From Dehalococcoidia bacterium (lineage in GTDB: Bacteria > Chloroflexota > Dehalococcoidia > UBA6926): a stretch of DNA of 64,000 nucleotides. Shown here in pieces: positions 1 through 64,000 of this stretch (positions within the stretch are counted from its first letter, which is position 1; the number at the start of each line of letters is the position of its first letter). The notes under the pieces are model-generated. The model was not told the origin of the DNA. It made no database searches and saw nothing but the letters and a program-made list of their open reading frames with translations. The DNA is taken from NCBI GenBank assembly GCA_965207115.1, contig CBDBLR010000003.1, positions 2,014 through 66,013 of the forward strand. Reading direction: 5' to 3'. Position numbers and translations under genes: made by a program.

Positions 1-636
1 ATGCTCGCAACCCACACCATAGAACCCGAAGACTTGTTCACGATTTCGGCGGGCGGCTTCAACGCCACCGCCGACGCCTTTGCCCGCGACGACCGCACCG
101 ACGGCCTCTGGTTCGTCTCGATGGTCGGCTCCCAGACGGCGCTCAAGGCGATCTGGGCCTCCCTCCTCAAGCAGCCCCCGGACACAGCTCACCTCATCAG
201 GGGCGCGGATGGGATGGCTTTGACCGGCGGCTACGAACGCTGCGTCATTCCCTACGAGTCGGTGGGTACCTGGACGACCAAGATAGCCCGGCTCCCTGGC
301 TCAGGCGGCTGGCATGCGCTCGTGTACTCGAAGATGGCTGAGTTCAGCTTTGAGCGGGACTCCTTCCTGCTGCTGGCGCAGTCGGAGGAGGAGGCCCCGG
401 CGCTGCACCACCGCTTCCTGGACCGGCGCAGCCCGCTGCCCCTGCACGGCTCCTGGGCCGACTGGCTCTGGAAGCGGGGCATCGACAACGGCGAGATACT
501 CCCGCTTCAAAGCGTGGGCGTCTCGGCCTACAGGTGCTCTCCCAAGGCCGACAAGCTCAGGGATGATCTCTCCGACGCCGTTGCGTCGGGCTTGCTCACC
601 CTGCCCAGGGAGGATTCCGATGGACAGGACGCTTAG
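1..636 (+). CDS. hypothetical protein (211 aa); window begins at its ATG so the 5' end may or may not be complete
   Basis: Long ORF, no recognisable motifs. 3' end overlaps next ORF by 17 nt (operon-like). First gene of a co-directional cluster. Confidence 0.35.
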   Translation: MLATHTIEPEDLFTISAGGFNATADAFARDDRTDGLWFVSMVGSQTALKAIWASLLKQPPDTAHLIRGADGMALTGGYERCVIPYESVGTWTTKIARLPGSGGWHALVYSKMAEFSFERDSFLLLAQSEEEAPALHHRFLDRRSPLPLHGSWADWLWKRGIDNGEILPLQSVGVSAYRCSPKADKLRDDLSDAVASGLLTLPREDSDGQDA

Positions 637-1030
637 GAGGGCCAAGCGCAACAGCAAGCGGCGCGGCCAGCGCAACGTCGGGGCATGGGAGCGCTTCTGC
701 CCCGACGGGAAGACGTGCAGGTACTGCCCCCACGACGGGAGCCAGCACCTGGTCTCCTCAAGCCAGCCTCACTTCTTCAGGCCCGCAACGGAGACCGAAC
801 GGCGCGACCTCTCGGTCATGCTCTACCGGCACACACCGGCGGAAGGCGGCTCGACGCTGGTGCGGCGCATCACCGTCGCCAACCGAGCCGAGCTGATCAC
901 CGCCTATTGCGTGACCTGCGCGGAGAGCATCGGCACACACCAAGTCCTCTGCTACCAGCGCAACCTTGCCATCGGAGAGGTGGTCGGATTGGTAATCAAC
1001 GGCCACAAGGACATCGGAATCACCGCCTGA
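620..1030 (+). CDS. small Cys/His-rich putative zinc-binding protein (HNH-like arrangement CxxC...HD...N...CxxC), 136 aa
   Basis: ATG at 620 in frame with track ORF 314..1030. Motifs CRYC-PHD ... N ... CVTC. Spacing atypical for canonical HNH, so function uncertain. Confidence 0.3.
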   Translation: MDRTLRRAKRNSKRRGQRNVGAWERFCPDGKTCRYCPHDGSQHLVSSSQPHFFRPATETERRDLSVMLYRHTPAEGGSTLVRRITVANRAELITAYCVTCAESIGTHQVLCYQRNLAIGEVVGLVINGHKDIGITA

Positions 1031-1055
1031 CGCGGCAACGGAAAGGAGAGACGAC

Positions 1056-2093
1056 ATGAGACTTGCAGCACAGTCCAAGGGGGGCTACTACCCCACGCCC
1101 GACCGGGTGGTGGACCTGATCGCGGGGCTGATCGACGCGCCCTACGGCTACCACCACCGCAACCAGGAGACGCTGCGCATCCTCGACCCCTGCTGCGGGG
1201 CCGGGGACGCGCTGGCGCAACTGGCGGGGGAGTTCCGCTACCGGGCCTCCCTCCCCGTGGAGACCTACGGCGTGGAGCTTCACCGGGACAGGGCGGAGGA
1301 GGCGCGGAAGAGGCTGGACCACACCTTGGCCGCAGACCTGTTCGCCACCTCCATCGCCAACGGGGTCTTTGGCCTCGCCCTAGTGAATCCTCCCTACGAT
1401 CACGACTCGGAGGACAAGCGCGTCGAACATGCCTTTTTGACCCACTGCACGCGCTACTTGGCCGAGGGTGGGCTGCTGGTGTTCATTGTGCCCCGGCAGA
1501 GGCTATCGGTCTCGGCCCGCTACCTATCCACCCACTATCGGAACCTCAACTGCTGGGCCTTCCCCGTCCCCGAGCGTGAGGTCTTCGACCAGGTGGTCTT
1601 GCTGGGCTACCGCAAGGCAGACCCTGTGCCCGACGCCCACGCCGAGGAGCAGGTGAGGGCGTGGGCCGAGGGAGAGCCGGAGCCTTTGGGCCGGGTGCGC
1701 TACCCCGCCTTCAGGGCGACGGCGACCCCGGCGGGGGACATCCTCTTCACCACCCGCACCGTGGACCCCGTCGCTGCGGCGACCGAGGCCAGGCGGTCGG
1801 GACTGTGGACCAGCACGGCGATCACGGACACCTTGTGGCCCGCACAGGACAACCGCACCCGGCCGCTGATGCCCCTGCGACGCGGCCACATGGCGATGCT
1901 GGTGGCGGCGGGCTTCCTCGACAACCTCGTCCTCGAATCCGAGGGACAGCGCATCCTAGTCAAGGGCAAGACTTCCAAGGAGATGGTGATGGTCGAGGAC
2001 ACCCCGGAGAAGGAGGTCTACCGCGAGCGGCTCAAGACCACCGTCGTCTCCCTGGACCTGGGCGACGGCGAGATCGTCGAGATAGCCGCGTAG
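1056..2093 (+). CDS. gamma-class N6-adenine (amino) DNA methyltransferase, 345 aa
   Basis: Motif X GGYYPTP, motif I DPCCGAGDAL, motif IV LVNPPYD in order X-I-IV with C-terminal TRD. RBS AAAGGAGAG upstream of ATG. Confidence 0.8.
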   Translation: MRLAAQSKGGYYPTPDRVVDLIAGLIDAPYGYHHRNQETLRILDPCCGAGDALAQLAGEFRYRASLPVETYGVELHRDRAEEARKRLDHTLAADLFATSIANGVFGLALVNPPYDHDSEDKRVEHAFLTHCTRYLAEGGLLVFIVPRQRLSVSARYLSTHYRNLNCWAFPVPEREVFDQVVLLGYRKADPVPDAHAEEQVRAWAEGEPEPLGRVRYPAFRATATPAGDILFTTRTVDPVAAATEARRSGLWTSTAITDTLWPAQDNRTRPLMPLRRGHMAMLVAAGFLDNLVLESEGQRILVKGKTSKEMVMVEDTPEKEVYRERLKTTVVSLDLGDGEIVEIAA

Positions 2094-2217
2094 ACGGCTG
2101 CACCCGCAGCCGCGGCAACGAGGCCCCGCTCTGTCCCGCGATGGGACGGCGGGGCCTCGCCTCGTTTCGGAAGCAACGCAACATACCTCTATATATAAGG
2201 AAAGGAATGAGAGAACC

Positions 2218-2427
2218 ATGCAAGCAACCATGACGCTAAAAGCCTGCTGCCGGTGCGGGCAGCCCATCGCCCCCGGCGAACCGGCCATGCAGACCGCCTC
2301 GGTGGACATCGACGATTACGGACGAGTGGTCTCCTCGCCGGTGAAGTCCTACCACCTGAGCGGGCGCTGCTACGAGGACGCCAGGGCCGCCGAAGCCGCC
2401 CGCAGAAAGGCGTTGCTCGCCGCTTAG
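2218..2427 (+). CDS. small zinc-ribbon protein (69 aa)
   Basis: Strong RBS AAGGAAAGGA before ATG. CCRCG...SGRCY Cys pairs. Sits between MTase and helicase. Confidence 0.45.
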   Translation: MQATMTLKACCRCGQPIAPGEPAMQTASVDIDDYGRVVSSPVKSYHLSGRCYEDARAAEAARRKALLAA

Positions 2428-2543
2428 ACGGCTCGCCATCGAGCCGCACATCCAACGAGGCCCCTGCGCCTCGCCAAGCCTGCCCCGTACTCGATACGGG
2501 GTCATCGGACACGCCCACAACCTACATAAGGAAGGAGAACGAC

Positions 2544-4916
2544 ATGAACCTCGGAGAGTTCATCGACACGTACAAGGAGGCCATCGCCCAGCGGGTGGTG
2601 GAGTCCTACCCGCCGCTCTACCGGCCCTCGGAGAACGGCGGCACGCTCCCTCGCCTGCTCCGCTCCCCCCTGGGGGCGCAGGGGGACGCCATAAGGGGCG
2701 CGGCCCTCTCCCTCGAAGCCCACCGGGGAACGACGGTGGTGGGCGAAATGGGCACGGGCAAGACCTTTATCGGCGCGGCGGCGGCGCACATGGCGGGTTT
2801 CCAGCGCATCCTGGTGCTCTGCCCGCCCCACCTGGTTCCTAAGTGGAAGCGGGAGGTGGAGAAGACGGTGCCCGGCGCCCGCGCCGCCATCGTCACCTCC
2901 ATCACCGACCTGGAGCAGCTCCGCTTCTCCATCGGCTCAGGCCCCCTGTTCGCCGTGATGTCGAGAGAACGGGCGAAATTGTCCTACCGCTGGCAGGCCG
3001 CCGTCACCTACCGGTGGGCCACGTCGAGGGGAAGGCTCATCAGGGACGAGGAGACGGGAGAGCCCTTCCGGGTCCCCTGCTGCCCCGACTGCACGGCGCA
3101 GATCACGGACAAGGATGGCGTGCCGCTGACGGATGCCGACCTGAATCGCCGCAAGCACACCTGCCCCGACTGCGGCATTCCCCTGTGGCAGGCCGACAAC
3201 TCCGGCCCCAAGCGCTACCCGCTTGCGGACTACGTGAAGCACCACATGGGGGGCTTCTTCGACCTGCTGGTAACTGATGAGGTCCACGAGTACAAGGGGC
3301 GCGGCTCGGCCCAGGGCATCGCTGCCGGTGTCCTTGCAGACGCCTGCGGGAAGTCCCTCTCCCTGAGCGGCACCCTCATGGGCGGGTACAGCTCCACGCT
3401 GTTCCATCTCCTCTACAGGTTCAGCCCGGAGATTCGGTCGGAGTTCGGGCGCTCCGAGGAGGGGCGCTGGATCGAGCGGTACGGCTTCGTCGAGCACTCA
3501 ATCGGCAAGCCCGACGACGAGTCGATGGAGGACGGGCGCAACAGCAGGCGCAAGAAGTTCCGTAAGGTGGTCCGGGAGAGGCCGGGGCTTGCCCCATCAG
3601 CCCTCTTCCACCTCATCGGCAACACCGTCTTCCTCCGTCTCACCGACGTGGCGTCGGGGCTGCCGGACTACACCGAGCAGATACTCCTGTCCTCGATGGA
3701 CTCGGAGAAGGACCACACGGGCTACTCCCAGCGCAGCGCCTACGACACCGTGTTCGAGGAACTGCGCAAGGAGCTGGCGGAGGCCCTCAAGAGCGGCTCC
3801 AAGAGGCTGCTGGCTACGTACTTGCAGACGTTGTTGGCCTACCCGGACGGGTGCACCAAAGGGGAGACGGTCTTCGACCCCAGGTCGGGCGACGTCATCG
3901 TGCAGGTGCCGCCCCTGTCCGAGGAGAAGCTCTACCCGAAGGAGCAGGCGCTCATCGATCTGGTGGCCGCCGAGCGGATGGAGGGACGCAGGGTGCTGGT
4001 CTACGTCACCCACACGGGGACCCGGGACATCACCGGGCGCATGGACGACATCCTCACCCGGCACGGCTTCCGGGTGGCGGTGATGAAGGCCGACGCCGTG
4101 GCCCCCGACAAGAGGGAGAAGTGGGTCGCCGACAGGGTGAAGCAGGGCATCGACGTCCTCATCTGCCACCCCAGGCTGGTACAAACCGGACTCGACCTCA
4201 TCGACTTCCCGACAATAGTTTGGGATGAGATAGATTACAGCGTGTACGTGATGAGGCAGGCATCACGTCGGTCGTGGCGCATCGGGCAGACCCGCCCGGT
4301 GAAGGTGGTGTACATGAGCTACCGCAACACCCTACAGGCCGACGCCCTCAAGCTGGTGGCGAAGAAGCTGCAAAGCTCGCTAGCGGTGGAAGGCGAGCTG
4401 CCGGAGGACGGGCTGGCCGCCTTTGGGGACGACGGGGACGACATGATGATGGCCCTGGCCCGCAAGATCGTCAGTGGAGACGAGGAAGAGAACGAGGCCG
4501 AGACGGTGGAGGAGGTCTTCGCCCAGGCGCGGAACGCCGAGGCCACCGCCGAGGAGCTGCTGGTGGACGACGGCTGGAAGGTCGTCGAAGTGGAGCCGGA
4601 GACCGTCGCGGTCAACGGCAACGGCCACCATGTCAACGGCAATGGTCACGACGACCTGTTCGGCATCGGGCCGACGGTGGAGCTGGTTCCGGCCAACGGG
4701 CACGCGCCCGCCAACGGGGCCAACCGGAACGGTCACCACGACGAGGCCGAGGAGCCGCAGGAGACGCTGTTCTCCTGGGCGGAGTTCATGGCCGAGGAGC
4801 CGGTGAAGCCGAAGCGCCGAGGTCGCAAGCCTCAGACCGCAACCATGTCCATGTTCGAGTGGGCACTCAGCCTTGAGCAGGAGCGAGAGGGGGAGCTGGT
4901 CGGCGCGGGACGTTAG
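2544..4916 (+). CDS. SNF2-family (SF2) helicase with inserted zinc ribbon and low-complexity Asn/Gly/His acidic tail, 790 aa
   Basis: Walker A GEMGTGKT, motif II LLVTDEVHEYKG, motif III SGTLMGG, motif VI QASRRSWRIGQTRP. CCPDC...CPDCG Zn ribbon between motifs I and II. ATG 2544 preceded by AAGGAAGGAG; the track's GTG-2253 extension lacks RBS support. Confidence 0.85.
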   Translation: MNLGEFIDTYKEAIAQRVVESYPPLYRPSENGGTLPRLLRSPLGAQGDAIRGAALSLEAHRGTTVVGEMGTGKTFIGAAAAHMAGFQRILVLCPPHLVPKWKREVEKTVPGARAAIVTSITDLEQLRFSIGSGPLFAVMSRERAKLSYRWQAAVTYRWATSRGRLIRDEETGEPFRVPCCPDCTAQITDKDGVPLTDADLNRRKHTCPDCGIPLWQADNSGPKRYPLADYVKHHMGGFFDLLVTDEVHEYKGRGSAQGIAAGVLADACGKSLSLSGTLMGGYSSTLFHLLYRFSPEIRSEFGRSEEGRWIERYGFVEHSIGKPDDESMEDGRNSRRKKFRKVVRERPGLAPSALFHLIGNTVFLRLTDVASGLPDYTEQILLSSMDSEKDHTGYSQRSAYDTVFEELRKELAEALKSGSKRLLATYLQTLLAYPDGCTKGETVFDPRSGDVIVQVPPLSEEKLYPKEQALIDLVAAERMEGRRVLVYVTHTGTRDITGRMDDILTRHGFRVAVMKADAVAPDKREKWVADRVKQGIDVLICHPRLVQTGLDLIDFPTIVWDEIDYSVYVMRQASRRSWRIGQTRPVKVVYMSYRNTLQADALKLVAKKLQSSLAVEGELPEDGLAAFGDDGDDMMMALARKIVSGDEEENEAETVEEVFAQARNAEATAEELLVDDGWKVVEVEPETVAVNGNGHHVNGNGHDDLFGIGPTVELVPANGHAPANGANRNGHHDEAEEPQETLFSWAEFMAEEPVKPKRRGRKPQTATMSMFEWALSLEQEREGELVGAGR

Positions 4917-5046
4917 GCCGCAAGGCACAGGGGGAGGACGACGCCGCATCGTGGCGTCCTCCCCCTGCTCGCCGATGTGTGTGGACTTTTTGTGTTTCTG
5001 AGGAAGCGCTTCCCTCGTTCACGGCCATGTGTGTTGGCCTTTTTGT

Positions 5047-5076
5047 TTGTCTCGAAGCCGCCGGTAATCGTATAAT
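5047..5076 (+). promoter_or_regulatory. near-consensus sigma70-type promoter (TTGTCT-18 nt-TATAAT)
   Basis: -35-like TTGTCT 5047-5052, 18-nt spacer, perfect TATAAT 5071-5076, about 40 nt upstream of ATG 5116. Confidence 0.5.
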
Positions 5077-5115
5077 GTCAGATAGTGTGCGTTCCTAGTA
5101 CGCAAAGAGGTGAGC

Positions 5116-5379
5116 ATGACAACACGCCCCCGCGACGAGACGGCCCGCATCGGGAAAGAGATATATGAGAGGGACATTCGCCATCTTGTCGAGGCGGACC
5201 ACCATGGGGATGTCGTCGCCATCGACATCGGCAGCGGATGCTATGCCCTCGGCAAGAATGCCATTGACGCGTCCGAAGGACTGCGGGACCAACACCCGGG
5301 CGCCCAAGTCTGGCTGATGCGGGTCGGACACCGGACGCTGTATCGCTTCGGAGGCAACTCTCTTCGGGGAGCCGGGTGA
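5116..5379 (+). CDS. small hypothetical protein (87 aa), upstream partner of retropepsin-like protease
   Basis: SD GAGGTGA before ATG 5116. Stop TGA overlaps the next start (ATGA coupling). Confidence 0.5.
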   Translation: MTTRPRDETARIGKEIYERDIRHLVEADHHGDVVAIDIGSGCYALGKNAIDASEGLRDQHPGAQVWLMRVGHRTLYRFGGNSLRGAG

Positions 5380-5750
5380 TGGAGGGTGTCGTCAACGGCC
5401 GTCTCGAAGCCATCATAACAGTTTTCCTGCTAGGCTCTGCGGGGCATGCGAGAGAAATCGACGCCGTGGTTGACACCGGCTTCAACGGCTTTCTGACCCT
5501 GCCACCGATGCTGGTAGCTGACTTGGCGCTGCCTGTCGTAGGTGAGGGCGAAGCGGTCCTCGCCGATGGCAGCGAGGCTGTCTTTGACGTGCATAGCGTC
5601 ACGGTGCTCTGGGATGGTCAACCGAGAGCCGTAGAGACTGGGGCGGTTGGCGGGGACCCGTTGGTGGGAATGGCTCTCATGGAAGACCACGACTTGAGAA
5701 TTCGAGTGTGCAACGGCGGGCGAGTGCTTATAGAGGCTACGTCACAGTAA
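5379..5750 (+). CDS. retropepsin-like (clan AA) aspartic protease, standalone about 120-aa type
   Basis: Catalytic motif VVDTGFNGFLTLP (D-T/S-G) and size match bacterial/archaeal single-domain retropepsin-like proteases. Start overlaps upstream stop. Confidence 0.7.
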   Translation: MEGVVNGRLEAIITVFLLGSAGHAREIDAVVDTGFNGFLTLPPMLVADLALPVVGEGEAVLADGSEAVFDVHSVTVLWDGQPRAVETGAVGGDPLVGMALMEDHDLRIRVCNGGRVLIEATSQ

Positions 5751-6032
5751 GACTGCCGCACATGGGTCGCTTCGAACGCCCCCAAGTCCACTTCTCATAG
5801 ACTGACATTTTCATTGAACAGGTAGACCCTGACAGAATCATTGAACAACAACAACTAGCCTCCGTTCATCTTGACATCTCCGTCCAGATTGGCGGATACT
5901 CTACGCTGGTTTCATGTGACTTGCGTTGATTACAGCTAGAAAATATAGCGATCCAGCGCCCGCACCGCGTCGTGGCATAGGCCGGGCGACCAGGGAGGTT
6001 TGACGACATGACTAACCTGCTGAGGAGCTCTA

Positions 6033-6045
6033 CCCCCCCCCCCCC
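6033..6045 (+). repeat. homopolymeric C13 tract in 5' leader of giant surface-protein gene
   Basis: 13 consecutive C read directly; ends 14 nt before ATG 6060. Confidence 0.85.
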
Positions 6046-6059
6046 GATTTTCGTGGGGA

Positions 6060-9000
6060 ATGCCTGTCGTGAGACGCCCGGCAAGGACCTTCCTCGCCTT
6101 GATGCTGGCTGTGGCGGCGTTGTTTGCGCTGCTGGTCGGCGGGACTGAGAACGCCTCCGCCCAACAACAGTCGCAGGCGCTGGTCAGCAACATTGGTCAG
6201 TCCGACAGCGGGCGGGGCGCATGGGGCAACGACTATGCCCAGGCGTTTACCACAGGCAGCGAGAGCACGGGCTACACGCTGAACAGCGTCGATATCGAGA
6301 TCGCGGGGATCAACGATTTCTCTGCTCTTTCTTCGAAACTAACGGTCACCATCCGCAGCGGTTCCGGCATTACTCCGGGTGCGGTGGTCGGCACCCTGAC
6401 GAATCCCTCCAACCGGATCTTCACCTCGGACCAAACGCTCAACTTCGCTGCGCCCGGGGCGGGCATTGACCTGGCGGCGGACACCAAGTACTGGGTCATG
6501 GTCGACGTGACCGGGAACATTTCGGGCCAGACCAATAGCGACGGCCTGCGCAACACGGCATCGGACGCCGAAGACTCCGGCGCCGCGGCCAGCTGGAGCA
6601 TTGCCGACGACAGCCGGCACCGGACCCGGACCTCAACCGGCGCCTGGACCACCTCTACCGAATCCATGAAAATCCGGATCGTCGGCGGCGTGAAGCCGCC
6701 GCTCATCAGCAACCTCGGTCAGGCGGACACCGGCGGCACGGGGTTGAATATCGACCAGGCCCAAGCGTTCACCACAGGTGGCAACGGCGGGGGTTACACG
6801 CTAACCAGCGCCGATTTGGTAATCGGCCTGAACAACGATTCTGCTCTCTCATCGAAACTGACGGCCACCATCCAGAGCCCGCTGGGCACGGTCATCGGCA
6901 CTCTGACGACTCCCGCCATCCCAACGACGAACTCGAATCAAACGGTCAACTTCGCCGCGCCCGGGGATGGCATCGACCTGGCGGCGAACACCACATACTG
7001 GTTGGTGTTCGACAGTACAGGAGTCTCAACGGGTGATGCTAGTACCGGAGCTACCCCATCGTCCGCCGAGGACTCCGGCGGCGCGGACGGCTTCAGCATC
7101 GCCAACGACAGATGGTACCGGTTCCAGAGCGATACTTCTTGGACTCAGATCGGCGGCAGCGCGCTGAAAATCCGCATCATCGGCGGCGTGAAGCTGCTTA
7201 CAGTGAACGCCGACGGCAGCTACACGGTGCCCGAGGACTGGGCGCTGCTCCCGGCGGGCTTCGGGCCTGGGGACCGGTTCCGGCTGATGTTCATGACGCA
7301 GGGTATGGAAAGTGCGCTTCGAAGCGACATCGGGTTCTACGACACGTATGTGCAAGGCGAGGCGGAGAGCGGGCACGGCGCCATCCGGCCGTATGCGGAG
7401 CTGTTCAAGGTGGTGGGCTCGACCTCGGCGGTGGACGCCCGTGACCACCTGGACATGAACCCGAGCAGCGACGGCGCGGGCCATCCCGTCTACTGGCTGC
7501 GCGGCCCCCGCATCGCGGATGACACCGCCGAGTTCTGGTCGGACAACTGGCAGAACTGGACGATTGCCAACCGCCGCAACGCGAACGGGAACGAGATGAC
7601 CGGCAGTGCGAGAGGCGACTGGCACTGGACCGGCACGCGAGCGGACGGGAGGGGGCACGCCTCCTTGCATCTGGGGAGCAACGACCGGGTTATGCGGGGC
7701 CGGTTCCTGAACTTCACCTCCGACCGGAACCCGCTCGACCACACCGGAACGCCCCGGGGCCAGGACCACTCCTTCTACGCCATGTCGCCGGTGTTCGTCG
7801 TGGATGGCCTCACCTATCTGGACCCTGGCAGCAACCCCCAGACTGGGAAACTCGTCGAAATCGACAAGACCCGCTTCAAGGTGGACGAGCCCGCCAGCTG
7901 CGGGGTGAACGAGGGCCGCAAGCAGAACGAGCGTGATAGTGATAGAGAGGGTAAGTGGGAGTCAACCATCGCGGACGACACGACGTACTCGTACAACGTG
8001 CGGCTGTTGCGGGACCCGGCGCTCGACCCGAAGATCGACACGGTGAAGGTTGAAGTGGTGGGCGGCAGCCCGCCCGACTGGTGGACGGCGCACCGGGCAG
8101 GGTTTGTGACGGTGGAGGACAAGGCTCCGGATATTGAGCCCAAGCAGGTCCTGCATTTCGATTCGTCCAACTGGGACCAGTGGCAGAACGTCCAGCTGCG
8201 GATTCACTGCGCGGACCACTTCCACTTCGGCGATGTCACCTGGCGGCAGTTCCGGCACGTCAGCTACACAAACAACAAGAGAAGGGATGGTAGGACTTTC
8301 CTGCAGAACGAAGAGCCGGTGGTGAAGGTGAAGGTGTTCGACAACCGGATACCGGCGTTGATGGACAGCTACAGCCACGAACTGAGCATGCAGGCGGAGA
8401 CCAACGAGTACGGCCGCCGTGGGGTTGAGACCGAGGTCATCAACTACGTGTACTGGCAGTGGAAGTTGCCCGGCGTCACGGGCAACGTGGACAGCGATGC
8501 GGACAAGCACTTCTCCCACTGGCATCTGCGGCTGCTCGCGGACAATAGTGTTGGTGGCAATGCACCGGACTGGGTCAAGAACGTCTCGACCGACGAGGGG
8601 TACTCCTTCAATCCGGACGGCAGATACAAGGCTGGGATGCGGATGCGGGGTCTGCCGACCAAGACGCCGTTCACCGCGCCTCCGAACAAGCAGTACCGGC
8701 TCGACATCACTCCGGTGACCCTGCGGGAAGAGATGGCGGAGGGCGCGAAGCTGACCGTCTGCATAGAGATGCGGGACGTGCGTCCAGACTGGGACACCCC
8801 CAACTGGCGGGCGTACTACATCCCCTGCACGCCGGCGCTGAATGCCCTGAGCCCCCAGCAGATGGCCCCGCCGGTGACCCCGACAGTGTTCATCGCGGGG
8901 GCCGGGGGCGGAGATGAAGGGCAGGGCTCCGTCTTCTTCATCAACACGAACCCCAAGCCCAGGTCCCCGCTGAAGGTGAATGTGGAGGTCACGGCCACGG

Positions 9001-12000
9001 GCGACTACGGGGTGACGACGGGGACGCGGACCATCACGATCCCGACCACGGGCCTCTACGACCTGAACATCGCCACCGTGGACGACGAGGTGGACGAGGA
9101 CGACGGCACGGTGACCCTCACCCTGCGGGATGGCGACGGCTACATCGTCGGCCCGGGGAACACGGAGACCACCGACGTCTTCGACAACGACCTGCCGCTG
9201 GCGCCGGCCATAGTCACGCCCGCGGTGAACGTCACGGGGGCCTCCGGCGGGAACGAGGGCGAGGACGCCGTCTTCACCCTGGAGGCGAGCCCCAAGACGG
9301 ACGCCGCCCTGGACGTGAACATAGAAGTCACGGCCACGGGCAGCTACGGGGTGAAGCCGGGCAAGCGGACGGTGACGATACCGGCCTCGGGCAGCCTGAG
9401 GCTGACCATCCCCACCAGGAATGATGGCACGGACGAACCCGACGGCACGGTGACCGTGACCCTGCAGGCCGGGGACGGCTACGAGATCGGGGCGCAGGCC
9501 TCGCAGAGCGCGGACATATTGGACAACGACCTGCCACCGGTGCAGGTCACAGTCGCCGACGCCATAGCGCAGGAGGGCGACGACCTGGAGTTCGTGATCA
9601 GCCTGGACCGCGCGGCGGACCACCAGGTCATCGTGCACTACGTCACGCTGGACTGGGATGCCTGGCATCCGGACGACTACGCCCAGGCCCTCGGCCACGT
9701 GACGTTCGCGCCGGGCGAGACGCAGCAGACGGTGCGCGTCCCGACAGTGGTTGACAACCGGGACGAATGGGGCCATGAGGAGGGGCAGGAGCGAATGCTC
9801 TTCCAGGTGACGGGCGTCGAAGGCGGCGAGGACGGCGACGATGATACCATCGGGATCATCAGCGACGACCCGGTGGACACCACGCCGAAGCCGGAGCTGA
9901 GCATCAGCGGAGGCAGCGGGATCACCGAGGGCGGCACGGCCACCTTCACCATCACCGCGAGCTTTGCGCCGGAAGACCCCATCACCGTCAAGGTGGGGGT
10001 GTCCCAGGGCGGGGACTTCGGCGTCTCGACCGGCACCAAGACGGTGACGGTGAGCGGCACGTCGACGACCTACACCGTCACGACTACAGACGACAGCGCC
10101 GACGAGCCGGACGGCTCGGTGACGGCGACGCTGCAAAGCGGCAGCGGCTACACCGTGTCTTCCTCGAATGGAGCGGCGTCGGTGTCCGTGGCCGACGACG
10201 ACCTGCCGCCGCCGGTGGCGAGCATCACCGGAGGCAATGGGATCACCGAGGGCGGCACTGCCAGCTTCACCATCACGGTCAACCCGGCCCCAACCAGTCC
10301 AATCACGGTCAAGGTGGGGGTCTCCCAGAGCGGGAACTTCGGCGTCAGCACCGGGACCAAGACGGTGACGGTGAGCGGCGGGACGGCGACCTACACCGTG
10401 ACTACCATCAATGACAACGCCGACGAGCCCGACGGCTCGGTGACGGCGACGCTGCAAAGCGGCAGCGGCTACACCGTGTCCTCCTCTAATGGAGCGGCCA
10501 CGGTGGCCGTGGCCGACGACGACGTCACGCCTGAGGTGAACGTCACCAGCGCGGCCAGCGGACCGGAGGGTCAGGACGTCACCTTCACGCTGACGGCCAA
10601 CCCGGCCCCGGGGGCCAACCTGCCGGTGAGCGTCACGGTGACCGGCAGCGGCGACTACGGCGTCTCCACGGGAACCTGGGTCGAGACCATCCCGACCGGC
10701 GGGAGCGTCGTCGTGACGCTCACCACCACGGACGACTCGACCGACGAGCCCAACGGGTCGGTGACGCTGACGGTGAACGGCGGCCAGGGCTACACCGTGG
10801 GGTCCCTGTCCAGTGAGACGGTGACGGTGACCGACAACGACGAACCACGGCAGCCACTACTGCTGCCGGACCCCGAGGTGAGCATCACCGCAGGGAGCGG
10901 GATCATCGAGGGCGGCACTGCGACCTTCACCATCACCGCCAACCCGGCGCCAAGCAGCCCCATCACGGTCAACGTGGGGGTCAGCGAGAACGGCGACTTC
11001 GGTGCCAGCGGCGCGGCCACGGTCACGGTGAGCGGCGCGAGCACGACCTACACCGTGACAACGACCAACGACAACGCCGACGAGGCCGACGGGTCGGTGA
11101 CGGCGACGCTGCAAACGGGCAGCGGCTACACCGTGTCCTCATCGCAGGGGGCGGCCTCCGTGGCCGTGTCCGACGACGACGTGCCCGAGGTGAGCATCAC
11201 CGCAGGCAGCGGGATCACCGAGGGCGGCACGGCCAGCTTCACCATCACGGCCAGCCCGGCCCCGGCCAGCCCCATCACGGTCAAGGTGGGGGTCAGCGAG
11301 AACGGAGACTTCGGGGCCAGCGGGTCGGCCACGGTGACGGTGAGCGGCGCGAGCACGACCTATACCGTGACCACCATCAATGACAACGCCGACGAGGCCG
11401 ACGGGTCGGTGACGGCGACGCTGCAATCGGGCAGCGGCTACACCGTGTCCTCATCGCAGGGGGCGGCGACGGTTGCCGTGTCGGACGACGACGTGCCCGA
11501 GGTGAGCATCGCCGCAGGGAGTGGGATCACCGAGGGAGGCACGGCCAGCTTCACCATCACGGCCAACCCTGCCCCGGCCAGCCCCATCACGGTCAAGGTC
11601 GCAGTAAGCGAGAACGGCGACTTCGGGGCCAGCGGGTCGGCCACGGTGACGGTGAGCGGCGCGAGCACGACCTACACCGTGACCACCACCAATGACAACG
11701 CCGACGAGGCCGACGGCTCGGTGACGGCGACGCTGCAATCGGGCAGCGGCTACACGGTGTCCTCCTCACAGGGGGAGGCTACCGTTGCGGTGTCGGACGA
11801 CGACGTGCCGACCGACGGCAACAGCGACACCCTGACGGTGTCCGTCGCGGATTCGGAGAGCGCAGGTCCGGGAGAGTTCCTCAAGTTCACGGTCTCGGCC
11901 AGCGAGACCGCCCAGCAGGATGTCACCGTCACGTTCACCGTGAGCAACATCGGCGGCTTGATTCAAGGCTTGGACTACTGCATCCTGCCCTCGGATGAGG

Positions 12001-12224
12001 AGCCCGACGCCAACTTCCGGTGCATGTTCCTCCCCTATGAGCATGACAACGAGGGAGGCCAGGTGACCATCGCCGCGGGCGAGGACAGCGCGACGGTCTA
12101 CATCTGGATCGACCGGGACGCCCGGGTGCCCTCCGGCCAGCCGCGGATCTTCGTCGATCTCACCGAGGTGGAGGGAGCGAAGGAGATTACCGATGGACTT
12201 GGAGAGGGCCGGGTCGAAAGATAA
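6060..12224 (+). CDS. giant secreted surface protein (2054 aa): signal peptide, two N-terminal ~175-aa repeat domains, central globular region, ~10 Calx-beta-like tandem domains
   Basis: N-terminus MPVVRRPARTFLALMLAVAALFALLVGGTENASA-QQQ (signal peptide, AxA cleavage). Repeats of ~100 aa ending ...TVTIxDNDxP / ...VAVSDDDVPEV, typical of Calx-beta. High DNA identity between repeats. Confidence 0.85.
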   Translation: MPVVRRPARTFLALMLAVAALFALLVGGTENASAQQQSQALVSNIGQSDSGRGAWGNDYAQAFTTGSESTGYTLNSVDIEIAGINDFSALSSKLTVTIRSGSGITPGAVVGTLTNPSNRIFTSDQTLNFAAPGAGIDLAADTKYWVMVDVTGNISGQTNSDGLRNTASDAEDSGAAASWSIADDSRHRTRTSTGAWTTSTESMKIRIVGGVKPPLISNLGQADTGGTGLNIDQAQAFTTGGNGGGYTLTSADLVIGLNNDSALSSKLTATIQSPLGTVIGTLTTPAIPTTNSNQTVNFAAPGDGIDLAANTTYWLVFDSTGVSTGDASTGATPSSAEDSGGADGFSIANDRWYRFQSDTSWTQIGGSALKIRIIGGVKLLTVNADGSYTVPEDWALLPAGFGPGDRFRLMFMTQGMESALRSDIGFYDTYVQGEAESGHGAIRPYAELFKVVGSTSAVDARDHLDMNPSSDGAGHPVYWLRGPRIADDTAEFWSDNWQNWTIANRRNANGNEMTGSARGDWHWTGTRADGRGHASLHLGSNDRVMRGRFLNFTSDRNPLDHTGTPRGQDHSFYAMSPVFVVDGLTYLDPGSNPQTGKLVEIDKTRFKVDEPASCGVNEGRKQNERDSDREGKWESTIADDTTYSYNVRLLRDPALDPKIDTVKVEVVGGSPPDWWTAHRAGFVTVEDKAPDIEPKQVLHFDSSNWDQWQNVQLRIHCADHFHFGDVTWRQFRHVSYTNNKRRDGRTFLQNEEPVVKVKVFDNRIPALMDSYSHELSMQAETNEYGRRGVETEVINYVYWQWKLPGVTGNVDSDADKHFSHWHLRLLADNSVGGNAPDWVKNVSTDEGYSFNPDGRYKAGMRMRGLPTKTPFTAPPNKQYRLDITPVTLREEMAEGAKLTVCIEMRDVRPDWDTPNWRAYYIPCTPALNALSPQQMAPPVTPTVFIAGAGGGDEGQGSVFFINTNPKPRSPLKVNVEVTATGDYGVTTGTRTITIPTTGLYDLNIATVDDEVDEDDGTVTLTLRDGDGYIVGPGNTETTDVFDNDLPLAPAIVTPAVNVTGASGGNEGEDAVFTLEASPKTDAALDVNIEVTATGSYGVKPGKRTVTIPASGSLRLTIPTRNDGTDEPDGTVTVTLQAGDGYEIGAQASQSADILDNDLPPVQVTVADAIAQEGDDLEFVISLDRAADHQVIVHYVTLDWDAWHPDDYAQALGHVTFAPGETQQTVRVPTVVDNRDEWGHEEGQERMLFQVTGVEGGEDGDDDTIGIISDDPVDTTPKPELSISGGSGITEGGTATFTITASFAPEDPITVKVGVSQGGDFGVSTGTKTVTVSGTSTTYTVTTTDDSADEPDGSVTATLQSGSGYTVSSSNGAASVSVADDDLPPPVASITGGNGITEGGTASFTITVNPAPTSPITVKVGVSQSGNFGVSTGTKTVTVSGGTATYTVTTINDNADEPDGSVTATLQSGSGYTVSSSNGAATVAVADDDVTPEVNVTSAASGPEGQDVTFTLTANPAPGANLPVSVTVTGSGDYGVSTGTWVETIPTGGSVVVTLTTTDDSTDEPNGSVTLTVNGGQGYTVGSLSSETVTVTDNDEPRQPLLLPDPEVSITAGSGIIEGGTATFTITANPAPSSPITVNVGVSENGDFGASGAATVTVSGASTTYTVTTTNDNADEADGSVTATLQTGSGYTVSSSQGAASVAVSDDDVPEVSITAGSGITEGGTASFTITASPAPASPITVKVGVSENGDFGASGSATVTVSGASTTYTVTTINDNADEADGSVTATLQSGSGYTVSSSQGAATVAVSDDDVPEVSIAAGSGITEGGTASFTITANPAPASPITVKVAVSENGDFGASGSATVTVSGASTTYTVTTTNDNADEADGSVTATLQSGSGYTVSSSQGEATVAVSDDDVPTDGNSDTLTVSVADSESAGPGEFLKFTVSASETAQQDVTVTFTVSNIGGLIQGLDYCILPSDEEPDANFRCMFLPYEHDNEGGQVTIAAGEDSATVYIWIDRDARVPSGQPRIFVDLTEVEGAKEITDGLGEGRVER
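10872..11807 (+). repeat. three near-identical 312-bp (104-aa) in-frame tandem repeats inside giant gene
   Basis: Unit begins CCCGAGGTGAGCATCACCGCAGG at 10872, 11184 and 11496. Minus-strand shadow ORFs also recur with a 312-nt offset. Confidence 0.9.
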
Positions 12225-12305
12225 GTCGGTCCGACGCAGGGCCATCGTTTGACGGTGGTTGACGCTGAAGCCGGGAAGGCGGCGAGTCGATAAGTGACGC
12301 GTAAC

Positions 12306-12347
12306 AAGGCCACCCCTGGGTACGACCCGGGGGTGGCCTTCATTCTT
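12306..12347. terminator. bidirectional intrinsic-terminator-like hairpin between convergent giant gene and HK gene
   Basis: Perfect 11-bp stem AAGGCCACCCC / GGGGTGGCCTT with 13-nt loop, followed by CATTCTT. Confidence 0.5.
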
Positions 12348-12576
12348 GGGCGCGGTACGCAATGCCCACGCCTCATGCTACCGGGTTCCCAGAGCAACGA
12401 AGCGCCCGCGAGCCAGCCAAGAATCAGCGCCGGTTGGGGCTGTCCGGCAGCCTTCCTAAATCGCCACCTCCCACCGGAAAGTTCGCAATTCGGTCTTACA
12501 CAGCCCACCACCATGAATTCGTTACTCCACGTCCAAGAGACACTCGGCGTCACCATTCTCCAGGACGAAACACCAC

Positions 12577-13986
12577 TCACTCACTTACCGGAAGGCGAAT
12601 GGTCACCGTCACGCCCTGCCCGGGACCGTCGCTCGCGACATCAACCGTGCCTCCATGCGCCTCGATAATCGCTCGGGTAATGGCCAACCCCAGCCCCGTC
12701 CCGCCGACCCCTCGATTACGAGACTGGTCGGTTCGGTAGAAGCGATCAAAGATATGGGGAATGTCCGCGGCGTCGATGCCGATTCCGTCATCGGTGATTG
12801 AGACCACCAGCGCCTCGTCGCCGTCTTGTCTGGCCTTCAGCAGAATACTTCCTCCGGCCTCGGTGCAATGAATAGCGTTGTTGATAACGTTTCCCAGCGC
12901 CTGGCTCATGCGCATGCGATCAACGTCCACGTCTGGGAGGTCAGGGGCCAGATCCACCGACAGCGCAACGTTCCCGGCCTCACACTGGGGCTGCCACCGG
13001 TTCACTTCTGCTGTGAACAGCTCGGAAAGCGATGTTGCTTCCCGCGCAAGCCGAAGCTCTCCATGGTCGGTCTCCGCAAGCCAGTCCAGGTCAGTCACTA
13101 TGCCGCCCAGCCTGTCCACCTCCTGGATGATGTGATCCGAGGCGCTCTCAGGGGACTGAAGTCCATCCCGCAGCCCCTTCGCCTCCAGCTTGATAACACT
13201 CAGTGGGGTGTTCAGCTCGTGCGAGACGTCGTTTATCAGACGCCTGCGAAGCTCGCGCTGGGTCTCCAGGGCGGAGGTCATCCGGTTGAACGCCGCGCTC
13301 ATACGGCCCAACTCGTCTGAGGATGTGACCGGAAGCCGCGTCGCGTCCCCCTGGGCAATCGACTGGGTCGCCTCGGTCAATGCCTTCACGGGCGCCGTGA
13401 TCCGCCTGGACAACCAGAAAGCCACCAGGATGGCAATGCCAACCGTCAGCGCCCCGCCAATCGCAGTGATGTAAAGGAGTGTATTGAGGAACCCATGTGT
13501 CTCGGTGGACAAGTATTCCTGGTTCACGTCCACGTAGACGTAACCCACCGGCTGGTCATTAGCCAGGTCGAACACCGTCTCCTGCCGCCCCTCCAGCTCG
13601 GACGTGATGTCTTCCGGAGAGAGCACGGACAGGTTGTCCATCACAACACGCCCATCGAGCCCGGTGATAACAACTCGCACCTGGTCTTGATGGAATAGTT
13701 CCGAAGAGCCTTCCTCCCCCTCCCGGTGATTTTCCCCTTCCCGAGGACCGTCGTAAATGTATCCGGCCTCGGACAGTGCCCGGTCCACTGTTTCCCAGCC
13801 ATCTGCGGCGGTATACTCCCGGCTTATGTCTCTGGCCAGCTGAGCAGCCTCCTCACTGCCGATCCGGTCCACGAACACACCAAGGCGGGCCTGCGTCGCG
13901 TAGTAGCCAACGGCGACGCTTGCCAGGACAGTAAGAAGGACGACCAGAACGGTCACGCCCATGATTCGCCAGTGAAGAGACATCAC
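12577..13986 (-). CDS. sensor histidine kinase (2 TM, periplasmic sensor, HAMP, HisKA, HATPase_c)
   Basis: H-box VSHELNTPL; G-boxes GGTGLGL; two hydrophobic segments flanking an ~150-aa extracytoplasmic domain; overlaps RR gene by 4 nt. Confidence 0.85.
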   Translation of the reverse strand: MMSLHWRIMGVTVLVVLLTVLASVAVGYYATQARLGVFVDRIGSEEAAQLARDISREYTAADGWETVDRALSEAGYIYDGPREGENHREGEEGSSELFHQDQVRVVITGLDGRVVMDNLSVLSPEDITSELEGRQETVFDLANDQPVGYVYVDVNQEYLSTETHGFLNTLLYITAIGGALTVGIAILVAFWLSRRITAPVKALTEATQSIAQGDATRLPVTSSDELGRMSAAFNRMTSALETQRELRRRLINDVSHELNTPLSVIKLEAKGLRDGLQSPESASDHIIQEVDRLGGIVTDLDWLAETDHGELRLAREATSLSELFTAEVNRWQPQCEAGNVALSVDLAPDLPDVDVDRMRMSQALGNVINNAIHCTEAGGSILLKARQDGDEALVVSITDDGIGIDAADIPHIFDRFYRTDQSRNRGVGGTGLGLAITRAIIEAHGGTVDVASDGPGQGVTVTIRLPVSE

Positions 13987-14660
13987 TCGTCCTCTACCAC
14001 GAACCTGTAGCCCGCCCCGTACACGGTCTGAATCGGCGTATTGCCATCCTGGTTGATCTGCCTTCGCAGAGGGGCAACCTGGCTGTCGATGGCACGGTCA
14101 AACCCTTCAAATTCATCGTTGAAGGCCAGGGCGATTAGCCGGTCGCGCGAAAGCACCTGGTTGGGATGACGCATAAACGTCGAGAGCAGGGCTATCTGCG
14201 CCTGGCTCAGCGTCACGGGTTCTTCGTTAACCGTCACGACACTCGTGGTCTCGTTCAGCATGATGTTGCCGCGGGTCAGAACCTGCTGGACTTTGTCCTT
14301 CACGCGGCGTAGCACGGCTGTGGCTCGGGCAATGACCTCATCCGGATCGAATGGCTTGACGATGTAGTCGTCGGCTCCAATATCGAGTCCCATGATGCGC
14401 TCGGCGGGCGCTTCTCTGGCCGTCAGCATGATGATTGCAACGTCCGATTCCCGGCGCAGGATCTTGCACAACTCCACTCCGTCGAGGCGGGGAAGCATCA
14501 GATCAAGAATGATTAGGTCGGGAGCCAGTTCGCGGGCCAGTGCCAGACCGGCCTCGCCGTCGTGGGCAACCTCAGCGGAAAATCCGGCACGTTCGAAATA
14601 CACCCTGACCCAGTTCGCGATCCGGGTATCGTCTTCGACTATTAGTACCGTGTCGCTCAT
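13983..14660 (-). CDS. OmpR-family response regulator
   Basis: Receiver LIVEDD...ILDLMLP...D; winged-helix C-terminus GYRFV. Confidence 0.9.
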   Translation of the reverse strand: MSDTVLIVEDDTRIANWVRVYFERAGFSAEVAHDGEAGLALARELAPDLIILDLMLPRLDGVELCKILRRESDVAIIMLTAREAPAERIMGLDIGADDYIVKPFDPDEVIARATAVLRRVKDKVQQVLTRGNIMLNETTSVVTVNEEPVTLSQAQIALLSTFMRHPNQVLSRDRLIALAFNDEFEGFDRAIDSQVAPLRRQINQDGNTPIQTVYGAGYRFVVEDE

Positions 14661-14794
14661 CGTCGACCCCTGGGGAATGTCTCAGGGAGTGGTGCCTCAG
14701 CTGAGGCACCACTCCCACTTTCGCATGCGCTAGAGTCCATCATCTTACTTGAAGCGGCGCTGTGATAGGTCACTCTCACCGATTCTGATTGGCC

Positions 14795-16375
14795 CTAGCC
14801 TCGTCCGCGTTCACCACCGGAGCCGTGCTCACCGCCCGACTCGCCGCCGGAGCCATGCTCGCCACCACCTTCACTGCCGCTGCCGTGCTCGCCGCCGGAC
14901 TCGCCGCCGCCGACTTCGGCATGGGCGACCCATCCGGTGAACGGCGCCTGCGTGGATGGCATGTTGACTCTGGCCACCCAGCCCGGGCCCAGGTTGACGG
15001 GATTCGTCGGCCCGAGTTCGGTTCCGTTCGACAGGTGCACCTCGATTCTGACTCGATTCAAGATGCTCCTCGTCGTATTCTCCACGGTGCCCTTGAACGA
15101 ATTGCTCGGGGCGTCAAAGGCCAGGATCAGCCGCGCGCCGCTGCGGATCTCATCGTAGGTCTGGTCAGGCGCCAGCTGATTGGCCCCGCTGCCCTCTTCG
15201 CTGCCGGACTCTCCACTGCGTTCACTGCCGGACTCGGCGCCGCTGCCTTCAGCACTGTTGCTTCCGGAGCCTTCGCTGCCGCCTTCACCACCGGGCCCGT
15301 GGCCCTCGCCACCGGAACCCTCGCCGCCACCGCCTTCTCCTGAGCCTTCACCGCCGCCACTGCCCTCAGTGCTCTGTCCCGGCATGTGAGGCACAGGTCC
15401 GGTGCCGCCGCAGTCGAACACTTCCAGGTGAACGACGTACCCGTCAAAGGAAACCCCTGCGAGGCTCGGCTCGCTGGCCAGCGGCACGCTCGTCGCGGCC
15501 GATTGTCCAGGACTCAGGTGTCCCAGTACATCGGGGCCAAGCTCGCCAACAGTCGTCGTGCCCGACTTCAGGTGCGGTTCGGCCTGCACGTAGCAGAGCA
15601 CCTGCGAGAGCGTGTTTGTGACCAGTGACTGGACCGATTGAGTTGCCGGATCGAACCGCGCAACGACGTCCAGCCCGCCAAGGTTGCCCGCCCAGGTATC
15701 ACTGAGTGGGATGATGGGGCTGGACATCTCGGCTTCACCGGCCTCAGCGCCCATGCCGCCGCTCTCAGTGCCCTCGGGCCCCTCATTACCGCCCTCGCTG
15801 CCGGTGCCTTCGCCGCCGGACTCGCCACCGCCTTCACCGCTGCCAACCTCGGCATGAGGTGTCCATCCGGTGAACGGTTCCACGGTTGAGGGCAGGTTGA
15901 CCGGCAACACCTGACCCGGTGCCAGGTCGACGGGCGTCGTCGGCCCGAGTTCTGTGCCGTTGTCGAGATGCACTTCGATCCTGACCCGTGTCAGGGTGTT
16001 ATTGGTTGTGTTCTCTACCGTGCCTGTGAAGGCATTGCTCCCGGCGTCGTAGTTCAGGATCAAGCGAGCGCCGCTGCGAACCGTGTCGAAGGTCTCGTCA
16101 GGCGCCAACTGATTTGCGCCGCTCCCCTCTTCACTGCCGGACCCGGAGCCTTCACCGCCGGATTCTCCACCGGATTCGCTGCCGCTTTCACCGCCGGAGC
16201 TGTGCTCGCCGCCGCTCTCTCCGCCGGAACTCTCCTGGCTCGTGCCCTCGCTTCCGGACTCTGGACCTTCGCTGGATTCGTTGTTGCTTGTGCAGCCGCT
16301 GAGGATCACCACCAGGAATAGCGCCCCCACCGCAACTACCAGGAACATACTTCTCATCAGCTTCTTGATAATCAT
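14795..16375 (-). CDS. acidic Gly/Ser/Glu/His-rich lipoprotein with two repeated ~95-aa domains; putative divalent-cation-binding
   Basis: Signal peptide + lipobox LSGC. Repeated GGEHGSG / GGESGGE linkers. Internally duplicated domain (…SGARLIL.YDA.SN.F.GTVENTT…RVRIEVHL.NGTELGPT…). Excellent RBS AAGGAG 6 nt before ATG 16375. Co-directional upstream of the TCS. Confidence 0.6.
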   Translation of the reverse strand: MIIKKLMRSMFLVVAVGALFLVVILSGCTSNNESSEGPESGSEGTSQESSGGESGGEHSSGGESGSESGGESGGEGSGSGSEEGSGANQLAPDETFDTVRSGARLILNYDAGSNAFTGTVENTTNNTLTRVRIEVHLDNGTELGPTTPVDLAPGQVLPVNLPSTVEPFTGWTPHAEVGSGEGGGESGGEGTGSEGGNEGPEGTESGGMGAEAGEAEMSSPIIPLSDTWAGNLGGLDVVARFDPATQSVQSLVTNTLSQVLCYVQAEPHLKSGTTTVGELGPDVLGHLSPGQSAATSVPLASEPSLAGVSFDGYVVHLEVFDCGGTGPVPHMPGQSTEGSGGGEGSGEGGGGEGSGGEGHGPGGEGGSEGSGSNSAEGSGAESGSERSGESGSEEGSGANQLAPDQTYDEIRSGARLILAFDAPSNSFKGTVENTTRSILNRVRIEVHLSNGTELGPTNPVNLGPGWVARVNMPSTQAPFTGWVAHAEVGGGESGGEHGSGSEGGGEHGSGGESGGEHGSGGERGRG

Positions 16376-16466
16376 CGCCCACTCCTTTCATGTGGTCTTC
16401 GCGACGTCACCACGATAGGAGCGAAATGTCGCAGAAATATGTCGCCTGCCGACACTGTGCAAAACC

Positions 16467-16498
16467 GGACGGGGGAGTGGCGAAACCGCCACTCCCCC
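16467..16498 (-). terminator. Rho-independent terminator of the proX-proW-proV operon
   Basis: Perfect 12-bp stem GGGGGAGTGGCG / CGCCACTCCCCC with 4-nt loop; on the minus strand followed by GTCCGGTTTTGCAC. Confidence 0.6.
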
Positions 16499-16561
16499 GT
16501 CTTCACACTATCTCTCCGGTTGAGGCCCTAAAGCCGAAACGGAGGGTGCAATCTTGTCCCT

Positions 16562-17560
16562 TTATGGAATCCAGGCTCTCCACACAGACTCGTTGGCATC
16601 AACCCACTCTTGTGCGGCCAGGCGCACCGTGAGGTCGTTCGCAGTCAGGTTGAGCACAATTTCGTTCTGCTGTGCGTTGGTCATCTGGAAGTTGTTGAGG
16701 AATTCGAATGCCTCCGGAAACTCCTCCTCAAGACCGGGCCACATCAGCTTGGTGACAGGATCGGTTGGGTAGCCGCAGTCAAATCGCTCGCCATCCGGAT
16801 AGCAATCTGAAGTCCATTCCGGCATCTCAATCGGGATAAGGTCGTACTTGGCGTGTGCCCAGTGGGGTTCCCACAGGTACGTGATAATCGGGTCGCCTCG
16901 CTGGAAAGCAGCATCCAGCTCAGCCAGGGCCGCGCCCTCATACCCGGCGAATACCACTTGGAAGTCGATACCAAACGCTTCGAGGCGTTCCTCTGGCCTC
17001 GTGTCCCACGCAGGCGTGAACTCAAGCAGCCTGCCGCTCGTGCCGGTGTCGCTCGTGGCAAAGACGGACTTGTACTGGTCCATGTCTGCAACACTGCGGA
17101 GGTTGGGGGCGGCGGCCTCTATGCCTCGCTCAGGATCTCCGTTGACGACGTAGGAAGGCACATACCAACCTGTCTCTCCCGATATTCCTACCGGACCCAT
17201 CCGCTCCACTGTGGCCTCTTCGCCGTCTACGTATTCATTGAGGAGTTCGGCGCTGTATGACGGCCAGTTGCAGCAAACGAAGTGAAAGTCGCCATTTTCG
17301 AGCCCGAGGAAGAGCGGTGCCGAATCGGCGGGCGCGAACTTGGTCGCGACCGTGTGGCCCATCTCTTGCTCCAACAGGATCTGCGCCACAGCTGTTGTGA
17401 CGAGCTGCCCGTTCCAGTCCTGGTCGACGAGATAGAGTGTGCCTCTCTCGTCTGACTCCATTTCCTCGTCGGCTTGTTCACAGGCCATCCCAACTGCAAG
17501 GCCAAGGGCCAGCAGGGCTGCCAATAGAATTCCGATCCACTTGTTTTTCACTATGCTCAT
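16562..17560 (-). CDS. proX: glycine betaine/proline ABC transporter substrate-binding lipoprotein (ProX/OpuAC family)
   Basis: Lipoprotein signal (…LAVGMAC); OpuAC-fold sequence; adjacent to fused ProW permease and ProV ATPase with CBS domains. Confidence 0.7.
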   Translation of the reverse strand: MSIVKNKWIGILLAALLALGLAVGMACEQADEEMESDERGTLYLVDQDWNGQLVTTAVAQILLEQEMGHTVATKFAPADSAPLFLGLENGDFHFVCCNWPSYSAELLNEYVDGEEATVERMGPVGISGETGWYVPSYVVNGDPERGIEAAAPNLRSVADMDQYKSVFATSDTGTSGRLLEFTPAWDTRPEERLEAFGIDFQVVFAGYEGAALAELDAAFQRGDPIITYLWEPHWAHAKYDLIPIEMPEWTSDCYPDGERFDCGYPTDPVTKLMWPGLEEEFPEAFEFLNNFQMTNAQQNEIVLNLTANDLTVRLAAQEWVDANESVWRAWIP

Positions 17561-17681
17561 AACTCTCCCCTCTCTGGACTAGTTGCGCAAAAGGCAAACC
17601 GTGGTCGTTTGCCTCATTGTGCGTCGTCACATAAGCATTCCTCCTTACAGGGTTGGCGGGCTCTTATCCTGATTAGCCCCA

Positions 17682-19667
17682 TCACAATGCTCCGGCTGAC
17701 ATCGCAGCCGTCTGTTTTCTTTGAGTCATTCGATCAAACACCATCGCCATGAAAACGATGGTCATCCCCGCAACCAGGCCATGGCCCATCTCAAGCCGGA
17801 TGGAGTTGATAAATACTTCCTGCCCCAGGCCCGCGCCGCCCACCAGGCCTGCGATGATCACCATGGCCAACACCATGATGATGGTCTGGTTGAGGCCCAT
17901 CATGATCCTTGGCAGGGCCAGCGGTATCTTGACCTGGAGCATTGTCTGGAAGCCTGTGGAGCCATGGGACTGCGCTGTCTCGATCGCCTCGTTCGGAACT
18001 TCCTTTAACCCCAGTGAGGTCATGCGGATCACTGGAGGCAGCGCGTACACCGCTGTGGCAATGATGCCGACCAGCGGCCCAATGCCCCAGAGCATGATCA
18101 CCGGTATCAAGTAGACGAAGATTGGCATCGTCTGCATGGTGTCCAGGATGGGACGCAGGATCGACTCGAACGTCCTGCTCTGCGAAGCCAGGGCGCCGAG
18201 CGTGACACCAACGACTACCGTGAACATTCCCGCAGTCAGCACCTGGCTCAGTGTGACAACGGTCACGTCCCAAAGCCCGCCGATGCCCGCGAACAAGAGC
18301 CCCATAACTGCAAGTAAGGCCACGCGCCATCCCGCGGCAAGATACGCGGCAACGGCCGCAATCACCATCAGCGCCGGCCAGGGAAGCCAGAGCAGGAACG
18401 TATTAATGGGTGAATACCCTAGCTCACGGAACAAGGTATCGCGTATCCAGCTTGTCACACCGTAGAAATTGATAGCCATCCAGTCGAAGACGCTATTGAT
18501 CTGGTCCGACATCGTAAAGGTCAACTCGTCTGGGAAATCCCTCAGTGGAGAGATGAATGCGCCGAGGAGTGCAAGGACCCCCATCAGTACGATGCCAGCA
18601 ACAAGAAACGGGTTCTGAGAAGCCATGTTGCGGATGGTCTTGCCGGCTGTCCTCTCGCCGGAGGGCTTGGCCGATGAGGCGGCCGTATTGGCTCGCGGAC
18701 CGGACTGAGCAAGGGCGTAACTGAACCTGTCCAGGATGATGGCCAACAGCACGATGGCGATGCCGCTCTGCAGCCCATCCCCGGCGTCCACCTCCCTCAG
18801 CGAGAGCCAGACATCCCGGCCGAGGCCCTCCACGCCGACCAGCGCGGTAATGATCACCATGGCAACCGCCATCATGATGGTCTGGTTAACGCCCATCATG
18901 ATTGAGCTCTTGGCCAACGGAATCTGAACGTGAAATAGCGTCTGGGTGGGTGTTGATCCATGAGATTGGGCGGTTTCGACAACTTCCTGTGGAACCTGGC
19001 GAATCCCAAGGTTGGTCAGTCTGATGACGGGCGCAATGGAATAAACGACAGTCAGGAAAACGCCCTGCGCCCCGGCCACCCCAAACAAGACCAGCGCCGG
19101 AATGAGGTACACAAAGGCGGGCAGCACCTGCATCGTGTCAAGAACTGGGCGGACCATCGCCTCGAATCGATTGCTGAATGCCGCCAATATGCCAATGGGC
19201 ACACCGATTCCGACGGCGATAAGCACGGAAAGTCCGACCATGCTTAGAGTGACCATCGCGGAGTCCCAGAAACCAATTAACCCCGTGAACAGAGCAGCCA
19301 CGCCGCTAAACACTCCCAGCCATTTGCCGCCTAGCCGGAAACCCACAAGTGAAACCCCTGCCACCACAAGCGGCCAGGGGAGCCACAGCAGAAGGGCGTC
19401 AATTCCGGCTATGCCTGCGTCTAGCACGTCGGCGATAGGATTGAAGAACCAGGCGAACGTATCGCCGACCCACTCAAAACTCGTGTCGATGACCCCTTGG
19501 ATGGGCAGTTCCCAACTGCGCGGCCAGTTGCCAAAATCGGTGTTTGCCTGATTCGTCGCCAGTGTATAGGCCAAGAGATAGGTAAAGGCAACAATTACCG
19601 CCCACAGGAGCCACCGGAATCGTGACTCTCGGAGAAACTGGAGCTGCAGTGTATCCGTACGGATCAC
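17682..19667 (-). CDS. proW: ABC transporter permease, tandem-duplicated (two ProW-like TMDs fused), 661 aa
   Basis: Two copies of the EAA-loop-containing permease core (…SHGSTP/SHGSTG…QVKIPLA…). Confidence 0.8.
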
Positions 19668-20983
19668 GCTACACCCTCGTCACTCACCAGGGCGGCCATC
19701 GCCTCTACCCGGGTTATTGTGCCGATGCATCGGCCGTCGTCCAGGACGGCGATGGGTGCGTCATTGTCGATGACGAGGGGAATGAGCCGTTCTAGACGGG
19801 TGTCTGCTTCTGTAACAGGGCATGAGTCCTGCATCGTGGATGCCACGCTGGTGTGCGCTGCCGCGCCATTCCTTGGTACATCGTCCAGGTGCACGGTTCC
19901 GATGAATAAACCTTCCCCGTCCACCACCACCGCGCATTCGCATTCCTGCGCGGCCATTGCGCTCATCACGTCAGCCACTGACTGATCCGCCGTCACATAG
20001 ACGGAGGGCTCTGTCATCACAGAACGGGCGGTGAGGACCTTTGAACGCGGCACGTCCCGTGTGAAGTCCCGCACGTAGTCGTCAATGGGATTGGAGACCA
20101 ACTCTTCGGGTGTGCCGACCTGGACGAACTCTCCGTCCTTCATGATGGCCACACGGTCTCCCACCTTGATGGCCTCCAAGAAATCGTGTGTGATGAAGAC
20201 CATCGTCTTCTTGACCATCTGCTGGAGCCCGATCAACTGATCCTGCATATCCCGACGGATGAGAGGATCAAGAGCGCTGAACGGCTCATCGAAGAGAAGA
20301 ATCTCGGGGTCGACGGCCAGGGCGCGCGCCAACCCGATACGCTGCTGCATCCCCCCGCTCAGCTCATGAGGATATCGCTGCTCCCAACCTGACAAGCCCA
20401 CCAGGTCAATGACTTCCTCCGCGCGATGAAGCTGCGTGGCCTTATCGATGCCCTGGACCTGGAGACCGTACACGACGTTATCAAGGACCCGCTTGTGGGG
20501 GAAGTTGCCGAAGTGCTGGAAGACCATGCCCATCTTGTGACGACGGACATCCCTCAGCTGCTGCTTGCTCATAGCGAGCAAGTCCTCACCGTCTACGTGG
20601 ACATGTCCGAGGGTCGGCTCGATGAGTCTGCTCAAACAGCGGACAAGCGTGGACTTGCCGCTGCCGGAAAGACCCATGATGACAAAGGTCTCTCCGTCAG
20701 ATACATCGAACGAGACGTCCCGCACGGCGAGAACGCTCCCGGTCTCGGCCAGAACATCTTCCCGGGTCTGGCCGGGCTCTACAGAATCGGCAAGCTCCTC
20801 GGCTCCGTCTCCAAAGACCTTCCAGAGGTTCTCGCAGACAAGTCGGGTCTCGACCTCTAAGCCGGGTTCGTCGGCAGGTCGCGAATGATCGGCAGCATTG
20901 AGCGCTGCGGCATGATTATCGATATGGCACACCCCCCCACGGTGTTTCTCCACTCGGGTATGAGCAGGGCTGACAGGAGGCAT
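19664..20983 (-). CDS. proV: glycine betaine ABC transporter ATP-binding protein with C-terminal CBS pair (ProV/OpuAA); start at internal ATG 20983
   Basis: Walker [10 protein letters not shown], signature LSGGMQQR, Walker [13 protein letters not shown]-loop ITHD, CBS pair. The track ORF extends to 21886, but that N-terminal ~300 aa is antisense to the nitroreductase gene. Confidence 0.75.
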
Positions 20984-21259
20984 CGTCTCCGGCGCCACCC
21001 ACCGCCTTAGTGGTACAGCGGTGAGATTTAGACGCTTCGGCCAATCTGGACGCGTGTCGTCCAGCCCGCCCCCTGGTATTCCTTGGTCTAGCCCCCCCAA
21101 ATTTGAGATTCGTCGCAGTGTACAGGAAATCGGCGCGTTGAGTAAACTTTTGGTTAAAATCGTAAAATTTCCCGTCGACACGTGGCATCTGGTGCAGCGA
21201 CCGGCCTCATGCGCACGTACGCTAACAGAGTCCGCCAACCCGATGCCGCAGGAAGAAAT

Positions 21260-21883
21260 ATGAGCACAAAAATGAAACTGGACAGTGACGGTGTGGAGAT
21301 TCCCTCCACGCCGGTCAGTGTCTACGAGGCAATCTATCGGCGGCGACACGTGAAGGATTTCACGTCCGACGCCGTTACCCGCGAAACGCTGGAACGGCTC
21401 TTCTCCGCAGCTGTCTGGGCGCCCAATCATCGCCTTACTGAACCAACTCGCTTCTTCGCCGTCCAAAAAGACAGCCCCATCAGGACGAAGATCGCCGATA
21501 TCGCCTGGCAGGCGGCATATGACGGCGTGACCAATCCCAACCCTGAGCAGAAGCAGCGCTCCGCAGATGATCTGCAGGACCGGGTCCTGACCGCCCCCGC
21601 CATGGTCTACATCTATAGCGTCAGAGGTCTGATCGAGGAGATCAGCCGCGAAAACTACGCCGCATCCTGCATCGCCGTCCACAACATGGCCCTCGCCGCC
21701 GTAGCGGAAGGCCTCAGCCTTGGGTGGAGCACAGGGCGACTCACCAAGCTCCCCGGCTTGGCGGACATCCTGGGGGCGAACGAGGAATGGATGATGGTCG
21801 GAGTCGTGTTCATCGGCAAAGCCGCAGAAGACCCCGCAACACAGCGCACACCGCACTCTGAACACGTCACGTGGCTTGAGTGA
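21260..21883 (+). CDS. nitroreductase-family protein (207 aa)
   Basis: RBS AGGAAG before ATG 21260; nitroreductase-like sequence (…[10 protein letters not shown]…[13 protein letters not shown]…). Confidence 0.65.
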
Positions 21884-21960
21884 CAAACCCCAATTGCGGT
21901 GCGTTGACTTTCCCCGCTGTCGCTGGCAAGTTCGACTCTGAGATTCCTGAACCGGAGTGA

Positions 21961-22446
21961 ATGGGAATGGTCGACAAAACGACAGGGCCGTCTCGCAGAG
22001 CAGCGAGGCCTGCGAAAGAGTCCGCCCTAAAGCCCGCCGCCAACGGCATCGTCTACCTCTCCGGAGGCAACCCGCAGATCGCCAAGGGCGATGGTGATGC
22101 GCCCGTGCAGGCCTACATCGACGCCATGCCGGAATGGAAGAGCGATATTGGCCGACGCCTGGACGAACTCATCGTCCGCGCCGTCCCCAACGTCCGCAAG
22201 GCCGTCCGCTGGAACTCCCCCTTCTACGGCACGGAAGAGCACGGCTGGTTCGTCAGCTACCACGTCTTCGCCAAGTACATCAAGCTGACGTTCATGAACG
22301 GCGCAGGGCTGGACCCCATCCCCCCCGGCGGCGGCAAGGACCCGGACGCCCGCTGGATCGACCTCTACGAAAACGATTTCGACGAATCCCAACTAACAAA
22401 CTGGATCCAACAATCCGCCACCCTCCCAGCCTGGAAAGGCTTCTAA
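21961..22446 (+). CDS. DUF1801 (YdhG-like) domain protein
   Basis: Conserved …[26 protein letters not shown]…WNSPFYG…[15 protein letters not shown] pattern. Confidence 0.6.
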
Positions 22447-22460
22447 ACAACCACTACCGC

Positions 22461-22590
22461 CCTCGTTCACCCTGAGCCTGTCGAAGGGCCCCCACCCGTC
22501 ATTCCCGGCCTTACTCCCTAATTCCGGCGAGAGCCGGCATCCATGGATTCAGTCATTCAGAGCGCAGCAAGAGAACCCAAAGACGTGCCA
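22461..22590. repeat. composite REP-like element (modules B-A-A'-C)
   Basis: GTTCACCCTGAGCCTGTCGAAGGG + CGTCATTCCCGGCC + ATTCCGGCGAGAGCCGGCAT + GTCATTCAGAGCGCAGC; the same modules recur at about 11 other loci. Confidence 0.75.
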
Positions 22591-22712
22591 GATATCGGCA
22601 CGCTCTTCAGTATTTCCCAACGCAAACAAGGGATATTCACCGAGAAGAGACTTGGAACCAGACGAAAGGCTCAGTACAAGTCGTCGCCGGAGTACCGAAT
22701 AAGGCTTGGCGC

Positions 22713-24377
22713 TTATTGAGAGAGTCCTCCACCTAGCTCGCGGTGCATTCTGCGCAGAAAATCTACAATCTCGCGCAATCCTGACTCTGCTTCATCGACA
22801 CTGAGACGACTTGCCATTTCCTCGGCAAGTTCAGGCTTCCATGAATTCTTCGCGGCCTTTCGGCCAACGAGTTTCCTGATGGTCGATTCCACGCTAGAGT
22901 TCGACACAAGGTCATCTGAATTAAGCTCGACATCGTAAAGAGTTTCCACAGCCTTCTGCAAGGTATCCACCGGATAATGGTCTTCCAACGTCCCCCTGGC
23001 TAGTATCTGACAGTTTTCTGGCACGACATGACCCTTGTCAATTGCCTCCTGTGCCTCGACTTCGGCATCTTTATCTAGAATGAGGAACAAAGGTAGACCT
23101 GCTTCCCGACCTACTTCGGCCCAGAACTCAATCTTCCTTCTTCCTCGCGGGTATCCATTTGCTGAAATCACCTTGACGTGGCGCTCAGCAAGCGAGGCTC
23201 CAATCAGATCACTTATTCTACTGTAAAACAAGTTGTCTGAGAGGCCTTCAACCAGCAAAATGGCGTCACAGAATAGAATGTCGCTAGGCCTCATACCAAT
23301 GCCAAACAGTGTGTGCTGGAGGCCCGCGATATCGTCTAGCCGCTTAACTTTTGTTTCAGTTGACGGCTTGCTGACGGAATACAAACCCTTGAGTGGCGAG
23401 TATTCTACCAAGAATGGAGAGTGAGTAGCTATGAATAGCTGCTTGCCACTTTCGGCGATTTCTGTCAGATATTGCCCGACTTGCTTAATGAGACCAGGGT
23501 GCAAGTGTGTCTCCGGCTCCTCAATGACAATTAGCGGGCCACTGCTCTCAATTTGATCAACTAATTTGAGGGTATTCTGTGTGCCTTCGCCCGTCATGCC
23601 CAGCGAAACCGTTACGTCCCCTTCCTCCACCTGAATTGAGGAGTCTACTCCCACCAGTCTGTGGCCATTGGGAGTGAACCTTTCAAATTGTTGGCCCAAC
23701 TTCGTCCAGGGGCGGCGTTTCAGTCCCTTAGATTGGGACGAGATCCAGAGCTCCTGTGCCTGTTCGTCGTCGACTATGGTCGGACGTTCCCTAAATCGGT
23801 CAGACCAATCCGGGCGAGATTCGGAAGTCTGAACGACTGTTAGGCTGTACCTAAGGAGGTCTGAGAGTCGCTGAACCAGGTCAGCAATCGTGACTGAGAC
23901 CGAAATGTTGGATTCCACCAACAAAGCAGAGTCGATTTGACTATAGACCTCCTCTCCATTCCGTATGTAGTCGATGCCGTCAAATCTCAGACTATCTATC
24001 ACCCAAGTAATTGATGTACCCGCCAGATGGAAGCCCTTTTCTATGTAGACTTCCGGGCTGTAATCGAGTTGGAAAAGCTCGTCGTTGCCAAAGAGTTGCC
24101 CCCATTCATCCTCTGTTAGTGAAAGTGTGGCAGAAATGGTGGAAGGTGCGTCGACATAAGCATCATGTGCAGGGAAGAGGTGCTGGAACTCGTCGATTGC
24201 TCCCAATTCCCTTTCCATATCGGGGCCGAATTCAAGGAAGAGAAGAGACATGGCGTCAATAATATTTGACTTGCCCGAGCTATTCTTGCCAATGAAAACC
24301 GCGAGACCCGGTAACTCACGCAACTCAACGTCAATAAGGCTTGTGAAGTTGCGCACATGAAGAGTCTTGATTTTCAA
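22713..24377 (-). CDS. OLD-family (overcoming lysogenization defect) ABC-ATPase + TOPRIM nuclease, standalone (P2 Old / GajA-like); probable TTG start 24377 (alt GTG 24401)
   Basis: N-term KIKTLHVRNF…FIGKNSSGKSN (Walker A); LIVIEEPETHLHP (Walker B/D-loop); ATHSPFL (H-loop); TOPRIM LLVEGLSD … LILDKDAE. Gene GC ~48% vs ~64% flanks. SD AAGGAG before TTG. No adjacent UvrD-like helicase. Confidence 0.8.
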   Translation of the reverse strand: MKIKTLHVRNFTSLIDVELRELPGLAVFIGKNSSGKSNIIDAMSLLFLEFGPDMERELGAIDEFQHLFPAHDAYVDAPSTISATLSLTEDEWGQLFGNDELFQLDYSPEVYIEKGFHLAGTSITWVIDSLRFDGIDYIRNGEEVYSQIDSALLVESNISVSVTIADLVQRLSDLLRYSLTVVQTSESRPDWSDRFRERPTIVDDEQAQELWISSQSKGLKRRPWTKLGQQFERFTPNGHRLVGVDSSIQVEEGDVTVSLGMTGEGTQNTLKLVDQIESSGPLIVIEEPETHLHPGLIKQVGQYLTEIAESGKQLFIATHSPFLVEYSPLKGLYSVSKPSTETKVKRLDDIAGLQHTLFGIGMRPSDILFCDAILLVEGLSDNLFYSRISDLIGASLAERHVKVISANGYPRGRRKIEFWAEVGREAGLPLFLILDKDAEVEAQEAIDKGHVVPENCQILARGTLEDHYPVDTLQKAVETLYDVELNSDDLVSNSSVESTIRKLVGRKAAKNSWKPELAEEMASRLSVDEAESGLREIVDFLRRMHRELGGGLSQ

Positions 24378-24596
24378 CTTGGACAGTCTCCTTGCTCCCA
24401 CCCGCCTCTCATCTTACGATTGCCAGCATGCCTGATGACCATATCTTGTGTATTTTAGCTTATGTGTACGTATGTAGCAATCTAGAATCGCCCTTCTGCG
24501 TTGACAGGCATGGGGCAAGAATCACTTAGCTGGAATAGCGTACATTGGCAAGTTAGTCGTGAGTGAATTCAACAATCGACGGCCGCGCACTCCCCC

Positions 24597-25280
24597 TCAA
24601 ACCCTCTCTACTTGCCCAACCTCCACCCCTAACACCACGTCCAACACCTCTAGAATCAACTGCGTCGGCACACGGTCCCCGATATCCACCCCGACGTAAC
24701 CCCAGATCACACCGCCGTCCGGTTGGATGACGAACGTCGCGGGCGCGGCCACACCGTCCCCCAGCAGATTGAACACCCCGTAACTCTTCGACACGTCCTC
24801 GCTCGTGTCCGCCAGGATCGGAAACTCCGCCCCCGCCATCACCTCCATCCGCTCGGCATCGACCAATAAGTCCGTGCTGATCGCCGCGAGGCCGACGTTC
24901 CGGCTCTCAAACTCGTCGTAGAAACTCTGCAACTCGACCAGTTGCTGCTGGCAGATGCCTCAACCGTAGCTGCGATAGAAGACCACCACGAGCGCGTCGC
25001 GCCCCGCCAACAGATCATCCAGCGTATGCCTCTCGCCCGTGCCCGTCGAAAGCGAGAAATCCGGCGCTTGTGGCGCTTCGGGCTCCGGAATCTCTGTTGG
25101 AACCACGGTGGGCGAAGGCAGAGGCGTGTCCGTCGGGAACGGCGTCACAGTGGGTGAGGGCGCAAGAGTTGGAGCGGGTGTTGGAGTTTCCTCCGAGCAA
25201 CCCGCGACGAGGATGGCAATTGCCGCCAACATGGCTGTCAACAACAACAATTGGATGGGCACGAATCTACGGGTAATCAC
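24597..25280 (-). CDS. lipoprotein thioredoxin-fold redoxin (AhpC/TSA-TlpA-like) with in-frame TGA at catalytic Cys position: candidate selenoprotein (UxxC), alternatively pseudogene
   Basis: Track ORFs 24960..25280 and 24597..24932 are in frame (30 nt apart), separated only by TGA 24960-24962. Context …VVVFYRSYG-[TGA]-GICQQQLVEL… places the TGA exactly where redoxins carry the first Cys of CxxC. Stem-loop GCAAC-UGGUCGA-GUUGC begins 17 nt downstream. Confidence 0.5.
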
Positions 25281-25302
25281 CCCTCCATACTAATCGGCCT
25301 CC

Positions 25303-25440
25303 GCTCACCCTGAGCTTGTCGAAGGGCGACCAATATTGTCATTCCGAGCGCAGCCGAGGAATCTAAAGCCGTAATTGGGAAGCCCTCCCGCTCACCCTGA
25401 GCTTGTCGAAGGGTTCCCCGCTCCGGGATTCAGACGCCTA
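25303..25440. repeat. composite REP-like element (B-C-B-A')
   Basis: Two copies of GCTCACCCTGAGCTTGTCGAAGGG flanking GTCATTCCGAGCGCAGCCGAGGAATCTAAAGCC. Confidence 0.75.
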
Positions 25441-25496
25441 CTTGTTCCCTCAGCGATACTTAAGCGATATGAAAGATAGGAGGATTTGGTAATCGA

Positions 25497-26294
25497 ATGG
25501 ACTTTACGCGAACTCTAAACCCACTCCTTGTTTTCCTGGTTGCCGCACTGACCGCGTTTGCGCTCGCCTGCGGCACGGCGGCAGAGCCGACGGCAACAGC
25601 CACGCCCGTGCCTCCCGCGCCAACGGCCACACCTGCTCCCCCCACCCCAACACCCACACCGGAGCCAACAGCGACCGCTGAGTCAATGTCCGACTCCATG
25701 CCCACGCTGGGCGCAAATTCTACGTGGCAGGACGTGGTTGGCGCTCTCTTTACCGACGAAGAATCCGCCTGCGTGCGTGACACCGTTGGTGAAGAGATAT
25801 ATGCCGCCATGCTGAATCAGCCATTCCTGGATCAATCCCTTGAAAGCAATGCAAGCGCAGTGGCTCACTGCCTATCACAGGAATCTCAGGTGGATCTGTA
25901 CTTGGCGGCCATGTCCGGCGCAGCCGGCGGGGGCATCAGCACTGAGAGTCTGGCGTGTCTGAAGGCAGGCCTAATCGACACCGGTGAGGACTTCTTCGCA
26001 GATGAGACCCAACCGGCGGTCGCGGTGGTGTTCTTGAACTGCCTGTCCGAAGATGAATTGGCAGCGTTGGCGGCCTCGTCTGCGTTGGAACCGGCCGGGG
26101 AGACATCCGAAACGACCCCGCTGGAGTTGCTGCGCGCTCAAGCCGGACTTGATCCGAACGTCCAGGCCCTGTTTGATTGCCTTGATCAGAACGCCACCCA
26201 ACGTGAGTTGGAGGCGTACTTCAATGAGAACTCCCAGACACTCCCCTCAGCGGCAATGGAGTGCTTCGTACTGCACCCGTTGGCCGGTGGATAG
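25497..26294 (+). CDS. secreted lipoprotein of unknown function (Pro/Thr-rich linker)
   Basis: RBS AGGAGG; signal peptide + lipobox LAC; PT-rich linker. Confidence 0.5.
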   Translation: MDFTRTLNPLLVFLVAALTAFALACGTAAEPTATATPVPPAPTATPAPPTPTPTPEPTATAESMSDSMPTLGANSTWQDVVGALFTDEESACVRDTVGEEIYAAMLNQPFLDQSLESNASAVAHCLSQESQVDLYLAAMSGAAGGGISTESLACLKAGLIDTGEDFFADETQPAVAVVFLNCLSEDELAALAASSALEPAGETSETTPLELLRAQAGLDPNVQALFDCLDQNATQRELEAYFNENSQTLPSAAMECFVLHPLAGG

Positions 26295-26358
26295 TCGTTC
26301 CCATGCTGCCCTGGCGAGCGAACCCACCCCATAGCCCGTAGAAAATCCTCGCCCAGTC

Positions 26359-26390
26359 AAAAAAATCCCTCCCCCCTGTGTGGGGGAGGG
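26359..26390 (-). terminator. Rho-independent terminator downstream of rplT
   Basis: 9-bp stem CCCTCCCCC / GGGGGAGGG with 6-nt loop CTGTGT; on the minus strand followed by a T7 tract. Confidence 0.65.
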
Positions 26391-26416
26391 TGGTGGCGGG
26401 GGGATTGAGCTAAGGC

Positions 26417-26791
26417 CTACGCCGCAGCCTTCTCCGCTTCTAGGGCTTCCTTCGCCGCCTCGGCAATCCGCGCAAACGCTTGCGGGTCCCGCACGGCCAG
26501 GTCGGCCAGCATCTTGCGATCGACAGCCACGTTCGCCAGCTTCAGGCCGTGAATAAGATTCCCGTACGTGATGTCATTCATCCGCGCCGCGGCGTTGATC
26601 CGCGTGATCCACAGTCGACGGAAGTCGCCCTTGCGCTCACGCCGGTGCTCATAGGCGTACTGCCACGAGTGCAGAAGGGACTCCTGCGCCCGGCGAAACA
26701 GCTTGTGCCGGGAGCCCCATTGCCCCTTCATCAGGTTGATGACTTCCTTGTGGCGGCGACGCGTTCGAGGCCCGCCCTTGATTCGGGTCAT
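26417..26791 (-). CDS. rplT: 50S ribosomal protein L20
   Basis: MTRIKGGPRTRRRHKEV… full-length L20. Confidence 0.95.
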   Translation of the reverse strand: MTRIKGGPRTRRRHKEVINLMKGQWGSRHKLFRRAQESLLHSWQYAYEHRRERKGDFRRLWITRINAAARMNDITYGNLIHGLKLANVAVDRKMLADLAVRDPQAFARIAEAAKEALEAEKAAA

Positions 26792-26835
26792 AGCTTTTAT
26801 TCCTCTCCGTAGTGTCCGAAAGGAGAAATGTGCCC

Positions 26836-27042
26836 TTACGGGCCGTACGGCAGCAGTCGCTGCACGCGACGCCTGTCCGCCGGGCTCAGGGGATGCTCAT
26901 CGCCGTACAGACGCTTCACGTCCTTCGGCTTGCGGCGGCGCAGGTGGCTCTGATGCCCCTTGCGCTTGGTCAGCTTGCCGGAGCCGGTCATGCCGATCCG
27001 CTTCTGAGTGCCCTTATGCGTCTTTAGTTTGTACTTTGCCAT
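26836..27042 (-). CDS. rpmI: 50S ribosomal protein L35
   Basis: MAKYKLKTHKGTQKR… L35. Confidence 0.95.
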   Translation of the reverse strand: MAKYKLKTHKGTQKRIGMTGSGKLTKRKGHQSHLRRRKPKDVKRLYGDEHPLSPADRRRVQRLLPYGP

Positions 27043-27079
27043 GGTGATTCCTGTCCCCGCGCTTGCTGACTATCTAATT

Positions 27080-27679
27080 CTACGCCTGATCGGTTGAAGC
27101 CGCGACGACAGGTGTCTCTTCAGCCTGCTCATCCGGAACTGCAGCCGGCTCTTCCAAAGAAGCCTCTAATGGGGCCTCAACCTGCTTCGCCGGCGCGGCA
27201 TGCTTGCGCTTCAGGGGGGCCAGGATCATGCTCATGCCCCGTCCCTCCAGCTGCGGCGCAACATCAATGCCCGCTATGTCCTCCACCTGTTCAGATACCT
27301 TCTTAAGCAGATTGATCGCCAACTCGGGATGCGTCGCCTCTCGACCTCTGAAAATCACCGAGACCTTGACCTTGTCCCCGCCGTCAATCAGCTTGCGTAC
27401 CGTCCTCGTCTTGAAGTCGATATCGTGCTGACCGATCTTGGGGCGGAGCCGCACCTCGCCGAGTTCCTGCGTGTGCTGTCCCTTGCGGAGCTCGCGCTCC
27501 TTCTTGGACTGCTCGTAGCGATACCGACCATAATCCAGGATACGGCACACAGGGGGCTGGGCGCCCGGGGCAACCTCAACCAGGTCAAGGCCCCGATCCT
27601 GCGCCAGCTGAATGGCGTCTGCCGTATGCATCACCCCAACTCGTTCCCCCGTGTCGGTCACCACAAGGACTTCCTGCAC
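27080..27679 (-). CDS. infC: translation initiation factor IF-3 (GTG start as in the ORF track; non-canonical start possible)
   Basis: PPVCRILDYGRYRYEQ … FRGREATHPE motifs; conserved infC-rpmI-rplT order. Confidence 0.9.
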   Translation of the reverse strand: MQEVLVVTDTGERVGVMHTADAIQLAQDRGLDLVEVAPGAQPPVCRILDYGRYRYEQSKKERELRKGQHTQELGEVRLRPKIGQHDIDFKTRTVRKLIDGGDKVKVSVIFRGREATHPELAINLLKKVSEQVEDIAGIDVAPQLEGRGMSMILAPLKRKHAAPAKQVEAPLEASLEEPAAVPDEQAEETPVVAASTDQA

Positions 27680-27953
27680 GGTTATGCGTTGGTTGACGCG
27701 GTAATCTCTCGGTATGTCTACTCCCTCGCTTTGAATCTGTCAGCCGTATCGCTCAAGCACGTACTCTACAATCCGCCCATTTACCCCGTCAAGAACGAAT
27801 ACATCACACCCAACCCGATTATTCTTTCCACTCCCTGTCATTCTGACCGCAATGTTGTATCCAAATTCCTGAAAGGCAGCCACAGCCGGAACGCGGCGAA
27901 ACAACTTCACACACTATTCAGCCCTGCTCACGAACTATGGCTGTAGGCACTGC

Positions 27954-30356
27954 CTACCTCAGCACTCCACTCTCTGTGCCCTCTTTGATCTCCTCGTCGG
28001 ACAAGCCGAGCACGCTCGTGAACACATACTCATTATCCTCACCAATCCATGGCGCGCGGTTTGCCGCAGTTGCCTTGGATAGCGAGGGAACGGCCGGTAG
28101 TCCGTGATGGGACAGCGTCCCCCACGTCGTGTGTGTCGACCGCACGATGTGTCCGCGCTCTCGCAGATGCGGATCGTTGTACAAGTCCTCGCTGTTCATC
28201 GCCACGCCCGCCGGCACCCCGACCTTCTGCAGCATGTGCAGAACCTGGTGAGACGTGAACGCCTTTGCCCACTCACTGATCTCGTGGTCGATTTCGTCGC
28301 GATTCGCCCGTCGCCCATCCCTGTCTGCGAATCGCGGGTCGTCCGCCCAGTGCGGCGCGCCCATCGCCTGTGCGAGAGCCCGCCACTGCTCGTCCGTCTC
28401 GCATGCAATGACGATCCATGTGTCCGGGTACCGGCACGCATACGCGCCGTAGGGGGCGTAATGGGCGGCAAGAGGCTCGTCATAGCCCACGCTGCCCCAA
28501 ATGTTCCCGTTGATCGTGTAGTCCAGGATGGCCGGGCCCATCATCGATCCCTGGCCGTCCACCTGCGCAATCTCGATGAACTGCCCCCGCCCGGTCACGT
28601 CGCGGTACTCAAGCGCGGCCGCCGTCGAAAGCGCAACGAACGCTGCTCCCACATAGTCCGGTATCACGCCCTTCGCGTGGTTCTGCATCGGCGAGTCCGG
28701 GTGCCCCCATAGCAGCGACAGCCCCGTCACCGCCTGCAGGTTGTTGCCATATGTCACCCAGTTGTTCAGTGGCCCGTCGGATCCCATCCCCGGCATCCCG
28801 ATCTGGATGATGCCCGGGTTGATCTTCGTCAGATCGTCGTAGCCCAGACCAAGCCGCTTCATGACCGTGGCGCTGAAGTTATCGACGACAACGTCACTGT
28901 CTTTAGCGAGCCGACGGAACAACTCCTTACCCTCATCCGAGCGCAGATCGACCGTGCAACTCAGCTTGTTGCGGTTCATGTCAGGGAACAGCGGGCGCGT
29001 CGGCTCACGGTTCGCCTCAAGGCTTGCAGACTCCACCTTGATGACCTCCGCGCCGTAGAATCCCAGGAACATCGTCCCGATGGGCCCCGCAAACGCCCGG
29101 GTGATGTCTGCCACGCGAATGCCGTCCAACAGGGCCGCATCCGGCGCCTTGCCGTTCGTCGGGGCAGGGTACGTCTCCCGCCTCGGTGAAACGGTCTCAA
29201 TCTCGGCAAGCACCTCGTCCCGATGCTGGTCCAGAAGAGGCGCAGGGCGAGTCTGGTTCCACGGCGTCGCCGACATGATGAACGGCTGCCCCGGCGTCTC
29301 GTACTCGCCGACGACAGGATGCGTTACCTTCTGGAACCACCCGCGCTGCCTCATATGGTCATCTGTTACAAAATCCTCGAACGTGTTGACCGGGCAGCAC
29401 GCGAGGCCACGCTTCTGCGCCTCCTCCACGAACTCATCGCGGTCGAACTGCTCGACAAACGACTGAATCAGTATCTGCGCGAGGTCCTCGTTGTCCGTTC
29501 GGTACTGGGACGAATCCCAGTCATCGTCGGACAGCACCGCGTCCTCCATCCACTGCCGGGACAGAACCCGCCAATGGCCGGTCATAAAGATCGCAATCTG
29601 GACGTACTTGTCATCCTTTGTTCGATAGATATTCGCAGGACCGCCGCGCGGCCCCTGCCGCGTCACGATCTCGCTCCGTTGGCTGTACCGCGCAATCGTG
29701 CCGACCGTTGCGAATGTCAGCGCCTCCTGCAGCGAAAGGTCGATGCGCTGCCCGCGCCCCGTCGCCCGCCGGTGCCGCACGGCGTTGATCGCCAGGTACG
29801 CTCCGTGCACAGCCGCAAGCTGCGATCCGATCTGGCACGGCAGCACGACTGGTGAGCGCTCATCGTCACCCTGGCTCATCATCACGCCGGACATGGCGGA
29901 GATGATTGCCTCATTGGCAGCAAAGTGGCTGAACGGCCCAGTCTGGCCGAACGGTGTCAGCGAGACCGTCACAAGCCCCGGATTAAGTGCCTCCAGCCGA
30001 TCGTCATCGATCCCCAGCGATGCCAACTGCCCGGGAGTTGTGCACTCCACAAAGACATCCGCGCGCTCGATGAGCTTCTCCAACGTCTCTCGACTGCCTG
30101 AGTCATCAATATCCAGCACGATGCTGCGACGATTCAGATTGGCGTTCAGGAACTTGATGCCGCGCTCCGGGTCTGCGATGTCCCCCGCGAAGGGCCCATG
30201 CATCCGATTCGGATCGCCCCCTGGCGGCTCAACCTTGATGACATCCGCGCCGAGCCCCGCGAGGAACCCCGCGCAATACGCCGCCGGAATCTCCCCAATC
30301 TCAACAACCCGCAAATGCCCCAGCGCCGAATCCCTATTCCCGTTAGTCATAGCCAT
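27954..30356 (-). CDS. fused double family-III CoA-transferase (two CaiB/BaiF domains), ~800 aa
   Basis: Two CaiB-like domains (…EIPAAYCAGFLAGLGADVIKVEPPGGD… and …DITRAFAGPIGTMFLGFYGAEVIKVES…). ATG 30356 follows GGGGAGA; the track's GTG 30365 is less likely. Confidence 0.7.
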   Translation of the reverse strand: MAMTNGNRDSALGHLRVVEIGEIPAAYCAGFLAGLGADVIKVEPPGGDPNRMHGPFAGDIADPERGIKFLNANLNRRSIVLDIDDSGSRETLEKLIERADVFVECTTPGQLASLGIDDDRLEALNPGLVTVSLTPFGQTGPFSHFAANEAIISAMSGVMMSQGDDERSPVVLPCQIGSQLAAVHGAYLAINAVRHRRATGRGQRIDLSLQEALTFATVGTIARYSQRSEIVTRQGPRGGPANIYRTKDDKYVQIAIFMTGHWRVLSRQWMEDAVLSDDDWDSSQYRTDNEDLAQILIQSFVEQFDRDEFVEEAQKRGLACCPVNTFEDFVTDDHMRQRGWFQKVTHPVVGEYETPGQPFIMSATPWNQTRPAPLLDQHRDEVLAEIETVSPRRETYPAPTNGKAPDAALLDGIRVADITRAFAGPIGTMFLGFYGAEVIKVESASLEANREPTRPLFPDMNRNKLSCTVDLRSDEGKELFRRLAKDSDVVVDNFSATVMKRLGLGYDDLTKINPGIIQIGMPGMGSDGPLNNWVTYGNNLQAVTGLSLLWGHPDSPMQNHAKGVIPDYVGAAFVALSTAAALEYRDVTGRGQFIEIAQVDGQGSMMGPAILDYTINGNIWGSVGYDEPLAAHYAPYGAYACRYPDTWIVIACETDEQWRALAQAMGAPHWADDPRFADRDGRRANRDEIDHEISEWAKAFTSHQVLHMLQKVGVPAGVAMNSEDLYNDPHLRERGHIVRSTHTTWGTLSHHGLPAVPSLSKATAANRAPWIGEDNEYVFTSVLGLSDEEIKEGTESGVLR

Positions 30357-30379
30357 TCTCCCCACCGATTAGGCGCATT

Positions 30380-30590
30380 CGTCATTCCCCCGAAAGCATG
30401 CCCCGTACTCCGATACGGGGCGGGAATCCAGAACACCCTCTCCCAATCTGCGAGTACGATAGGCGTCCCACCCTTGAAGGGTCAAGAACAAAACACCCCC
30501 GTTCGCCCTGAGCCTGTCGAAGGGCCACCACGCCCGTCATTCCCGGCCCCCCCCGTCATTCCCGCGCAGGCGAGAACCTGAATCACAATG
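30380..30590. repeat. composite REP-like element (A with nested 20-nt palindrome, B, A')
   Basis: CGTCATTCCC…CCCCGTACTCCGATACGGGG…CGGGAATCCAG; GTTCGCCCTGAGCCTGTCGAAGGG; CGTCATTCCCGGCC…GTCATTCCCGCGCAGGCG. Confidence 0.75.
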
Positions 30591-30688
30591 CCGCAAGCCA
30601 ACCCCGTAACGCCGCTCAACCCCTTGCCCCCACCTCTCACAATTAGTAGGGTAGACACAAAACAACACGTCTACCCTGAGGAACGACA

Positions 30689-30955
30689 ATGAGCCTGAAC
30701 ATCAAGAACGAAGAAACCTGCCGACTCGCCGAAGAACTGGCGGCCCTAACCAAAGAAAACAAGACGCAGGCCATCACCATCGCCCTGCAAGAACGCCTTG
30801 AGCGGGTGACGGGCGAGCGCGAAAAGAGAATCGAGTGGGAAAAGAAGGCAATGCGAGCCGCTGCGGAGCGTATTGCGCCGCACTTGAAACCGGGGCCCTC
30901 CTCTACAGAGATCGGTGACTTTCTCTACGGTGGCGAATTTGGCGAACCGAAATGA
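30689..30955 (+). CDS. vapB: type II antitoxin (VapB/FitA-like)
   Basis: 88 aa, SD GAGGAA; 4-nt overlap (ATGA) with downstream PIN gene. Confidence 0.6.
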   Translation: MSLNIKNEETCRLAEELAALTKENKTQAITIALQERLERVTGEREKRIEWEKKAMRAAAERIAPHLKPGPSSTEIGDFLYGGEFGEPK

Positions 30956-31338
30956 TCATCGATTCATCTGCGATCTGTGCCATCCTCCTAAACGAATCTG
31001 ACGCCGACCACTACGAAGATGCAGTAATAGACGCTGATGTCCGCCGCATGTCTGCGGGGAGTCTTCTGGAAACTTCAATGGTCATCGAAGGCCGGGCCGG
31101 ACTGTCGGGCGGAGATGAGCTTGATGCGTTCATCGAGCGCCACACAATCGAAATCGTCCCCGTAACGCCTGAGCACGTCGCCGCCGCTCGACGCGCCTGG
31201 CGAGAATTCGGCAAAGGCAACCACCCCGCCGCCCTCAACCTCGGCGACTGCCTCGCCTACGCCCTCTCAGAAATGACCCAAGAACCCCTCCTCTACAAAG
31301 GCCAGGACTTCGGCCAGACGGATGTTCAGCCGGCCTAA
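30952..31338 (+). CDS. vapC: PIN-domain toxin VapC
   Basis: MIIDSSAI… (Asp4), …D…LLYKGQDF…; 128 aa. Confidence 0.8.
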   Translation: MIIDSSAICAILLNESDADHYEDAVIDADVRRMSAGSLLETSMVIEGRAGLSGGDELDAFIERHTIEIVPVTPEHVAAARRAWREFGKGNHPAALNLGDCLAYALSEMTQEPLLYKGQDFGQTDVQPA

Positions 31339-33227
31339 GCCGCATCAGTCTCCTCTTCACTCTCACCCACTTCGTCAAACTCCTGCCCATCATCGACGAA
31401 CTGCTCTATAACACCTACGCCACCGACGTCAAGGGCATCTGAAAAAATCCGACGCCCGTCACCCAAGTCTCGACCCATGGCAGCACCAATAAGCGTGAGC
31501 ATTTCTTGGCCGCGTTCCATAAACGAGGCGCGAAAGTCATCAGTGTGCAAATGGTCGGGTTTGAGCCAATGAGACTCTAGGAGGGCATCAAGTTTGCCCG
31601 CGGGTACCTTGGACTGCAACGCATTCAAGTAAACCGAGGGTGCACGGCCGCCCATGGACCTATTTGTCCCTGGATCCATAGGTGTCTTGTTGATGATTGA
31701 GTCGTGCAACCACCTATCGATCCTGTTCGAAATGCACCACGCAACAGGGAATATGTGATGAATGTCGATACCCCTGTCGTCATAAGTAGTAAAAGAAAGC
31801 GACTCTGCCGTCATCCAGTCTTGGGCGCCATTCTTCAATTGTAGTGCATAGACGCCCTTGTACGCGGCGCTATTTCTGGTGCGGAGTGAAATGAGTCGCT
31901 CAGGAACGAAGTTTGCTTCGCGCAAGAAGGGTGGCTCTACGCCTGTTCGCACGTATTCAGCAACGTCGACAAGATCGCGCGCGAACTGTGTTTCGACGGC
32001 ACCCCCGTAAATTTCGCCAAAGACGCCAGACCAGTACCATCGTTCCAAGCGTTCCAATGCAATGGCCGTATGTGCCTCATGTCCCAATTCGACATATAGC
32101 ACCGCAAGCGGCACGAGTTGTGTGTTGTAAGGCACATTCCATCTGCCAAAGACATATTGGCTGCGCAGAAAATTAGCGGCCTTTATGAAGCCGTCTTCAA
32201 GTGCTTCTGCCCAACGGAGATAGTCCCTTTGCCGCAAGTCAAGGATATCCCTCTTCCTGCACCCAACTGCCCGCGCCCGGTTGTGTAGGGTGCCATCTTT
32301 GATGTCTGACCGATTGTCCTCCTGCGTTTTTAGCAAGGCAACCGCCTGCAAGAATTGATCGCCTGAAAGACCGTGCAGAACGCTGCGTTTGGAGTGCAGA
32401 CGAGTTCTCCGTTCATCCCAGTCATCGCGCAGAGAAAAACTCCCATCGACGGCAAAGGTTGCCGTAGCAAGCTCAAAGACGTTCAGGCTTACGCCGCCCG
32501 TGTTAACCTTTTCGAATACGGTGCAGACGGCTTCCTTTGGTGTTTCCTTGCCAAGTTCAATAACCGGAAGTTGATAGTTGGTGAAGTTATTGAGGACAGA
32601 TTCCTGGAATTCCTTGAAGAACTCTGGAGCCGTTCCACCCGGATGCTGACTTTCAGGGCTCGCCCAATACGCCACATACCCAAGTAGCCAATTCGTCGAG
32701 CCAAGCAGTGCCTCGGTGGGCATCATGTGCTTTTCAAACTCCCTCTCGGGAGTTGAAAGGTTCAGTACTTCTTTCCGGCCAAAATCTTCTGTGATGATTC
32801 GATTTTCTGGAAGGCTTCTTATCGCATCCTCACGATCAACTCTTGGATCCAGCGCCGCTTGCATGTCGACGTAGTACCACCGCTTGATCTTGCGTCTGCG
32901 GCTGTCGCTTGTGTCGACTGCGCCCGGATGTCGCAAAGCCTGGTAGAGGGAAGTGAGCCGCTGCTGGCCATCGAGAAGATATGATTCTGGAGAAATCGCC
33001 CCTTCACTCGTAGCACCCTCAATTAGCCGAGACTTGAGGCTTATATCCCCCCCCGCCTCCAGCGTCATCACGGCGCCTATTGGGAAGCCTCTTGAGATGC
33101 TGGCGAGAAGAGCGCGGATTCGGTCGTCGTCCCAAATCCAACCTCGTTGAAAGTCCGGCAATTTGATCTTTCCGGACTCAACGGAGTCGAGGACCTGCGA
33201 CAGCAGCCTAGGATTGGTGTCAAACAT
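31335..33227 (-). CDS. GmrSD-family type IV (modification-dependent) restriction endonuclease-like protein (DUF262 + DUF1524/HNH)
   Basis: N-terminal DUF262 motifs FQRGWIWDD and LLDGQQRLTSL; C-terminal His-Me finger …IDIHHIFPVAW…N. Gene GC ~52% vs ~65% flanks. Confidence 0.8.
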   Translation of the reverse strand: MFDTNPRLLSQVLDSVESGKIKLPDFQRGWIWDDDRIRALLASISRGFPIGAVMTLEAGGDISLKSRLIEGATSEGAISPESYLLDGQQRLTSLYQALRHPGAVDTSDSRRRKIKRWYYVDMQAALDPRVDREDAIRSLPENRIITEDFGRKEVLNLSTPEREFEKHMMPTEALLGSTNWLLGYVAYWASPESQHPGGTAPEFFKEFQESVLNNFTNYQLPVIELGKETPKEAVCTVFEKVNTGGVSLNVFELATATFAVDGSFSLRDDWDERRTRLHSKRSVLHGLSGDQFLQAVALLKTQEDNRSDIKDGTLHNRARAVGCRKRDILDLRQRDYLRWAEALEDGFIKAANFLRSQYVFGRWNVPYNTQLVPLAVLYVELGHEAHTAIALERLERWYWSGVFGEIYGGAVETQFARDLVDVAEYVRTGVEPPFLREANFVPERLISLRTRNSAAYKGVYALQLKNGAQDWMTAESLSFTTYDDRGIDIHHIFPVAWCISNRIDRWLHDSIINKTPMDPGTNRSMGGRAPSVYLNALQSKVPAGKLDALLESHWLKPDHLHTDDFRASFMERGQEMLTLIGAAMGRDLGDGRRIFSDALDVGGVGVIEQFVDDGQEFDEVGESEEETDAA

Positions 33228-33313
33228 CGAACCTCCTACCGAGTCCCATGGAATGTAGTGGATCGTAGTCTAAACGATCAAAGGGTGATTGGTTGACCCA
33301 GTCTGCCCCCCCC

Positions 33314-35098
33314 TCACCCCCTCCCCTTTCCCACCTCCCCCAACACCCGCTCCACAAACTCCGATATCGCCACCGCCCCCAAGTTCTCGCTGTTCTCCCG
33401 CCGCCGCACCGCCACCGCGCCCGACTCCGCCTCGCGGTCGCCGACAACCAGCATGTACGGCACGTGCCGCGTCTGCGCCTCCCGGATCTTCGCGTTCATA
33501 CGCTCGTTGCGATCATCGATCTCACACCGCAGCCCCGCCGCATGCAACTGCTCCTGCACCTGCTGAGCGTAGGGGATATGCCGGTCCGCGATGGGGATGA
33601 CCGTCGCCTGCACCGGCGCCAACCACACCGGGAACGCCCCCGCGTTGTGCTCCAGTAGCACCCCGAAGAACCGCTCCAACGACCCAAGAATCGCGCGATG
33701 AATCATCACCGGCCTCTCGCGCGTGTTTTCCTCCGTCACGTATTCCAGATCGAACCGCTCCGGCAGGTTGAAATCCAGCTGGAACGTGCTCAACTGCCAC
33801 TCGCGGCGTAGAGCGTCCTGTGAGAACAGATCGATCTTCGGCCCGTAGAACGCCCCCTCATTGGGAATCTCCTCGAAGTCCGCCCCCGCCAGCGTCAGCG
33901 CCTCCCGCAGAGCCTCCTCCGCGCGATCCCACGTCTCGTCACTTCCCACACGCTTCTCAGGCCGCAGCGATAGGGTGTACCGAGGCTCATTCAACCCGAA
34001 CGCCTCGTACACGTCGCGCATCATCCGGATCAGCGACGAGAACTCATCCTGCACCTGGTCCAAACGACAAAAAATATGCGCGTCGTCCTGCGAAAAACTC
34101 CGAACCCGCGTCAGCCCGTGCGTAACTCCTGACCGCTCATTCCGATGCAGCCGCCCAAAGTCCGCCAATCGCAGCGGCAGCGCGCGATACGAATGCAGCT
34201 GCGACTGATAAACAACGCAGTGCCCGGGGCAGTTCATCGGCTTGACCCCGTACTCGATTTCATCCGACTGCGTCAGGTACATGTTCTCCAGGTAATTGTC
34301 GTAATGCCCCGACTGCTTCCACAGGTCGGTCAAAAAGATCTGAGGCGTGATCACCTCCTGGTAGCCGTACTTGTCATACAGCTCGCGGATGAAATCAACC
34401 ATCAGGTTGTAGACCGTCGCCCCCTTCGGCAGGAAGAACGGGCTGGCCGGCGCGATCGGATCGAAGAAAAACAGGTCCAAATCGCGCCCCAGCCGCCGAT
34501 GATCCCGCCGCTCCGCCTCCGCCAACCGCTCCAGGTGCGCGTCCAGCTCCTCCTGCGTCTCGAACAACGCCCCGTAGATGCGCTGCAACTGCGGATTGCT
34601 CTCATTGCCGCGCCAATACGCCCCCGCCACGCGCGTCAGTGTGAACGCCCCCGTCTTGTCCGTCGACTCCGCATGCGGCCCCTGGCACAGGTCCGTGAAG
34701 TCTCCGTGCGTGTACGTCGAGACCGTCTCATCCGTCAGGCTCTCGATAATCTCCACCTTGAACGGCTGGTCCGCGAACCGGGTCAGCCCCTCCTCGCGCG
34801 CCATCTCATCCGCGACGAACGGCGCAGCGGCCGCCGCGCTCTCCCGCATCCGTTTCTCGATCTCCGGCAGATCGTCAGTAGACAGCGTGCGTGGCAGCAG
34901 GAAGTCGTAATAGAACCCGTCCTCGATGGGCGGCCCGATACCAAGCTTCGCCTCGGGGAACATGGACAGCACCGCCTCCGCCATCATGTGCGCCGCGGAA
35001 TGCCGCATCCGGATGAGCGTGTCGTCCTCACCCGCATAGCGCCCTTCAAGCGCGCCGTCATGCCCGGTGTCTGATGCGTGACCTTCTTGATGGGACAT
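33314..35098 (-). CDS. thrS: threonyl-tRNA synthetase (no N-terminal TGS domain), 594 aa
   Basis: Class II aaRS motifs; …RHSAAHMMAEAV…FYYDF…; HRRLGRDLDLFFF; C-terminal anticodon-binding domain. Confidence 0.9.
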   Translation of the reverse strand: MSHQEGHASDTGHDGALEGRYAGEDDTLIRMRHSAAHMMAEAVLSMFPEAKLGIGPPIEDGFYYDFLLPRTLSTDDLPEIEKRMRESAAAAAPFVADEMAREEGLTRFADQPFKVEIIESLTDETVSTYTHGDFTDLCQGPHAESTDKTGAFTLTRVAGAYWRGNESNPQLQRIYGALFETQEELDAHLERLAEAERRDHRRLGRDLDLFFFDPIAPASPFFLPKGATVYNLMVDFIRELYDKYGYQEVITPQIFLTDLWKQSGHYDNYLENMYLTQSDEIEYGVKPMNCPGHCVVYQSQLHSYRALPLRLADFGRLHRNERSGVTHGLTRVRSFSQDDAHIFCRLDQVQDEFSSLIRMMRDVYEAFGLNEPRYTLSLRPEKRVGSDETWDRAEEALREALTLAGADFEEIPNEGAFYGPKIDLFSQDALRREWQLSTFQLDFNLPERFDLEYVTEENTRERPVMIHRAILGSLERFFGVLLEHNAGAFPVWLAPVQATVIPIADRHIPYAQQVQEQLHAAGLRCEIDDRNERMNAKIREAQTRHVPYMLVVGDREAESGAVAVRRRENSENLGAVAISEFVERVLGEVGKGRG

Positions 35099-35134
35099 CG
35101 TCGTTCAATTCTCCTTGCGCTAGTCCTATCTATA

Positions 35135-36292
35135 ATGACGAATGAAACGCAAAGCGTGAAAGAGGCTGAACAAGTGCCCGATTCGACATCACCCCAAACA
35201 CACTCCCGCCAGCGCCAACTCCTCGAAGAGCTGTCCAACGCCTTCGGCCCCACCGGCCACGAGGGCCCCGTCCGCGCCATCGTCCGGCGTGAGATGGATT
35301 CCCTTGCAGACTTTGTAGAAACCGACGGCATCGGCTCTCTCATCGCTCGCATCGGAGAGGAATCAGATGACGTTCCCCGCATCATGCTCTCCGGCCATAT
35401 GGATGAAGTGGGCCTCATGGTCCGCCAGATCACAGCCGAGGGCTACCTCACCATTCAGACCCTCGGCGGCTGGCTTGACCAGGCCCTGATAAACCAGCGA
35501 TGGGTCGTCATGACCCGCAACGGCCCCATCCCCGGCCTGACCGGCATCAAGACGCCGCACGTCATGCAGCCGGACGCCCGCAACCTGGTATTCAAGAAAG
35601 AGAGCATGTTTATCGATGTCGGCGCGGCAAACAAGGAGGACGCGGAAAAGCGACTCGGCATCCGCCCAGGCGACCCCATCGCACCCGACAGCCGCTTCCA
35701 GGAGATGGCGGGTGGCGAGCTCTACATCGGCAAGGCGTGGGATGACAGGGCAGGGGTGGCCGGACTCATTGAAGTTGCCCGAGCCCTGCGTGAATCAACA
35801 GATCCTCTCCCCGCAACCGTCTACCTTGTCGCCACTGTTCAGGAAGAAGTCGGCCTGCGCGGCGCACACACAAGCAGCTTCCACGTCATGCCGGACATCG
35901 GCATCAACCTTGAGTCCGGCGTCGCGGGAGACTACCCCGGCATCACCAAAGACGAGGCGCAGGAGGAGCTCGGTAAAGGCCCGACGGTCTTCCTCCATGA
36001 CAGCTCCATGCTGCCTAACCTGCGACTGCGTGATTTCTTTGTCGATACGGCCGCCGAACTCGAGATGCCGCTCCAATTCAACGTCCTCAGTGGCTACGGA
36101 GAAGACGGGGCGGAGATGCAGAAAGCAGGCTCCGGCGCCCCCTCCATCAACATCGCCGTCCCCACTCGCTACCTGCACAGCCACAACGGCGTTATCCACC
36201 GCGACGATTTTGCCAACGCCGTCCGCCTCGTTACAGAAGTCGTCCGCCGCCTCACCCCGGAAACCGTCTCGGCCCTGACCACCTTCGACTAA
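35135..36292 (+). CDS. M42-family (TET/FrvX-type) aminopeptidase; start ATG 35135 or GTG 35174
   Basis: …FGPTGHEGPVRAIV…SGHMDEVG…ATVQEEVGLRGA… M42 signature. The track start 35078 would overlap the divergent thrS start, so it is disfavoured. Confidence 0.8.
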   Translation: MTNETQSVKEAEQVPDSTSPQTHSRQRQLLEELSNAFGPTGHEGPVRAIVRREMDSLADFVETDGIGSLIARIGEESDDVPRIMLSGHMDEVGLMVRQITAEGYLTIQTLGGWLDQALINQRWVVMTRNGPIPGLTGIKTPHVMQPDARNLVFKKESMFIDVGAANKEDAEKRLGIRPGDPIAPDSRFQEMAGGELYIGKAWDDRAGVAGLIEVARALRESTDPLPATVYLVATVQEEVGLRGAHTSSFHVMPDIGINLESGVAGDYPGITKDEAQEELGKGPTVFLHDSSMLPNLRLRDFFVDTAAELEMPLQFNVLSGYGEDGAEMQKAGSGAPSINIAVPTRYLHSHNGVIHRDDFANAVRLVTEVVRRLTPETVSALTTFD

Positions 36293-36380
36293 TCCCTTTC
36301 CCAACCTCCCACGTAGACGTGGGGAGGCAAGCGCGTCGCGGACGTACCATTTATGATGAACGCAACTTGGCTACAGGAGT

Positions 36381-37856
36381 TTGGCAGTGCCTCTCATTCC
36401 CAAGGTGATGAGCACCCAGCACCCGGACAACGCTGCGGCACCTTCCTACGCCGTTGATGGAGTAATCAAGGGCGACGGCGAGATCATCGAGGCCGTCGAC
36501 GCCTTCAGTCTCGGCTGCGATGAGCAGATGTGGGACTCGGAAGGCAAGGACACCGATACTCACGTCGTTCAGAAACTTCTTAGCAATTACTCCGACTACT
36601 TCCGCGAAGAGCGCCGGTTGGGTCGCGACACCGTCATCACCCTGCGCGTCCCCAACCCCGCCATCGAGGTTGAGATGCGGAAACTGATGGTTGAGGCGCT
36701 GCAGGGCATCCCTACCGCCTTCGATGTGGCCCGTGAGTTCTATGGCGGTGACCTGGAGCCGCCCATTCAGGAGATCATTCTCCCCTTCACCACCTCCGCC
36801 GACGAACTCTCTCGCATTGCGGCTTACTACGAGAACTTCATAGTCGGACAAGAATCACGCACCCTCCTGGGCGACGTATCCGTTCGCGATTGGATAGGCG
36901 AGTTTCTCCCGAAACGCATTCGCGTTATCCCGCTCGTGGAATCGCGCGATCAGATGCTCCACGTCGATGACATCGTCCGCGAGTACCTGCGGGAGCGTGA
37001 GGAACCCTACCAGCGTGTCTTCCTGGCCCGCAGCGACCCCGCCCTGAACTACGGCATGGTTGGCGCGGAAATCCTGCTCAAGACCGCCCTCTACCGCGTT
37101 GATCGGCTCGCGCAGGAGACCGGCATTCCGATGTACCCAATTATTGGCGCCGGCTCCGTCCCGTTCCGTGGACACTTGAAACCCACCAACACCGCGCGAG
37201 CCTTCCGTGAGTACCCCAGCGTCCACACGCTCACCGTTCAGTCGGCATTCAAATTTGACTACCCCCGTGATGACGTGATGTCGGGCATCGCCCAGATCCA
37301 GACTCACGAGCAGACCCCTGCGCCGCCGATTGATGAACAACGCGCCATCGCCATCCTGGATAAGGCCGCCGCGGAGTACCAGAAGCAGGTGCGCAACCTT
37401 GCTCCGACAATCGCCACAGTCTCCGCGCTCTCCCCGCGGAGGCGAGAGCGCAAACTGCACGTAGGACTATTTGGCTACGGACGCTCACTCTCCGGCTCAG
37501 ACGACGTTACGCTGCCCCGCGCTATCGCTTTCGCCACTGCCCTCTATTCCATAGGCGTTCCGCCGGAATTGCTCGGACTCGCCGCCCTTGACCAGGAGGA
37601 TTTCGCCTACCTGCGAGAGATATACCCGAGCTTTGTAGAGGATCTGGCCACAGCGCTCCGCTACGCGAACGAGACACGCGTAAACCAATTGCTCGGCGAC
37701 AACTACCGGCGACTGCTCGTTCGATTCACGGAAGAGATCGACCGCATTCACGAAGGACTCACCACGGCGGTGTGGGCGAGCATTGAGCAGGGCGCAACAA
37801 CGCAAGTGTCGCACTACATCGCGGAAGCGGGAAAACTCCGGCGCTTCTTGGGTTAA
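36381..37856 (+). CDS. ppcA: archaeal-type phosphoenolpyruvate carboxylase (PpcA family)
   Basis: Hallmark N-terminal motif …IPKVMSTQHPDN…; ~490 aa as for PpcA, not the ~900-aa bacterial Ppc. Confidence 0.85.
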   Translation: MAVPLIPKVMSTQHPDNAAAPSYAVDGVIKGDGEIIEAVDAFSLGCDEQMWDSEGKDTDTHVVQKLLSNYSDYFREERRLGRDTVITLRVPNPAIEVEMRKLMVEALQGIPTAFDVAREFYGGDLEPPIQEIILPFTTSADELSRIAAYYENFIVGQESRTLLGDVSVRDWIGEFLPKRIRVIPLVESRDQMLHVDDIVREYLREREEPYQRVFLARSDPALNYGMVGAEILLKTALYRVDRLAQETGIPMYPIIGAGSVPFRGHLKPTNTARAFREYPSVHTLTVQSAFKFDYPRDDVMSGIAQIQTHEQTPAPPIDEQRAIAILDKAAAEYQKQVRNLAPTIATVSALSPRRRERKLHVGLFGYGRSLSGSDDVTLPRAIAFATALYSIGVPPELLGLAALDQEDFAYLREIYPSFVEDLATALRYANETRVNQLLGDNYRRLLVRFTEEIDRIHEGLTTAVWASIEQGATTQVSHYIAEAGKLRRFLG

Positions 37857-37879
37857 AGGCATGAAGTACAATCTCCATT

Positions 37880-37915
37880 CCGTCATTCCGAGCGCAGTCG
37901 AGGAATCTGTGACCC
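37880..37915. repeat. REP-like element type C directly after PEPC stop
   Basis: CCGTCATTCCGAGCGCAGTCGAGGAATCTGTGACCC. Confidence 0.7.
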
Positions 37916-38200
37916 TGATTGACTAACGGCGCCGGAACGCGGCCCCGCAACCTCACAGGGCGCCCAACGATAGTCGCGAACCGAGAAAAAACTTGACACT
38001 TTGCCCTATTCGGCGCATAGTGAGATTCGGTATCCGGTTCGGTGATTTTATCCCTGAACCATGCTGTACCAGACGTTCCCCATAGACCCGTTGCGACACT
38101 CCTTTAAGGGTGTGTGTATGCGTGGAATGACGGATGGAGAACGAAGCAGGCGTGAATCGCCCCCCGAGATGATCCGGCGGGGCAGGCCATATGGGGATGC

Positions 38201-39961
38201 ATGGCAAAGTACGTCTTCGTGACCGGCGGGGTCGTTAGTTCAATCGGCAAGGGCATCACCGCCGCCGCAATCGGCCGTCTCTTTACGAGCCGTGGCATAA
38301 GGGTCGCAGTTCAAAAACTCGATCCCTACCTCAACGTCGACCCCGGCACCATGTCCCCCTATCAGCACGGCGAGGTCTTCGTCACGCGCGACGGTGCTGA
38401 AACAGACCTCGACCTCGGCCACTATGAGAGATTCGTCGATACAGAAATGACACGCTCATCCAGCGTCACCGCAGGACAGGTCTACTCCTCCGTCCTCTCA
38501 CGAGAGCGGCGCGGCGACTTCCTGGGCGGCACCATCCAGGTCGTTCCACACGTGACAAACTCCATCAAGAACCGCATGAGGCAGATTGCGGACGAGACCA
38601 ACGCGGAGGTCATCATCATTGAAGTCGGCGGCACCGTCGGCGACATTGAGGGCCAACCCTTCCTTGAAGCCATCCGCCAGGTCCGCAACGAGGTTGGCCG
38701 TGCCGATGCCATCTTTGTTCACGTCACCTATCTTCCGTACCTACACGCCACCGGAGAACTCAAGACCAAGCCCACGCAGCACTCCGTTCGTGAGCTGGGC
38801 AGGAGCGCAGGCATCGCGCCTGACGTCATCATCGCCCGCAGTGAAGTTGAGGCCACGCAGGAGACCATCGAGAAGATAGCCCTGTTCTGTGACGTTGAGC
38901 CGCAGGCCGTCATCCCCCTCTCCACCGTGGACACCATCTACCGCGTTCCGCTCCTCCTTGAAGAGCGCGGCCTTGGCGACTACCTCCTTAATAGGATGCA
39001 GTTTGCGGAGTATGCCGAGAAAGAGCCGCAGCTCGATGACTGGCGCGATCTCGTCCGACGATTCGACGAACCCAAGCCGCCTCTCACCGTCGCCATCGTC
39101 GGCAAGTACGTCGAACTGCGTGACGCCTACCTTTCCGTTAAGGAAGCCCTCACGCACTCCGGCCTTGAGATCGGTGTCGACATTGACATCGACTGGGTCT
39201 CCGCCGAGGAGCTGGAAGAAGACGGCTGGGAGGCCCTGTTGCAACGCGCGCACGGCATCGTCGTCCCCGGCGGCTTTGGCGAGCGCGGCATCGAGGGCAT
39301 GATCCGCGCCGCCTCGTACGCCCGTGAGCAGCGCGTCCCCTATCTTGGCCTCTGCCTTGGTATGCAGATCATGGTCATTGAATTCGCGCGAAATGTTGCC
39401 GGCCTTGCAAACGCCAACTCCACTGAGTTCGATGTCTCCACTCGCCACCCCGTCATCCACATCATGGAAGACCAGGAGCGGGTCCGTGCCATGGGCGGCA
39501 CCATGCGTCTTGGCTCCTACCTCTGCCATCTCACCCCCGGCACTAACGCCGCCCGCGCCTATGGCAACCCGGAAACCATTGTTGAGCGCCACCGCCACCG
39601 ATTTGAATTCAACAATGCCTACCGTTCCTCCTTTAACGAATCCGGCTTAATCGTCAGCGGTGCCTATCGTGAACTCGATCTCGTTGAGATCTCTGAATTA
39701 CGTGATCACCCCTTCATGGTTGGAACGCAATTCCACCCGGAATTCAGGTCACGCCCCACGCGCGCCCACCCTCTATTTCGTGAATTCGTCTCCGTAGCTG
39801 CCGGCATCCTGCGGGAAGGGGAGCAGCCGCCGCTCATCGTTGCTCAGGATGGGCTTGCGCATCCCGCCCAGCGACTCGAACCATCCCCCTACGGCGCAGC
39901 GCCCGTCCGGCGTGACCAAACAGCCGAACAGTCCTCCCGCAGCGCAGGCGCAGGATACTGA
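38201..39961 (+). CDS. pyrG: CTP synthase
   Basis: MAKYVFVTGGVVSSIGKGI… N-terminus; GATase domain with LGLCLGMQ. Confidence 0.95.
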   Translation: MAKYVFVTGGVVSSIGKGITAAAIGRLFTSRGIRVAVQKLDPYLNVDPGTMSPYQHGEVFVTRDGAETDLDLGHYERFVDTEMTRSSSVTAGQVYSSVLSRERRGDFLGGTIQVVPHVTNSIKNRMRQIADETNAEVIIIEVGGTVGDIEGQPFLEAIRQVRNEVGRADAIFVHVTYLPYLHATGELKTKPTQHSVRELGRSAGIAPDVIIARSEVEATQETIEKIALFCDVEPQAVIPLSTVDTIYRVPLLLEERGLGDYLLNRMQFAEYAEKEPQLDDWRDLVRRFDEPKPPLTVAIVGKYVELRDAYLSVKEALTHSGLEIGVDIDIDWVSAEELEEDGWEALLQRAHGIVVPGGFGERGIEGMIRAASYAREQRVPYLGLCLGMQIMVIEFARNVAGLANANSTEFDVSTRHPVIHIMEDQERVRAMGGTMRLGSYLCHLTPGTNAARAYGNPETIVERHRHRFEFNNAYRSSFNESGLIVSGAYRELDLVEISELRDHPFMVGTQFHPEFRSRPTRAHPLFREFVSVAAGILREGEQPPLIVAQDGLAHPAQRLEPSPYGAAPVRRDQTAEQSSRSAGAGY

Positions 39962-40042
39962 CACACACGAACAGCCCCTTCCTTTTAAGCAAGTGAAGCA
40001 AATCACAATCCACAACCAAAACGGCGAGCAAACATAGCGAAT

Positions 40043-40165
40043 AAGGCGTCGATAACCAGCACTAACGAGCAGACACAGAGAAAAAGGCGTCGATAACCAA
40101 CGCTAACGAGCAAACAGAGAGAAAAAGGCGTCGACGACCAATACTGACGAGCAAACAAAGTAACA
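40043..40165 (+). repeat. 3 x 41-nt tandem direct repeats in the rho 5' leader
   Basis: AAGGCGTCGATAACCAGCACTAACGAGCAGACACAGAGAAA / …CCAACGCTAACGAGCAAACAGAGAGAAA / …GACGACCAATACTGACGAGCAAACAAAGTAACAAAA; period 41 nt; A/C-rich. Confidence 0.85.
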
Positions 40166-40209
40166 AAAGCCCGGGCATCGTCACATCGCCCGCAGCAAAG
40201 GAGACTTAC

Positions 40210-42090
40210 GTGGACACCACAGACACCCCCAACCCCGACGAGCCGCAGCGCCCCGTCACACGGCGCGGCATCGCCCGACCGCCGCGCACCCGCCGCGCCT
40301 CAGCCGCCGCAACGACGGAAGCACCCCCGGAGGAAAACTCCGCCGAGGAAGCCGTGACCGAAAACGGCGCGACCCCCGCCGCTCACCCTGAACCTGTCGA
40401 AGGGACCACCGAAAACGGCGCAACTCCGGTCGAAACTGCGGACAACGGCACGACCCCCGCCGAAGCGCCCACGGAAAACGGCGCAGCCGCTCCGGATGCC
40501 CCCTCCCCATCACCGAGGAGGAGTCGAAGTGCGAGTGAAGCCTCCTCCATCACGGACGGCCTTCCACCCGCCACCATGACTACCACCACCGCGGAACCCA
40601 TTGAAGACATCGAAGAAGAAGCGCCACCCCGACGCGCGCCACGCCCACGTCCCTCCAACGGTGCAGGGCAGCGGCGACGCGAGCGACCGGACCGCGGTGA
40701 CCGCCCTAACCGGGCGCCCCGCGATGGCGGCGGCCCACGCCCACCTGCCAACGCTGACGACGGTGATTCTGACTCCCAACAGCGTGAGCCGCGTGTTTCT
40801 GACCTGCCGGAGCCGCTTCAGCAGGTCACCATCCCGCAGCTTGAGGCCCTTGATCGTGACGAGGCCGGCCGCCTCGCTGAATTCCTCAACATGCCCCCCG
40901 GCGCCGCCGTCCGACGTGATGAGATGGTCCATCGCGCCATCCAGACCCTCGGCGAGCGCGGCGGAACAATCACCGCCAGCGGCATCCTTGAGATCACCAA
41001 CGACGGCTACGGCTTCATCCGACACCGCACCCTCCGCCACAACATCAACGATGTCTACGTCGCGCAGTCGCAGATCCGCCGATTCAGCCTTCGCACCGGT
41101 GATTGGGTAACAGGGCAGGTCCGCTCACCCAAGAGCGGGGAGAAATACTACGGCCTCCTCCGCGTTGACACCGTCACCGGCCAGGAGCCGGAGATCTCTC
41201 GCCGCCGCCCCGTCTTTGACCAACTCACAGCACTCTTCCCGGATCGACTCTATGACCTGGAGACGAATCAAAAGGCCATCGCCGCCCGCCTGCTCAACCT
41301 CGTCGCCCCCATCGGCTTCGGACAGCGAGCCTTGATCGTCTCCCCCCCCAAGGCCGGCAAGACCATCCTTCTCCACCAGATCGCAGACGCCATCACCTCC
41401 CAGTACCCCTCCACCCACATCATGGCCGCCCTCATCGGTGAGCGACCGGAAGAAGTCACGGACTGGGAGCGCACCGTTAAAGGTGCAGAAGTCATGGCCT
41501 CCACCTTTGACGAGCCCGTTGAAGAACACACCCGCGTTGCAGAGCTCGTCCTCGCCCGCGCCAAGAGACTCGTTGAAGCCGGGCAAGACGTCGTCATCCT
41601 CCTTGACTCCATCACTCGACTCGCCCGCGCCTACAACATCGCCGCCCCTTCCAGTGGGCGCACACTCTCCGGCGGCATGGATCCCGTCGCCCTCTACCCC
41701 CCCAAGCACTTCTTCGGCGCAGCGCGCAACACAGAAGAGTCCGGCACCCTCACCATCGTCGCCACCTGCCTTGTCGACACCGGCTCCCGGCTTGACGATG
41801 TCATCTACGAAGAATTCAAAGGCACCGGCAACATGGAGGTCCACCTCGATCGCAAACTCGCCGAGCGCCGCATCTACCCCGCCATTGACGTCCTCAAGTC
41901 CGGCACACGACGTGACGAGCGACTCTACGACGAAAAGTCCTACCGCGGCATCGTCACCCTCCGCCGCATGATGGCCATGCTCTCCAACTCCAACCTTGAC
42001 GCATCCGATGCCACAGAGCGCATCCTTGACCGCATCTCAAAGACCAAGACCAACGCCGACTTTATCGCCACACTCTCCCGTGAAATCTAA
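40210..42090 (+). CDS. rho: transcription termination factor Rho with ~200-aa disordered N-terminal extension (GTG start)
   Basis: RNA-binding (…GDWVTGQVR…) and ATPase motifs (…PKAGKTILL…, Q- and R-loops); SD AAAGGAG 6 nt before GTG. Confidence 0.9.
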
Positions 42091-42095
42091 ACACC

Positions 42096-42206
42096 CGTTC
42101 ACCCTGAGCCTGTCGAAGGGCCCGCGTCATTCCCTATTCCCCTCCGTCATTCCCGCGAAAGCGGGAATCCAGAATCCCCCCCGTTCACCCTGAGCCTGTC
42201 GAAGGG
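42096..42206. repeat. composite REP-like element (B-A-B) immediately after rho stop
   Basis: CGTTCACCCTGAGCCTGTCGAAGGG x2 flanking CCGTCATTCCCGCGAAAGCGGGAATCCAG (8-bp stem, GAAA loop). Confidence 0.8.
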
Positions 42207-42331
42207 TGAACACCCCATTTCGTCCCTCCACAAAAGAAACCCCTACATATGCCCATCACCAACTCACCATAAATCGAAACAAGTCTCAAACCGGATTCGA
42301 TAATTTCAACCTGAACATGCCTAATCGACTA

Positions 42332-42361
42332 TTGACAACACTTGTGAAGCCCCCCCATAAT
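42332..42361 (+). promoter_or_regulatory. sigma70-like promoter (TTGACA-18-CATAAT) with ~370-nt leader for large surface-protein gene
   Basis: Perfect -35 TTGACA 42332-42337, 18-nt spacer, CATAAT 42356-42361. Confidence 0.45.
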
Positions 42362-42733
42362 CACGTTCAAGTGACTACGCCTAGCGTTAGGCGTGGGGCT
42401 TTCCGTGTACTGCATGCACACGCGCGGGAAACCCCTGCATAGCGTGGCGCAGTCGGGATAAAGAGACAGGGAACAGGAGAGCGCGGGGCTCTCTAAGACT
42501 ATGGAGACTGACCGGACAAAGCAGGAAGCGCGGGAAAGTCAGCGCCTCCGGCCGCAACAAGCGGCTAACGGGAGGCTCTCCTGACACCCACGGATGGGGA
42601 GGAGCACATGCACTCACAAGAACCCTGGCAATCGCGAAGCCCAACGGGCAGCGTGAATAAACCGTTGATTTCCTCTACACTTATGAAGACGGGCCGCAGA
42701 GGCCCAAATCACAGTTACGGAAGGGGGCTTCCT

Positions 42734-45700
42734 GTGAAGCGCAAAGCACTCATTATCCTGTCGATCGCGATCCTCGCGTTCGCCATGATCCCGGCCCTTG
42801 GGGCGGGCGCAGCCGCAGGCGACGTTAAGATCGTTACGCCTGATCAGTTGGCCGATCCCGATGAAACGACCGGCGCGGCCTTCACAAGGCTGACTGGCGC
42901 CGCTTACGTCTCGGATCAGACGGGCTCGACCGAGAACCTGGAGGATGCCGGCGGCACCCTCTACGTTGTCATTGATGACAATGACTCCCAGGCCAATAGT
43001 CTGACCGGGTATAACGCATTCTTCCTCAACATTCCGGGTGCGGCCGACGGCGGTAGTCTTTTCAGGATTAATCCCGCTGATGCCGGTACGGATGGTGCGT
43101 CGCCATATGCTGCAGACGTTACCAATCCTCTTAATTCCGACGGTGAGGGTACTCTGGTTGGTGACTTCCTTTCGCTTGGTGACGACTCAGCCCGTGATCT
43201 GGATACAGAGGCTGAGGCTGATCGGGACGATATTACAGCTGAACTCCAGGTTCTTGATTCCCTGGTCGTCGGTGACGAGGATCGGTCGGGTACGGTCGAC
43301 GGCGCGGACATTGCACTTGAGCTCGGTTGGTACCGTGCTCCTGTGCGAGGTAATCCTGATGCTGTTCCCCCCACCGCGGATGTTCCGGCGCATTTCGTGG
43401 GCACAAGGTTGCTGCGGAACGTAAACGCATTTGCTGGAATCAGCAGGGCCGGTGACGGCCTCTACCTCGACAGGTCGTTCATTCCTGCGCTTGACGACAC
43501 GACTTCAATACCCACTGACGATCAACCTCAACTTCCTGATGGTGGTGGCGCGGATACTGCCTACTCGCCAGCATTGCGGATTGGCTTCAGTTCGGCCGGT
43601 GAGAACACCCTGGCATACCCGGACGATTTCAGGGTAGAGGCCCTTCAGGGCCTGAGCCGCGTCCAGGTTTCAAGCACCTCTGACGATGAGGGCATCCGGA
43701 TTGCGGCGAGTGAGAAGAGCCTCGCCACATACCGTGAGGAGATTGGCGGCGTTAGTGCGGCTGCCTTTGGCGGCAACGACATATCCAGCTTCGAGCCGGC
43801 AAATGCCGACTCGAGAGACTCCGGTACCTTCGTTGGACGCTTCGGTGTCATCCGCAACGCATTCAAGACCGCAATCGCGACGTGGAGCCCGAGCCCCACA
43901 GACACTGTTTACGCGGACGATGATGCCGATACGGACAATAACGCGGCAGAGTTCGAAGTCGGTGGTGTCGGTGGCCCGACTGCTGCGACTGCAGACGGTA
44001 CGACCAATCTCGCTACCACCACGCTCACAATCTCAGGCTTCGATGCGGACAACGTACTGAAGGCGGATTCAGTCGGTGTAGTCGTGGTGACTGACCGAAC
44101 AACACAGGGTACACCGGACGATCCACAGGAAATTCAGGTGGAGAGTTTCACGGTGGGAGATGCGAACGCTAGCGGCGAAATTGAAATAACTGTGATTACA
44201 GAAGCTACTGGCGCAACCGCCACAAACGGTTCTACTCAGGCCCCTGATACTTTCAGTGTTTCCTACACAGTCACGGCGCTAAACAACAACATCAGCGACA
44301 TGCTGATTGATCTCCGCGCCACAGAGGCGGGCGTGGTGTACGACGAAGATGATGGTCAATACGCCTTCAGGCTGCTGTGCGACACAAGCAAGCCGCTTGA
44401 TGACCAGTGTGAAGACAGGGATGCTCTGGAAGTTGCGATTTCCGGTGACACGAATACCAACGGTCACATGGCAAACCTGAGCCTTACGGGTGATGACGAC
44501 GCGACGGCACTTTCTGACCTTCTCGTCGGCGTCCAGCACGGTGACCGGCTCACGGTCTCCTACGATGACGAGAGCGCGGGCTCTCGCAGTACTAGTACTG
44601 AGGTCGACCTGGTCGCGCCGTCAGTCGGCAGCATAACGCCGGGCAACAACTCCTACATTGACGACGATTCGTTCAGCGTGCTGTTCGACGTCACCGATAA
44701 CGACTCCGGCATCCTTGAGGACTCGCACGACACGCGCAGCGCTGAGATTAAGTCGGGCCTGGCGTACGTGAGCTCCAGGGTCTTCGCCGAGGTTGGCCAG
44801 GATCCCACAACATCCAGCCCACAGGTCGATGACGACAATGACAGGGACAAGATCCTTGATCAGGACGACACGCTTTCCAACGGCGAGCGCTACGAGCTCG
44901 AAATTGATGTCGGAGACGAAGCTCAGACGACCGCCGCGAAGGGCTCAGCCAATCAGGCTCCCAAGACGGTTAGGGTCCTGGTTGAGATAACGGCCTACGA
45001 TGCTGCGCGTAACAAGTACGTCAGGTCGCTGCGCTACATCGTTGATGACATTGATCCGGTGCTGACCAAGGCCTTTACCGGCTACACCATCAAGGCTGAT
45101 GCGACCGCTGATACCGGTGAGGGAGGCTTCGTCCTCTCCGCCAACAACCAGAACGGCATCGTGCTGGTGTTTGATGATGCGGTCGCGGGCGACGTGATTC
45201 GCACGCAGGACGTCAACATCCTCGGCTCCAGTGCGCTAGCGGTGACCTGGCTGAATAACTCCGGCAACAACGCCATCAATACGACAGGTTTGGACGCGTC
45301 GCTGTTGAATGACCTGGGCCTTTCCTCAGGTACGAAGGTTGACTCGCGCCACCTCCTGTTCGTGGAGCTTTCCGACGACATCGGGACGGGTGACCGCCCG
45401 ACCGTCGAGATCGATGGCGATGACCTGACAGACCTTGCAGGCAACACGAACCGATCCGACCATCAGGCCACTCCGACGGATCGCATTGAGCCGACCTTTA
45501 CGGTGACCGTTGAGAATGCCCTCAGCAACGATTCCTTGAACATCATCATTGAGTCGTCTGAGGACCTCGAAAGGACACCGTCGGCATTCATTGAGCGGCC
45601 TCAGAGCACTGACCCGCCTGAGTCGCGACTGAATCGCCCGCTCACACCGCGTTCCGGTGCGGCCAACACGTGGACTGTTGCGGCTGATCGTTCCGGACTG

Positions 45701-46813
45701 AACCTCAACTCGCGCGCCGGTACTGAGAAGGGAATCTACACGATTACCGTCTCCGGTGTTGACGAGGCGGGTAACCAGGGCACAAACGCGATGTCGAAGT
45801 GGGAGTTGGACACCAAGGCCAACGCCCCGACCCGTGAGGGCGGCAACGAAAATGCGAACGTGGTTCAGAGTCTTGAGACCAATGAGGTCATCTTCCTGAC
45901 GATGAACTTCGACGCTGAGGCGGGTGAGTACGCCGGTGACTCCACGAATAAGAGTGTGAGTATTGACGGCCTCTCCCTGGAGAGCCTGGCAAGCGATGCC
46001 TTCACAGGCACCCCGCCAAGCATCAAGGCCGACGCAACTGTTGAGTCGACCACAGACCTGGATGCCGGCTCGGCCCAGACCTCGAACGGTGTGCGGCACG
46101 TCGTCGCCCTGTCCGAGCTCGGGCTCGGCAACTACCGCCTGAACGTGGACTTCTCGGACCAGGCTGGCAACGCCGGCAAGTTCGGGTACGTGTTCAGGGT
46201 CGTTGCCCCGGCCCCTGCTGAGGTCAACGTGGTCCCAGGGTGGTCCCTCGTGTCCATCCCAGGCACACCGCAGGATGTCAGCATCGGTGGCGTGCTTGAA
46301 GGATCGGCTGTAACGGATGTCTGGAGCCTCAACAATGAGACCAAGGTTTGGGAGTTCGCTCGCATCGATGAGAACGGCGAGTGGATGGGGACGCTGTCCC
46401 AGATCGTGGATGGCCGCGGCTACTTCGTCCGCAGCACCACATTCGACCCGATCTCGGTCCTCATAGAGCGCTTCAGCCCGCAGCGCACCCCGCCGCAGTA
46501 CCTCGTAACCTCCGGGTGGAATAGCATTGGCTACACCCCCGCAGGCGGTGAGAAGGCGATTAGCGCTGATGCCTACCTGAGCGCCCTCGGCGCAAGCGGA
46601 TGGGGCATGATCCGGACCTGGAACGCGAACGCCACGCAGTACGAGACGTACTTCTCCAGCGGCGTGATGACCGCAGGCTTCCCGGTCGGTGACGGCCAGG
46701 ATGCCGGTGCCACAGGCGCTGATGCAGACGACGTGGGTCTCGACATTGCGAAGGTCGAAGTGGGCAAGGGCTACCTGCTCTTCGCCACCCGCAACGGACA
46801 GATCGGCGGCTAA
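42734..46813 (+). CDS. large secreted cell-surface protein (possible S-layer/adhesin-like), ~1359 aa; GTG start 42734
   Basis: SD GGAAGGGGG 6 nt before GTG; signal peptide KRKALIILSIAILAFAMIPALGAGAAAG; Asp/Thr/Gly-rich beta-type sequence throughout. Function not assignable. Confidence 0.65.
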   Translation: MKRKALIILSIAILAFAMIPALGAGAAAGDVKIVTPDQLADPDETTGAAFTRLTGAAYVSDQTGSTENLEDAGGTLYVVIDDNDSQANSLTGYNAFFLNIPGAADGGSLFRINPADAGTDGASPYAADVTNPLNSDGEGTLVGDFLSLGDDSARDLDTEAEADRDDITAELQVLDSLVVGDEDRSGTVDGADIALELGWYRAPVRGNPDAVPPTADVPAHFVGTRLLRNVNAFAGISRAGDGLYLDRSFIPALDDTTSIPTDDQPQLPDGGGADTAYSPALRIGFSSAGENTLAYPDDFRVEALQGLSRVQVSSTSDDEGIRIAASEKSLATYREEIGGVSAAAFGGNDISSFEPANADSRDSGTFVGRFGVIRNAFKTAIATWSPSPTDTVYADDDADTDNNAAEFEVGGVGGPTAATADGTTNLATTTLTISGFDADNVLKADSVGVVVVTDRTTQGTPDDPQEIQVESFTVGDANASGEIEITVITEATGATATNGSTQAPDTFSVSYTVTALNNNISDMLIDLRATEAGVVYDEDDGQYAFRLLCDTSKPLDDQCEDRDALEVAISGDTNTNGHMANLSLTGDDDATALSDLLVGVQHGDRLTVSYDDESAGSRSTSTEVDLVAPSVGSITPGNNSYIDDDSFSVLFDVTDNDSGILEDSHDTRSAEIKSGLAYVSSRVFAEVGQDPTTSSPQVDDDNDRDKILDQDDTLSNGERYELEIDVGDEAQTTAAKGSANQAPKTVRVLVEITAYDAARNKYVRSLRYIVDDIDPVLTKAFTGYTIKADATADTGEGGFVLSANNQNGIVLVFDDAVAGDVIRTQDVNILGSSALAVTWLNNSGNNAINTTGLDASLLNDLGLSSGTKVDSRHLLFVELSDDIGTGDRPTVEIDGDDLTDLAGNTNRSDHQATPTDRIEPTFTVTVENALSNDSLNIIIESSEDLERTPSAFIERPQSTDPPESRLNRPLTPRSGAANTWTVAADRSGLNLNSRAGTEKGIYTITVSGVDEAGNQGTNAMSKWELDTKANAPTREGGNENANVVQSLETNEVIFLTMNFDAEAGEYAGDSTNKSVSIDGLSLESLASDAFTGTPPSIKADATVESTTDLDAGSAQTSNGVRHVVALSELGLGNYRLNVDFSDQAGNAGKFGYVFRVVAPAPAEVNVVPGWSLVSIPGTPQDVSIGGVLEGSAVTDVWSLNNETKVWEFARIDENGEWMGTLSQIVDGRGYFVRSTTFDPISVLIERFSPQRTPPQYLVTSGWNSIGYTPAGGEKAISADAYLSALGASGWGMIRTWNANATQYETYFSSGVMTAGFPVGDGQDAGATGADADDVGLDIAKVEVGKGYLLFATRNGQIGG

Positions 46814-46871
46814 AACCCCGATACCATGGAGGGGCCTGCCAACCGGCAGCCCCTCCCTAGCGGAAACAAAA

Positions 46872-46907
46872 GAGGCCCCGGGCAAACCGCCCGGGGCCTC
46901 TCCCGTT
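46872..46907 (+). terminator. terminator-like hairpin after surface-protein gene
   Basis: GAGGCCCCGGG-CAAACCG-CCCGGGGCCTC perfect 11-bp stem; weak T-tract (CTCCCGTT). Confidence 0.45.
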
Positions 46908-46920
46908 AAGGGCGAGTGGG

Positions 46921-46975
46921 CATCGTCATTCCCGCCCCCCTTCCGTCATTCCCGTGAAAACGGGAATCCAGTACG
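46921..46975. repeat. REP-like element type A (left flank of GIY-YIG gene)
   Basis: CGTCATTCCCGCCCCCCTTCCGTCATTCCCGTGAAAACGGGAATCCAG. Confidence 0.8.
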
Positions 46976-47017
46976 GCGCGGCAGCGCCGTCCCCGTTCCG
47001 TCTACAATCAAAGAGCA

Positions 47018-47332
47018 ATGACCAACCCCCGTCCCCGCAAAAGGCCCCTGGATCCGTGCGTCTACATCATGGCGAGTGACCGAAATGGGACCATCTACAC
47101 CGGCGTCACATCCAACCTTGTGCAGCGCGTCTGGCAGCACAAGACAAACCGGAATCAGGCCTTCACAAAGAAATATGAAATCCACCACCTCGTCTGGTAC
47201 GAGCAGCATGCAACCATGCTCTCCGCTATCGCGCGCGAGAAGGCGATCAAGAAATGGAACCGCCGCTGGAAACTGGAACTCATTGAGAGCCTCAACCCGG
47301 ACTGGCAAGACCTATACAAAGACATCGCCTAA
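47018..47332 (+). CDS. GIY-YIG nuclease-family small protein (104 aa)
   Basis: …CVYIMASDRNGTIYTGVTSNLVQRVWQHK… GIY-YIG core. Confidence 0.8.
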   Translation: MTNPRPRKRPLDPCVYIMASDRNGTIYTGVTSNLVQRVWQHKTNRNQAFTKKYEIHHLVWYEQHATMLSAIAREKAIKKWNRRWKLELIESLNPDWQDLYKDIA

Positions 47333-47350
47333 CCTCCCCCACAACCCCCC

Positions 47351-47400
47351 CCCGTCATTCCCGCCCCCCTCCGTCATTCCCGTGAAAACGGGAATCCAGT
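47351..47400. repeat. REP-like element type A (right flank of GIY-YIG gene), near-identical to 46921-46975
   Basis: CCGTCATTCCCGCCCCCCTCCGTCATTCCCGTGAAAACGGGAATCCAG, followed by a GCCGCCC-GCA-GGGCGGC hairpin. Confidence 0.8.
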
Positions 47401-47444
47401 GCCGCCCGCAGGGCGGCCTCTCCCCCCTCTGCTACCCTTAACCC

Positions 47445-48434
47445 ATGGAAGACCTCGTCACCCGCCTACTCGACGGCAACCTCAATGCCGCCCCACGCAT
47501 CCTCACGCTCCTCGAGAAGGGCGACCCCCAGGCCGATGACATCATGCAGCGCATTGCCGCCCACCTAAATTCCCCTCATTCCGGCGAAAGCCGGAATCCA
47601 TCGGGCCGTCCCCCCGCCCACCGCATCGGCATCACAGGCCCCCCCGGCGCGGGCAAAAGCACCCTCGTCGAGGCCATGACTGCCGAGCTCCGCAAGCAGG
47701 ACCTCACCGTCGGCGTCCTCGTCGTCGATCCCTCAAGCCCCTTCACCGGCGGCGCGATCCTCGGCGACCGCGTCCGCATGAGAGACCACTTCCTGGACCC
47801 CGGCGTCTTCATCCGCAGCATGGCCACACGCGGCGCGTCCGGCGGCCTCTCCGCCATCGCCCCCTCCGCAATGCGCGTCCTGGACGCCGCGGGCCTGGAC
47901 GTCATCATCGTGGAGACCGCGGGCGTCGGCCAGACGGAACTGGACATCATGCACACCGTCGATAGCGTCGTGGTCGTCGTGGTGCCGGAGGCGGGCGACG
48001 CAATTCAGACCATGAAGGCCGGACTGCTGGAGATCGCCGATGTCTTCGTCGTCAACAAAGCCGACCGCCCCGGCGCCAAGCGCATGGCCAACGACCTCGA
48101 GACCACCGTTCACCTGGGCAGCCGTGACATGGACTGGTGGACGATTCCCGTCCTCCAGACCGAGGGGATCCGCAACAAGGGCGTCACGGAGCTCGTGGAG
48201 GCCGTAGGACGGCATCACGAGACGCTGCGCGACGCAGGACGCCTCGAAGCCCGCCGAGCCGAGCAGAGACGCTCAGAATTTCACGCAGCCCTCAGAGAGC
48301 GCCTCCTGGACCGCCTGACCCGCGCCGAACACTCGGACGCCCTCGCGGAGATCCTCCACCAGGTAGAAACGGGCCAACTCCCCCCAATAACCGCCGCCAC
48401 CCACGTCCTGGCCAACCCGGACCTACTCCGCTAA
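47445..48434 (+). CDS. meaB: MeaB/ArgK-family G3E GTPase (methylmalonyl-CoA mutase-associated), carrying an in-frame REP-like insertion
   Basis: GITGPPGAGKST (P-loop), VLVVDPSSPFTGGAILGDRVRM, VVNKADR. A repeat at 47573-47604 encodes the extra loop …HSGESRNPSG… just before the P-loop. Confidence 0.85.
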   Translation: MEDLVTRLLDGNLNAAPRILTLLEKGDPQADDIMQRIAAHLNSPHSGESRNPSGRPPAHRIGITGPPGAGKSTLVEAMTAELRKQDLTVGVLVVDPSSPFTGGAILGDRVRMRDHFLDPGVFIRSMATRGASGGLSAIAPSAMRVLDAAGLDVIIVETAGVGQTELDIMHTVDSVVVVVVPEAGDAIQTMKAGLLEIADVFVVNKADRPGAKRMANDLETTVHLGSRDMDWWTIPVLQTEGIRNKGVTELVEAVGRHHETLRDAGRLEARRAEQRRSEFHAALRERLLDRLTRAEHSDALAEILHQVETGQLPPITAATHVLANPDLLR

Positions 48435-48447
48435 AGGGCGGGCGGGC

Positions 48448-48497
48448 ACCGTCATTCCGGCGCAGGCCGGAATCCATCGCCTGGCCCGCAGGCCAGA
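48448..48497. repeat. REP-like element type A after meaB stop
   Basis: CCGTCATTCCGGCGCAGGCCGGAATCCATCGCCTGGCCCGCAGGCCAG. Confidence 0.75.
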
Positions 48498-48504
48498 ACT
48501 CGGG

Positions 48505-49740
48505 TCATTGCGCCCTTAGCGCGGCCCCCACCCCCAAGAACCGCCCAATATCCCCAACCTCACCCCGCACCTCATCCCAAATAGACCCCAGCGCCCCCTC
48601 CATCCCCGGAAACGCCTCAACCGAGATCTCAAGCCGTTCGTCATTCCCGCGCCCCTGTCCGTCATTCCCGCGAAGGCGTGAACCTCTCACCCATCTCCAC
48701 GACCACGTCGCCACCGCAAGCCCATCGATAGTCACAACAGGCCGGATCATCCCCCCGCCCGCATTCACCCGGGACATATACTCCGGCGCAACCGCCAACC
48801 CCCGCCCCCGATACCCCAGCAAATAAGTATCAAAAAACCCCAACAACCTCACCAGCCCACCGTCATTCCCGCGCCCCTCTCTGTCATTCTGAGCGGAGCG
48901 CAGCGCAGTCGAAGAATCTAAAGCCTCATTGACCCAACCAACCCCCGTAACGCCGTCCACCACCCACATCCGCTCCCCCTCAACCCCAACCTCCACCAAC
49001 TCACCCGAGATCGCCCCAAACCCCGCCCGTGCGTCCCGCAGCGGCAGCCCCGACCACACAGCGAAGTCTCGCTCCGTCGAGGGCCCAAACGCCCTGATAT
49101 ACCGCCCCGCCAGCCGAGCGAGCCCCTCATCGCGCGAGAGCTCCGGCCGCTCGATCCCCGCCAGCCATGAATCCGCCGCCACAAAAGTCTCCGTCTTGCC
49201 GTCCAGCAGCGGCCCGTGCGCGATGACCCCCAAAAACCCCCCGGCCCGCACAACATGATGCAGAGCCTGGTTTGCAACAGGGATATCGTAAGTAGCCAGA
49301 CGCTCCGCTAACTGCTGTCGTGTCAGCGGCCCCTCATTACTTAGGACATCGACCGAGTGCTTAAGCGCCTCGTCCAATGTCGCGTCATCAAGACCGAGTT
49401 GGTGTCGCCTTCCGCGTCCGGCTGAAAAGGAGGATGCTCCTAGCAGAGCAGTCATCCATCTGTGATCTTCTGCAGGAATCAGATGAAGAGTCCCCCTCAT
49501 CGCCCACGTGCGAACGATGGAACGATCCTGTGAGAGTGCCTGTATGACGTCAGTGGATGTAAGCCCGGAGCTTCTTACGCGAACCTGCAAAGGCGCAGTA
49601 TTCATATCCTGCGCTTGTATACCGCCTGTGCCCCGCACAGTTTCCAATACCGCGCCCGCGCCGCCAATGGGAACATCAAGCCCCTGCGAAGATACGCGGA
49701 GACGCCGAGTGTTATCGGCAGAGAGTGCAATAGTGGACAT
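48505..49740 (-). CDS. winged-helix YcaQ/AlkZ-like protein (putative DNA glycosylase family) with two in-frame REP-like insertions
   Basis: ~400-aa family size and N-terminal pattern. Repeats at 48635-48693 and 48858-48925 are translated in-frame as …GRGNDGG… / …RLRGNDGQGRGNDER…. Confidence 0.5.
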   Translation of the reverse strand: MSTIALSADNTRRLRVSSQGLDVPIGGAGAVLETVRGTGGIQAQDMNTAPLQVRVRSSGLTSTDVIQALSQDRSIVRTWAMRGTLHLIPAEDHRWMTALLGASSFSAGRGRRHQLGLDDATLDEALKHSVDVLSNEGPLTRQQLAERLATYDIPVANQALHHVVRAGGFLGVIAHGPLLDGKTETFVAADSWLAGIERPELSRDEGLARLAGRYIRAFGPSTERDFAVWSGLPLRDARAGFGAISGELVEVGVEGERMWVVDGVTGVGWVNEALDSSTALRSAQNDREGRGNDGGLVRLLGFFDTYLLGYRGRGLAVAPEYMSRVNAGGGMIRPVVTIDGLAVATWSWRWVRGSRLRGNDGQGRGNDERLEISVEAFPGMEGALGSIWDEVRGEVGDIGRFLGVGAALRAQ

Positions 49741-49808
49741 AGGAGAAACGTAGGCGCGCTTAGCGGTTCGAAGTCGACCCGGGTATCTGAAACTGTCCCG
49801 ACTTCAAC

Positions 49809-50384
49809 TCACGTTCCTTCACTAGCGTGGGAAGCTAACTCAAACAGCTTCTGAACAGTGCGCCAGTTTCGTGTGGTAGTCACTGTCGAAAGCCTGGAAT
49901 CGAAGTAGCTATTCGTGAGCTTGGTATTCGCAAACCCATTCGGACAGTGAAGATAGATTTCACGACCCAACACCGCAAACTCGTCGCCCGGAGATCGATC
50001 TTGGTCAAGTGACTCAACTTGGTCACCAGTCGGTAGTTCCTCCAGGAAAACAACATGCAGCTTGTCGGCTTCCGCACCGGCTTGCATGAAAGGGTTCGCT
50101 CGTACGATGTTTTTGAACTCTTCGGCAGTCCGGGTCAATACGGGGATTTGATAGCCGAATCTATCCAGAATCAAGGCGCTAATGAGAGAAGGAATGTCTG
50201 GTCTCACCGTGTGCGCCGCCTCAAAGAGCACGTTCCCACTCTGAATATAGGTTCGAACATCACTGCAACCGGCCTCCACGAACATTGCCGTGAGTTCCTT
50301 CATGGGCAGCCTGTTCTTGCCACCCACGTTTATACCGCGAAGCAAAGCCACATTAGTGCTGGACGCCACGTTAGCCTTGTCCAT
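49809..50384 (-). CDS. DUF1697 domain protein
   Basis: …VALLRGINVGGKNRLPMKELTAMF… conserved N-terminus; locally lower GC (~50%). Confidence 0.65.
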   Translation of the reverse strand: MDKANVASSTNVALLRGINVGGKNRLPMKELTAMFVEAGCSDVRTYIQSGNVLFEAAHTVRPDIPSLISALILDRFGYQIPVLTRTAEEFKNIVRANPFMQAGAEADKLHVVFLEELPTGDQVESLDQDRSPGDEFAVLGREIYLHCPNGFANTKLTNSYFDSRLSTVTTTRNWRTVQKLFELASHASEGT

Positions 50385-50459
50385 TCATCAGGCCAACTCC
50401 GATGTCGCCGACAGAAGCGGCTTGCGCTGGACTCAACAGACCAGATCGCCTACGAGCTC

Positions 50460-51893
50460 TTACCCCGCAGCCAGCTCCCCTTGGGTGACATAGTAATCTC
50501 GTAGCCGCCGGATAGCGCGCGCTGCGTCTTGGAACGAGGGGAATACCGCGATCCCGCGGTCAGCCACCTTGCCCCGGAAGTCCGCAAGCGCCGCCTCGTC
50601 CTGGTTCCACGTCGCAATGACGCCGAACGGCTTGTCCGTCGTCTCCTGGAAATCCTTGAACATGTCGATCAGGTCGTCCATGCCCTTGCCCTGCCGTTCC
50701 AGGCGCCGCGCGATAAAGCCGATACTCGCCTCAATGACGACGATGTCCGTATTCGGATCCGCCGCCAACGTGTCCAACATTTCCCGCCCGCGCTCAATGC
50801 TCGTCAGCGAGCCTGAAACGTCCAGCGGGTTCTTGTAGCTACCGCCAACGACGGTGACGATGGGTTCAAGTATGTCGTAGCTCTCCTGCGTCAGGTCCGG
50901 CACCGTCAGCCCCTCACGCCCGAACGCGTCGGATACCAGCACTGACTGCCCACCCGTCTGCGCCACAATCCCCATCCTGCTGCCAGTGAACGGCTTCATG
51001 AAGTGAAGAGCCTTGAAGGCGTCCATCAGCTCGTCTTGCGTGTCAACGCGGATTGCACCCGTCTGGCGGATCATTGCATCCCATAGCGCCATGTCGGAGG
51101 CCAAGTGTCCTGTGTGAGACGCGGCGGCCCGAGCTCCCTCAGTCGTCTGTCCGCCCTTCCAGATAACCACCGGCTTGCGCGCCGCAACGTCCCGCAGCGC
51201 TTCGAAGAACTTGCGGCCGTCCCGCGTTCCCTCGACGTACATGCCGATCGACTTGACCTCCGGATCCTCGCCCAGGTACTCAAGCCAATCGCCCTGATCG
51301 ACGGCGATGCTGTTGCCCATGCTGATGGACTTCAGCGGATACAAGCCGTTGATGCGCGCTCTCATTACGAAGCTTGTGGCGTGCGTGCCGGAGTTGGACA
51401 TAAATCCGATGTCCCCCTCTTCGCCGATCCACTGATCCGCTGAGTTCCGAATGCCCGCCTTGGAGTGATACAGGCACATGCAGTTCGGCCCGACGAGGTT
51501 GAAATTTGCCTCCCGCGTCATGTTTGTCAACGCTTCCTGCAGCTGGACGCCCTGCTCCTCGCCGGTCTCCGCAAAGCCGGACGTGAACAACGCCGCCGCC
51601 CCCGCGCCCGACTTGATCGCGTCCGCCACTATGCGTGGCGCCACAGGGCGGGGCACTGCGACAATCACGTAGTCAACCTGCCCTGGCACGGCCTCAAGGC
51701 TCGGGTAATTCTCAAAGCCCATCTCAAGAATGCCCGGGATCTCGTTTTCATCAATCTGCACAGATACAACCTTGGCCTTCGCGTCACGAACGCTCTTCAG
51801 CCACATATAGTCCGTGATCTTCTTGTCGCCGACAACGGCGATCAGCTCAGGGTTGAATGCCCTGTCCAGGTTGGCCTTGCGTGTTGCGTCCAT
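50460..51893 (-). CDS. ADP-forming acyl-CoA synthetase alpha-type subunit (CoA-binding + CoA-ligase domains)
   Basis: …IAVVG…; GPNCMC; succinyl-CoA-synthetase-like flavodoxin domain; 477 aa. Confidence 0.7.
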   Translation of the reverse strand: MDATRKANLDRAFNPELIAVVGDKKITDYMWLKSVRDAKAKVVSVQIDENEIPGILEMGFENYPSLEAVPGQVDYVIVAVPRPVAPRIVADAIKSGAGAAALFTSGFAETGEEQGVQLQEALTNMTREANFNLVGPNCMCLYHSKAGIRNSADQWIGEEGDIGFMSNSGTHATSFVMRARINGLYPLKSISMGNSIAVDQGDWLEYLGEDPEVKSIGMYVEGTRDGRKFFEALRDVAARKPVVIWKGGQTTEGARAAASHTGHLASDMALWDAMIRQTGAIRVDTQDELMDAFKALHFMKPFTGSRMGIVAQTGGQSVLVSDAFGREGLTVPDLTQESYDILEPIVTVVGGSYKNPLDVSGSLTSIERGREMLDTLAADPNTDIVVIEASIGFIARRLERQGKGMDDLIDMFKDFQETTDKPFGVIATWNQDEAALADFRGKVADRGIAVFPSFQDAARAIRRLRDYYVTQGELAAG

Positions 51894-51941
51894 GGAGAAT
51901 GCTCCTCAGTTTCTCTGCTCTCCGCTCCGTCTATCGAAGCG

Positions 51942-52748
51942 TTAGCCGTCGTCCTCTGCGGTCAGCACGATGCGCGCATCAACTGCGATTGACCCGTCTG
52001 CATACGCCAGCACCGGATTGAGGTCCATCTCGGCAATGTCCGGCGTCTTGCTCACGAATGAGGACACCGCCTCGATCACTCCCTCCAGCGCGTTCAGATC
52101 AACGGCACGGGTGGCCCGATAGCCCGTCAGCAGGGGATACCCCTTGATGTCGCGGATGATGCCACTGGCGTCACGTTTCGTAAGGGGCGCGATGCGGAAA
52201 GCCACGTCCTGCAGCACCTCAACCGCGATGCCGCCCAGCCCGAACATGATGACAGGACCGAATTGGTGGTCTCGTGTCATTCCGACGATAACTTCGACTC
52301 CGCCGCCCGGCGCTTGCGACTGCACTGTCACGCCGTCTATTGCCGCGTTCGGTTCCGCCGCCTTCGCGTTCGCCACGATCTCCTCGAACGCGGCCCGCGC
52401 GGCGGCCGCATCAGCAATGCCAAGACGTACGCCGCCAACGTCGCTTTTGTGCGTGATCTCACGCGACGAGACCTTCATGACGACTGGAAAACCAACACTT
52501 TCCGCAGCTGAGGCAGCCTCGTCAGCGGACGAAGCAAGGGTCGGCATCGTTACGCCGATGCCCTGCTCTTGGAGAATCGCCTTCGATTCCTCCTCCGTCA
52601 GGATGAGCCGACCCTCGGCCCGCGCGCGAGCCGCCGTCTCACCAAAAAGTGCGGACGCTGACACTGTCACAAACACACCCCCACCAGGTACTCCCCTATT
52701 GCGCTTTAATGCGCCAAACGCCCCACGGCCATACAGGCCGCAACGCAC
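51942..52748 (-). CDS. ATP-grasp subunit (beta) of ADP-forming acyl-CoA synthetase
   Basis: ATP-grasp fold motifs (…GFPVVMKV…DVGGV…); adjacent upstream of the alpha subunit; true start may be internal. Confidence 0.6.
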   Translation of the reverse strand: MRCGLYGRGAFGALKRNRGVPGGGVFVTVSASALFGETAARARAEGRLILTEEESKAILQEQGIGVTMPTLASSADEAASAAESVGFPVVMKVSSREITHKSDVGGVRLGIADAAAARAAFEEIVANAKAAEPNAAIDGVTVQSQAPGGGVEVIVGMTRDHQFGPVIMFGLGGIAVEVLQDVAFRIAPLTKRDASGIIRDIKGYPLLTGYRATRAVDLNALEGVIEAVSSFVSKTPDIAEMDLNPVLAYADGSIAVDARIVLTAEDDG

Positions 52749-52804
52749 TTGCTAGTGTATACGAATCGACGCCTAAACGCGCCAATTTCCGTGTCACAGG
52801 GGCC

Positions 52805-53755
52805 CTACAACCGCGACACACCTACCAGCGTCGCGTTCACAATGAAACGGTGTGAATACGTCGTTGCCGGCGCGCACGTCACCAACGACAATGTTGGCTT
52901 GTCCGAGTAATCGAATACATCTACGTCCTCTGGCAAAACGACCGTCGTATCCGTGGCACGGTACAGGAATACGTCCCCCCCCGCCGTGACATAAATGTCC
53001 ACAATCTCGCCGCGCCGCAGAAGGGGCGCAATTTCATCCAAGCGCGCGAAGATTGATCCCTCACCCGCGAATGGTGAATTCACGTGACCGGACATGACCG
53101 AATTGCCGATCTCGCCAGGTGTTGCGGAACCGACGTGGAAACCCACAGCATGGTCGGCCGTCTCCCACGCAGTTGTCTCACCGTCCCAAACGATGCTGAG
53201 GTCCACAACATTCGATTCCAATTCGATAGCGGGAATGCGGATGTGCGCCGGCCGTGGCTGCTCGCCATACGTCTGAACGAGATCGTCTTCCGTGACTAAC
53301 TTGTAATTGTCCCTAATTGGTCCCACGTACGCGCCATTGTCTGCCCGGGACACATAGTGGCTGAAATCGCGGAGGATACCGTACTCGTCATAGAGTCCAC
53401 TTTCGTCCGCCTCGCTTGTCAGGGGATTATCGCTGTCGGCACGTGACTCCGGTGTTTCCGTCGCCGGCGCACTGCCGGGCCCGGAGACGGTTGCCGCCAC
53501 CGTTGGAGTTGACGTGGGTAGAGGAGCAACAGTGGGCTTCGGCGTTGGCAGACCACGAGACAGATCCTCCTGCGTGAGGCCAGTCTCGGCCTGCGTCACC
53601 CTCAAATCATCGAGGTCTGCCTCTGAATACGCCCCAAGAGAGAAATATCCGACCGAAAACAACACCAACAAGACTCCAATGGCTGCCACCAGGACACCCA
53701 GCACTAATAGGGGGCGAACGAAGATAAGCGCCCAGAGTCCGATGAAACGATCCAT
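52805..53755 (-). CDS. sortase-family transpeptidase (membrane-anchored)
   Basis: N-terminal TM helix; catalytic His (…SGHVNSPF…), TLSLVTC (TLxTC) Cys motif, downstream Arg. Confidence 0.7.
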   Translation of the reverse strand: MDRFIGLWALIFVRPLLVLGVLVAAIGVLLVLFSVGYFSLGAYSEADLDDLRVTQAETGLTQEDLSRGLPTPKPTVAPLPTSTPTVAATVSGPGSAPATETPESRADSDNPLTSEADESGLYDEYGILRDFSHYVSRADNGAYVGPIRDNYKLVTEDDLVQTYGEQPRPAHIRIPAIELESNVVDLSIVWDGETTAWETADHAVGFHVGSATPGEIGNSVMSGHVNSPFAGEGSIFARLDEIAPLLRRGEIVDIYVTAGGDVFLYRATDTTVVLPEDVDVFDYSDKPTLSLVTCAPATTYSHRFIVNATLVGVSRL

Positions 53756-53771
53756 TGTGTGCTCTCTGCCT

Positions 53772-54431
53772 CTAGCTGAGTATTTCCGCAATCCTCTCAT
53801 CGAGGACCGCGCCGTTCACCACGCCCGCCCATCGTGTATGCACCGTGCCGTCCTCCTGGATGAAGAACGTCACCGGCAGCCCGCCCACGCCATAGTCGAT
53901 CGTTGCTTGCCCGTCCGGATCCGTCACCATGACGTAGCCATCGTCGACGGGCACGTTGAATTCCTCGATGAAAGCGAGCGCATCTTCATTCGTATCCTGT
54001 ATCGCCACACCGATGAAGACGACTCCATCGTCCGTGTACTGCTCATGGGCCTCCACAAGATGTGGCATCTCAACGCGACACGGTGCGCACCATGACGCCC
54101 AGAAATTTACGACAATCGGCGACCCCTCAAAATCGGACAGGCTCACATCACCTGCGCCGTTCAGCTGCGAAAGCGTGAACGATGGCGCCGCAATGCTCGT
54201 TCGCGTCGTCGTATCCATCGGCATCGTCTCGCGCGTCAGCAGGCTGTACGCCAAAAGCCCGATGAACGCCGCCATTACGACCACCGCCACGCTGACAACT
54301 ACAATTCCTGGCCGCCGTTGCTCGAGCGCGGCGGGGTCGAATCCTTGGGCAGATGCCGCAGCATCACCCTCGCCGTCGGCTATAGAATCAGCGTCGTCTC
54401 GTGAGTCAAGATCATCATCGACCATATGCAA
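53772..54431 (-). CDS. TlpA/ResA-like membrane-anchored thiol:disulfide oxidoreductase
   Basis: TM anchor; WASWCAPCRVE thioredoxin motif. Confidence 0.75.
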   Translation of the reverse strand: MHMVDDDLDSRDDADSIADGEGDAAASAQGFDPAALEQRRPGIVVVSVAVVVMAAFIGLLAYSLLTRETMPMDTTTRTSIAAPSFTLSQLNGAGDVSLSDFEGSPIVVNFWASWCAPCRVEMPHLVEAHEQYTDDGVVFIGVAIQDTNEDALAFIEEFNVPVDDGYVMVTDPDGQATIDYGVGGLPVTFFIQEDGTVHTRWAGVVNGAVLDERIAEILS

Positions 54432-54719
54432 TCCCCGCTCCTACAAGTATAACCTGCCCAAGCTAGGCGGCTTCGTTATCACTCCTAACACCCAAGCTGG
54501 AACGCGGAATACTAACCAGAATCACAGCCCAAGGTGATTGAGAGTCTAGAGATTCGTACAACCCAGGCCGGAACGCGGAACGCCAACCATAATTACATCT
54601 CAAGGTGATCGCGAACCTCAAAATCCTTTACCCCACTCCTGCGTGGTGCCACAATATGGCATCAATCGGGACAGTTAGGTTCTTCGCCTTACGCCCGACA
54701 AGGGAGGGGGCCGTTAGAG

Positions 54720-55937
54720 ATGTTCATGCCGCTTGAGGGTGTCCGCGTCATTGACCTGACGCATTACACCGCCGGGCCGTACGGCACGCGCATACTTGCC
54801 GATTACGGAGCAGACGTCATCAAGATCGAAAGGCCGGGGGGTGGCGATCCTGCGCGCCGAATCGGTCCCTTCTACCACGATGAGCCGGACCTCGAAAAGA
54901 GCGGTTTATTCCTGTTCCTCAACACTAACAAGCGTTCAATTACTCTCGACTTCAAGACTGAGAAGGGCAAGCGGATCGTCAAGGAACTGGTCAAGGACGC
55001 CGATATCCTCATTGAGAACTTCCCGCCGGACGTTATGCCCTCTGCCGGCCTTGGCTACGAAGAGCTTAGCCAGATCAATCCCCGCCTTGTCATGACCTCC
55101 ATCAGCAACTTCGGCAAGACCGGCCCCTACAAGGACTGGGTCGGGCTTGATCTCACCCTTTACGCCATGGGCGGCAACATGTGGGGTTCCGGCGACCCTG
55201 AACTGGAGCCGCTCAAGACCGCCGGCCGCATGGCCAGCTTCCACGTCGGCTATGCCGCCGCCCTCGCCACTGCCCTCGGCCTCACCAACGCCGAGCTGCG
55301 AGGGCAGGGCGAGAACATTGACGTTAGCTATTTCGAGGTTACGCTCCAGTCCATCGATGGCCGCATGCAGAAACTGCTCGGCTACCAGTACAACAACCAA
55401 GTGCCGATGCGTGTTTCTCCGGGCGCAAGTCTTGGGCTCGGCAGCGGCATCTACCCCTGTCTGGACGGAATGTTCATGACGACCGCCGGCGCCGCCCAGT
55501 TTCCCAACATGGCGCGCATGGTCGGCGCGGAGGACATCCTGACCCAGCCCGGCTGGGACACCGTCGCCGGCCGCTCCCGCCCGGAGGCCGCCGAGGAGTG
55601 GGAAGCAACCCTCATCCCGTGGATGCTGGAGCGCACTACCAAGGAAGTGCAGCGCGCCTGCATGGAGTACGGAGTGCTCGGCGGCCCAGTCAATACAATT
55701 GAAAACCTCATGAACGACGAAGACTTTGACGCGCGCGGCTTCTGGCAGACCATCGACCACCCCGCCACCGGCCCGCTCACGTACCCTGGCTTCAACTCAC
55801 GAATTCACTTCGAGGATGGTGAGCGGCCCGCCCGCCGCCACGCCCCGCTGCTTGGCGAACACACCGTCGAGATTCTCAAGGAAATCGGCATCGAGGGCGA
55901 GGAGGTATCCCTCCTCCGCTCCGAAGGCGTCATCTAG
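54720..55937 (+). CDS. family-III CoA-transferase (CaiB/BaiF)
   Basis: …GVRVIDLTHYTAGPYGTRILADYGADVIKIERPGGGD… signature. Confidence 0.8.
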   Translation: MFMPLEGVRVIDLTHYTAGPYGTRILADYGADVIKIERPGGGDPARRIGPFYHDEPDLEKSGLFLFLNTNKRSITLDFKTEKGKRIVKELVKDADILIENFPPDVMPSAGLGYEELSQINPRLVMTSISNFGKTGPYKDWVGLDLTLYAMGGNMWGSGDPELEPLKTAGRMASFHVGYAAALATALGLTNAELRGQGENIDVSYFEVTLQSIDGRMQKLLGYQYNNQVPMRVSPGASLGLGSGIYPCLDGMFMTTAGAAQFPNMARMVGAEDILTQPGWDTVAGRSRPEAAEEWEATLIPWMLERTTKEVQRACMEYGVLGGPVNTIENLMNDEDFDARGFWQTIDHPATGPLTYPGFNSRIHFEDGERPARRHAPLLGEHTVEILKEIGIEGEEVSLLRSEGVI

Positions 55938-55981
55938 GCACATCACCAAATAATGACGCCGAAGGCTAAAGGAGCATCGCA

Positions 55982-57328
55982 ATGACGACGACAGACCGCC
56001 GAGACATGACCGGTACGCCCGTCCCCGGCACGGGCAAGCTGCCCCTTGAGGGTCTGCGCATCCTTGACATCACCGTCGTGTGGGCCGGGCCCTATGGAAC
56101 CATGCACCTGGCCGACTGGGGCGCGGAGGTCATCCGCATCGAGTCCATCAAGCACTTCGCCACCAGCACCCGCGGCCAGATGGCCCGGCCGCCCCTGGAA
56201 TTCGTGCGTCTCCGCAACACCGGCATGGGTTATGTCGATGATGATCCGGGCGAACGCCCCTGGAACCGCCAGGCCATCTTCAACACGCACTCCCGTAACA
56301 AGCTCTCTGTCACCATGGATCTCTCGAGCCCGGAAGGGCAGGAAGCACTGGAGCGACTCGTTGCGCAGGCGGATGGCTTCCTGGAGAACAACGTCGCTAT
56401 CTCCATGGAGCGATTTGGCATCACGTGGGAGCGCCTCTCCGCCATCAACCCGCGTCTCATCATGGTGCGGATGCCCGCCTTTGGCATCGAAGGGCCGTAC
56501 AAGAATTACCGCACGTGGGGCAACCATATGGAGGCCCTCGCAGGTCATCCACTCCTCCGCTCCTACCCGGATGAAGATCCGTCCCGCGGCCCCAGCGGCG
56601 TCCCCAGCGACGCGGCGGGGGGAGTTGGCGGCGCGCTCGCTTTCATCATGGGCCTGCGGCATCGCAACAAGACCGGCAAAGGTATCCTCATCGAGGCCCC
56701 CACCGCAGAGAACTTCGTCCCCTTCCTCGGCGATTTCGTCATGGACTACTCGATGAATGGCCGCGTCTATACACAGCTCGGCAACGGCCACCTCTTCCTC
56801 GCACCCCACAACGTGTACAAATGCGCCGGTGACGAGCGATGGCTGACCATCGCCTGCCGCTCTGATGCCGAGTTTCGAACGCTTTGTCAGATCATGGGCG
56901 AGCCCGGCCTTGCCGATGATCCACGCTTTGCCGATTCCCTCAGCCGCTACCAGAATCGCCGTGCACTAGATGAGGCGATCTCCCGGTGGACGGCGGAGCA
57001 GGACGCCCGCGAGACCATGCATCGGCTCCAGGCGGCCGGCGTCCCTGCCGGAATGGTCATGGACGAGAGCGATGTCCACGCGGACCCCCAGGTCGCTGAG
57101 CGCGACTTCTTCCAGGAGGTTACGCATCCCGAGGCGGGCACCCACAAGAACCCGACCACAGGCTTCAAGCTCCAGAACACACCCTATGAGATTCGCCGCC
57201 ATGCCGTCATGCTCGGCCAGGACAACGAATACGTCTACAAGAACGTCATGGGCTACTCAGAAGAGGAATACCAGAAGTTCATCGACATGGGCCACGTCGG
57301 AATGGACTACGACCCGGACGTGCAGTAG
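55982..57328 (+). CDS. family-III CoA-transferase (CaiB/BaiF), paralogue adjacent to previous
   Basis: …GLRILDITVVWAGPYGTMHLADWGAEVIRIES…. Confidence 0.8.
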   Translation: MTTTDRRDMTGTPVPGTGKLPLEGLRILDITVVWAGPYGTMHLADWGAEVIRIESIKHFATSTRGQMARPPLEFVRLRNTGMGYVDDDPGERPWNRQAIFNTHSRNKLSVTMDLSSPEGQEALERLVAQADGFLENNVAISMERFGITWERLSAINPRLIMVRMPAFGIEGPYKNYRTWGNHMEALAGHPLLRSYPDEDPSRGPSGVPSDAAGGVGGALAFIMGLRHRNKTGKGILIEAPTAENFVPFLGDFVMDYSMNGRVYTQLGNGHLFLAPHNVYKCAGDERWLTIACRSDAEFRTLCQIMGEPGLADDPRFADSLSRYQNRRALDEAISRWTAEQDARETMHRLQAAGVPAGMVMDESDVHADPQVAERDFFQEVTHPEAGTHKNPTTGFKLQNTPYEIRRHAVMLGQDNEYVYKNVMGYSEEEYQKFIDMGHVGMDYDPDVQ

Positions 57329-57332
57329 GGCA

Positions 57333-57368
57333 CCCTCCGTCATTTCCGCGAAAGCGGGAATCCAGAAG
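57333..57368. repeat. REP-like element type A after CoA-transferase stop
   Basis: CCGTCATTTCCGCGAAAGCGGGAATCCAGAAGC. Confidence 0.75.
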
Positions 57369-57401
57369 CTGAAGAGCGGCTTATAGGCTACCCACGCCCC
57401 C

Positions 57402-58082
57402 CTACAGCTTGCTCGCCAGTTCCTCCATGTGGCCGGTGACGAGGAAAACGACGCGCTCTGCGATGTTGGTCGTCCGGTCGGCAATCCGTTCGAGGTTGTG
57501 CGTTGCCCACAGTAGGTATGTTGCCTCCTGGATGCGAGACGGATTCTCCAGCATGGTTTGGAGCAGTGAATGGTAGGACAAGTCCTGCATCGCATCCACC
57601 TCGTCGTCTTCCTCGCAGATCTTCCGTGCCGTGTCCGCGTCATGATCCACCAAGGCTGAAAGCACGCGCCGCAACATGTCGCGGCATTTATCCGCCATCC
57701 GCGGCAGGGTGCCCAGTGGCCGGATAGTGCTGTCCGCCCCAATCATCTGCGCGATGCGCCCGTTCCCCTCCGCGTGATCCGCCATCCGCTCAAGATCGAC
57801 GATGACGTTGAGAACCGAAACCAATACGCGCAGGTCGCTGGCCATGGGCTGTTGTGTCGCAATTAGCCGGATGGCCTTCTCTTCAATCTCGAACCGCGTC
57901 GAGTCGATGCGCTCGTCCTCTGCGACCACCTGCTGCGCAAGATTGGCGTCTCGGTTGAGAAGCGCCTCCGTTGAACGCTCGATGGCCCTATCCACCATCG
58001 AGCCCATCGCTATCACGTCATCCTGCACTTCCTGCAGAAGCCGATCGAAGTCTTGCCTGGTCGGGTGCCGTTCCATTGCCAT
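57402..58082 (-). CDS. phoU: phosphate transport system regulator PhoU
   Basis: Two PhoU repeats; SD AAGAGGGA 6 nt before ATG 58082. The track's longer Arg-rich N-terminus overlaps pstB and lacks RBS support. Confidence 0.85.
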   Translation of the reverse strand: MAMERHPTRQDFDRLLQEVQDDVIAMGSMVDRAIERSTEALLNRDANLAQQVVAEDERIDSTRFEIEEKAIRLIATQQPMASDLRVLVSVLNVIVDLERMADHAEGNGRIAQMIGADSTIRPLGTLPRMADKCRDMLRRVLSALVDHDADTARKICEEDDEVDAMQDLSYHSLLQTMLENPSRIQEATYLLWATHNLERIADRTTNIAERVVFLVTGHMEELASKL

Positions 58083-58134
58083 TGTCGTTCCCTCTTTTCG
58101 TTCTGGGCTACAGCCGCCTCCGTGCACCGCCCGA

Positions 58135-59064
58135 CTAACTGAAACGGCCCGTGATGTAGTCCTCCGTCGTCTTCTCCTTCGGCGTCGTGAAAATCTCCGT
58201 TGTCGGACCGAACTCAACGAGTAGGCCAGCCCGGTCCTCCTCCATATGCATGAATGCAGTCATCTCGGACACGCGCGCGGCCTGCTGCATGTTGTGGGTA
58301 ACGACAAGGATCGTATACTCATGTCCCAACTCCTGCATGAGCTCCTCGATGCGCAGTGTCGACGCCGGATCCAGCGCTGAACAGGGCTCATCCATCAAGA
58401 TAACGTCCGGCTCCACCGCCAGCGTCCGCGCGATGCACAACCGTTGCTGCTGGCCTCCGGAAAGCTCATTTCCTTCCTGGTTAAGCTTGTCCTTCACCTC
58501 GTCCCACAGCGCCGCTTGTGTCAGGCACCGCTCGACAATCTCGTCCAACTCAGCCCGATTCCGAACCCCGCGCCGCCTGGGGCCGTAGGTGATGTTCTCG
58601 TAGATGGACATCGGCAGCGGATTCGGCCGCTGGAATACCATCCCCACGACGCGCCGCAGTTCGGTCACGTCCACGCGCCGATCATAGATGGGCACACCGG
58701 CCATCTCCACCGATCCCTCCACACGCACTCCGGGAATCAGATCGTTCATCCGATTGAAGCTGCGCAGGAAGGAACTCTTGCCGCAGCCCGACGCGCCGAT
58801 GATTGCCGTCACCGTTCGTTCCGGGATCTCTACCGTGATGTCCTTCAGCGCTCTGAACTCGCCGTAATACAGCGACATATTCTGCGTGCTGAGCGAGACA
58901 GGCCGTTCCGCCACGGGCACGCGGTCAGAAACCTGCTCAGGTAATGCCAACCTGCCAGGTGACCTTTCTCTATCTCGAGATCCCTCTAGGCTCACCACGG
59001 TGGTCATGATAGACGCACGGCGCGTCTCACCGCCACCGGGATTTTCCGTAACGCCGTTCGTCAT
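58135..59064 (-). CDS. pstB: phosphate ABC transporter ATP-binding protein PstB (copy 1)
   Basis: [37 protein letters not shown]. Confidence 0.9.
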
Positions 59065-59088
59065 GTCAGCTCTCGTTTCCGTCTCCCC

Positions 59089-59877
59089 TTACCCGAATCT
59101 CCCCGTGATGTAGTCCTCCGTCGCCTTCCGCTTCGGCATCGAGAAGATCTCTCCCGTTTCCCCAAACTCAACCACATATCCGCTGCGCTCATCGTCGACA
59201 GTCATGAACGTTGTGTAATCGGAGACGCGCGCCGCCTGCTGCATATTGTGAGTTACCAAGGCGATGGTGTAATTCGGAGCCAACTCTCGCATCAACTCTT
59301 CGATGGCCAGCGTCGCGATGGGATCGAGCGCCGAACACGGCTCATCCATCAAGATGATCTCCGGGTCCAGCGCCAGCGTCCGTGCGATGCACAGCCTCTG
59401 CTGCTGGCCGCCCGAAAGCTGGTAGGCCGACTGCTTTAGCCTGTCCTTCACCTCGTCCCACAGGGCCGCCTGTCGCAGGCACCGCTCCACCAGCGCGCCC
59501 ATATCGCCCCTGTATCCGGCGAGTTGTGGTCCAAACGCGACGTTGTCATAGATTGATTTCGGGAACGGGTTGGGCTTCTGGAATACCATCCCGATGCGGA
59601 ACCGAATCTCTGTCGGGTCCGCATCCTCCGCGTACACGTTCTCTCCATCGAACATAATCTGACCCTCCACACGAGCGGTGCGGATCAAGTCATTCATCCG
59701 ATTCATGCAGCGCAGGAGTGAACTCTTGCCGCAGCCGGAAGGCCCGATGAATGCCGTGATCTTCCGCGGCGGAATGTCCAGGTTCACGTCCTTCAGCGCC
59801 TGAAATCCACCGTAGAAGAGATTCAACCCGCGCACTGAAAGGGCAGGTGGCGCGGAAATCGTTGTCGCAGTTGCCAT
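59089..59877 (-). CDS. pstB: phosphate ABC transporter ATP-binding protein PstB (copy 2)
   Basis: [33 protein letters not shown]. Confidence 0.9.
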
Positions 59878-59902
59878 ATATGTAACTCTCTCCCTGCCTG
59901 CC

Positions 59903-60811
59903 TTATTCTTCCGACCGGCGCTGGAACCTGTCCCGCAACAGGATCGCCGTCGCGTTCATGGTCAGCAGCACAAGCAGCAGGATGATGATTGCCGCCGCTG
60001 TCACGTGCTGCCAGTCCAGCTGCGGGCGTGACACCCAGTTGAAGATCTGAATCGGAAGCACTGTGAATCGCTCGAACGGATGCCCGGGCGTGAACGTAAC
60101 GAAGACGAGTCCGGAGATGGCGAGCAGCGGCGCCGCCTCACCGATTGCGCGTGACATCGCAAGAATCGTTCCAGTCAAAATCCCTGGCAGAGCGGACGGC
60201 AGAATCACGTGCCTCACCGTCTGCCAGCGCGTTGCTCCCAGCGCCAGCGAACCCTGTCGATAGCTGTCAGGTACTGCCCGGATGGCCTCGCGTCCCGCCA
60301 CGATCAAGAGCGGCAGTACTAGGAGTGTCAGCGTCAGCGCGCCAGCCAGAATGACCCGGTCAAGGTTCAGTAGGAAAACAAAGACGGCCAAACCCAGCAG
60401 CCCGTACACGATGGACGGCACGCCTGCCAGGTTTGAGATATTCAACTCGATAAACTGCGTCAGCCGGTTGCGGGGCGCGTATTCCTCAAGATAGATCGCC
60501 GTCGCCGTTCCGATGGGGAACGTGAACAGCGCCGTCAGGCCTCCGACCCACAGCGTCCCGAATAAGGCGGAGCGCAATCCGGCGTCCGGCGGTCGGCGTG
60601 AAGGATACGTCGACAGGAAATCCCAGTCGATCCATGCAAGCCCGTCAATGAGAACATCGATGATGAGCGCCGCTAACGTCGCAAGGCCCACGAGCGTCGA
60701 CCCAAGGAACAGCATGACCGCCGCATTACCAATAAGGCGGCGTCCGCGCAGGCTTCGGTGAAATTGCTCAGCACTGACGCTGCGAACACCGTTGGGAGTC
60801 GTTGATTCCAT
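59903..60811 (-). CDS. pstA: phosphate ABC transporter permease PstA
   Basis: 6-TM permease with EAA-like loop; operon position. Confidence 0.85.
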
Positions 60812-60823
60812 GATCCTGCGCCC

Positions 60824-61819
60824 CTAATACGCCTGCCGCCAGCGCCGAACCACCAAGTGGCCAAGGACGTTCATGGCGAGCGTCATCACGAATAGCAGCA
60901 GCGCCACCGCGAATATCGTGTAGTAGATCGTCGTCCCCTGAGGGGTCTCGCCGAATCCCACCTGCACGATGTAGGCCGTCATCGTTTGGATGCTCTCTCG
61001 CGGATCAATCGTGAGACGAGGAGTCGCGCCCGCTGCTATGGTCACCAGCATCGTCTCGCCGATGGCCCGTGAAAGCCCGAGGATTATTGCGGCCACGATG
61101 CCGGATAGCGCCGCCGGCGTTACCACCCGCGTCGCCACCTCAAACCGTGTTGCCCCCAGCGCATACGCCGCCTCACGCAGTGAGCGAGGGACGGCCAGCA
61201 TCGCATCCTCCGACAAGGAAGACACTATTGGGATAATCATCACGCCCATCACCAGCCCCGCGCTCAACGCGTTGAAGATGATCATGTCCGGGAACAGAAA
61301 CGTCTGTAGAAGGGGAGTCACGAAAGTCAACGCGAAATAGCCGTAAACGACCGTCGGAATGCCTGCCAGGATCTCGAGCATCGGCTTCACGACGCGCCGA
61401 AGCCGGTTCGGCGCATACTCACTCAGGAAGATAGCCGTGAACAGTCCCACTGGCGCCGCTACCAGGATTGCAATTGCCGCCACAAGAACCGTTCCTGCGA
61501 CAAGTGGCAGCACGCCGAACAGCGAGGGCTGGAATCGCGGAGTCCACACGGTACCCGTAAGGAATTCGATAACCGAGACGTCCTGGAAGAACCGGAAGCT
61601 CTCATTTACCAGGACGAAGACAATTCCTAGGGTCGTGGCGATCGAGACAACCGTGGCCGCGAGAAGCAACATGTGGATCAGGGTCTCGGTACCGCGCTCA
61701 GCCCGTTTGCCGGACAGTAGGCGTTTCTCCAGGTTCTCCTTTGAAACGCGAGACGCGGAAAATGACGCTTCAGCCAAAAATGTGATCCTTCCCCAATTGC
61801 CCCTAAAGCCCCCGCACAC
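60824..61819 (-). CDS. pstC: phosphate ABC transporter permease PstC
   Basis: Permease core; operon position. Confidence 0.85.
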
Positions 61820-61975
61820 AAGAATGCCCGATGTAGATTAAGTGAGGGTTAAGAAGCCTCGTCATTCCCGCTAAGGATGGTATCCATCGCGTACCCCCTC
61901 TTTCTGCGGGAAAAGGTTAGTGCTTGCCCAGTACTTGCTTCGGGGGTGGGGGCAGCTCGTCAAAGGCTACTCCGG

Positions 61976-62425
61976 CTAGACCGCTGCCCCCTCGGACACC
62001 GGTATCCCCAACTCTTCCAACAGTGCAAGCACCCGTGTCCGTATCGTGTCACGGATTTCACGAACCTCATGCGCCGGCCGTCCCTCGGGATCAGGCAGCC
62101 CCCAATCCTCCGCGTCGAATATCGCGGCAGGGCAGGCGTCATCAACGTTGCATCCCATGGTGATGACACGGTCGGCCCCCTCCAGCATCTCCTCAGTCAC
62201 GACTTGCGGAGTGGCGTCTCCCAGGTCCAGTCCAATCTCTCGCATCGCATCTACCACTTCCGGATGCACGTGCTCCGCGGGCATTGTCCCGGCCGACATA
62301 GCGATGGCCTTCCCGTCGGAGAGGGTATTCAGCAGGGATGCCGCTATCTGGCTGCGGCCGGCATTGTGAACACATACAAATAGGATCTCTGGCCTCTCGA
62401 CGCTGTTGCTGTTCGATTCAGTCAT
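61976..62425 (-). CDS. arsC: LMW-PTP-fold arsenate reductase (ArsC, thioredoxin-coupled type) / low-molecular-weight phosphotyrosine phosphatase
   Basis: P-loop ILFVCVHNAGRSQIAA (CX5R) plus downstream Cys residues; SD GGAAGGA before ATG 62425; located between pstS and pstC. Confidence 0.65.
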   Translation of the reverse strand: MTESNSNSVERPEILFVCVHNAGRSQIAASLLNTLSDGKAIAMSAGTMPAEHVHPEVVDAMREIGLDLGDATPQVVTEEMLEGADRVITMGCNVDDACPAAIFDAEDWGLPDPEGRPAHEVREIRDTIRTRVLALLEELGIPVSEGAAV

Positions 62426-62533
62426 CTTGTCTGTCCTTCCGCACTCCCGCGCCCTACCCCTCATACTCCGCTGTTGTGGGAGGAGCAGTCACTGCTCCTC
62501 CCACAACAAGAGCGTTGTTTGTTCAATGCCTTG

Positions 62534-64000
62534 CTACGCCCCGGTGTATGCCTTGGCCAGCTTGCCCTTCTCCTCATCGTAGTTGGGCAGAGCCGTGTAG
62601 CCGACCTCCGGAACGAGACGCGGCAGGTTGTCGAGGTAGTAGTCGACAAACAGCTTCAGCTCAGGCCGCAGGCGCAGCTTGTTCACGTCCACGTAGATGA
62701 AGATCGGGCGGGCCAGAGGCGCATAGCTACCGTCCGCGACCGTCTCATCGCTTGGCTCGACACAACCGTTGCCGCCGTCGACCGCCACCAGCTTCAACTG
62801 GCTCGCGTTCTCAGCGTAGTAGGCGTACCCGAAGTAACCCAGGGAATTCCGGTCTCCTGCGATACCGCGCACCAGCACGTTGTCGTCAGAGGACGCGACG
62901 TAATTGGAACGAGAAACCCCCTCATCCCCGTTCACCACGTCCGTGAAGTAATCGAACGTGCCGGACTCCGTGTCCGGACCGTATAGGTTGATTGGCTCAT
63001 TCGGGAATCCGGCGCGGACATCGTCCCATGAATCCACAGTGCTGTCCGGCTTCCAGATTTCATTGAGCTCAGCCACCGTCAGGCAGTTTACGAAGTCGTT
63101 CTGCGTGCTGACCATCACCGCCAGGCCGTCCAGCGCGACCGTCAACTCTACCCACTGGATGCCGTTCTCCGCTGCCGCAACCGCCTCCGTGTCCTTGATT
63201 GGGCGTGACGCATCGGAAATCTCGGTCTCACCAACCGTGAAGCGCTTGAAACCACCTCCGGTGCCGGACACGCCGACATTTACGCGGATGTCGTTGTAGT
63301 CGATGCCAAAGTCCTCGGCAACCGCCTCGGAGATCGGCGCAACAGTGCTGGACCCATCAATCTCAATCGTGCCAGACAGGCCCATCAGGTCTACTGGGGT
63401 GGACATGGTCTGCAGCGCAATCGCCACCTTCTGCTTCTCAAACTCGTAGTTGGGAAGCGCCGTGTAACCCACCTCCGGCACCAGTATTGGCGCCTGATCT
63501 AGGTAGAAGTTCACGAACGCCTGCAACTCCGGCCGAGCCGCCAGCTTGTCCGCGTCTACGTAGATGAAGATGGGACGGGCCAGAGGCGCATAGCTACCGT
63601 CCGCGACCGTCTCATCGCTTGGCTCGACACAACCGTTGCCGCCGTCAACCGCCACCAGCTTCAACTGGCCTGCATTTTCCGCGTAGTACGCGTATCCGAA
63701 GTAGCCCATTGAATTGCGGTCGCCTGCGATGCCGCGCACCAGCACGTTGTCATCTGACGAAGCGACGTAATTGGAGCGTGACACACCCTCGTCTCCATTC
63801 ACCACGTCCGTGAAGTAGTCAAACGTGCCGGACTCCGTATCGGGTCCGTACAGGTTGATCGGCTCATTAGGGAAACTGGAGCGAACGTCGTCCCATGAAT
63901 CCACAGTGCTGTCCGGCTTCCAGATCTCATTGAGCTCGGCCACTGTCAGGCAGTTCACGAAGTCGTTCTGCGTGCTGACCATCACCGCCAGCCCGTCCAA
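62534..64000 (-). CDS. pstS: phosphate-binding protein PstS, 5'-partial at window edge, containing an in-frame ~867-bp (289-aa) tandem duplication
   Basis: PstS fold motifs (…GSSTVAPISEA…GTGGGF…DISDASRPIK…). Block DGLAVMVSTQNDFVNCLTVAELNEIWKPD… occurs twice. Plus-strand shadow ORFs also repeat with an 867-nt offset. Confidence 0.75.
   Translation of the reverse strand: MDGLAVMVSTQNDFVNCLTVAELNEIWKPDSTVDSWDDVRSSFPNEPINLYGPDTESGTFDYFTDVVNGDEGVSRSNYVASSDDNVLVRGIAGDRNSMGYFGYAYYAENAGQLKLVAVDGGNGCVEPSDETVADGSYAPLARPIFIYVDADKLAARPELQAFVNFYLDQAPILVPEVGYTALPNYEFEKQKVAIALQTMSTPVDLMGLSGTIEIDGSSTVAPISEAVAEDFGIDYNDIRVNVGVSGTGGGFKRFTVGETEISDASRPIKDTEAVAAAENGIQWVELTVALDGLAVMVSTQNDFVNCLTVAELNEIWKPDSTVDSWDDVRAGFPNEPINLYGPDTESGTFDYFTDVVNGDEGVSRSNYVASSDDNVLVRGIAGDRNSLGYFGYAYYAENASQLKLVAVDGGNGCVEPSDETVADGSYAPLARPIFIYVDVNKLRLRPELKLFVDYYLDNLPRLVPEVGYTALPNYDEEKGKLAKAYTGA

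Follow-up and report, generated by a model that had tools for sequence, protein, structure and literature searches.

A DUF6094 methyltransferase and SNF2-like ATPase module in the conserved operon of an integrated conjugative element of Dehalococcoidia

Genes of the locus

The first 4916 positions of the window, by which we mean the whole 64,000-nt stretch of Dehalococcoidia DNA analysed here, hold five co-directional plus-strand genes, all of them conserved. This is the arrangement given in the initial annotation, with two gene starts shifted. The first gene, g1 (1-636, + strand), encodes 211 aa and is full length by comparison with homologues of 203-235 aa. The second, g2, starts at the ATG at 620 and not, as previously assigned, at 623; it spans 620-1030 (+, 136 aa), its first 17 nt lying within g1. 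Next come a gene for a DUF6094 methyltransferase (1056-2093, +, 345 aa), g4 (2218-2427, +, 69 aa) with its own ribosome-binding site upstream, and a helicase gene (2544-4916, +), whose start has been moved to the ATG at 2544, preceded by the ribosome-binding site AAGGAAGGAG. The corrected helicase has 790 aa and is 100% identical to database protein P0001, likewise of 790 aa. With tblastn, each of the five ORFs turns up in 52 to 86 of 86 related loci, at median identities of 76-84%; judged by this conservation they are real genes, beyond what chance would give.

The methyltransferase scores 87.6 bits against the Pfam DUF6094 model (cut-off 22.8 bits), with partial matches to Pfam N6_Mtase and MTS and to the type II methyltransferase and mad2 cores of PADLOC. 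Its motifs run in the order X (1080-1100, +), I (1182-1208, +), II, and then NPPY (residues 111-114; 1386-1397, +), which is that of the gamma class and bears out the earlier assignment as a gamma-class (N6-adenine-type) enzyme; a conserved C-terminal domain covers residues about 190-345. In an alignment across four phyla DPxxGxG, E74 and NPPYD are invariant. NPPY-type methyltransferases include RNA and protein-glutamine enzymes too; the closest solved structure is M.BseCI at a weak E of 0.003, and DNA as the substrate is a tentative assignment from weak matches of this kind.

The helicase matches only Helicase_C and ResIII in Pfam, matches PHROG 62 ('DNA helicase', a profile of 1881 positions) with E = 1.9e-35, and has CHD1L, SWR1 and INO80 as the nearest solved relatives of its second lobe (4e-10); its predicted structure is of low confidence (pLDDT 42). 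By these relationships it is an SF2 ATPase/translocase with a C-terminal lobe closest to the SNF2 remodellers, in agreement with its first description as an SNF2 helicase. Between motif I (2742-2765, +) and the DEVHE motif (3276-3290, +) lies an inserted Zn ribbon (3078-3176, +), the internal CxxC...CxxC noticed at the outset, with ligands C180/C183...C207/C210; motif VI is at 4257-4289 (+). An alignment of sequences from four phyla shows no substitution in the catalytic motifs or in any of the four ribbon cysteines, and of the 86 related copies 85 are intact. With all motifs invariant across four phyla, both the methyltransferase and the ATPase are predicted to be catalytically competent.

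The C-terminal tail of the helicase (4407-4913, +) comprises an acidic stretch, Asn-Gly-His repeats (4611-4739, +), the aromatic motifs LFSWAEF (4767-4787, +) and SMFEW (4848-4862, +), and the basic patch KPKRRGRKPQ (residues 755-764; 4806-4835, +); the Asn-Gly-His/acidic part occupies residues about 690-732, and both it and the basic patch are as first reported. Across 36 Dehalococcoidia homologues the aromatic motifs are invariant and the spacers between motifs are variable. Homologues on 331 plasmids (tblastn) share 35-45% identity over residues 1-622, with the tail unaligned; despite this, the helicases of pOCEPR01 and pMU3262 share with it a basic patch that precedes [LM]F. One may speculate that the basic/aromatic tail mediates docking, with export by type IV secretion and binding of a replisome partner as two examples.

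The two remaining products are small proteins with conserved metal ligands. The cysteines C33/C36 and C97/C100 of g2, a CxxC...CxxC pair recognized earlier and followed by C111, are 98-100% conserved in 48 unique homologues, and the ligands C10, C13, H46 and C51 of g4, now read as a C2HC Zn knuckle, are 97-100% conserved in 39; stops occur in none of either set. The gene g2 is present in 52 of the 86 Dehalococcoidia loci and g4 in 62. Searches of Pfam, PADLOC, NCBIfam and PHROG give no family match for g2, nor was a counterpart seen among the plasmid homologues. A small ORF of pXO1 at the position of g4 was considered as a g4 homologue and rejected as unrelated. From their distribution and ligands, g2 and g4 are lineage-specific small zinc-protein extras.

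Position in an integrated conjugative element

The same genes close a longer co-directional array in 67 of the 86 related Dehalococcoidia loci, in the order primase, Rad52, DUF7007, TSCPD, DUF2958, SSB, RadC, g1, g2, methyltransferase, g4 and helicase. The cluster of five in the initial annotation is therefore made of real genes, while its extent is an artefact of the window start, because the window opens inside this larger array. Upstream of the array and divergent from it are type IV secretion-like genes, which include a TrbL/VirB6-like protein (Pfam, 1.8e-4) and a fragment matching 'VirB4-like conjugal transfer ATPase, CD1110 family' (1e-7); divergent genes of these two kinds recur in 12-15 loci. 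The origin of transfer and the relaxase of the element were not located. At the other end, nucleotide homology to the 86 loci stops at about 4945-5000, that is 30-85 bp past the helicase stop, and variable cargo lies beyond this limit in other copies. A terminator-like feature (4929-4999, +) stands there, made of a hairpin at 4929-4966 and a T-run at 4987-4999 (RNA fold -42.6 kcal/mol, z = -3.4), with a second terminator-like site at 5023-5039; hairpin and T-run probably mark the end of both the operon and the conserved backbone.

Among GTDB species representatives there are 469 relatives; the best 80 of these 469 all come from MAGs of Dehalococcoidia or Chloroflexota, in which a chromosome may hold as many as 3-4 copies. 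The copy studied here is also chromosomal, since the window carries housekeeping genes at 33-52 kb. Positions 1-4916 are thus the distal (3') end of a conserved DNA-processing operon of about 12 kb, part of an integrated conjugative element that has multiplied in genomes of Dehalococcoidia. In a short variant (about 19 of the 86 loci) the helicase is intact, g1 and the methyltransferase are missing with a multi-HTH gene in their place, and primase, Rad52 and SSB are missing as well. The helicase can therefore persist without a methyltransferase encoded in cis; co-resident full copies could supply the enzyme in trans.

A three-component unit on plasmids of several phyla

Helicase matches are found on 331 plasmids and methyltransferase matches on 318, with an identical genus profile, and adjacency of the DUF6094 and helicase genes was verified in pOCEPR01, pMU3262, pKLC102, pXO1, pVS127 and pDSM3922.1. 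The conjugative plasmids and elements that carry the pair, its helicase labelled DEAD/DEAH ('SNF2-related'), come from Deinococcota, Bacillota and Pseudomonadota: the pKLC102/PAPI-1 family of P. aeruginosa, Vibrio pVS127, Oceanithermus pOCEPR01, Thermus plasmids, Thermoanaerobacterium pMU3262, Alicyclobacillus pDSM3922.1 and B. anthracis pXO1. The linkage thus recurs, and on mobile elements, the opposite of genes that never co-occur or that belong to the core genome. These pairs resemble ours in the methyltransferase (33-35% identity) and the helicase, in the catalytic motifs and Zn ribbon, in their adjacent co-directional genes with a g1-type partner, and in a mobile-element setting often close to RadC, SSB or ArdC; they differ in that ours has a Chloroflexota host, the extra g2 and g4, a long acidic Asn-Gly-His-rich helicase tail and many chromosomal element copies. 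RadC adjoins the module in pVS127, dnaN is close in pOCEPR01 and pDSM3922.1, an ArdC-like gene is a neighbour in pOCEPR01 and an AcrIIA9-family gene lies nearby in pDSM3922.1; such neighbours (SSB, RadC, ArdC-like, AcrIIA9-family) appear typical of establishment or putative leading regions.

At E<=1e-3 the g1 family numbers 352 representative clusters; most members stand alone as proteins of about 200-250 aa, and the family has no Pfam, NCBIfam, PHROG or PDB match. Its homologue is the ORF adjoining DUF6094 in pOCEPR01 (BLASTP 1e-8), where the g1, DUF6094 and helicase genes overlap by 4 nt, and in pKLC102 (hhalign 81.5%, E 1e-5), and it is the ORF between DUF6094 and helicase in pVS127 (82%, E 1e-5). 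In two Bacillota plasmids it is fused to the N-terminus of the helicase (pMU3262, 98.1%, E 7.8e-14; pDSM3922.1, 93.7%, E 1.8e-7). What had been listed as a hypothetical protein is indeed a real gene, and because it is either a separate neighbour or an N-terminal fusion of the helicase it counts as the third integral component. The g1 protein lacks conserved acidic or lysine residues and is best read as a non-catalytic accessory domain (here a subunit) of the helicase. The core is thus a unit of three components, g1, DUF6094 and the Zn-ribbon SNF2-like ATPase, carried by conjugative plasmids and elements of several phyla.

Relation to known systems

The module shares with DarB of phage P1 an adenine-type methyltransferase domain and an SF2 helicase on a mobile element; however, DarB is a single polypeptide of 2255 aa without Zn ribbon or g1 subunit, and here three separate proteins sit on a conjugative element. 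DarB is packaged in the P1 virion, and the role annotated in the P1 record, shielding incoming DNA from type I restriction, is the one proposed below. With type I restriction-modification enzymes (HsdM + HsdR + HsdS) it has in common a gamma-class N6-adenine methyltransferase, an SF2 dsDNA translocase and an extra domain or subunit at the motor N-terminus, but it lacks a PD-(D/E)xK nuclease and an HsdS-like specificity subunit: none of its proteins has a Pfam or NCBIfam match to HsdR or HsdS, and neither a nuclease nor another effector was found with Pfam, PADLOC, NCBIfam or g1 residue conservation. DISARM (DrmMI + DrmD SNF2 + DrmA/B/C) also sets a methyltransferase alongside an SNF2-like helicase, but with 18 bits the match to the DrmD model is far below its cut-off of 610, the genes here are backbone and not cargo, and no DUF1998, PLD or DrmA gene occurs in the 86 loci or the six plasmids; the lack of DUF1998 and PLD partners had been noted at the outset.

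Of the functions enriched in plasmid leading regions, orphan methyltransferases are one of the most prominent, and protection from restriction has been proposed for them there (Samuel et al. 2024, PMC11541004). Ours likewise has no cognate nuclease and lies beside ssb/anti-restriction-type genes on a conjugative element, but it is tied obligatorily to a motor protein and to g1; DUF6094 appears neither in that article's text nor in its available supplementary files.

Proposed function

We tentatively propose, from sequence and gene context, that g1, DUF6094 and the SNF2-like ATPase form one DNA methyltransferase complex, coupled to a motor and free of any nuclease, whose target would be the DNA of the element itself while it becomes established; anti-restriction is its probable purpose. 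The architecture would be that of a type I enzyme minus the nuclease and the separate specificity subunit: the motor would track along element DNA, the methyltransferase would modify its adenines during or just after conjugative entry, and host restriction would consequently fail to cut the element. The module would then be analogous in function, but not homologous, to P1 DarB and to the leading-region orphan methyltransferases. Two observations weigh against this reading: the short variant with its intact helicase and no methyltransferase in cis, and the tentative status of DNA as the methyltransferase substrate.

A possible but rather unlikely alternative is that helicase and g1 serve replication, strand conversion or recombination of the element (e.g. 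as an annealing helicase or a fork remodeller working with primase, Rad52, SSB and RadC), the methyltransferase being an orphan or regulatory enzyme that is transcribed along with them but not coupled to them mechanistically. The company of these genes in the operon, the RadC and dnaN neighbours on plasmids and the intact helicase of short variants agree with it, as does the helicase of PAPI-1-type islands, a conserved landmark that delimits a cargo hotspot (PMC12629846). However, methyltransferase and helicase are adjacent in every element inspected, in four phyla, even where other operon genes differ; in pOCEPR01 and pKLC102 the methyltransferase gene separates g1 from its partner, the helicase gene, an order that favours a single unit; and the helicase of short variants is independent of primase, Rad52 and SSB, which are missing there.

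A methyltransferase with a large SF2 helicase is also the hallmark of BREX, DISARM, Druantia and MADS-type systems, and this composition could point to element-borne defence or exclusion, in which methylation separates self from non-self and invading DNA that is unmethylated is sensed or blocked by the helicase, with no dedicated nuclease involved. Partial PADLOC matches to mad2 (7e-17), ZorD (1.5e-9), DpdE and DrmD, a PglZ gene following in one locus (L030), and the border with a cargo region carrying defence genes in PAPI-1 (PMC12629846) fit this idea. We consider it improbable, as all matches are limited to generic catalytic cores; no PADLOC or NCBIfam system model is matched (NCBIfam scores of 18-22 bits against cut-offs of 610-720, DISARM and MADS families); no PLD, DUF1998, PglZ or nuclease partner consistently accompanies the pair; and the pair is fixed backbone as cargo varies and on plasmids is embedded among transfer and establishment genes. 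The 'defence module' of the initial annotation is thus not upheld. Its other suggestion, a split DarB, taken as common origin followed by separation of the two halves, is very improbable: the domain composition (N6-type methyltransferase plus SF2 helicase) and the PHROG 62 match are compatible with it, but in a two-sequence BLASTP against P1 DarB neither methyltransferase nor helicase rose above chance (best E 0.047 and 0.084), a tblastn search of 50,697 phage records gave five weak matches in unannotated metagenomic 'phage' records with P1 not among them, IMG/VR gave no matches, and DarB lacks the ribbon and the g1 partner.

The module is a member of an annotated family for whose function, in any member of the DUF6094-helicase module, we found no published study in the literature; an anti-restriction role, as a functional analogue of DarB, is the most plausible candidate for it.

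Gene content of the module

The module occupies positions 1-4916 and comprises five genes, all on the plus strand: g1 (1-636, 211 aa), g2 (620-1030, 136 aa), a methyltransferase gene (1056-2093, 345 aa), g4 (2218-2427, 69 aa) and a helicase gene (2544-4916, 790 aa). The co-directional arrangement proposed in the initial annotation is retained, with revised starts for two of the genes: g2 now begins at the ATG at 620, and the helicase at an ATG preceded by a AAGGAAGGAG ribosome-binding site; with this start the helicase is 100% identical to a database protein, also of 790 aa. The sequence details of that annotation were likewise all recovered, namely the NPPY motif of the methyltransferase, the CxxC pairs of g2 and, in the helicase, an internal CxxC...CxxC, an Asn-Gly-His/acidic tail and a KPKRRGRKPQ patch.

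The G+C content of the window is 67%. Each of the five open reading frames was found in 52 to 86 of 86 related Dehalococcoidia loci, with a median protein identity of 76-84%; there are no stop codons in the homologues of g2 and g4, zinc ligands are 97-100% conserved, and the helicase is intact in 85 of the 86 copies. These observations argue that the five frames are genes and not chance frames of high-G+C DNA. No match to g1, g2 or g4 was found in Pfam, NCBIfam, PADLOC or PHROGs, and no counterparts of g2 and g4 were found outside the Dehalococcoidia elements.

The module in the backbone of a Dehalococcoidia element

Positions 1-4916 make up the last part of the conserved backbone of a multi-copy integrated element, probably of the conjugative type; its cargo starts right after the helicase. 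In 67 of the 86 loci the methyltransferase lies shortly before the helicase in the closing stretch of a co-directional array, which runs through two 164-aa proteins, a Toprim/DnaG-Zn primase, Rad52, DUF7007, TSCPD, a 365-aa protein and DUF2958, and then through SSB, RadC, g1, g2, the methyltransferase, g4 and the helicase. This upstream context of the window is known from relatives at 83-92% identity only. In these relatives, outside the window, the opposite strand upstream of the array carries type IV secretion-like genes that recur in 12-15 loci: a TrbL/VirB6-like membrane protein (Pfam 1.8e-4, below the cut-off) and a fragment that has no Pfam match and resembles a protein annotated as 'VirB4-like conjugal transfer ATPase, CD1110 family' (tblastn 1e-7). 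In 6 of the 86 loci there is a large serine recombinase near the module, but the window has none; no relaxase, origin of transfer or attachment sites of the Dehalococcoidia element were found.

Nucleotide similarity between the window and all other copies ends at about 4945-5000, which maps the right-hand end of the backbone; a stable hairpin at 4929-4966 (-42.6 kcal/mol, z = -3.4) with a T-run behind it coincides with this end of homology. Beyond 12.5 kb the window carries ordinary chromosomal genes, for a two-component system, an OpuA-type transporter, ThrRS, PEP carboxylase, CTP synthase and Rho. Homologues at 83-92% identity abound: there are more than 2,500 helicase clusters, nearly all metagenomic, and those that carry a name belong to Chloroflexota or Dehalococcoidia MAGs; among GTDB species representatives there are 469 relatives, and the best 80 of these 469 all come from Dehalococcoidia or Chloroflexota MAGs. 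The MAG series that contain relatives are probably derived from marine sponge metagenomes. At least five contigs carry three loci each, and one chromosome of 4.19 Mb has four distinct helicases. A prophage origin was rejected: IMG/VR holds no relatives, and 50,697 phage records gave five weak, unannotated metagenomic matches.

The methyltransferase and the helicase

The methyltransferase is a member of Pfam DUF6094 (PF19587; 87.6 bits vs a curated cut-off of 22.8, E = 9.2e-25), which Pfam describes as an 'uncharacterised methyltransferase family'; its plasmid homologues carry the annotation 'DUF6094 domain-containing protein'. The motifs follow the order of gamma-class N6-adenine enzymes, with motif X at GGYYPTP (9-15), motif I at LDPCCGAGD (43-51), motif II at E74 and motif IV at NPPY (111-114), and their residues are invariant among homologues of four phyla. 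The resemblance to DNA methyltransferases is weak (N6_Mtase 2.4e-6, PADLOC MTase_II (type II) 8.7e-8, M.BseCI 0.003), and NPPY is found in RNA and protein-glutamine methyltransferases too; the likely target is DNA adenine. The DUF6094 protein of pKLC102 (10406-11851 of the retrieved locus) has a C-terminal extension of about 100 aa (residues about 380-481, ending in ...RLWIITEANRSSTTLLLPSDY), which has no Pfam match and is missing in the other three homologues aligned.

All SF2 motifs are present in the helicase (Q motif, GEMGTGKT, DEVHE, SGT, QASRRSWRIGQ) and are invariant across four phyla, motif VI, QASRRSWRIGQ, being of the SNF2 type. The closest solved structures for lobe 2 are CHD1L, SWR1 and INO80 (4e-10), and some homologues are labelled 'SNF2-related' in RefSeq; we call the protein 'SNF2-like' because its Pfam matches are Helicase_C and ResIII only, with no match to SNF2-rel_dom. 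An insertion in lobe 1 holds a four-cysteine ribbon that is invariant from Chloroflexota to Pseudomonadota. The AlphaFold2 model, calculated from a shallow alignment (84-93% identity), has a pLDDT of 41.7, too low for structural comparison. In the tail, the basic patch is followed by an [LM]F motif; this arrangement is common to pOCEPR01 and pMU3262 and invariant within the Dehalococcoidia family, and, speculatively, patch and motif could act as a docking or export signal.

The pair on other plasmids and integrative elements

A tblastn search of 72,556 plasmids matched 331 records with the helicase (residues 1-622, 35-45% identity) and 318 with the methyltransferase, with near-identical genus profiles: Bacillus about 240, Vibrio 10, Paenibacillus, Cytobacillus and Clostridium 7 each, then Pseudomonas, Thermus and others. 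Linkage of the two genes in a mobile-element setting, the point on which the initial annotation had called for a synteny check, was found outside Dehalococcoidia as well: the pair is adjacent in six elements, namely Oceanithermus pOCEPR01 (MPF_T, MOBC), Thermoanaerobacterium pMU3262, the P. aeruginosa ICE/plasmid pKLC102 (MPF_G, MOBH), B. anthracis pXO1, Vibrio pVS127 and Alicyclobacillus pDSM3922.1. Recurring neighbours are RadC (Vibrio), an ArdC-like protein (pOCEPR01), dnaN and an AcrIIA9-family gene (Alicyclobacillus); the SSB, RadC, DUF2958 and ArdC-like neighbours of the module are present and co-oriented. The region of PAPI-1-type islands that extends from 'a putative helicase' to TraG has been recognised as a variable hotspot for defence (PMC12629846). 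Its counterpart in pKLC102 is probably the segment from the helicase homologue to traD; if so, it parallels the cargo junction after the helicase of the window.

A probable third component, next to the pair, is g1. The g1 family consists of 352 representative clusters, chiefly stand-alone proteins of 200-250 aa. The g1 homologue adjoins the DUF6094 gene in pOCEPR01, where the match is full-length (1e-8) and the two genes overlap by 4 nt, and in pKLC102 (hhalign 81.5%, E = 1e-5, end to end); in pVS127 it lies between the methyltransferase and helicase genes (82%, E = 1e-5). Two Bacillota plasmids, pMU3262 (98.1%, E = 7.8e-14) and pDSM3922.1 (93.7%, E = 1.8e-7), encode helicases with the g1 domain as an N-terminal fusion, and in pXO1 there is a weak trace of this domain (E = 0.002). 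The fusion suggests that g1 works with the helicase, and since in several lineages the methyltransferase gene lies between g1 and the helicase, gene order argues that the three probably form one unit. No acidic or lysine residue is conserved across 57 diverse members of the g1 family, none of which has a Pfam match; a PDB profile search gave no relative (best E = 0.61), and a medium-confidence structure model matches no known fold. On these grounds g1 contains no recognisable nuclease, and its assignment as a nuclease or to a known fold was rejected. The g1-like plasmid ORFs likewise have no Pfam match. Two other candidates proved unrelated: a Vibrio DUF3275 protein is no relative of g1, nor is the small pXO1 ORF that separates the methyltransferase and helicase genes a relative of g4.

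Comparison with known systems

The initial annotation had suggested a split DarB-like anti-restriction or defence module. As a statement of homology the first part fails: in two-sequence BLASTP searches of methyltransferase and helicase against P1 DarB the best E-values were 0.047 and 0.084, and P1 is absent from the tblastn matches in the phage records. DarB is, moreover, a single fused, phage-encoded polypeptide, whereas here the genes are separate and the setting is a probably conjugative element with no IMG/VR match. Nor did profile searches bear out the defence module, since NCBIfam and PADLOC gave only generic catalytic-core matches to defence systems. DISARM membership, defined by the DrmD/DrmMI equivalogs together with DrmA, DrmB (DUF1998) and usually DrmC (PLD) in one locus, was rejected (NCBIfam DrmD 18 bits vs a cut-off of 610; PADLOC DrmD 4.6e-4 over 45 residues), and no DUF1998 or PLD occurs among the called neighbours in related loci. 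The same holds for MADS (NCBIfam MAD2 21.6 bits vs a cut-off of 720, no other component matched, the PADLOC mad2 match covering the catalytic core only, profile positions 266-401 of 492) and for Zorya and Dpd, where the PADLOC matches to ZorD and DpdE are again to the generic core only. Type I or III restriction-modification was discarded because no nuclease or HsdS family matched any of the five proteins. The earlier observations that DUF1998/PLD partners and a nuclease are lacking and that no canonical restriction-modification type fits, by contrast, stand: the pair has no conserved DUF1998, PLD, PglZ, HsdS or nuclease partner, and neither a nuclease in the motor subunit nor a type I specificity subunit is present. 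In the literature 'DUF6094' was found in one unrelated paper, with no functional study of the pair; publications on ICEclc and PAPI-1, and that on leading regions together with its supplementary material, contain no functional data on it either.

Cargo and the short variant

Gene content 3' of the helicase differs between copies. In 38-43 of the 86 loci a Prok_Ub/Prok-E2_D/ThiF (E1-like) operon with three unknown proteins follows directly (12488-15899 in one such locus, L002), with DUF2958 relocated to its downstream side; the subfamily of the window is without this operon. In L003, otherwise identical to L002, a group II intron (RVT_1, Intron_maturas2, HNH) lies within the ThiF gene (13981-15771), and in pXO1 the helicase is followed, after about 0.6 kb, by a group II intron. 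Other cargo consists of CARDB proteins with a recombinase, or of PglZ. The latter occurs in the locus L030, where a PglZ-domain protein (Pfam 6.6e-7) and the preceding ORF lie at 13062-16456, downstream of a short-variant helicase; this ORF has no Pfam match and may resemble the C-terminus of BREX PglX, which suggests defence cargo at the same junction.

Giant repeat proteins follow the helicase in the window and in 10 other loci, and look like recurrent cargo of the element. The gene in the window (6060-12224) encodes a secreted repeat protein of 2054 aa with one Calx-beta Pfam match, and its upstream region is 85% identical in the locus L021. The longest homopolymer of the window, a 13-nt poly-C tract at 6033-6045, lies 14 nt upstream of the ATG of this gene, and the L021 alignment ends exactly there; the tract could act as a phase-variation switch by strand slippage, or could be a place where sequencing errors arise easily. 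Between helicase and giant gene, at 5047-5750, is a cassette of two genes with overlapping stop and start (89 aa, 5110-5379; 124 aa, 5376-5750), preceded by a promoter-like site (5047-5076). Neither protein (5110-5750) has a Pfam or PHROG match; the 124-aa protein has a D-T-G motif (VVDTGFNG) of the kind that characterises retropepsin-like aspartic proteases. Four other loci (L021, L024, L030, L082) have similar cassettes among their cargo. Within the chromosomal part of the window, a 1401-aa ORF amid housekeeping genes (42608-46813) has no Pfam match at E<=1e-4. This part also encodes two host defence proteins, an OLD-family ATPase/TOPRIM nuclease (22713-24401) and a type IV restriction protein of the GmrSD type (31335-33227), so that the host has restriction-type barriers.

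In about 19 of the 86 loci the helicase is intact and everything from primase to g4 is missing; in L030 (8620-9738) and 17 similar loci this stretch is replaced by a 372-aa protein with at least three HTH_3 domains directly upstream of the helicase. The helicases of this short variant are polyphyletic in a neighbour-joining tree, and full-length copies are often present in the same genome; given this scatter and co-residence, supply in trans or modular recombination is possible.

Interpretation

At the level of sequence, these comparisons establish that conjugative elements carry together in their backbone, amid DNA-processing and establishment genes, a methyltransferase with a predicted intact catalytic site, a Zn-ribbon SNF2-like ATPase and a motor-associated accessory domain, with no nuclease. 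Orphan methyltransferases are prominent in plasmid leading regions (PMC11541004). By analogy with these enzymes and with DarB, we infer that a motor-coupled methyltransferase may protect the entering DNA of the element: it would modify the element's own DNA on entry, and restriction would be evaded by this modification.

There are two main rivals to this reading. The helicase could be a replication or recombination motor, with a methyltransferase that is co-transcribed and otherwise unrelated; the primase, Rad52, SSB and RadC genes of the array are compatible with such a motor, and the helicase does persist without the methyltransferase gene in the short variant, which is the chief complication for a motor-coupled methyltransferase. 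The adjacency of the pair in six elements and its probable union with g1 point the other way. Alternatively, the module could be a nuclease-free defence or exclusion system, for which one may cite the hotspot next to the helicase in PAPI-1-type islands; the resemblance to known defence systems is confined to catalytic cores, and the module belongs to the backbone. An extension of the motor-coupled reading, which we consider improbable as a whole, is that the trio would represent an unrecognised, phylum-spanning, nuclease-free class of 'translocating methyltransferase', a conjugative anti-restriction or establishment device and the conjugation counterpart of P1 DarB, that might even be exported into the recipient by the T4SS via the basic tail of the helicase.

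The gene families themselves are already widely annotated, as 'DUF6094 domain-containing protein', 'DEAD/DEAH box helicase' and 'SNF2-related protein', so that the copy in the window belongs to a known but uncharacterised kind. What is new is the view of the module as three components, for which the g1 fusion provides evidence, and its assignment to a probably conjugative element that proliferates in Dehalococcoidia. The module is carried by medically and ecologically important elements, among them the pKLC102/PAPI-1-type ICE of P. aeruginosa, pXO1 of B. anthracis, and Vibrio and Thermus plasmids. A unit of methyltransferase, motor and g1 recasts an anonymous 'DUF plus helicase' as a testable hypothesis on how conjugative DNA may survive entry into a new host, for which genetically tractable homologues exist, such as those of pKLC102/PAPI-1 (WP_003125296, WP_003125297, WP_003159705) and of Vibrio pVS127. 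A separate outcome is a family of probably conjugative elements whose copies have multiplied in the genomes of Dehalococcoidia; their cargo includes giant adhesin-like proteins and operons for ubiquitin-like conjugation, and the family bears on gene flow among these uncultured bacteria.

Follow-up and report, generated by a model that had tools for sequence, protein, structure and literature searches.

Many bacteria and archaea have free-standing retropepsin-like proteases, of which to our knowledge only a handful have a known role. APRc of Rickettsia is membrane-anchored. The Rlo proteases of P. aeruginosa are described as secreted (PMC12239564), and Pseudomonas RimB as belonging to the RimABK ribosome-modification complex (PMC11957791). 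RimB and Rlo have the D-T/S-G motif and probably the clan AA fold in common with the protease reported here, as does APRc (PMC4140852; PDB 5c9b), which is the best structural match to the model of a domain homologous to it; a small upstream partner like the one described below goes unmentioned in the titles and abstracts of the papers on all three (PMC4140852, PMC11957791, PMC12239564). With the catalogued family TIGR03698 (clan_AA_DTGF, "clan AA aspartic protease") the protease shares the DTGF motif, a single domain of ~120 aa and a hydrophobic-hydrophobic-Gly signature, and RefSeq gives its cyanobacterial homologues the name "clan AA aspartic protease". The family name covers the protease alone, and descriptions of a partner, function or substrate were not found. 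Literature searches on retropepsins, aspartic proteases, toxin-antitoxin systems, TIGR03698, DUF5678 and the Nostoc accessions returned no description of the pair, nor was a characterised aspartic-protease toxin found in the open-access literature searched.

The locus occupies positions 5040-5750 of the window (the whole 64-kb stretch of DNA that was analysed) and consists of a promoter, a gene for an 87-aa protein (ORF1) and a gene for a clan AA aspartic protease (ORF2, TIGR03698). With a probability of about 0.5, we read it as an autonomous, mobile toxin-antitoxin-like module in which a disordered tail of ORF1 would keep the protease inactive.

Layout of the module and coupling of its genes

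The features of the module, by window position, are as follows.
5023-5046, + strand: hairpin GGCCA..TGGCC and T-run, terminator-like, abutting the -35 box
5047-5076, + strand: sigma-70-type promoter TTGTCT-18-TATAAT, from motif match and DNA conservation
5077-5115, + strand: 5' leader with a small hairpin, TGCGT..ACGCA, and Shine-Dalgarno GAGGTGA at 5107-5113, read from the sequence
5116-5379, + strand: ORF1, 87 aa, ATG at 5116 and TGA at 5377-5379, of an uncatalogued family; putative inhibitor/antitoxin
5320-5376, + strand: ORF1 C-terminal tail, residues 69-87, RVGHRTLYRFGGNSLRGAG, conserved and predicted disordered; proposed protease-binding segment
5366-5379, + strand: coupling junction, SD-like GGGGAG at 5366-5371, then GTGA at 5376-5379
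5376-5750, + strand: ORF2, 124 aa, single-domain cytoplasmic clan AA aspartic protease (TIGR03698); putative toxin/effector
5472-5483, + strand: catalytic motif D33-T-G-F, from comparison of 70 full-length homologues
5661-5672, + strand: second retropepsin signature L96-V-G-M99 (hydrophobic-hydrophobic-Gly), from PL+GM conservation

The hairpin and T-run probably end the upstream helicase operon and shield the module from it. The site is an imperfect direct repeat of positions 4961-4991. In 756 kb of homologous loci, 11 of the 19 occurrences of the motif G[GT][GC]C[CT]TTTT sit 75-175 nt before ORF1, and the motif is thus enriched directly 5' of homologous modules. The first-pass annotation had ranked the promoter among the best in the window. 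On either strand of the 64 kb just four sites, this one included, match at 10/12 positions or more, and it alone of the four has a perfect TATAAT; a TAnAAT -10 box is seen again 5' of most homologues. No clear operator-like inverted repeat or palindrome was found in the promoter. The leader is kept in the related loci L002-L005 and matched no Rfam family, and neither Rfam nor tRNA scans of the module's surroundings gave a match. GC content is 0.60-0.63 in the module, 0.66-0.68 in the immediate neighbours and 0.61 as the window mean; the module lies below its neighbours but equals the window mean, and foreign composition is not claimed.

Both overlapping ORFs were found, with the ORF1 stop (TGA) at 5377-5379 and the ORF2 stop at 5748-5750. 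The protease had initially been started at ATG 5379, giving a 1-nt TGA/ATG overlap and 123 aa. A GTG at 5376 overlaps the ORF1 stop by 4 nt (GTGA, 5376-5379). Of 92 homologous pairs, 81 share a 4-nt overlap of the form NTGA, in most cases GTGA with ATC or ATA behind it; the start was therefore corrected to GTG 5376 and the protein to 124 aa. The remainder of the proposed anatomy was borne out and now has comparative backing: translational coupling of the genes, the DTG protease, its strong promoter, and a small partner that fits no known family.

The junction also bears on Gag-Pro-like expression, in which a -1 frameshift near the ORF1 stop would yield an ORF1-protease fusion that is later autoprocessed as in retroviruses. 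ORF2 does lie in the -1 frame relative to ORF1, and one natural ORF1-ORF1-ORF2 fusion (P0351) is known; however, any NTGA overlap yields a -1 frame automatically, the SD-like GGGGAG sits 5' of the ORF2 GTG, and the fusion, found on just one contig (8.8 kb), may have arisen from an indel error. Direct reading found no X XXY YYZ slippery heptamer 5' of the ORF1 stop, and programmed -1 frameshifting was rejected because this site is missing. We regard such expression as very improbable.

The protease and its small partner

ORF2, with 1,425 homologues, scored 61.3 bits against TIGR03698, a profile that the first-pass annotation had suggested (curated cutoff 57.35; E=9.5e-17; alignment over positions 12-105 of the 107 in the profile); the Pfam families it had named, PF13650 (Asp_protease_2) and PF13975 (gag-asp_proteas), did not match. 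No clan AA Pfam family matched ORF2 at E<=1, and a precomputed Pfam domain was absent from all ORF2 homologues among the matches listed. In the 70 full-length homologues the motif reads DTGF (57), DTGY (10), DTGH (1) and DSGF (1), with none in the last, so that D-T/S-G is kept in 69; PL+GM is at least 90% conserved, and a helix is predicted directly after the hydrophobic-hydrophobic-Gly signature in the model of an ORF2 homologue. Direct reading of ORF2 showed neither a signal peptide nor a membrane segment. The ORF2 profile returned zero matches among PDB sequences, and hhalign aligned it to an HIV-1 protease profile over just 15 columns, around DTG. The P0351 fusion, present on one contig only, was folded with a block alignment to view the complex. 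The resulting model had an overall pLDDT of 56.8, with protease-domain blocks mostly at 71-90, and because of this overall value it was unusable for the interface; the best PDB match of this low-confidence model was Rickettsia APRc, 5c9b (E=4.7e-3, probability 1.0), followed by renins and EIAV protease.

ORF1 has 183 close homologues, and among 1.84 billion proteins its family makes up 2,647 clusters when grouped at 50% identity. Searches of Pfam, NCBIfam, PADLOC and PHROGs, which also took in 24 close homologues and 49 diverse family members, gave zero matches for ORF1, which agrees with its earlier description as a protein of unknown family. DUF5678 was considered and rejected, as this Pfam family matched 1/24 close homologues (E=0.093) and 0/49 diverse members. 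An AF2 model of ORF1 (pLDDT 85.6) has the element order alpha-beta-beta-alpha-beta, and a PDB fold search with it returned no significant neighbour. Matches to HTH, RHH, AbrB and Phd families were absent from the Pfam and NCBIfam scans; because a recognisable DNA-binding domain is missing, autoregulation by ORF1 is unsupported. ORF1 is near neutral (median pI 6.8) and ORF2 acidic (median pI 4.3), and fused two-domain ORF1 proteins occur. In the tail, mean pLDDT per 10-residue block is 61 for residues 71-80 and 47 for residues 81-87; G71 and G79 are invariant in 126/126 sequences and R69 is present in 118. We propose that this tail docks on the protease at or near the substrate groove and keeps it inactive.

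Linkage, covariation and spread of the pair

An ORF1-family gene lies directly upstream of ORF2 in 76/76 testable copies, which were picked from metagenomes by ORF2 similarity alone (41-58% identity). The small ORF is therefore kept beside the protease in copies chosen blind to it; the pairing is established for the TIGR03698 subfamily sampled here. The two findings that the first-pass annotation had named as counting against it, a small ORF not conserved beside the protease and a D-T-G motif not conserved in homologues, were thus both looked for and not obtained. Conversely, ORF2 is truncated or deleted in 16/98 ORF1 copies, and the reverse was seen in 0/76 (Fisher p=7.5e-5, the two sets differing in collections and clades). 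The deletions keep the first ORF2 codons (MIEG..), and protease remnants lie 3' of cyanobacterial orphan ORF1 genes. The linkage of ORF1 and ORF2 is obligate and asymmetric.

The two proteins also covary. ORF1 residue 76 (Y vs H/R) and ORF2 residue 89 (G/A/L/F vs D/E) give the highest MI-APC value anywhere in the matrix (z=8.9) and switch together 6 times on the tree (p=1.2e-5), and other top pairs join ORF1 64-68 and 73-77 with ORF2 37-38, 54-58 and 87-94. The charge-compensating covariation of residues 76 and 89 argues for contact between the proteins, not for inhibition. Judged by motif spacing and the secondary structure of the pLDDT 56.8 model, the covarying ORF2 positions would lie near the substrate groove.

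Covariation of the tail with ORF2 would be expected of a substrate no less than of an inhibitor, and the protease could have a dedicated substrate or precursor in ORF1, cleaving its tail, for example between HRTLY and RFGG in the stretch from G71 to G79, so that ORF1 is matured or an active C-terminal peptide is released. The obligate linkage, the conserved and disordered tail, and the ~7 residues between its invariant glycines, a length fitting a retropepsin groove, would all suit this arrangement. It is nevertheless unlikely: ORF1 stays intact after loss of the protease in the 16/98 copies, with the reverse never seen; export, modification and receptor genes do not co-occur; the tail, unlike a signal or RiPP core, is not hypervariable; and the well-folded, conserved ORF1 core is left without an explanation.

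When the window was compared with L002-L005 (83-90% identical), DNA conservation ran from the -35 box to the ORF2 stop. No neighbour family recurs in more than 7/81 loci, and 122 flanking ORFs carried 129 different Pfam families, each found at most 5 times. Because its neighbours vary, the module is taken to be independent of the methylase/helicase cluster and of the adhesin, to either of which, it had earlier been suggested, the pair might belong functionally; on this comparative sequence evidence, the pair is an autonomous module. A role as accessory of the upstream DUF6094 methyltransferase/SNF2-like helicase cluster or of the downstream giant Calx-beta surface protein is largely refuted, and we give it hardly any weight. 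The pair is physically adjacent to both systems in the window, relatives sit inside BREX and type I R-M loci, and the upstream genes weakly match the defence models mad2, ZorD and DpdE, but the terminator-like hairpin and the module's own promoter part it from the helicase gene, and both the end of identity at the module edges and the lack of recurrent neighbours speak against an attachment to either system.

Copies of the module are numerous and patchily spread over Chloroflexota, Cyanobacteria and one Acidobacteriota genome. One 3.4-Mb genome holds at least 12 copies, and one locus (L063) holds 8 diversified tandem pairs within 7 kb. Some copies are carried by conjugative and mobilizable cyanobacterial plasmids, adjoining ParDE, and others lie within one BREX-1 and one type I R-M locus; one pair, WP_010999914/WP_010999913, is on pCC7120alpha of Nostoc PCC 7120. 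Neither protein had a match among phage records or IMG/VR contigs, and a phage origin is for this reason unsupported.

This distribution weighs on the proposal that the two proteins form an obligate heteromeric enzyme, in which ORF1 would activate a regulatory or housekeeping protease or bring substrates to it, as may be compared with RimB in RimABK. Strict co-occurrence and coupled translation would give a fixed stoichiometry, the covariation points to contact, ORF1 is conserved as much as ORF2, and the fused two-domain ORF1 proteins would also be accommodated. A housekeeping role is ill-suited, however, to genomes with up to 12 or more divergent copies and to diversified tandem arrays, and equally to plasmid and defence-island locations, patchy spread and one-sided loss of the protease, and we consider a heteromeric enzyme decidedly improbable.

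Proposed mechanism and comparison with known systems

In the toxin-antitoxin-like reading, a single promoter would give a bicistronic mRNA on which ORF1 is translated first, and ORF2 would be made by termination-reinitiation at GTGA; since ORF2 would be translated only after ORF1 in this way, the protease would never be made without its partner. ORF2 would be a cytoplasmic retropepsin-like protease, presumably working as a homodimer to which each subunit contributes one Asp, and ORF1 a small alpha/beta core whose conserved tail is disordered by itself. Docking of the tail at or near the substrate groove would hold ORF2 inactive. Should ORF1 be lost, degraded or titrated, whether through stress, phage infection or loss of a plasmid, ORF2 would be released to cleave proteins of the cell and so arrest or kill it. 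The data show the anatomy of the genes, the family of ORF2, the conserved promoter, the linkage, the patterns of copy number and location and the covariation; tail-mediated binding, inhibition, toxicity and the trigger of ORF2 release are what we infer.

The antitoxin-first order with a 4-nt overlap in 81/92 pairs supports this reading, as do the occurrence of orphan ORF1 genes beside no orphan ORF2 genes in 76, and the paralogue expansion, tandem arrays, patchy spread and variable neighbours. The ORF1 tail, conserved yet predicted to be disordered, would by analogy resemble those of many antitoxins. Against it, the putative toxin is acidic and its partner near neutral, which is not the classical charge pattern. 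Antitoxins usually diverge faster than toxins, and for this reason the conservation of ORF1 in close relatives, at least as high as that of ORF2, counts against an antitoxin role. PADLOC (PADLOC-DB 2.0) gave 0 families for ORF1 or ORF2 at E<=0.1, and known toxin-antitoxin models did not match. The first-pass annotation had remarked on a protease/cognate-substrate or toxin/antitoxin-like arrangement; of these, a putative toxin/antitoxin-like role is favoured by the asymmetric linkage, the arrays, the plasmid and defence locations and the covarying contact. More tentatively, the modules may make up a widespread, unrecognised toxin-antitoxin or abortive-infection class, with a retropepsin toxin blocked by the pseudo-substrate tail of a new-fold partner, tandem specificity-diversified pairs and homogenised promoters.

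A large retropepsin subfamily thereby gains a testable hypothesis, that the protease and ORF1 together make up a two-gene module, selfish or defensive, and ORF1, with ~2,600 clusters at 50% identity, would be a new family for Pfam and NCBIfam to define. If the hypothesis is true, toxin-antitoxin and abortive-infection systems would gain an aspartic protease among their known toxin chemistries, a natural protein inhibitor of a retropepsin would be in hand, and the tandem arrays would offer a model for the mutual insulation of paralogous cognate pairs.

Makarova et al. are said to have predicted in 2009 that pairs of Xre and COG2856 (ImmA/IrrE-type metalloprotease) genes are toxin-antitoxin-like. 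As in the present module, the protease gene there is coupled to that of a small regulator or neutraliser and the setting is mobile; the two kinds differ in the catalytic class and fold of the protease and in its partner, which in the Xre pairs is an HTH DNA-binding protein. Saci_1895 of Sulfolobales, compared by description, is like ORF2 a single retropepsin domain (~100 aa) in a defence context, but is archaeal and linked to type III CRISPR-Cas (PMC3973734). Type II toxin-antitoxin systems, such as the ParDE that adjoins the Nostoc PCC 7120 copy, differ from the module in that its putative toxin is an aspartic protease and ORF1 has no RHH, HTH, AbrB or Phd-type fold. The module is like them in having two small genes on one strand, the putative neutraliser leading, and in its 4-nt overlap, its own promoter and many copies per genome, and likewise in its plasmid and defence-island sites, patchy spread, orphan "antitoxins" and disordered, conserved C-terminal tail.

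Organisation and boundaries of the module

The small partner protein (ORF1), the clan-AA aspartic protease (ORF2) and their promoter are treated as one module, listed here with the surrounding genes.

Features of the module and its surroundings (window coordinates, strand, description)
1-636: 211-aa ORF, no family
1056-2093, +: DUF6094-family methyltransferase (PADLOC mad2 match at 7e-17)
2541-4916, +: SNF2-like helicase (weak ZorD, DpdE and BrxH matches; no Pfam match at 1e-5)
5023-5046, +: GC hairpin and T-run, terminator-like, directly 5' of the -35 box
5047-5076, +: promoter-like TTGTCT-18-TATAAT (promoter search)
5107-5113, +: Shine-Dalgarno GAGGTGA of ORF1 (sequence reading)
5116-5379, +: ORF1, 87 aa (ORF reading)
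5366-5371, +: GGGGAG ahead of the ORF2 start (sequence reading)
5376 (GTG) to stop 5748-5750, +: ORF2, 124 aa (start set by homologue comparison)
5472-5483, +: D33-T-G-F motif of ORF2 (sequence reading)
5871-5900, +: promoter-like TTGACA-18-GATACT, a second strong site, preceding the Calx-beta gene
6060-12224, +: 2,054-aa repeat-rich protein with Calx-beta domain and N-terminal signal-like segment
12577-14660, -: HAMP/HisKA/HATPase sensor kinase and OmpR-type response regulator
16562-17560, -: OpuAC glycine-betaine-binding protein

Promoter sites with at least 10 of 12 matches numbered four in the whole 64-kb window (both strands scanned), and of these TTGTCT-18-TATAAT alone has a perfect -10 box, in keeping with its first-pass ranking among the best matches. 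The hairpin and T-run at 5023-5046 resembles a terminator for the helicase gene before it; with this site 5' of the pair and the promoter-like sequence following it, ORF1 and ORF2 would form a separate transcription unit. An imperfect direct repeat (4961-4991 and 5013-5043, 71% over 31 nt, 52 nt apart) has the form ...ATGTGTGTGG(A/C)CTTTTT, its second copy being the hairpin and T-run that abut the -35 box. Similar 'GCGGCCTTTTT'-like elements, sometimes doubled, precede homologous modules in unrelated loci, and 11 of 19 occurrences of the GCGGCCTTTTT-type motif sit 75-175 nt upstream of ORF1; the element may serve as an insulating terminator or as an UP element, or may mark an insertion site.

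The first-pass annotation had described a small ORF coupled to a second ORF through an overlapping TGA/ATG. Both ORFs were present and their overlap stands; the ATG start and 123-aa length do not. An NTGA junction, mostly GTGA and then ATC or ATA, occurs in 81/92 homologous pairs (from 81 genomic loci), and the conserved ORF2 start in the window is therefore GTG 5376, which yields a 124-aa protein and an overlap of 4 nt with the ORF1 stop codon (TGA, 5377-5379). ATG 5379, also the start in the public gene call (P0121, 123 aa), was set aside on these comparative data, most homologues having ATC or ATA at that position.

The window and its four closest loci (Dehalococcoidia MAGs, ORF1 83-90% identical) were aligned, and identity ran from about 5040, at the T-run and -35 box, to the ORF2 stop, with both flanks unrelated in all five genomes. 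The TAnAAT -10 element was found again upstream of most homologues. Clustering of all flank ORFs from 81 loci gave no neighbour family recurring in more than 7 loci, and the 129 Pfam families counted in 122 flanking ORFs occurred at most 5 times each; among them were a few transposases, serine recombinases, N6/Eco57I methylases and UvrD-type helicases. The pair is thus functionally separate from both neighbours, and its proposed membership of either the methyltransferase/helicase cluster or the giant adhesin (the Calx-beta gene) was abandoned. The methyltransferase and helicase genes may themselves be an uncharacterised defence or mobile-element cluster. Since ordinary genes (the two-component pair and OpuAC) lie beyond the adhesin, the module and upstream cluster sit beside normal chromosomal genes; tRNA genes are absent within 20 kb. 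Between the module and the Calx-beta gene, the 300-nt spacer has a higher AT content than its surroundings.

The two protein families

ORF2 scored 61.3 bits against NCBIfam TIGR03698 'clan_AA_DTGF' (cutoff 57.35) and is by this curated score and its motifs a family member and predicted retropepsin-like protease, as first annotated from the D-T-G motif. No clan-AA Pfam model matched it, including the suggested PF13650 and PF13975. D-T/S-G is conserved in 69/70 full-length homologues (DTGF 57, DTGY 10, DTGH 1, DSGF 1, absent 1), and the second retropepsin signature, PL+GM (L96-V-G-M99 in the window), at 90% or more. Neither a signal peptide nor a membrane segment was seen in ORF2 on direct reading; the Rickettsia protease APRc is membrane-anchored. 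The model of a fusion homologue was poor overall (pLDDT 56.8), with protease domain blocks mostly at 71-90, and its best PDB match was APRc (5c9b; E=4.7e-3, probability 1.0), followed by renins and EIAV protease, which is consistent with a retropepsin fold without being independently strong.

The ORF1 family is genuine, large and uncatalogued: 183 close homologues share 72-90% identity with ORF1, and profile searching across 1.84 billion representative proteins returned 2,647 clusters at E<=1e-3 (689 at E<=1e-10). Pfam gave no meaningful match for ORF1, 24 close relatives or 49 diverse relatives, and ORF1 itself matched nothing in NCBIfam or PADLOC and gave a marginal hit in PHROGs, so its first description as of unknown family holds; cyanobacterial members are labelled 'hypothetical protein' in RefSeq. 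The AF2 model (pLDDT 85.6) predicts helix 6-25, strands 33-37 and 43-46, helix 49-59 and strand 65-69, followed by a low-confidence C-terminal tail (residues 69-87, predicted disordered). This tail is among the best-conserved parts of the family (R69, G71, F78, G79), G71 and G79 being invariant in 126/126 sequences.

Tandem ORF1-ORF1 fusions of about 200-223 aa also occur (P0241 and P0242; L170:2501-3103 and L171:2501-3172), the second overlapping a downstream 122-aa gene in the usual way, and about 25 of the best 150 family representatives contain two matched stretches. A 313-aa ORF1-ORF1-ORF2 fusion (P0351, L082:935-1876), encoded by a single contig, may be an assembly indel. From the tandem fusions, ORF1 may work as a dimer, which would match a dimeric protease.

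Linkage, one-sided decay and genomic setting

Starting from ORF1, with one genome per species, 80 loci were collected, nearly all from Dehalococcoidia or other Chloroflexota MAGs and one from Vicinamibacterales, and an ORF2 homologue lay directly downstream in most. Starting from ORF2 alone, 80 metagenome loci (41-58% identity) gave 78 N-terminally complete copies, and an ORF1-family match lay directly upstream in 76/76 with enough upstream sequence. Over all loci there were 129 intact 4-nt-overlap pairs, 29 with another junction or a frameshift, 14 with intact ORF1 and truncated ORF2, and 8 with intact ORF1 and ORF2 deleted. The intact protease was missing in 16/98 ORF1-picked copies versus ORF1 in 0/76 ORF2-picked copies (Fisher p=7.5e-5, the two sets being different collections and clades). 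Cases lacking ORF2 are plain deletions, in which the first ORF2 codons (MIEG...) join unrelated sequence or ORF1 joins the last ORF2 residues, and protease remnants lie downstream of two cyanobacterial-type ORF1 homologues from metagenome samples. The linkage is obligate and one-sided.

At least 12 module copies are present in one Dehalococcoidia genome of 3.43 Mb (OZ253489.1), 8 of them tandem pairs in 7 kb (L063:2700-9550). Here the 190-nt stretch ahead of each unit, spanning the end of the previous ORF2, promoter, leader and N-terminal extension of ORF1, is 89-97% identical among 7/8 units; the coding cores share 70-77% DNA identity (protein identity 54-69% for ORF1, 49-67% for ORF2). The pattern suggests that gene conversion or diversifying selection has produced homogenised boundaries and diverse cassettes. 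Cyanobacterial plasmids carry the pair at 28-48% identity, with gene order and overlap preserved: on pCC7120alpha (L088:3732-4381) it adjoins ParDE and a NucA/NuiA nuclease-inhibitor pair, and on Nostoc sp. MS1 plasmid pNSMS101 (L089:3726-4363) its flanking genes are pglZ and pglX of a BREX-1 system, pglX there being also split by an IS630. On a metagenome contig (L170:3301-3953) the pair separates hsdR from hsdS in a type I R-M locus. Phage records and IMG/VR contigs yielded neither protein. The Vicinamibacterales MAG OY761475.2 (Acidobacteriota) has an intact pair (ORF1 66% and ORF2 55% identical to the window's) amid otherwise Chloroflexota matches, consistent with horizontal transfer.

Covariation, proposed function and known systems

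Mutual information with APC correction was computed over 126 unique concatenated pairs (Neff 78). The top coupling of the whole matrix, above every intra-protein pair, was ORF1 residue 76 with ORF2 residue 89 (z=8.9): Y76 occurs with G, A, L or F at residue 89 in 61 sequences, and H or R with D or E in 44, states that make chemical sense and point to physical contact between the two proteins. In a neighbour-joining tree from which these two columns were left out, the classes switch together on 6 branches (totals of 15 and 12 changes over 250 branches; Fisher p=1.2e-5). Further top couplings join ORF1 64-68 and 73-77 to ORF2 37-38 (right after DTG), 54-58 and 87-94. From motif spacing and model secondary structure, the ORF2 positions would fall in the first flap strand and the strand/loop before LVGM, which in retropepsins form the walls of the substrate groove; the mapping is inferred, a residue-level alignment with any solved retropepsin having been unobtainable. 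The mirror-tree correlation (r=0.81) is not distinctive, because linkage alone would give such a value.

The best-supported reading, at a probability of roughly 0.5, is a toxin-antitoxin-like or inhibitor-protease module. Translational coupling would ensure that the partner is always made before the protease, the ORF1 tail would dock on the protease and block it, and loss of ORF1 would release a harmful protease. Such a module would account for the one-sided decay, the arrays with diversified cores, the mobile and defence-island sites and the patchy taxonomy. Linkage and contact are also predicted if ORF1 is a precursor or a dedicated substrate of the protease, which is unlikely, or an obligate activator or adaptor subunit, which is less probable again; the asymmetry, copy number and locations are less well explained by either. 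The first-pass interpretation is supported in part: the toxin/antitoxin likeness raised there gains from decay, copy number, locations and the contact signal; counting against it, no DNA-binding domain was found in ORF1, the pI values (ORF2 4.3, ORF1 6.8) are atypical, ORF1 is no less conserved than ORF2, and no known toxin-antitoxin or defence model matches.

Full-text searches of open-access papers and bioRxiv found no mention of the pair and no paper in which toxin-antitoxin systems are tied to retropepsin-like proteases. In Sulfolobales, a protein with a retropepsin domain is listed close to type III CRISPR loci (PMC3973734). The characterised bacterial retropepsin-like proteases that the literature search turned up are APRc (PMC4140852), RimB, part of the RimABK complex (PMC11957791), and the secreted Rlo proteases of P. 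aeruginosa (PMC12239564); the titles and abstracts of these papers name no ORF1-like partner. In architecture the module is like toxin-antitoxin systems, and what would be new is the chemistry of the putative toxin, an aspartic protease, together with the partner family.

Follow-up and report, generated by a model that had tools for sequence, protein, structure and literature searches.

Does a run of 13 cytosines near the 5′ end of a gene for a giant protein act as a switch of that gene's translation, and from which start codon would the protein then be made? This question is raised by a 64-kb stretch of DNA from a Dehalococcoidia bacterium (the window hereafter), in which an earlier sequence-only reading had pointed to the run as a contingency locus. 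We consider it probable, if well short of certain, that the C tract, placed within a translated 5′ leader, serves as a contingency locus of the slipped-strand type. The features of the locus are listed in Table 1.

Table 1. Features of the poly-C locus and of the giant ORF, in window coordinates (amino acid positions marked aa)
Feature	Position	Strand	Basis
Promoter-like site, TTGACA-18 nt-GATACT	5871..5900	+	Sigma-70-like match; putative function
Shine-Dalgarno GGGAGG, 9-nt spacer to ATG 6008	5993..5998	+	Sequence, alignment
Leader ORF in the C13 frame, MTNLLRSSTPPPPIFVGNACRETPGKDLPRLDAGCGGVVCAAGRRD and stop	6008..6148	+	Translation
C13 homopolymer	6033..6045	+	Counted in sequence by eye and script
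C12 or C15: in-frame fusion of the ATG 6008 leader with the giant ORF
C14 or C11: leader ORF ending on the TGA that overlaps GTG 6069
G-run GGGG, weak Shine-Dalgarno-like element for the internal start	6055..6058	+	Position, predicted pairing with tract 3′ end
First ATG of the main frame, start in the sequence-only reading	6060..6062	+	ORF translation
GTGA, conserved internal start GTG (M-R-R-P...) overlapping the +1-frame TGA stop	6069..6072	+	Alignment
Giant ORF, 2054 aa from ATG 6060	6060..12224	+	Translation, domain matches
Signal peptide of the giant ORF (..TENASA/QQ)	to ~6161		AxA site read by eye
Choice-of-anchor R domain, giant ORF	aa 43-209
Calx-beta domain, giant ORF	aa 1161-1248
Six 312-nt tandem repeats in the giant ORF	9890-11809

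The poly-C tract and its surroundings

Apart from the tract, no homopolymer in the 64-kb window exceeds 9 bases, and 0.01 C13 runs per window are expected by chance from dinucleotide-preserving shuffles. The slippable repeat of slipped-strand phase variation is a G/C homopolymer of about 7-8 bases or more, and C13 is such a repeat. The count of 13 given in the sequence-only reading was reproduced exactly by script, and the upstream ATG (6008-6010), with its GGGAGG Shine-Dalgarno (SD) at 9-nt spacing, was found as described there. The tract lies 25 nt past this SD-ATG and 23 nt ahead of a conserved internal start.

The two ATGs at 6008 and 6060 are in different reading frames because they are 52 nt apart. 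The ORF from ATG 6008 does read out of frame through the tract, as had been claimed, but it comprises 46 codons plus a stop and not the 51 codons reported; in the C13 frame it extends 77 nt beyond the internal start, with the stop at 6146-6148. When one C was removed or two were added by script, ATG 6008 became fused to the giant ORF, giving MTNLLRSSTPPP(P)RFSWGMPVVRRP..., and the prediction that loss of a single C joins the ATG 6008 frame to the 2054-aa ORF was borne out by a C12 relative, which encodes exactly the predicted MTNLLRSSTPPPRFSWGM.

The best-conserved part of the leader is the SD-ATG block GAGGTTnGACGACATGAC, which was unchanged in all 14 of the class-1 leaders. In the 8 leader codons, 4 of about 8 changes were synonymous (ACT/ACC, GAC/GAT, AGG/CGG, and AGC/AGT), numbers too few for significance. 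We infer that ATG 6008 is a working start, as its SD and conservation suggest. Alternatively, ATG 6008 may be unused, or the internal start may give enough expression in every state.

Upstream of the leader there is a single sigma-70-like match in the region 5600-6300, with 10 of 12 positions matching (shuffle mean 0.2). This promoter-like site is conserved at the corresponding aligned position in L001, L002, L010, L031, L033, and L069, and the DNA conservation with relatives starts exactly at the -35 box. We also considered a promoter-spacer switch of the type seen in Bordetella fim, Neisseria porA/opc, and Mycoplasma vlp, in which the tract would lie between or beside the -35 and -10 boxes, and this was ruled out since the tract is 133 nt downstream of the site and follows the conserved SD-ATG. 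Any switch at this locus should therefore be translational.

The giant protein has 704 homologues, mostly giant fn3/Calx-beta proteins, and a PDB sequence search with it gave no related solved structure. Exact look-ups of the giant protein, of its public call P0001, and of a neighboring response regulator matched no recorded entry. The signal peptide, domains, and repeat modules would suit a surface location and a role in adhesion, so that the adhesin of the sequence-only reading is better called a putative one. The fused product would carry 17-45 added residues, including PPP(P), before the predicted signal peptide; such an extension ahead of a signal peptide is unusual, a point against the switch. 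The peptides predicted are MTNLLRSSTPPPR and the fusion-specific FSWGMPVVR, with QQQSQALVSNIGQSDSGR as the mature N-terminus.

Tract length and reading frame in related loci

The locus search in relatives was based on a six-sequence alignment. The six closest homologues, with an identical or related leader, have tracts of C13, C12, C20, C9, C23, and C16. One of these relatives, P0002 (89% identical, from another assembly, locus L001), has an identical leader with C12 and the N-terminus MTNLLRSSTPPPRFSWGMLVMRRP; L001 belongs to ENA analysis ERZ25069711, as do L069, L070, and L071. Among 39 family 5′ ends (the window and 38 other loci), the tract ranges from C6 to C23. In class 2 (17 loci), the range is C8-C16, and the length was unequal in 62 of the 67 locus pairs with identical flanks (120/120). 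L031 and L033 have C10 and C16 between identical flanks. Length polymorphism between conserved flanks, which is characteristic of slipped-strand phase variation, is therefore present in this family. The sequence-only reading had proposed a comparison of tract lengths in related strains, and the lengths differ among the homologues as expected for a contingency locus; unrelated sequence at this position, which would have counted against such a locus, was not seen, and the closest homologues keep this leader or a related one.

All three frame states were found. In the 14 class-1 loci, the leader was fused to the main ORF in 5, stopped on the internal start in 4, and overran it in 5; the corresponding numbers for the 17 class-2 loci were 6, 5, and 6. 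These near-even frame states fit free switching and are at odds with a poly-proline coding stretch under constraint. The latter was considered as a candidate in its own right and was rejected, given that every residue modulo 3 is represented among the lengths. The variation from C6 to C23, together with the three frame states in relatives, supports the earlier proposal of a slipped-strand contingency locus.

Differences in frame state were also found within clusters and within genomes. In protein clusters at 90% identity, there are N-termini that vary in leader state alone, namely MRRPWTALL.. versus MTKDRENIS..FYPPPRISWGFSLMRRPWTALL versus a PPPPPP form of the latter, and single genomes carry 4-5 paralogues in differing frame states (e.g., OZ242258.1 and CBDBMT01). 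When proteins were searched with the fused N-terminus (66 aa), the one match was a short fragment, P0177 (MTDALRSFTPPRFSWAGAVMRRP..), and a scan of JGI metagenomes with the leader DNA pattern gave only one unrelated match (L068), the target organisms being evidently absent there.

Long homopolymer runs tend to decay. The tracts were pure and long in 37 of the 39 loci. Interrupted or shortened forms are seen in L050 (C8TC7), in L011 (C6), and in some proteins (..TPFPRF.. or ..PTPP..). By the usual argument, the purity and length of tracts that are prone to decay would indicate selection on mutability. Locus L045 has a (CT)n repeat where the others have poly-C, and L052 (Acidimicrobiales) has an SD-ATG, 5 codons, C11, and then a GTGAGG start.

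The internal start and its G-run

The sequence-only reading had placed the gene start at ATG 6060, with GGGGA (6055-6059) directly against it. The abutting GGGGA is there, but the main frame has a further candidate start, and a conserved one: the conserved M-R-R-P start of all relatives (ATG, GTG, or TTG) aligns with GTG 6069, which comes 10 nt after the GGGG. ATG 6060 is not conserved, being present in L001 and missing from the second gene of L002 as well as from the other class-1 loci. The public protein call for the window gene (P0001, 100% identical, 2040 aa) begins later, at ATG 6102. In every class-1 locus, the internal start (ATG/TTG-AGR) lies 23 nt past the end of the tract, and over the family the tract-to-start distance is constant, at 23 or 16 nt.

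The internal start overlaps a stop codon, as GTGA in the window and as ATGA or TTGA in relatives. Every class-1 locus has such an xTGA overlap on the conserved start, and 4 of the 14 alleles have a leader ORF that reaches it; of the 17 class-2 loci, 5 have the leader stop at +4. The leader ORF of the window allele uses another frame than the xTGA and runs over the internal start. Rfam covariance models of known structured RNAs gave no match at E <= 1 over 5700-6300.

The constant spacing is also what might be expected if the tract were an RNA structural element, pairing as an anti-Shine-Dalgarno with GGGG 6055-6058 and so damping internal initiation, with its length variation a neutral by-product. 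Folding predictions for the window, L031, and L014 all give a hairpin in which the last 4-6 C's of the tract pair with the G-run, and the G-run occupies the position at which tract-less homologues have AGGAGG or AGGGGG, 9 nt ahead of GTGAGAC. However, the folds were no more stable than those of shuffled sequences (z of -0.3 to -1.1, and +1.1 for L014). Furthermore, L069 has C20 and the same leader without the G-run, L045 carries (CT)n in place of poly-C, 5 or 6 C's would suffice for the pairing whereas the tracts are pure and 8-23 long, and the conserved SD-ATG 25 nt upstream would be left unexplained. We therefore regard a structural role as improbable, although it survives better than the other alternatives taken up below.

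Proposed mechanism of switching

The slipped-strand contingency locus that we favor could work as follows. Transcription would start slightly downstream of TTGACA/GATACT, at about 5907, and ribosomes would bind at the strong initiation site, GGGAGG-9 nt-ATG 6008, and read the tract as proline codons, so that the outcome would be set by the tract length modulo 3. With an in-frame tract (C12, C15, and so on), the leader and signal peptide would be fused and the giant protein would be made from the strong start, which would be the ON state. With a tract in the +1 frame (C14, C11, and so on), the leader would stop on the TGA over the internal start, and termination-reinitiation could follow. With a tract in the +2 frame, such as the C13 of the window, wrong-frame ribosomes would cover the internal start until the leader ORF ended 77 nt past it, leaving weak independent initiation at GTG 6069, behind a G-run that may pair with the tract, and expression would be low or OFF. 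Slippage in replication would change the tract by one C in either direction at high frequency. We propose that each paralogue would consequently switch independently, resulting in mixed surface repertoires in the population. The effect of each state on expression, and reversibility within a lineage, are predictions from the arrangement of the sequence.

The window allele, C13, would accordingly represent an OFF state, a provisional call because counts in a long-read consensus can be off by one, and the actual count is possibly 12 or 14. Most of the assemblies compared are of this kind, and frame calls of single alleles with long homopolymers, including that of the window, are to be read as uncertain.

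The three states might be less distinct than this scheme implies. Slippage of RNA polymerase in bacteria is documented on A/T runs and is reported to be less efficient on C/G runs, yet the 13-23-base tracts found here are longer than the documented bacterial A/T slippage runs, and slippage on very long C runs may blur a strict ON/OFF pattern. In the extreme case, the tract would be a rheostat, in which RNA-polymerase slippage or ribosomal frameshifting yields mixed frames from each allele and DNA length tunes the level; the equal frequency of all frame states would leave room for a degree of expression in every one of them. The lower efficiency on C/G runs weighs against such a rheostat, which is in any case compatible with DNA-level switching, shown to be frequent by the variation between loci, and we give it little probability as the main function of the tract.

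The uncertainty in single counts could mean that the frame call stems from an error of assembly: the gene would then have C12 (or C15), misread as C13 in the consensus, and ATG 6008 would be the ordinary start of a protein that has a proline-rich stretch ahead of its signal peptide. The contig names of close relatives (ptg..., ctg..._3x_l) indicate long-read assemblies, some at low coverage, in which the consensus is error-prone in homopolymer runs longer than 10, and in-frame versions are present in relatives. However, the 39 loci span 6-23 and are even over the residue classes modulo 3, far beyond an error of +/-1; the Illumina-assembled L045 and L050 are alike in their features, as is L052, for which the sequencing technology is unstated; and L070, on a circular contig at 67x, has C16 and is out of frame. 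We consider this explanation as a whole very unlikely.

Equally slight is the chance that the tract is a hypermutable relic without function, of no consequence in presence or length beside a sufficient internal start, as the even one-third frame split (the neutral prediction) and the interrupted or decayed tracts of L050, L011, and some proteins might suggest. Against it, pure long tracts are kept at one position in dozens of paralogues, two leader classes, and at least two phyla, long homopolymers are otherwise scarce in the window, poly-C was convergently replaced by another repeat type in L045, and the SD-ATG leading into the tract is conserved.

Possible implications for apparently host-associated bacteria

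Homologues come from MAGs (such as Ca. Poriferisodalis and the SB06xx and RHO bins) that are apparently derived from sponge microbiomes, as judged by their names and sources. The same design recurs before giant fn3/Calx-beta/choice-of-anchor R proteins of these uncultured, apparently sponge-dwelling bacteria, and this protein class has repeatedly been put forward as a mediator of recognition between symbiont and host. Should the tracts switch, each symbiont population would be a mosaic of surface types, surveys of gene presence for 'eukaryote-like proteins' would overstate expression, and wrong starts or truncations would be a systematic outcome of gene calling, as in the public call of the window gene.

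Repeat-driven phase variation is textbook knowledge for vertebrate pathogens and commensals, and adaptive immunity is the usual explanation given for it there. A broader reading, which we put forward tentatively and think rather unlikely as a whole, is that in sponge-associated bacteria from two or more phyla a portable 5′ cassette governs families of giant eukaryote-like surface proteins and works as a translational switch with three states; this conjectural cassette would consist of the promoter, the SD-ATG mini-leader, the long poly-C (or CT), and the stop-overlapped internal start. If this were true, there would be 4-5 or more copies per genome, each switching independently, and pathogen-type combinatorial surface variation would be found in mutualists of an animal without adaptive immunity, perhaps aimed at phagocytosis by host cells or at phages.

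Comparison with known systems

Repeat-mediated phase variation is a kind of switching that is already known, and it is seemingly undescribed for these symbionts. The giant protein belongs to the eukaryote-like class (fn3, Calx-beta, cadherin) that is enriched in sponge symbionts, and an enrichment of fn3/Calx-beta has been reported for sponge-symbiotic Actinobacteriota (PMC11706023). That article gave no match to 'phase varia', and 'sponge' and 'sponge symbiont' were absent from the top-ranked matches listed from the searchable literature, the best 12-15 of 111-384 per list.

A C-tract in a GC-rich genome is found in glpK of Mycobacterium tuberculosis, where reversible frameshifts affect protein production (PMC10334774, 10.1101/717272). 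The M. tuberculosis tracts are about 7 long and lie inside ordinary coding sequence, with loss and restoration of function, and unlike the tracts described here they belong to no leader cassette or multigene family.

The fim tracts of Bordetella work in the promoter spacer. In contrast, the window tract is about 130 nt past the promoter-like site and after the SD-ATG, and so would act in translation. Bordetella pertussis nevertheless offers a parallel in that long poly-C tracts occur in a GC-rich genome at surface-protein genes (the fim2/fim3 promoters and others) and are polymorphic in length among strains (PMC1891110).

The resemblance extends to Neisseria, Haemophilus, and Campylobacter, in which poly-G or poly-C is located in the 5′ coding region of genes for surface or host-interaction proteins, such as hmbR/hpuA, nalP, mspA, and pgtA (PMC3786947, PMC3723659, PMC5084427, PMC8355987). 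As in those genes, a G/C homopolymer is found close to where the frame of a putative secreted or surface protein begins, slippage of +/-1 would shift that frame, and the tract is variable in length between conserved flanks, among isolates in those pathogens and among loci here. The window tract differs in that it precedes the signal peptide and has a strong start before it and a conserved internal start after it, and because of this second start, an out-of-frame allele need not be null. Also unlike the pathogen genes, the tracts here reach C23, and their carriers, in which switching is predicted, are uncultured Chloroflexota or Acidimicrobiia-type MAGs and not pathogens of vertebrates.

The opa genes of Neisseria form a multigene surface family with CTCTT repeats in the region encoding the leader peptide, and the copies switch independently and combinatorially by translational frame. 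The family described here resembles opa in being a surface multigene family, with its surface location predicted, in which each copy has its own repeat before the mature N-terminus. It differs from opa, with its pentamer, in having a homopolymer as the repeat, or (CT)n in the case of L045, and in that the predicted products are giant fn3/Calx-beta/choice-of-anchor R proteins of 2000-3100 aa.

Results

The C tract and its frame relative to the giant gene

The run of 13 C residues that the sequence-only reading had proposed as a phase-variation switch was read from the sequence and by script, and the count was confirmed exactly. No other homopolymer in the 64-kb window exceeds 9 nt, and the chance expectation of a C13 in dinucleotide-preserving shuffles was 0.01 per window. 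The upstream ATG 6008 does have a good Shine-Dalgarno (SD) sequence, but its ORF in the present C13 frame is 46 codons long, rather than the 51 claimed. Because ATG 6060 lies 52 nt from ATG 6008, the two are in different frames. Removal of one C from the tract, which had been said to fuse ATG 6008 to the 2054-aa ORF, does so in the computed product MTNLLRSSTPPPRFSWGMPVVRRPARTF..., and the addition of two C residues gives the same product with one extra proline.

Coordinates of features in the window
Feature	Position	Strand	Detail
Upstream genes	1056-5750		methyltransferase-like, helicase-like and protease-like genes
Small retropepsin-like aspartic protease ORF	5376-5750
Sigma-70-like site	5871-5900		TTGACA-18-GATACT; only match in 5600-6300
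SD sequence	5993-5998	+	GGGAGG; 9-nt spacer to ATG 6008
Upstream ORF, present C13 frame	6008..6148	+	46 codons
C13 homopolymer	6033-6045	+
GGGG	6055-6058		10 nt ahead of GTG 6069
Long ORF (ORF listing)	6060..12224	+	2054 aa
Choice-of-anchor R domain (NCBIfam NF041539)	aa 43-209		E 7e-46
Six tandem repeats	9890-11809		inside giant gene; 312 nt (104 aa) each; 76% matches between copies
Intergenic C8 run	30547-30554		directly adjoins GTCATTCCCG... element
Palindromic element	42146-42168		full copy, GTCATTCCCGCGAAAGCGGGAAT
Intergenic C9 run	47345-47353		directly adjoins GTCATTCCCG... element

Over the window, the + strand has 29 C-runs of at least 6 nt versus 6 G-runs, with genes on both strands. 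The elements that adjoin the C8 and C9 runs, of which a full palindromic copy is present, look like a REP/MITE-type repeat family.

Conservation with relatives begins exactly at the -35 box of the sigma-70-like site and runs on through the leader; the sequence upstream is unrelated, and the leader matched no Rfam family. Given the position of this promoter-like site, some 130 nt of the presumed transcript, including the SD-ATG, would precede the tract, which rules out a Bordetella fim-type switch in a promoter spacer. Neighbouring genes differ among relatives: those upstream in L001 (the locus of the 89%-identical homologue P0002, described below) are AbiEi/AbiEii, transposases are found in the flanks of the related loci L002 and L070, and L002, L070 and L071 each have a Uma2-family gene downstream. 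The surroundings of the giant gene are variable and mobile-looking.

The internal start

ATG 6060, which had been taken as the gene start, is not kept in relatives. All relatives start, with ATG, GTG or TTG and then AGG/AGA-CGC (M-R-R-P), at the position that aligns with GTG 6069, and the distance from the tract end to this start is a constant 23 nt. By this alignment, the conserved internal start is GTG 6069 rather than ATG 6060. The GGGG preceding it is the positional equivalent of the AGGAGG/AGGGGG found 9 nt before GTGAGAC in the tract-less loci L054-L065, and the main-frame N terminus (MPVVRRPARTFLALMLAVAALFALLVGGTENASA followed by QQ) resembles a Sec signal peptide as judged by eye. Codon 2 of this signal peptide is without exception AGG or AGA (at the equivalent of window 6069-6074 in all class-1 loci, L045, L050 and L052), both rare for arginine in a genome of 61% GC, and codon 3 is CGC or CGT. 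As a result of this codon 2, a TGA in the +1 frame overlaps the start (ATGA/GTGA/TTGA). The public protein call identical to the window gene (P0001, 2040 aa) takes ATG 6102 as its start, a codon within the signal peptide, and loses the n-region because this start lies later still; many database family members are likewise called from differing starts according to tract frame.

Tract length and frame state in relatives

Thirty-five called homologues have a short leader, PPP to PPPPPP and a short linker before the signal peptide (for example, MTNALRSFTPPP(P)RISWGFSLMRRPARTF...), and 86 others have at most 12 residues ahead of the hydrophobic core, most beginning at the signal peptide (e.g., MRRPARTF...). 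The N terminus of P0002 (89% identity to the window protein), MTNLLRSSTPPPRFSWGMLVMRRP, matches the predicted C12 fusion product exactly, and its locus L001 has a C12 tract, with promoter-like site, SD, ATG and linker as in the window. Tracts of C20 (P0003, locus L069, 88% identity), C23 (P0005, L002, 87%), C9 (P0004, L071, 81%) and C16 (P0006, L070, 73%) precede the genes of four further homologues. The L002 contig carries a second giant Calx-beta gene with its own C22 tract (L002 9911-9932), which has the same post-tract linker as the window (GATTTTCGTGGGGAATCCCTGTC-ATGAGG) and a different pre-tract sequence.

We read 39 tract-bearing 5′ regions, some from further 5′ ends inside locus flanks, and two classes of leader were distinguished. 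Class 1 (14 loci including the window, the others in Dehalococcoidia/Chloroflexota MAGs) has the leader ..GAGGTTnGACGACATGAC.., with the ATG 25 nt before a tract of C9-C23. Class 2 (17 loci) has the form ..CCTACCCCTTTCAG-Cn-GACTTCCGGGGGCGTC(G/A)TGCTGACCCGG, with the ATG 76 nt before a tract of C8-C16. In class 2, tract length differs in 62 of the 67 locus pairs in which 120/120 flanking bases are identical. L031 (C10) and L033 (C16) also have identical flanks, and N-terminal differences inside single 90%-identity protein clusters reflect leader state alone. With lengths that vary between identical flanks, the tract mutates far faster than its surroundings, the hallmark of a contingency locus; the comparison with relatives thus supports the earlier reading.

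Scored relative to the canonical upstream ATG, the leader of class 1 is fused in frame in 5 loci, stops on the xTGA overlapping the start in 4, and overruns the start by 77-152 nt in 5, the window among them; the corresponding class-2 numbers are 6 fused, 5 stopping 4 nt after the start and 6 overrunning. With the states spread evenly over three frames, neither a poly-proline coding segment under constraint, whose length would change by multiples of three, nor ±1 sequencing error can account for the length variation. The spread fits free switching and is equally expected under neutrality. More than one state is also found among the several copies within a genome: copies on OZ242258.1 (L014, L017, L043, L048) differ in frame state, as do those in CBDBMT01 (L019, L021, L024, L047, L042). 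In class-2 loci such as L012 and L013, two upstream frames lead without a stop into the tract (MVAELMAKTLKTLGKAGNASYLPLSA- and MGNLGQ..RQRFIPTPFS-), and because the MGNLGQ start is intact there, an N-terminally extended fusion is possible from two of the three tract frames; most other class-2 loci have the upstream ATG in one frame only.

An Acidimicrobiales version, L052, has an SD-ATG, 5 codons, C11 and then GTGAGG. In L045 (Acidimicrobiaceae MAG contig JAPPMP010000051.1, about 1330-1420), roughly 20 repeated CT units take the place of the poly-C, with three copies of CATCTCTCTCAAGC before them and GGTTCTGGGGTTTGTCC plus a GTGAGG start after them; this is a repeat of another type in the same functional position.

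The giant protein and its distribution

In addition to the choice-of-anchor R domain, the giant protein has one Calx-beta domain, and a sequence search found no solved-structure relative. Its tandem repeat array is another potentially length-variable region. A homologue search returned 704 proteins, mostly of 2000-3100 aa with fn3 and/or Calx-beta domains; that the protein is an adhesin is a plausible guess. The genome scan located the N-terminal domain in MAGs of Dehalococcoidia/Chloroflexota, Caldilineaceae, Acidimicrobiales (including Candidatus Poriferisodalis), Nitrospirales, Alpha- and Gammaproteobacteria and Gemmatimonadetes, and in one Synechococcus bin. The names and bin labels of these MAGs point to sponge microbiomes. 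The family occurs in MAGs of at least 6 phyla with 40-58% N-terminal domain identity (loci L003-L067), which points to horizontal spread inside a single habitat. Copies from Proteobacteria and Nitrospirales lack a repeat tract, and their start is preceded by a canonical AGGAGG.

Discussion

The best-supported interpretation of these sequences is that the C tract works as a translational switch. Translation would begin at the conserved strong SD-ATG 6008 and ribosomes would then cross the tract, whose length modulo 3 would select one of three outcomes: the leader is fused to the signal peptide and giant protein, it terminates on the TGA that overlaps the internal start, or it overruns that start. 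Overlap of stop and start is a layout typical of termination-reinitiation coupling. We infer this three-state form from the xTGA overlap in all class-1 loci and the invariable AGG/AGA at codon 2. At C13 the leader of the window overruns, and it is one slippage step away from C12 (fused) or C14 (stopping at GTGA). Overrun would leave only independent initiation at GTG 6069, where predicted folding pairs the weak G-run SD with the tract's 3′ end, and for this reason we expect low expression of the window allele. A repeat of slippable length and length polymorphism between conserved flanks, as expected of a contingency locus, are both present, as is the frame geometry; translation from ATG 6008, switching within a population and an effect on expression are predictions.

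It is possible that the window count of 13 is an assembly error, since long-read consensus can miscount long homopolymers by one and the exact number could be off by that much, but this would leave the family-wide pattern unexplained, and the pattern is also present in the Illumina contigs L045 and L050. It is unlikely that the tract serves only as an anti-SD hairpin: its pairing with the G-run appears in predicted folds, but the predicted fold is no better than those of shuffles, the G-run is absent in L069, L045 has (CT)n where others have poly-C, and the conserved upstream SD-ATG would have no explanation. Transcriptional or ribosomal slippage at the tract, making it a rheostat, is quite improbable as the explanation and may coexist with DNA-level switching. 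That the tract is a neutral relic is very hard to credit, because dozens of paralogues, from two leader classes and at least two phyla (L052 being from Acidimicrobiales), retain a long pure tract at the same position, where L045 has a repeat of another type.

The mechanism of the proposed translational switch is of an ordinary, already known kind. What is unexpected is the setting, in which uncultured bacteria, apparently associated with sponges, have giant, eukaryote-like, presumably surface-located proteins, several putative switching copies in each genome and a 5′ cassette that the copies share. The fn3/Calx-beta "eukaryote-like proteins" are reported to be enriched in sponge-symbiotic Actinobacteriota (PMC11706023), in a paper in which no mention of phase variation was found, and the papers on phase variation or repeats among the top-ranked full-text matches in one searchable library (the best 12-15 of 111-384) do not mention sponges. 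As a multigene family, the closest known system is the opa genes of Neisseria, the repeats of which sit in the leader-peptide coding region. By way of working, the closest are the poly-G/C tracts in the 5′ coding regions of surface genes of Neisseria, Haemophilus and Campylobacter (PMC3786947, PMC3723659, PMC5084427, PMC8355987). Unlike the promoter tracts of the Bordetella fim type (for Bordetella homopolymeric tracts generally, see PMC1891110), the window tract would act past the promoter.

Follow-up and report, generated by a model that had tools for sequence, protein, structure and literature searches.

The question raised by this locus is whether a low-GC gene standing alone between two conserved genes of a Dehalococcoidia bacterium (Chloroflexota) is an imported defence gene, and where its OLD-family product belongs among those already described. 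The stretch of DNA that we analysed (the window) is 64 kb long. We favour, at a probability of roughly two in three, the reading that a foreign single-gene cassette sits here in a variable hotspot and encodes a stand-alone OLD-family enzyme acting against phages or mobile elements.

The OLD-family gene and its product

Two conserved genes converge on this locus, and the segment 22447-24600 corresponds exactly to the intergenic space that separates their stop codons. The OLD gene alone occupies this gap, with a DUF1801 gene on one side and an AhpC-like gene on the other. The gene and the regulatory-type sites around it are the following.

22713-24377, minus strand: OLD-family gene, 554 aa, TTG start
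24388-24393, minus strand: Shine-Dalgarno-like AAGGAG, 10 nt 5' of the TTG at 24377, read directly from the sequence
24452-24480, minus strand: promoter-like site TTGCTA-17-TAAAAT, from a sigma-70-like consensus scan, in a core of 40% GC
22583-22603, minus strand: terminator-like hairpin, an 8 bp stem followed by CTTTGGGTT, 110 nt 3' of the OLD stop, from a consensus scan

The list of open reading frames gives the gene as 22713-24401 on the minus strand. The TTG at 24377 is most likely the true start, and the protein read from it has 554 residues, is identical to a database protein (P0001) and has the MKIK N-terminus common to the family of OLD homologues. We discarded the GTG at 24401 because it has no usable Shine-Dalgarno spacing and because the family and database proteins open at the TTG. 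The gene is intact, being a full-length reading frame that keeps all of the invariant residues and 86 of the 90 strongly conserved columns of the family. The initial annotation had placed an AT-rich promoter region on this side of the gene. The upstream spacer (24378-24596) is indeed AT-rich, at 49.5% GC overall and 40% in its core, but the promoter itself is less secure, as the three consensus matches in the region compare with 2.0 expected and a single match is not significant. The promoter-like and terminator-like sites are both pattern matches at about chance frequency.

The protein has the OLD layout of an N-terminal ABC/SMC-type ATPase followed by a C-terminal Toprim nuclease and a helical C-terminal bundle. 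It passes the curated Pfam cut-offs for AAA_15 (78 bits, cut-off 32), AAA_21 (78 bits, cut-off 27) and OLD-like_TOPRIM (30 bits, cut-off 23), and the complete ABC-ATPase motifs and the Toprim with E and DxD that had been noticed initially are all in place. In the ATPase these are a Walker A GKNSSGKS (K36), a signature-like GMTGEGTQ, a Walker B IEEPE (E286/E287) and an H-loop ATHSP (H319), and in the Toprim domain the residues E377, D381, D435-K-D437 and E465-D466. The head is an SMC/Rad50-type ABC ATPase fused to a Toprim nuclease, and it is the combination on one chain of Walker A, Walker B and H-loop with a Toprim bearing Glu and DxD that makes this an OLD-family protein.

Among solved structures the best match is the OLD protein of Thermus scotoductus (TsOLD, PDB 6P74), with 9e-25 for the sequence profile and 1.6e-17 in Foldseek. 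In the HMM alignment to 6p74, E377, D435 and D437 fall on the TsOLD residues E377, D431 and D433 as ligands of metal A, and D381 falls on TsOLD D381 at the metal B site, the roles of the TsOLD residues being taken from PMC7049728. The residues W513-K514 are near-invariant in the homologue family; the roles that we give to K514 and to E465/D466 were assigned from invariance and position, without alignment to a solved active site. In the predicted model (AF2) only two helices (203-233) stand where TsOLD has its four-helix dimerisation domain, and the model has a C-terminal helical bundle of about 80 residues that TsOLD reportedly lacks.

Place among the OLD classes

The initial annotation called this a class 1 protein. 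That holds by gene context, under which class 1 is a stand-alone OLD gene (Schiltz 2019 / Dot 2023, in the summary given in PMC10568477), as no helicase, retron or split partner adjoins the gene. It does not hold by sequence: by similarity and in the NJ tree the protein lies outside the class 1 clade and groups with U4, an uncharacterised clade that mixes Bacteria and Archaea (Yang et al. 2025, EMBO Rep, PMC12796447). In comparisons that used 400 residues of each published sequence and left out clades U2, U6, U9, U10 and class 2 of that study, the blastp scores of the six sampled class 1 sequences were 30-55 bits and their scores with the family profile 65-106 bits, whereas the U4 members reached 100-134 bits by blastp (9 of 11) and 135-365 bits with the profile (all 11). 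Similarity to class 1 is mostly limited to the core from Walker B to Toprim, with P2 Old having 28% identity across 26% of the window protein, whereas the alignments to most U4 members run from end to end. Within Dataset EV1 of PMC12796447 the Walker A GKNSSGKSN is found in U4 entries only.

The NJ tree, which was built with capped distances, has the window subfamily nested among the U4 sequences. The group made of the family and U4, with or without Cran1, has a moderate bootstrap (178 of 300 trees, 59%), and 21 of 300 trees join the window protein to class 1 and leave U4 outside. The subfamily itself, a tight bacterial one, is recovered in 200 of 200 replicates and has 25-29% identity to published U4 members. 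From these comparisons we place the protein, with moderate confidence, in clade U4 rather than with the sampled class 1 or GajA sequences. U4 is rare, with 112 cluster representatives at E<=1e-30 among 1.84 billion, and the window subfamily is known so far from MAG contigs only, its one named member being a Dehalococcoidia MAG.

Judged by similarity, the characterised proteins closest to the window protein are Cran1, TsOLD and GajA, and all three are distant. The class 1 genes (P2 Old, TsOLD, Vc OLD and YbjD) are likewise single and without a partner, and TsOLD (525 aa, against 554 here) shares with the window protein the ABC ATPase, the Toprim and its acidic metal ligands; at full length it scores 90 bits with the family profile. 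GajA of Gabija (class 2) is longer, at 575-600 aa, scores 66 bits with the profile and is paired with the GajB helicase, whereas no UvrD/PcrA-like gene lies beside the window gene or the homologues examined and no UvrD-like reading frame came up in the window scan, which sets this locus apart from class 2. The PADLOC profiles do not separate the two by score (Old 93 bits, GajA 90 bits). The OLD protein of retron Eco8 (class 3) has a homologous ATPase and Toprim and scores 53 bits with the profile, and the window gene has no reverse transcriptase among its neighbours and no retron RNA by Rfam. In class 4 (PARIS AriA/AriB) the ATPase is homologous, with an AriA-type sequence at 15 bits, whereas here one unsplit reading frame bears both ATPase and Toprim.

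The top-scoring characterised relative that we sampled is Cran1 of Sulfolobales (class 5), at 142 bits with the family profile. Cran1 is an ATPase-dependent nickase that is reportedly essential for the cell cycle and is not reported as a defence protein, and class 5 genes are inherited vertically and have a membrane-protein gene as their partner (Yang et al. 2025, PMC12796447). The window protein could in the same way be a cellular enzyme outside defence, an ATPase-nickase working on host chromatin, replication or repair. That an OLD-family protein can serve outside defence has been demonstrated (Yang et al., PMC12796447), the Cran1 score exceeds that of every sampled class 1 sequence and of full-length TsOLD, and Cran1 falls inside the U4 group in our rough NJ tree. 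However, in contrast to the essential, paired and vertically inherited Cran1 gene, the window gene is strain-variable, low in GC and unpaired. It is missing where the flanks are about 95% identical, the slot then holding other cargo or nothing, and its homologues, which lack a conserved operon partner, sit amid toxin-antitoxin (TA) and restriction-modification (R-M) genes, unlike class 5. Its absence from relatives L088-L092 and the unrelated neighbours of its homologues likewise separate it from class 5 itself. We regard a Cran1-like cellular role as very improbable.

The slot, its cargo and the search for a partner

The borders of the slot and the elements within it are as follows.

21961-22446, plus strand: DUF1801 gene (Pfam DUF1801), left conserved flank, outside the system, marking the edge of the hotspot
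22451-22591, plus strand: cluster of three dispersed intergenic REP-like motifs, from repeat-copy counts in the window
22451-22497, plus strand: REP-like motif R1 (CACCCTGAGCCTGTCGAAGGGC)
22516-22546, plus strand: REP-like motif R2
22552-22591, plus strand: REP-like motif R3
22544-24591, no strand: OLD-specific cargo without counterpart in relatives, from a blastn comparison of the window with L088, L089, L090 and L091
24597-25280, minus strand: AhpC/TSA-like lipoprotein gene (Pfam AhpC-TSA), right conserved flank, outside the system

This slot is a strain-variable hotspot, because relatives hold other genes, an HNH nuclease or just 16 bp in it. The two relatives whose flanks have about 95% nucleotide identity (L088 and L089) carry an AAA_33 gene and a 131-aa reading frame there, L090 carries the HNH nuclease (PADLOC HNH 1e-17), and L091 and L092 have no cargo, the 16 bp being all that one relative has. 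Against L088 alone the blastn break is 22458-24613. The OLD gene was not found at this locus in L088-L092, and the comparison with related genomes that had been suggested initially shows the islet to be missing from close relatives. The initial annotation was to be given up if the Toprim catalytic residues were lacking or if the locus was conserved in all relatives with normal GC. Neither is the case: the Toprim retains its acidic residues, and the locus varies between relatives. A pairing of the OLD gene with either flanking gene was discarded because both genes are kept where it is absent, the DUF1801 gene with 81-98% identity. The immediate neighbours of the OLD gene in the window are housekeeping genes and not a defence island.

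The REP-like element reported on one side of the islet was recovered. The window contains 7 copies of R1, where 0 are expected, as well as 9 of R2 and 4 of R3, and one copy of each lies inside 22451-22591. The R1-R2 part is also present in L090 and is therefore host DNA, which rules it out as cargo.

The islet had also been described as low in GC, at 48% against 64% in the flanks. The direction is right, with the flank value about 3 points too high: the gene measures 49.8% (0.498) against a window mean of 60.9% (0.609). In the GC profile no other gene-sized segment of the 64-kb stretch is as low as the OLD gene, which lies 3.3 SD under the mean and about 11 points under the host; its GC3 is 0.536 against 0.66-0.81 in neighbour genes, and the cargo segment as a whole has a GC of 0.50. 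Homologues elsewhere are also 9-14 points under their hosts.

The cassette contains no recombinase or transposase, and neither flanking direct repeats nor a target-site duplication were found around it beyond the REP motifs. Since recombinase and target-site duplication are absent, we think it most likely that the cassette came by recombination between the conserved flanking genes. No non-coding ends common to the cassettes of different genomes were found. Around homologues elsewhere, the ends of host genes are duplicated, over 252-256 bp in L001/L083 and as hsdR 5' relics in L085, L003 and L087. The hsdR and SBP relics would fit a rather unlikely reading, in which OLD cassettes spread by insertion at gene ends, duplicating the target end.

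Several homologues keep defence-type company. One is embedded in a type I R-M operon, together with HicAB and PIN (L085), two lie in Phd/PIN clusters (L087 and L093), another is accompanied by IS66, MNT and HicB (L084), and a further one has a GmrSD gene about 3.5 kb off (L003). This mixing with TA genes and IS66, the duplicated host-gene ends, the form of a single-gene low-GC cassette and the toxicity of P2 Old in recBC cells (PMC7049728) would all fit a selfish or addiction module, or a weapon between elements, kept by its own mobility or toxicity instead of by phage protection. However, no antitoxin-like small gene is conserved beside the OLD genes, the cassette has no mobility gene of its own, and the sequenced phages, plasmids and IMG/VR contigs searched held distant OLD relatives only and no close homologue. 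We hold this explanation to be improbable.

The gene could also be part of a multi-gene system with a distant partner, or an orphaned and silent remnant of one. OLD classes 2-4 require partners (PMC10568477), and the gene content seen here is that of the 64-kb window only. Yet no UvrD-like helicase or other partner adjoins the gene, as had been said of GajB at the outset, and the large reading frames scanned in the window include neither a helicase nor a reverse transcriptase. No meaningful small reading frame was found inside the islet, Rfam gave no hit at its gathering thresholds anywhere in the window and none at E<=1 within 22300-25400, and no neighbour recurs across 7 bacterial and 5 archaeal loci or in L093. 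The complete reading frame, with its own Shine-Dalgarno sequence and promoter-like site, also speaks against a remnant, and we give the idea of a distant partner or a silent relic little chance.

Possible mode of action

The variability of the hotspot, the low GC and the TA and R-M company of several bacterial homologues lead us to infer a role in defence. Single-gene OLD proteins protect against phage (PMC12392090, PMC13261556, PMC12445682), and by analogy with P2 Old, Vc OLD of Vibrio cholerae and YbjD of E. coli the window protein probably acts in defence against phages or mobile elements. It would probably function as a dimer or a larger oligomer, with the Toprim site licensed by ATP binding and hydrolysis. 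Catalysis would use two metals, with E465/D466 completing metal site B and W513-K514 supplying the transition-state residue. Upon infection the enzyme would nick or cut nucleic acid, which could be replicating phage DNA, as for Vc OLD, or host tRNA, in which case cleavage would lead to abortive infection in the manner of P2 Old.

It is also conceivable, if rather unlikely, that the U4-type proteins form a functionally distinct single-gene class, with a minimal dimerisation insert, a class-2-like C-terminal bundle with the invariant W-K, and another substrate or trigger. Examples may be tRNA or structured nucleic acid as the target, or an action like that of Cran1 on chromosomal DNA, re-used for defence.

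Few single-gene OLD proteins have been tested, namely P2 Old, Vc OLD and YbjD in vivo and TsOLD in vitro (PMC12392090, PMC13261556, PMC12445682, PMC7049728), and those already diverge in DNA nicking versus tRNA amputation and in their trigger. The picture of OLD biology is not changed by this locus alone. What it offers is an intact U4-type gene with natural controls, in that the slot is empty or otherwise filled in close relatives, and this makes the gene a reasonable candidate for asking if the U4 branch defends and what gets cut. The locus also brings to light a small hotspot of defence type in Dehalococcoidia-like genomes. To our knowledge, next to nothing is known of phage defence in such organisms.

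A separate observation concerns the right flank. The AhpC/TSA-like gene, where a check for a SECIS element gave a fold no more stable than shuffles (z -0.58), has an in-frame TGA at 24960-24962 that is conserved in relatives without the OLD gene.

The OLD gene and its active sites

The interval 22447-24600 has a single long ORF, 22713..24401 on the - strand, and a Walker A motif comes early in its translation, soon past LSKLKIKTLHVRNF. Because AAGGAG (24393-24388) lies upstream of a TTG at 24377, and a start at this TTG yields 554 aa, the same protein as database entry P0001, beginning with M-[KR]-[IV]-K as every relative does, we place the OLD gene, as judged from sequence, at 22713..24377. 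In Pfam the protein scores above the curated cut-offs of AAA_15, AAA_21 and OLD-like_TOPRIM. The top PADLOC model is Old (3.8e-27), with GajA, HEC-01A and AriA close behind, and the NCBIfam matches are sub-threshold only, the best being the retron Eco8 effector.

The initial annotation had read complete ATPase motifs and a Toprim domain with conserved E and DxD, and the alignment of 26 family sequences bears this out. Invariant in it are the Walker A G-K-N-x-x-G-K, a signature-like G-x-G-x-Q, E-E-P-E-x-x-L-H-P, T-H-S, P-S-D and E-D-x-Y.

Key residues (554-residue numbering): K36, G260-Q267, E286/E287, H319, E377, D381, D435/D437, E465/D466, W513-K514

E377, D381 and D435-K-D437 align with E377, D381 and D431-E-D433 of the Thermus scotoductus OLD (TsOLD; HMM alignment to PDB 6p74), which Schiltz et al. 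showed to be metal A ligands or, in the case of D381, a metal B ligand (PMC7049728). Invariance and position suggest that E465/D466 and K514 also belong to the active site. The protein matches 86 of the 90 strongly conserved family columns with no difference inside a motif, and it looks functional at this level. An AlphaFold2 model made from the family alignment has a mean pLDDT of 84, and Foldseek places 6p74 first (1.6e-17), followed by GajA and the retron Eco8 OLD. In place of the four-helix dimerisation domain of TsOLD the model appears to have two helices only (203-233), and it predicts a helical bundle of about 80 residues past the Toprim core.

A low-GC islet in a strain-variable slot

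The gene has a GC of 0.498 and a GC3 of 0.536, against a window mean GC of 0.609 and a neighbour GC3 of 0.66-0.81. It is the GC minimum of all gene-sized windows, 3.3 SD under the mean, in agreement with the low-GC islet first described. Six homologues in other genomes also lie 9-14 points under their own flanks. The left edge confirms the composite REP-like element of the earlier description, and the right edge fits its AT-rich region:

22451-22591, left edge: one copy each of the REP-like motifs R1, R2 and R3, which recur intergenically across the window
Right edge: a 220-bp spacer with a core of 40% GC

Copies in the window number seven for R1 (0 expected), nine for R2 and four for R3. The spacer contains a sigma-70-like TTGCTA-17-TAAAAT, a kind of match found at near-chance frequency in the region, and a terminator-like hairpin lies 110 nt past the OLD stop codon.

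The strongest evidence is comparative genomics. Loci of relatives were obtained via homologues of the adjacent DUF1801 protein. On either side of the islet, L088 (GCA_026713485.1; NCBI labels its DUF1801 protein 'MAG: Chloroflexi bacterium') and L089 match the window at about 95% identity; homology stops at 22457 and restarts at 24614, and their slot holds an AAA_33 gene together with a 131-aa ORF (L088 8492-9949). L090, about 83% identical, has R1-R2 repeats in common with the window and breaks at 22543-24592; its slot (8567-9705) holds an HNH_2 nuclease matching a PADLOC HNH model at 1e-17. In L091 and L092 the convergent stop codons are just 16 bp apart (L091 8475-8490). Because these loci carry other cargo or 16 bp between the same genes, the interval coincides exactly with a strain-variable slot flanked by two conserved genes in convergent orientation; its OLD-specific cargo spans 22544-24591. 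Presence or absence in related genomes, which the initial annotation had raised, is thus settled as absence of the OLD gene from the slot in each of L088, L089, L090, L091 and L092. The window islet shows neither a recombinase nor a flanking direct repeat, and no target duplication; we infer arrival via recombination between the conserved flanks. In L088 the AhpC-like gene has also had its final codons replaced by the insertion.

Gene context, classification and likely function

The window neighbours, in a gene order taken from L088, are a glycine-betaine ABC transporter, DUF1801, the AhpC-like gene, rplT and a CoA-transferase. A scan of large ORFs in the window brought up neither a helicase nor a reverse transcriptase, and no Rfam RNA was found. 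We examined 13 loci, eight bacterial (the window and seven homologues) and five archaeal. For 12 of them, ORFs lying within 4 kb of the OLD gene were compared all against all; neighbours were shared only in the syntenic pairs L001/L083 and L005/L006, apart from a few weak, partial matches among loci that are otherwise unrelated. Pfam was used to check L093 and the archaeal neighbours.

Contexts of bacterial OLD homologues
L085: within a type I R-M operon with HicAB and PIN
L087, L093: in Phd/PIN clusters
L084: with IS66, MNT and HicB
L003: a GmrSD gene about 3.5 kb away
L001, L083: adjoining priA

From this comparison and these contexts, the gene is solitary everywhere among the loci examined, and often in defence or TA-rich places. 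The earlier claim that no GajB-like helicase or other partner is adjacent therefore stands, for the scanned window ORFs and as the lack of a general neighbour across loci.

Some homologue loci have marks of their own. In L085 the OLD homologue lies between hsdS and hsdR, with relics of the hsdR 5' end (MTTPAKLNELNHAEEPA...) after it and after the downstream PIN gene, as if cassettes had come in repeatedly, duplicating the target end. The same relic lies past the OLD gene in L003 (~11700-11760) and L087 (~7655-7715), where hsdR itself is absent; the window copy has no such relic. In the related genomes L001 and L083 the homologue sits between direct repeats of 252-256 bp (92-98% identical) that are the duplicated 3' end of the adjoining solute-binding-protein gene.

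L085 7676-7812, 9104-9161, 10023 onward: hsdR-relic locus
L001 7461-7712 / 9858-10109: direct repeats
L083 5473-5728 / 7828-8083: direct repeats

In a phmmer search of 1.84 billion cluster representatives, 112 matches reach E<=1e-30 and 1149 reach E<=1e-10. The closest relative has 58% identity. The L003 locus comes from a Dehalococcoidia MAG chromosome. Only distant OLD relatives turned up in sequenced phages, plasmids and IMG/VR contigs; P2 Old is 28% identical across 26% of the protein.

In the gene-context scheme class 1 is the single gene (PMC10568477), and by this scheme the earlier 'class-1 OLD' label holds. By sequence, against the class 1 entries sampled, it does not hold. Yang et al. 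2025 showed that classes 1 and 2 do not each form a monophyletic group of their own, and described 11 uncharacterised clades (PMC12796447). Within their Dataset EV1, which stores sequences to 400 aa, the family's Walker A motif GKNSSGKSN occurs in clade U4 only. By blastp with the window protein, nine of the 11 U4 members score 100-134 bits end-to-end, against 81 for U3 and 30-55 for class 1. A family profile, built with some distant members that are themselves probably U4, gives 135-365 bits on U4 (10/11 at 206 or more), 154 on U3, 142 on Cran1/class 5, 135 on U7, 84-117 on U8, 65-106 on class 1, 53 on Eco8 and 15 on class 4. The sample lies outside the U2, U6, U9, U10 and class 2 entries of Dataset EV1, class 2 being represented via PDB (GajA, 66 bits). 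In a rough NJ tree the window's bacterial subfamily (bootstrap 200/200) falls among U4 sequences, Cran1 is a long branch within the U4 group, and 178/300 replicates recover the family with U4, whether or not Cran1 is included. We conclude from these sequence comparisons that the protein is U4-affiliated, class 1 by context and not by descent from the sampled class 1 sequences.

Characterised single-gene OLD proteins act in anti-phage defence (PMC12392090, PMC12445682, PMC13261556). Vc OLD is a nickase that stops ICP1 replication and depends on both Walker motifs, A and B, as well as on two aspartates of its Toprim domain (PMC12392090). ATP hydrolysis activates P2 Old, which cuts the anticodon arms off tRNAs (PMC12445682); YbjD has anti-phage phenotypes (PMC13261556). 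The main rival, a Cran1-like cellular role, is disfavoured, since the gene is missing from near-identical relatives and its composition argues against it. Because of the defence role of characterised single-gene relatives and the islet evidence, the protein is most likely a stand-alone ATP-gated Toprim nuclease used in defence. The first observation is thus borne out and its interpretation supported, with the clade refined to U4-affiliated.

Other features of the window

6060-12224, + strand: 2054-aa ORF with many tandem repeats (~312-339 nt, 60-93% identical), presumably a large repetitive surface protein
24597-25280, - strand: AhpC/TSA-like lipoprotein gene adjoining the islet, with an in-frame TGA at 24960-24962
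31335-33227, - strand: 630-aa GmrSD_N/DUF262-type restriction-like protein
30689-31338, + strand: VapB/VapC-like pair beside it
22451-22591, 25289-25422, 30487-30576, 42083-42215, 46913-46973, 47341-47401, 57307-57367: examples of R-repeat sites

R1 (CACCCTGAGCCTGTCGAAGGGC), R2 (a hairpin, CGTCATTCCCGCGAAAGCGGGAATCC) and R3 (GTCATTCCGAGCGCAGCCGAGGAATC) are short dispersed intergenic repeats, often clustered, and mark a number of intergenic regions, those on both sides of the AhpC-like gene among them. The TGA of that gene (FYRSYG-U-GICQQQ, UxxC) and both flanking halves are kept in L088, L089, L090 and L091, and gene callers split the gene in all of them; the product is probably a redox protein that contains selenocysteine. 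A hairpin, GCAAC-UGGUCGA-GUUGC, follows the UGA at a distance of 17 nt, its fold no more stable than shuffles and without a match in Rfam.

The GmrSD_N/DUF262-type gene lies in a second low-GC stretch (~0.52), the second-lowest gene-sized window. In L091 the CoA-transferase gene almost directly adjoins thrS, so this low-GC stretch is another variable slot, some 7 kb away from the OLD gene and with a nuclease-type cargo. The 740-aa ORF listed for the OpuA ATPase (19664-21886, - strand) is over-extended, the L088 ATPase gene coding for 439 aa; L088 has an opposite-strand nitroreductase gene over the region matching window 21260-21883, where the window has an ORF at 21182-21883 (+).
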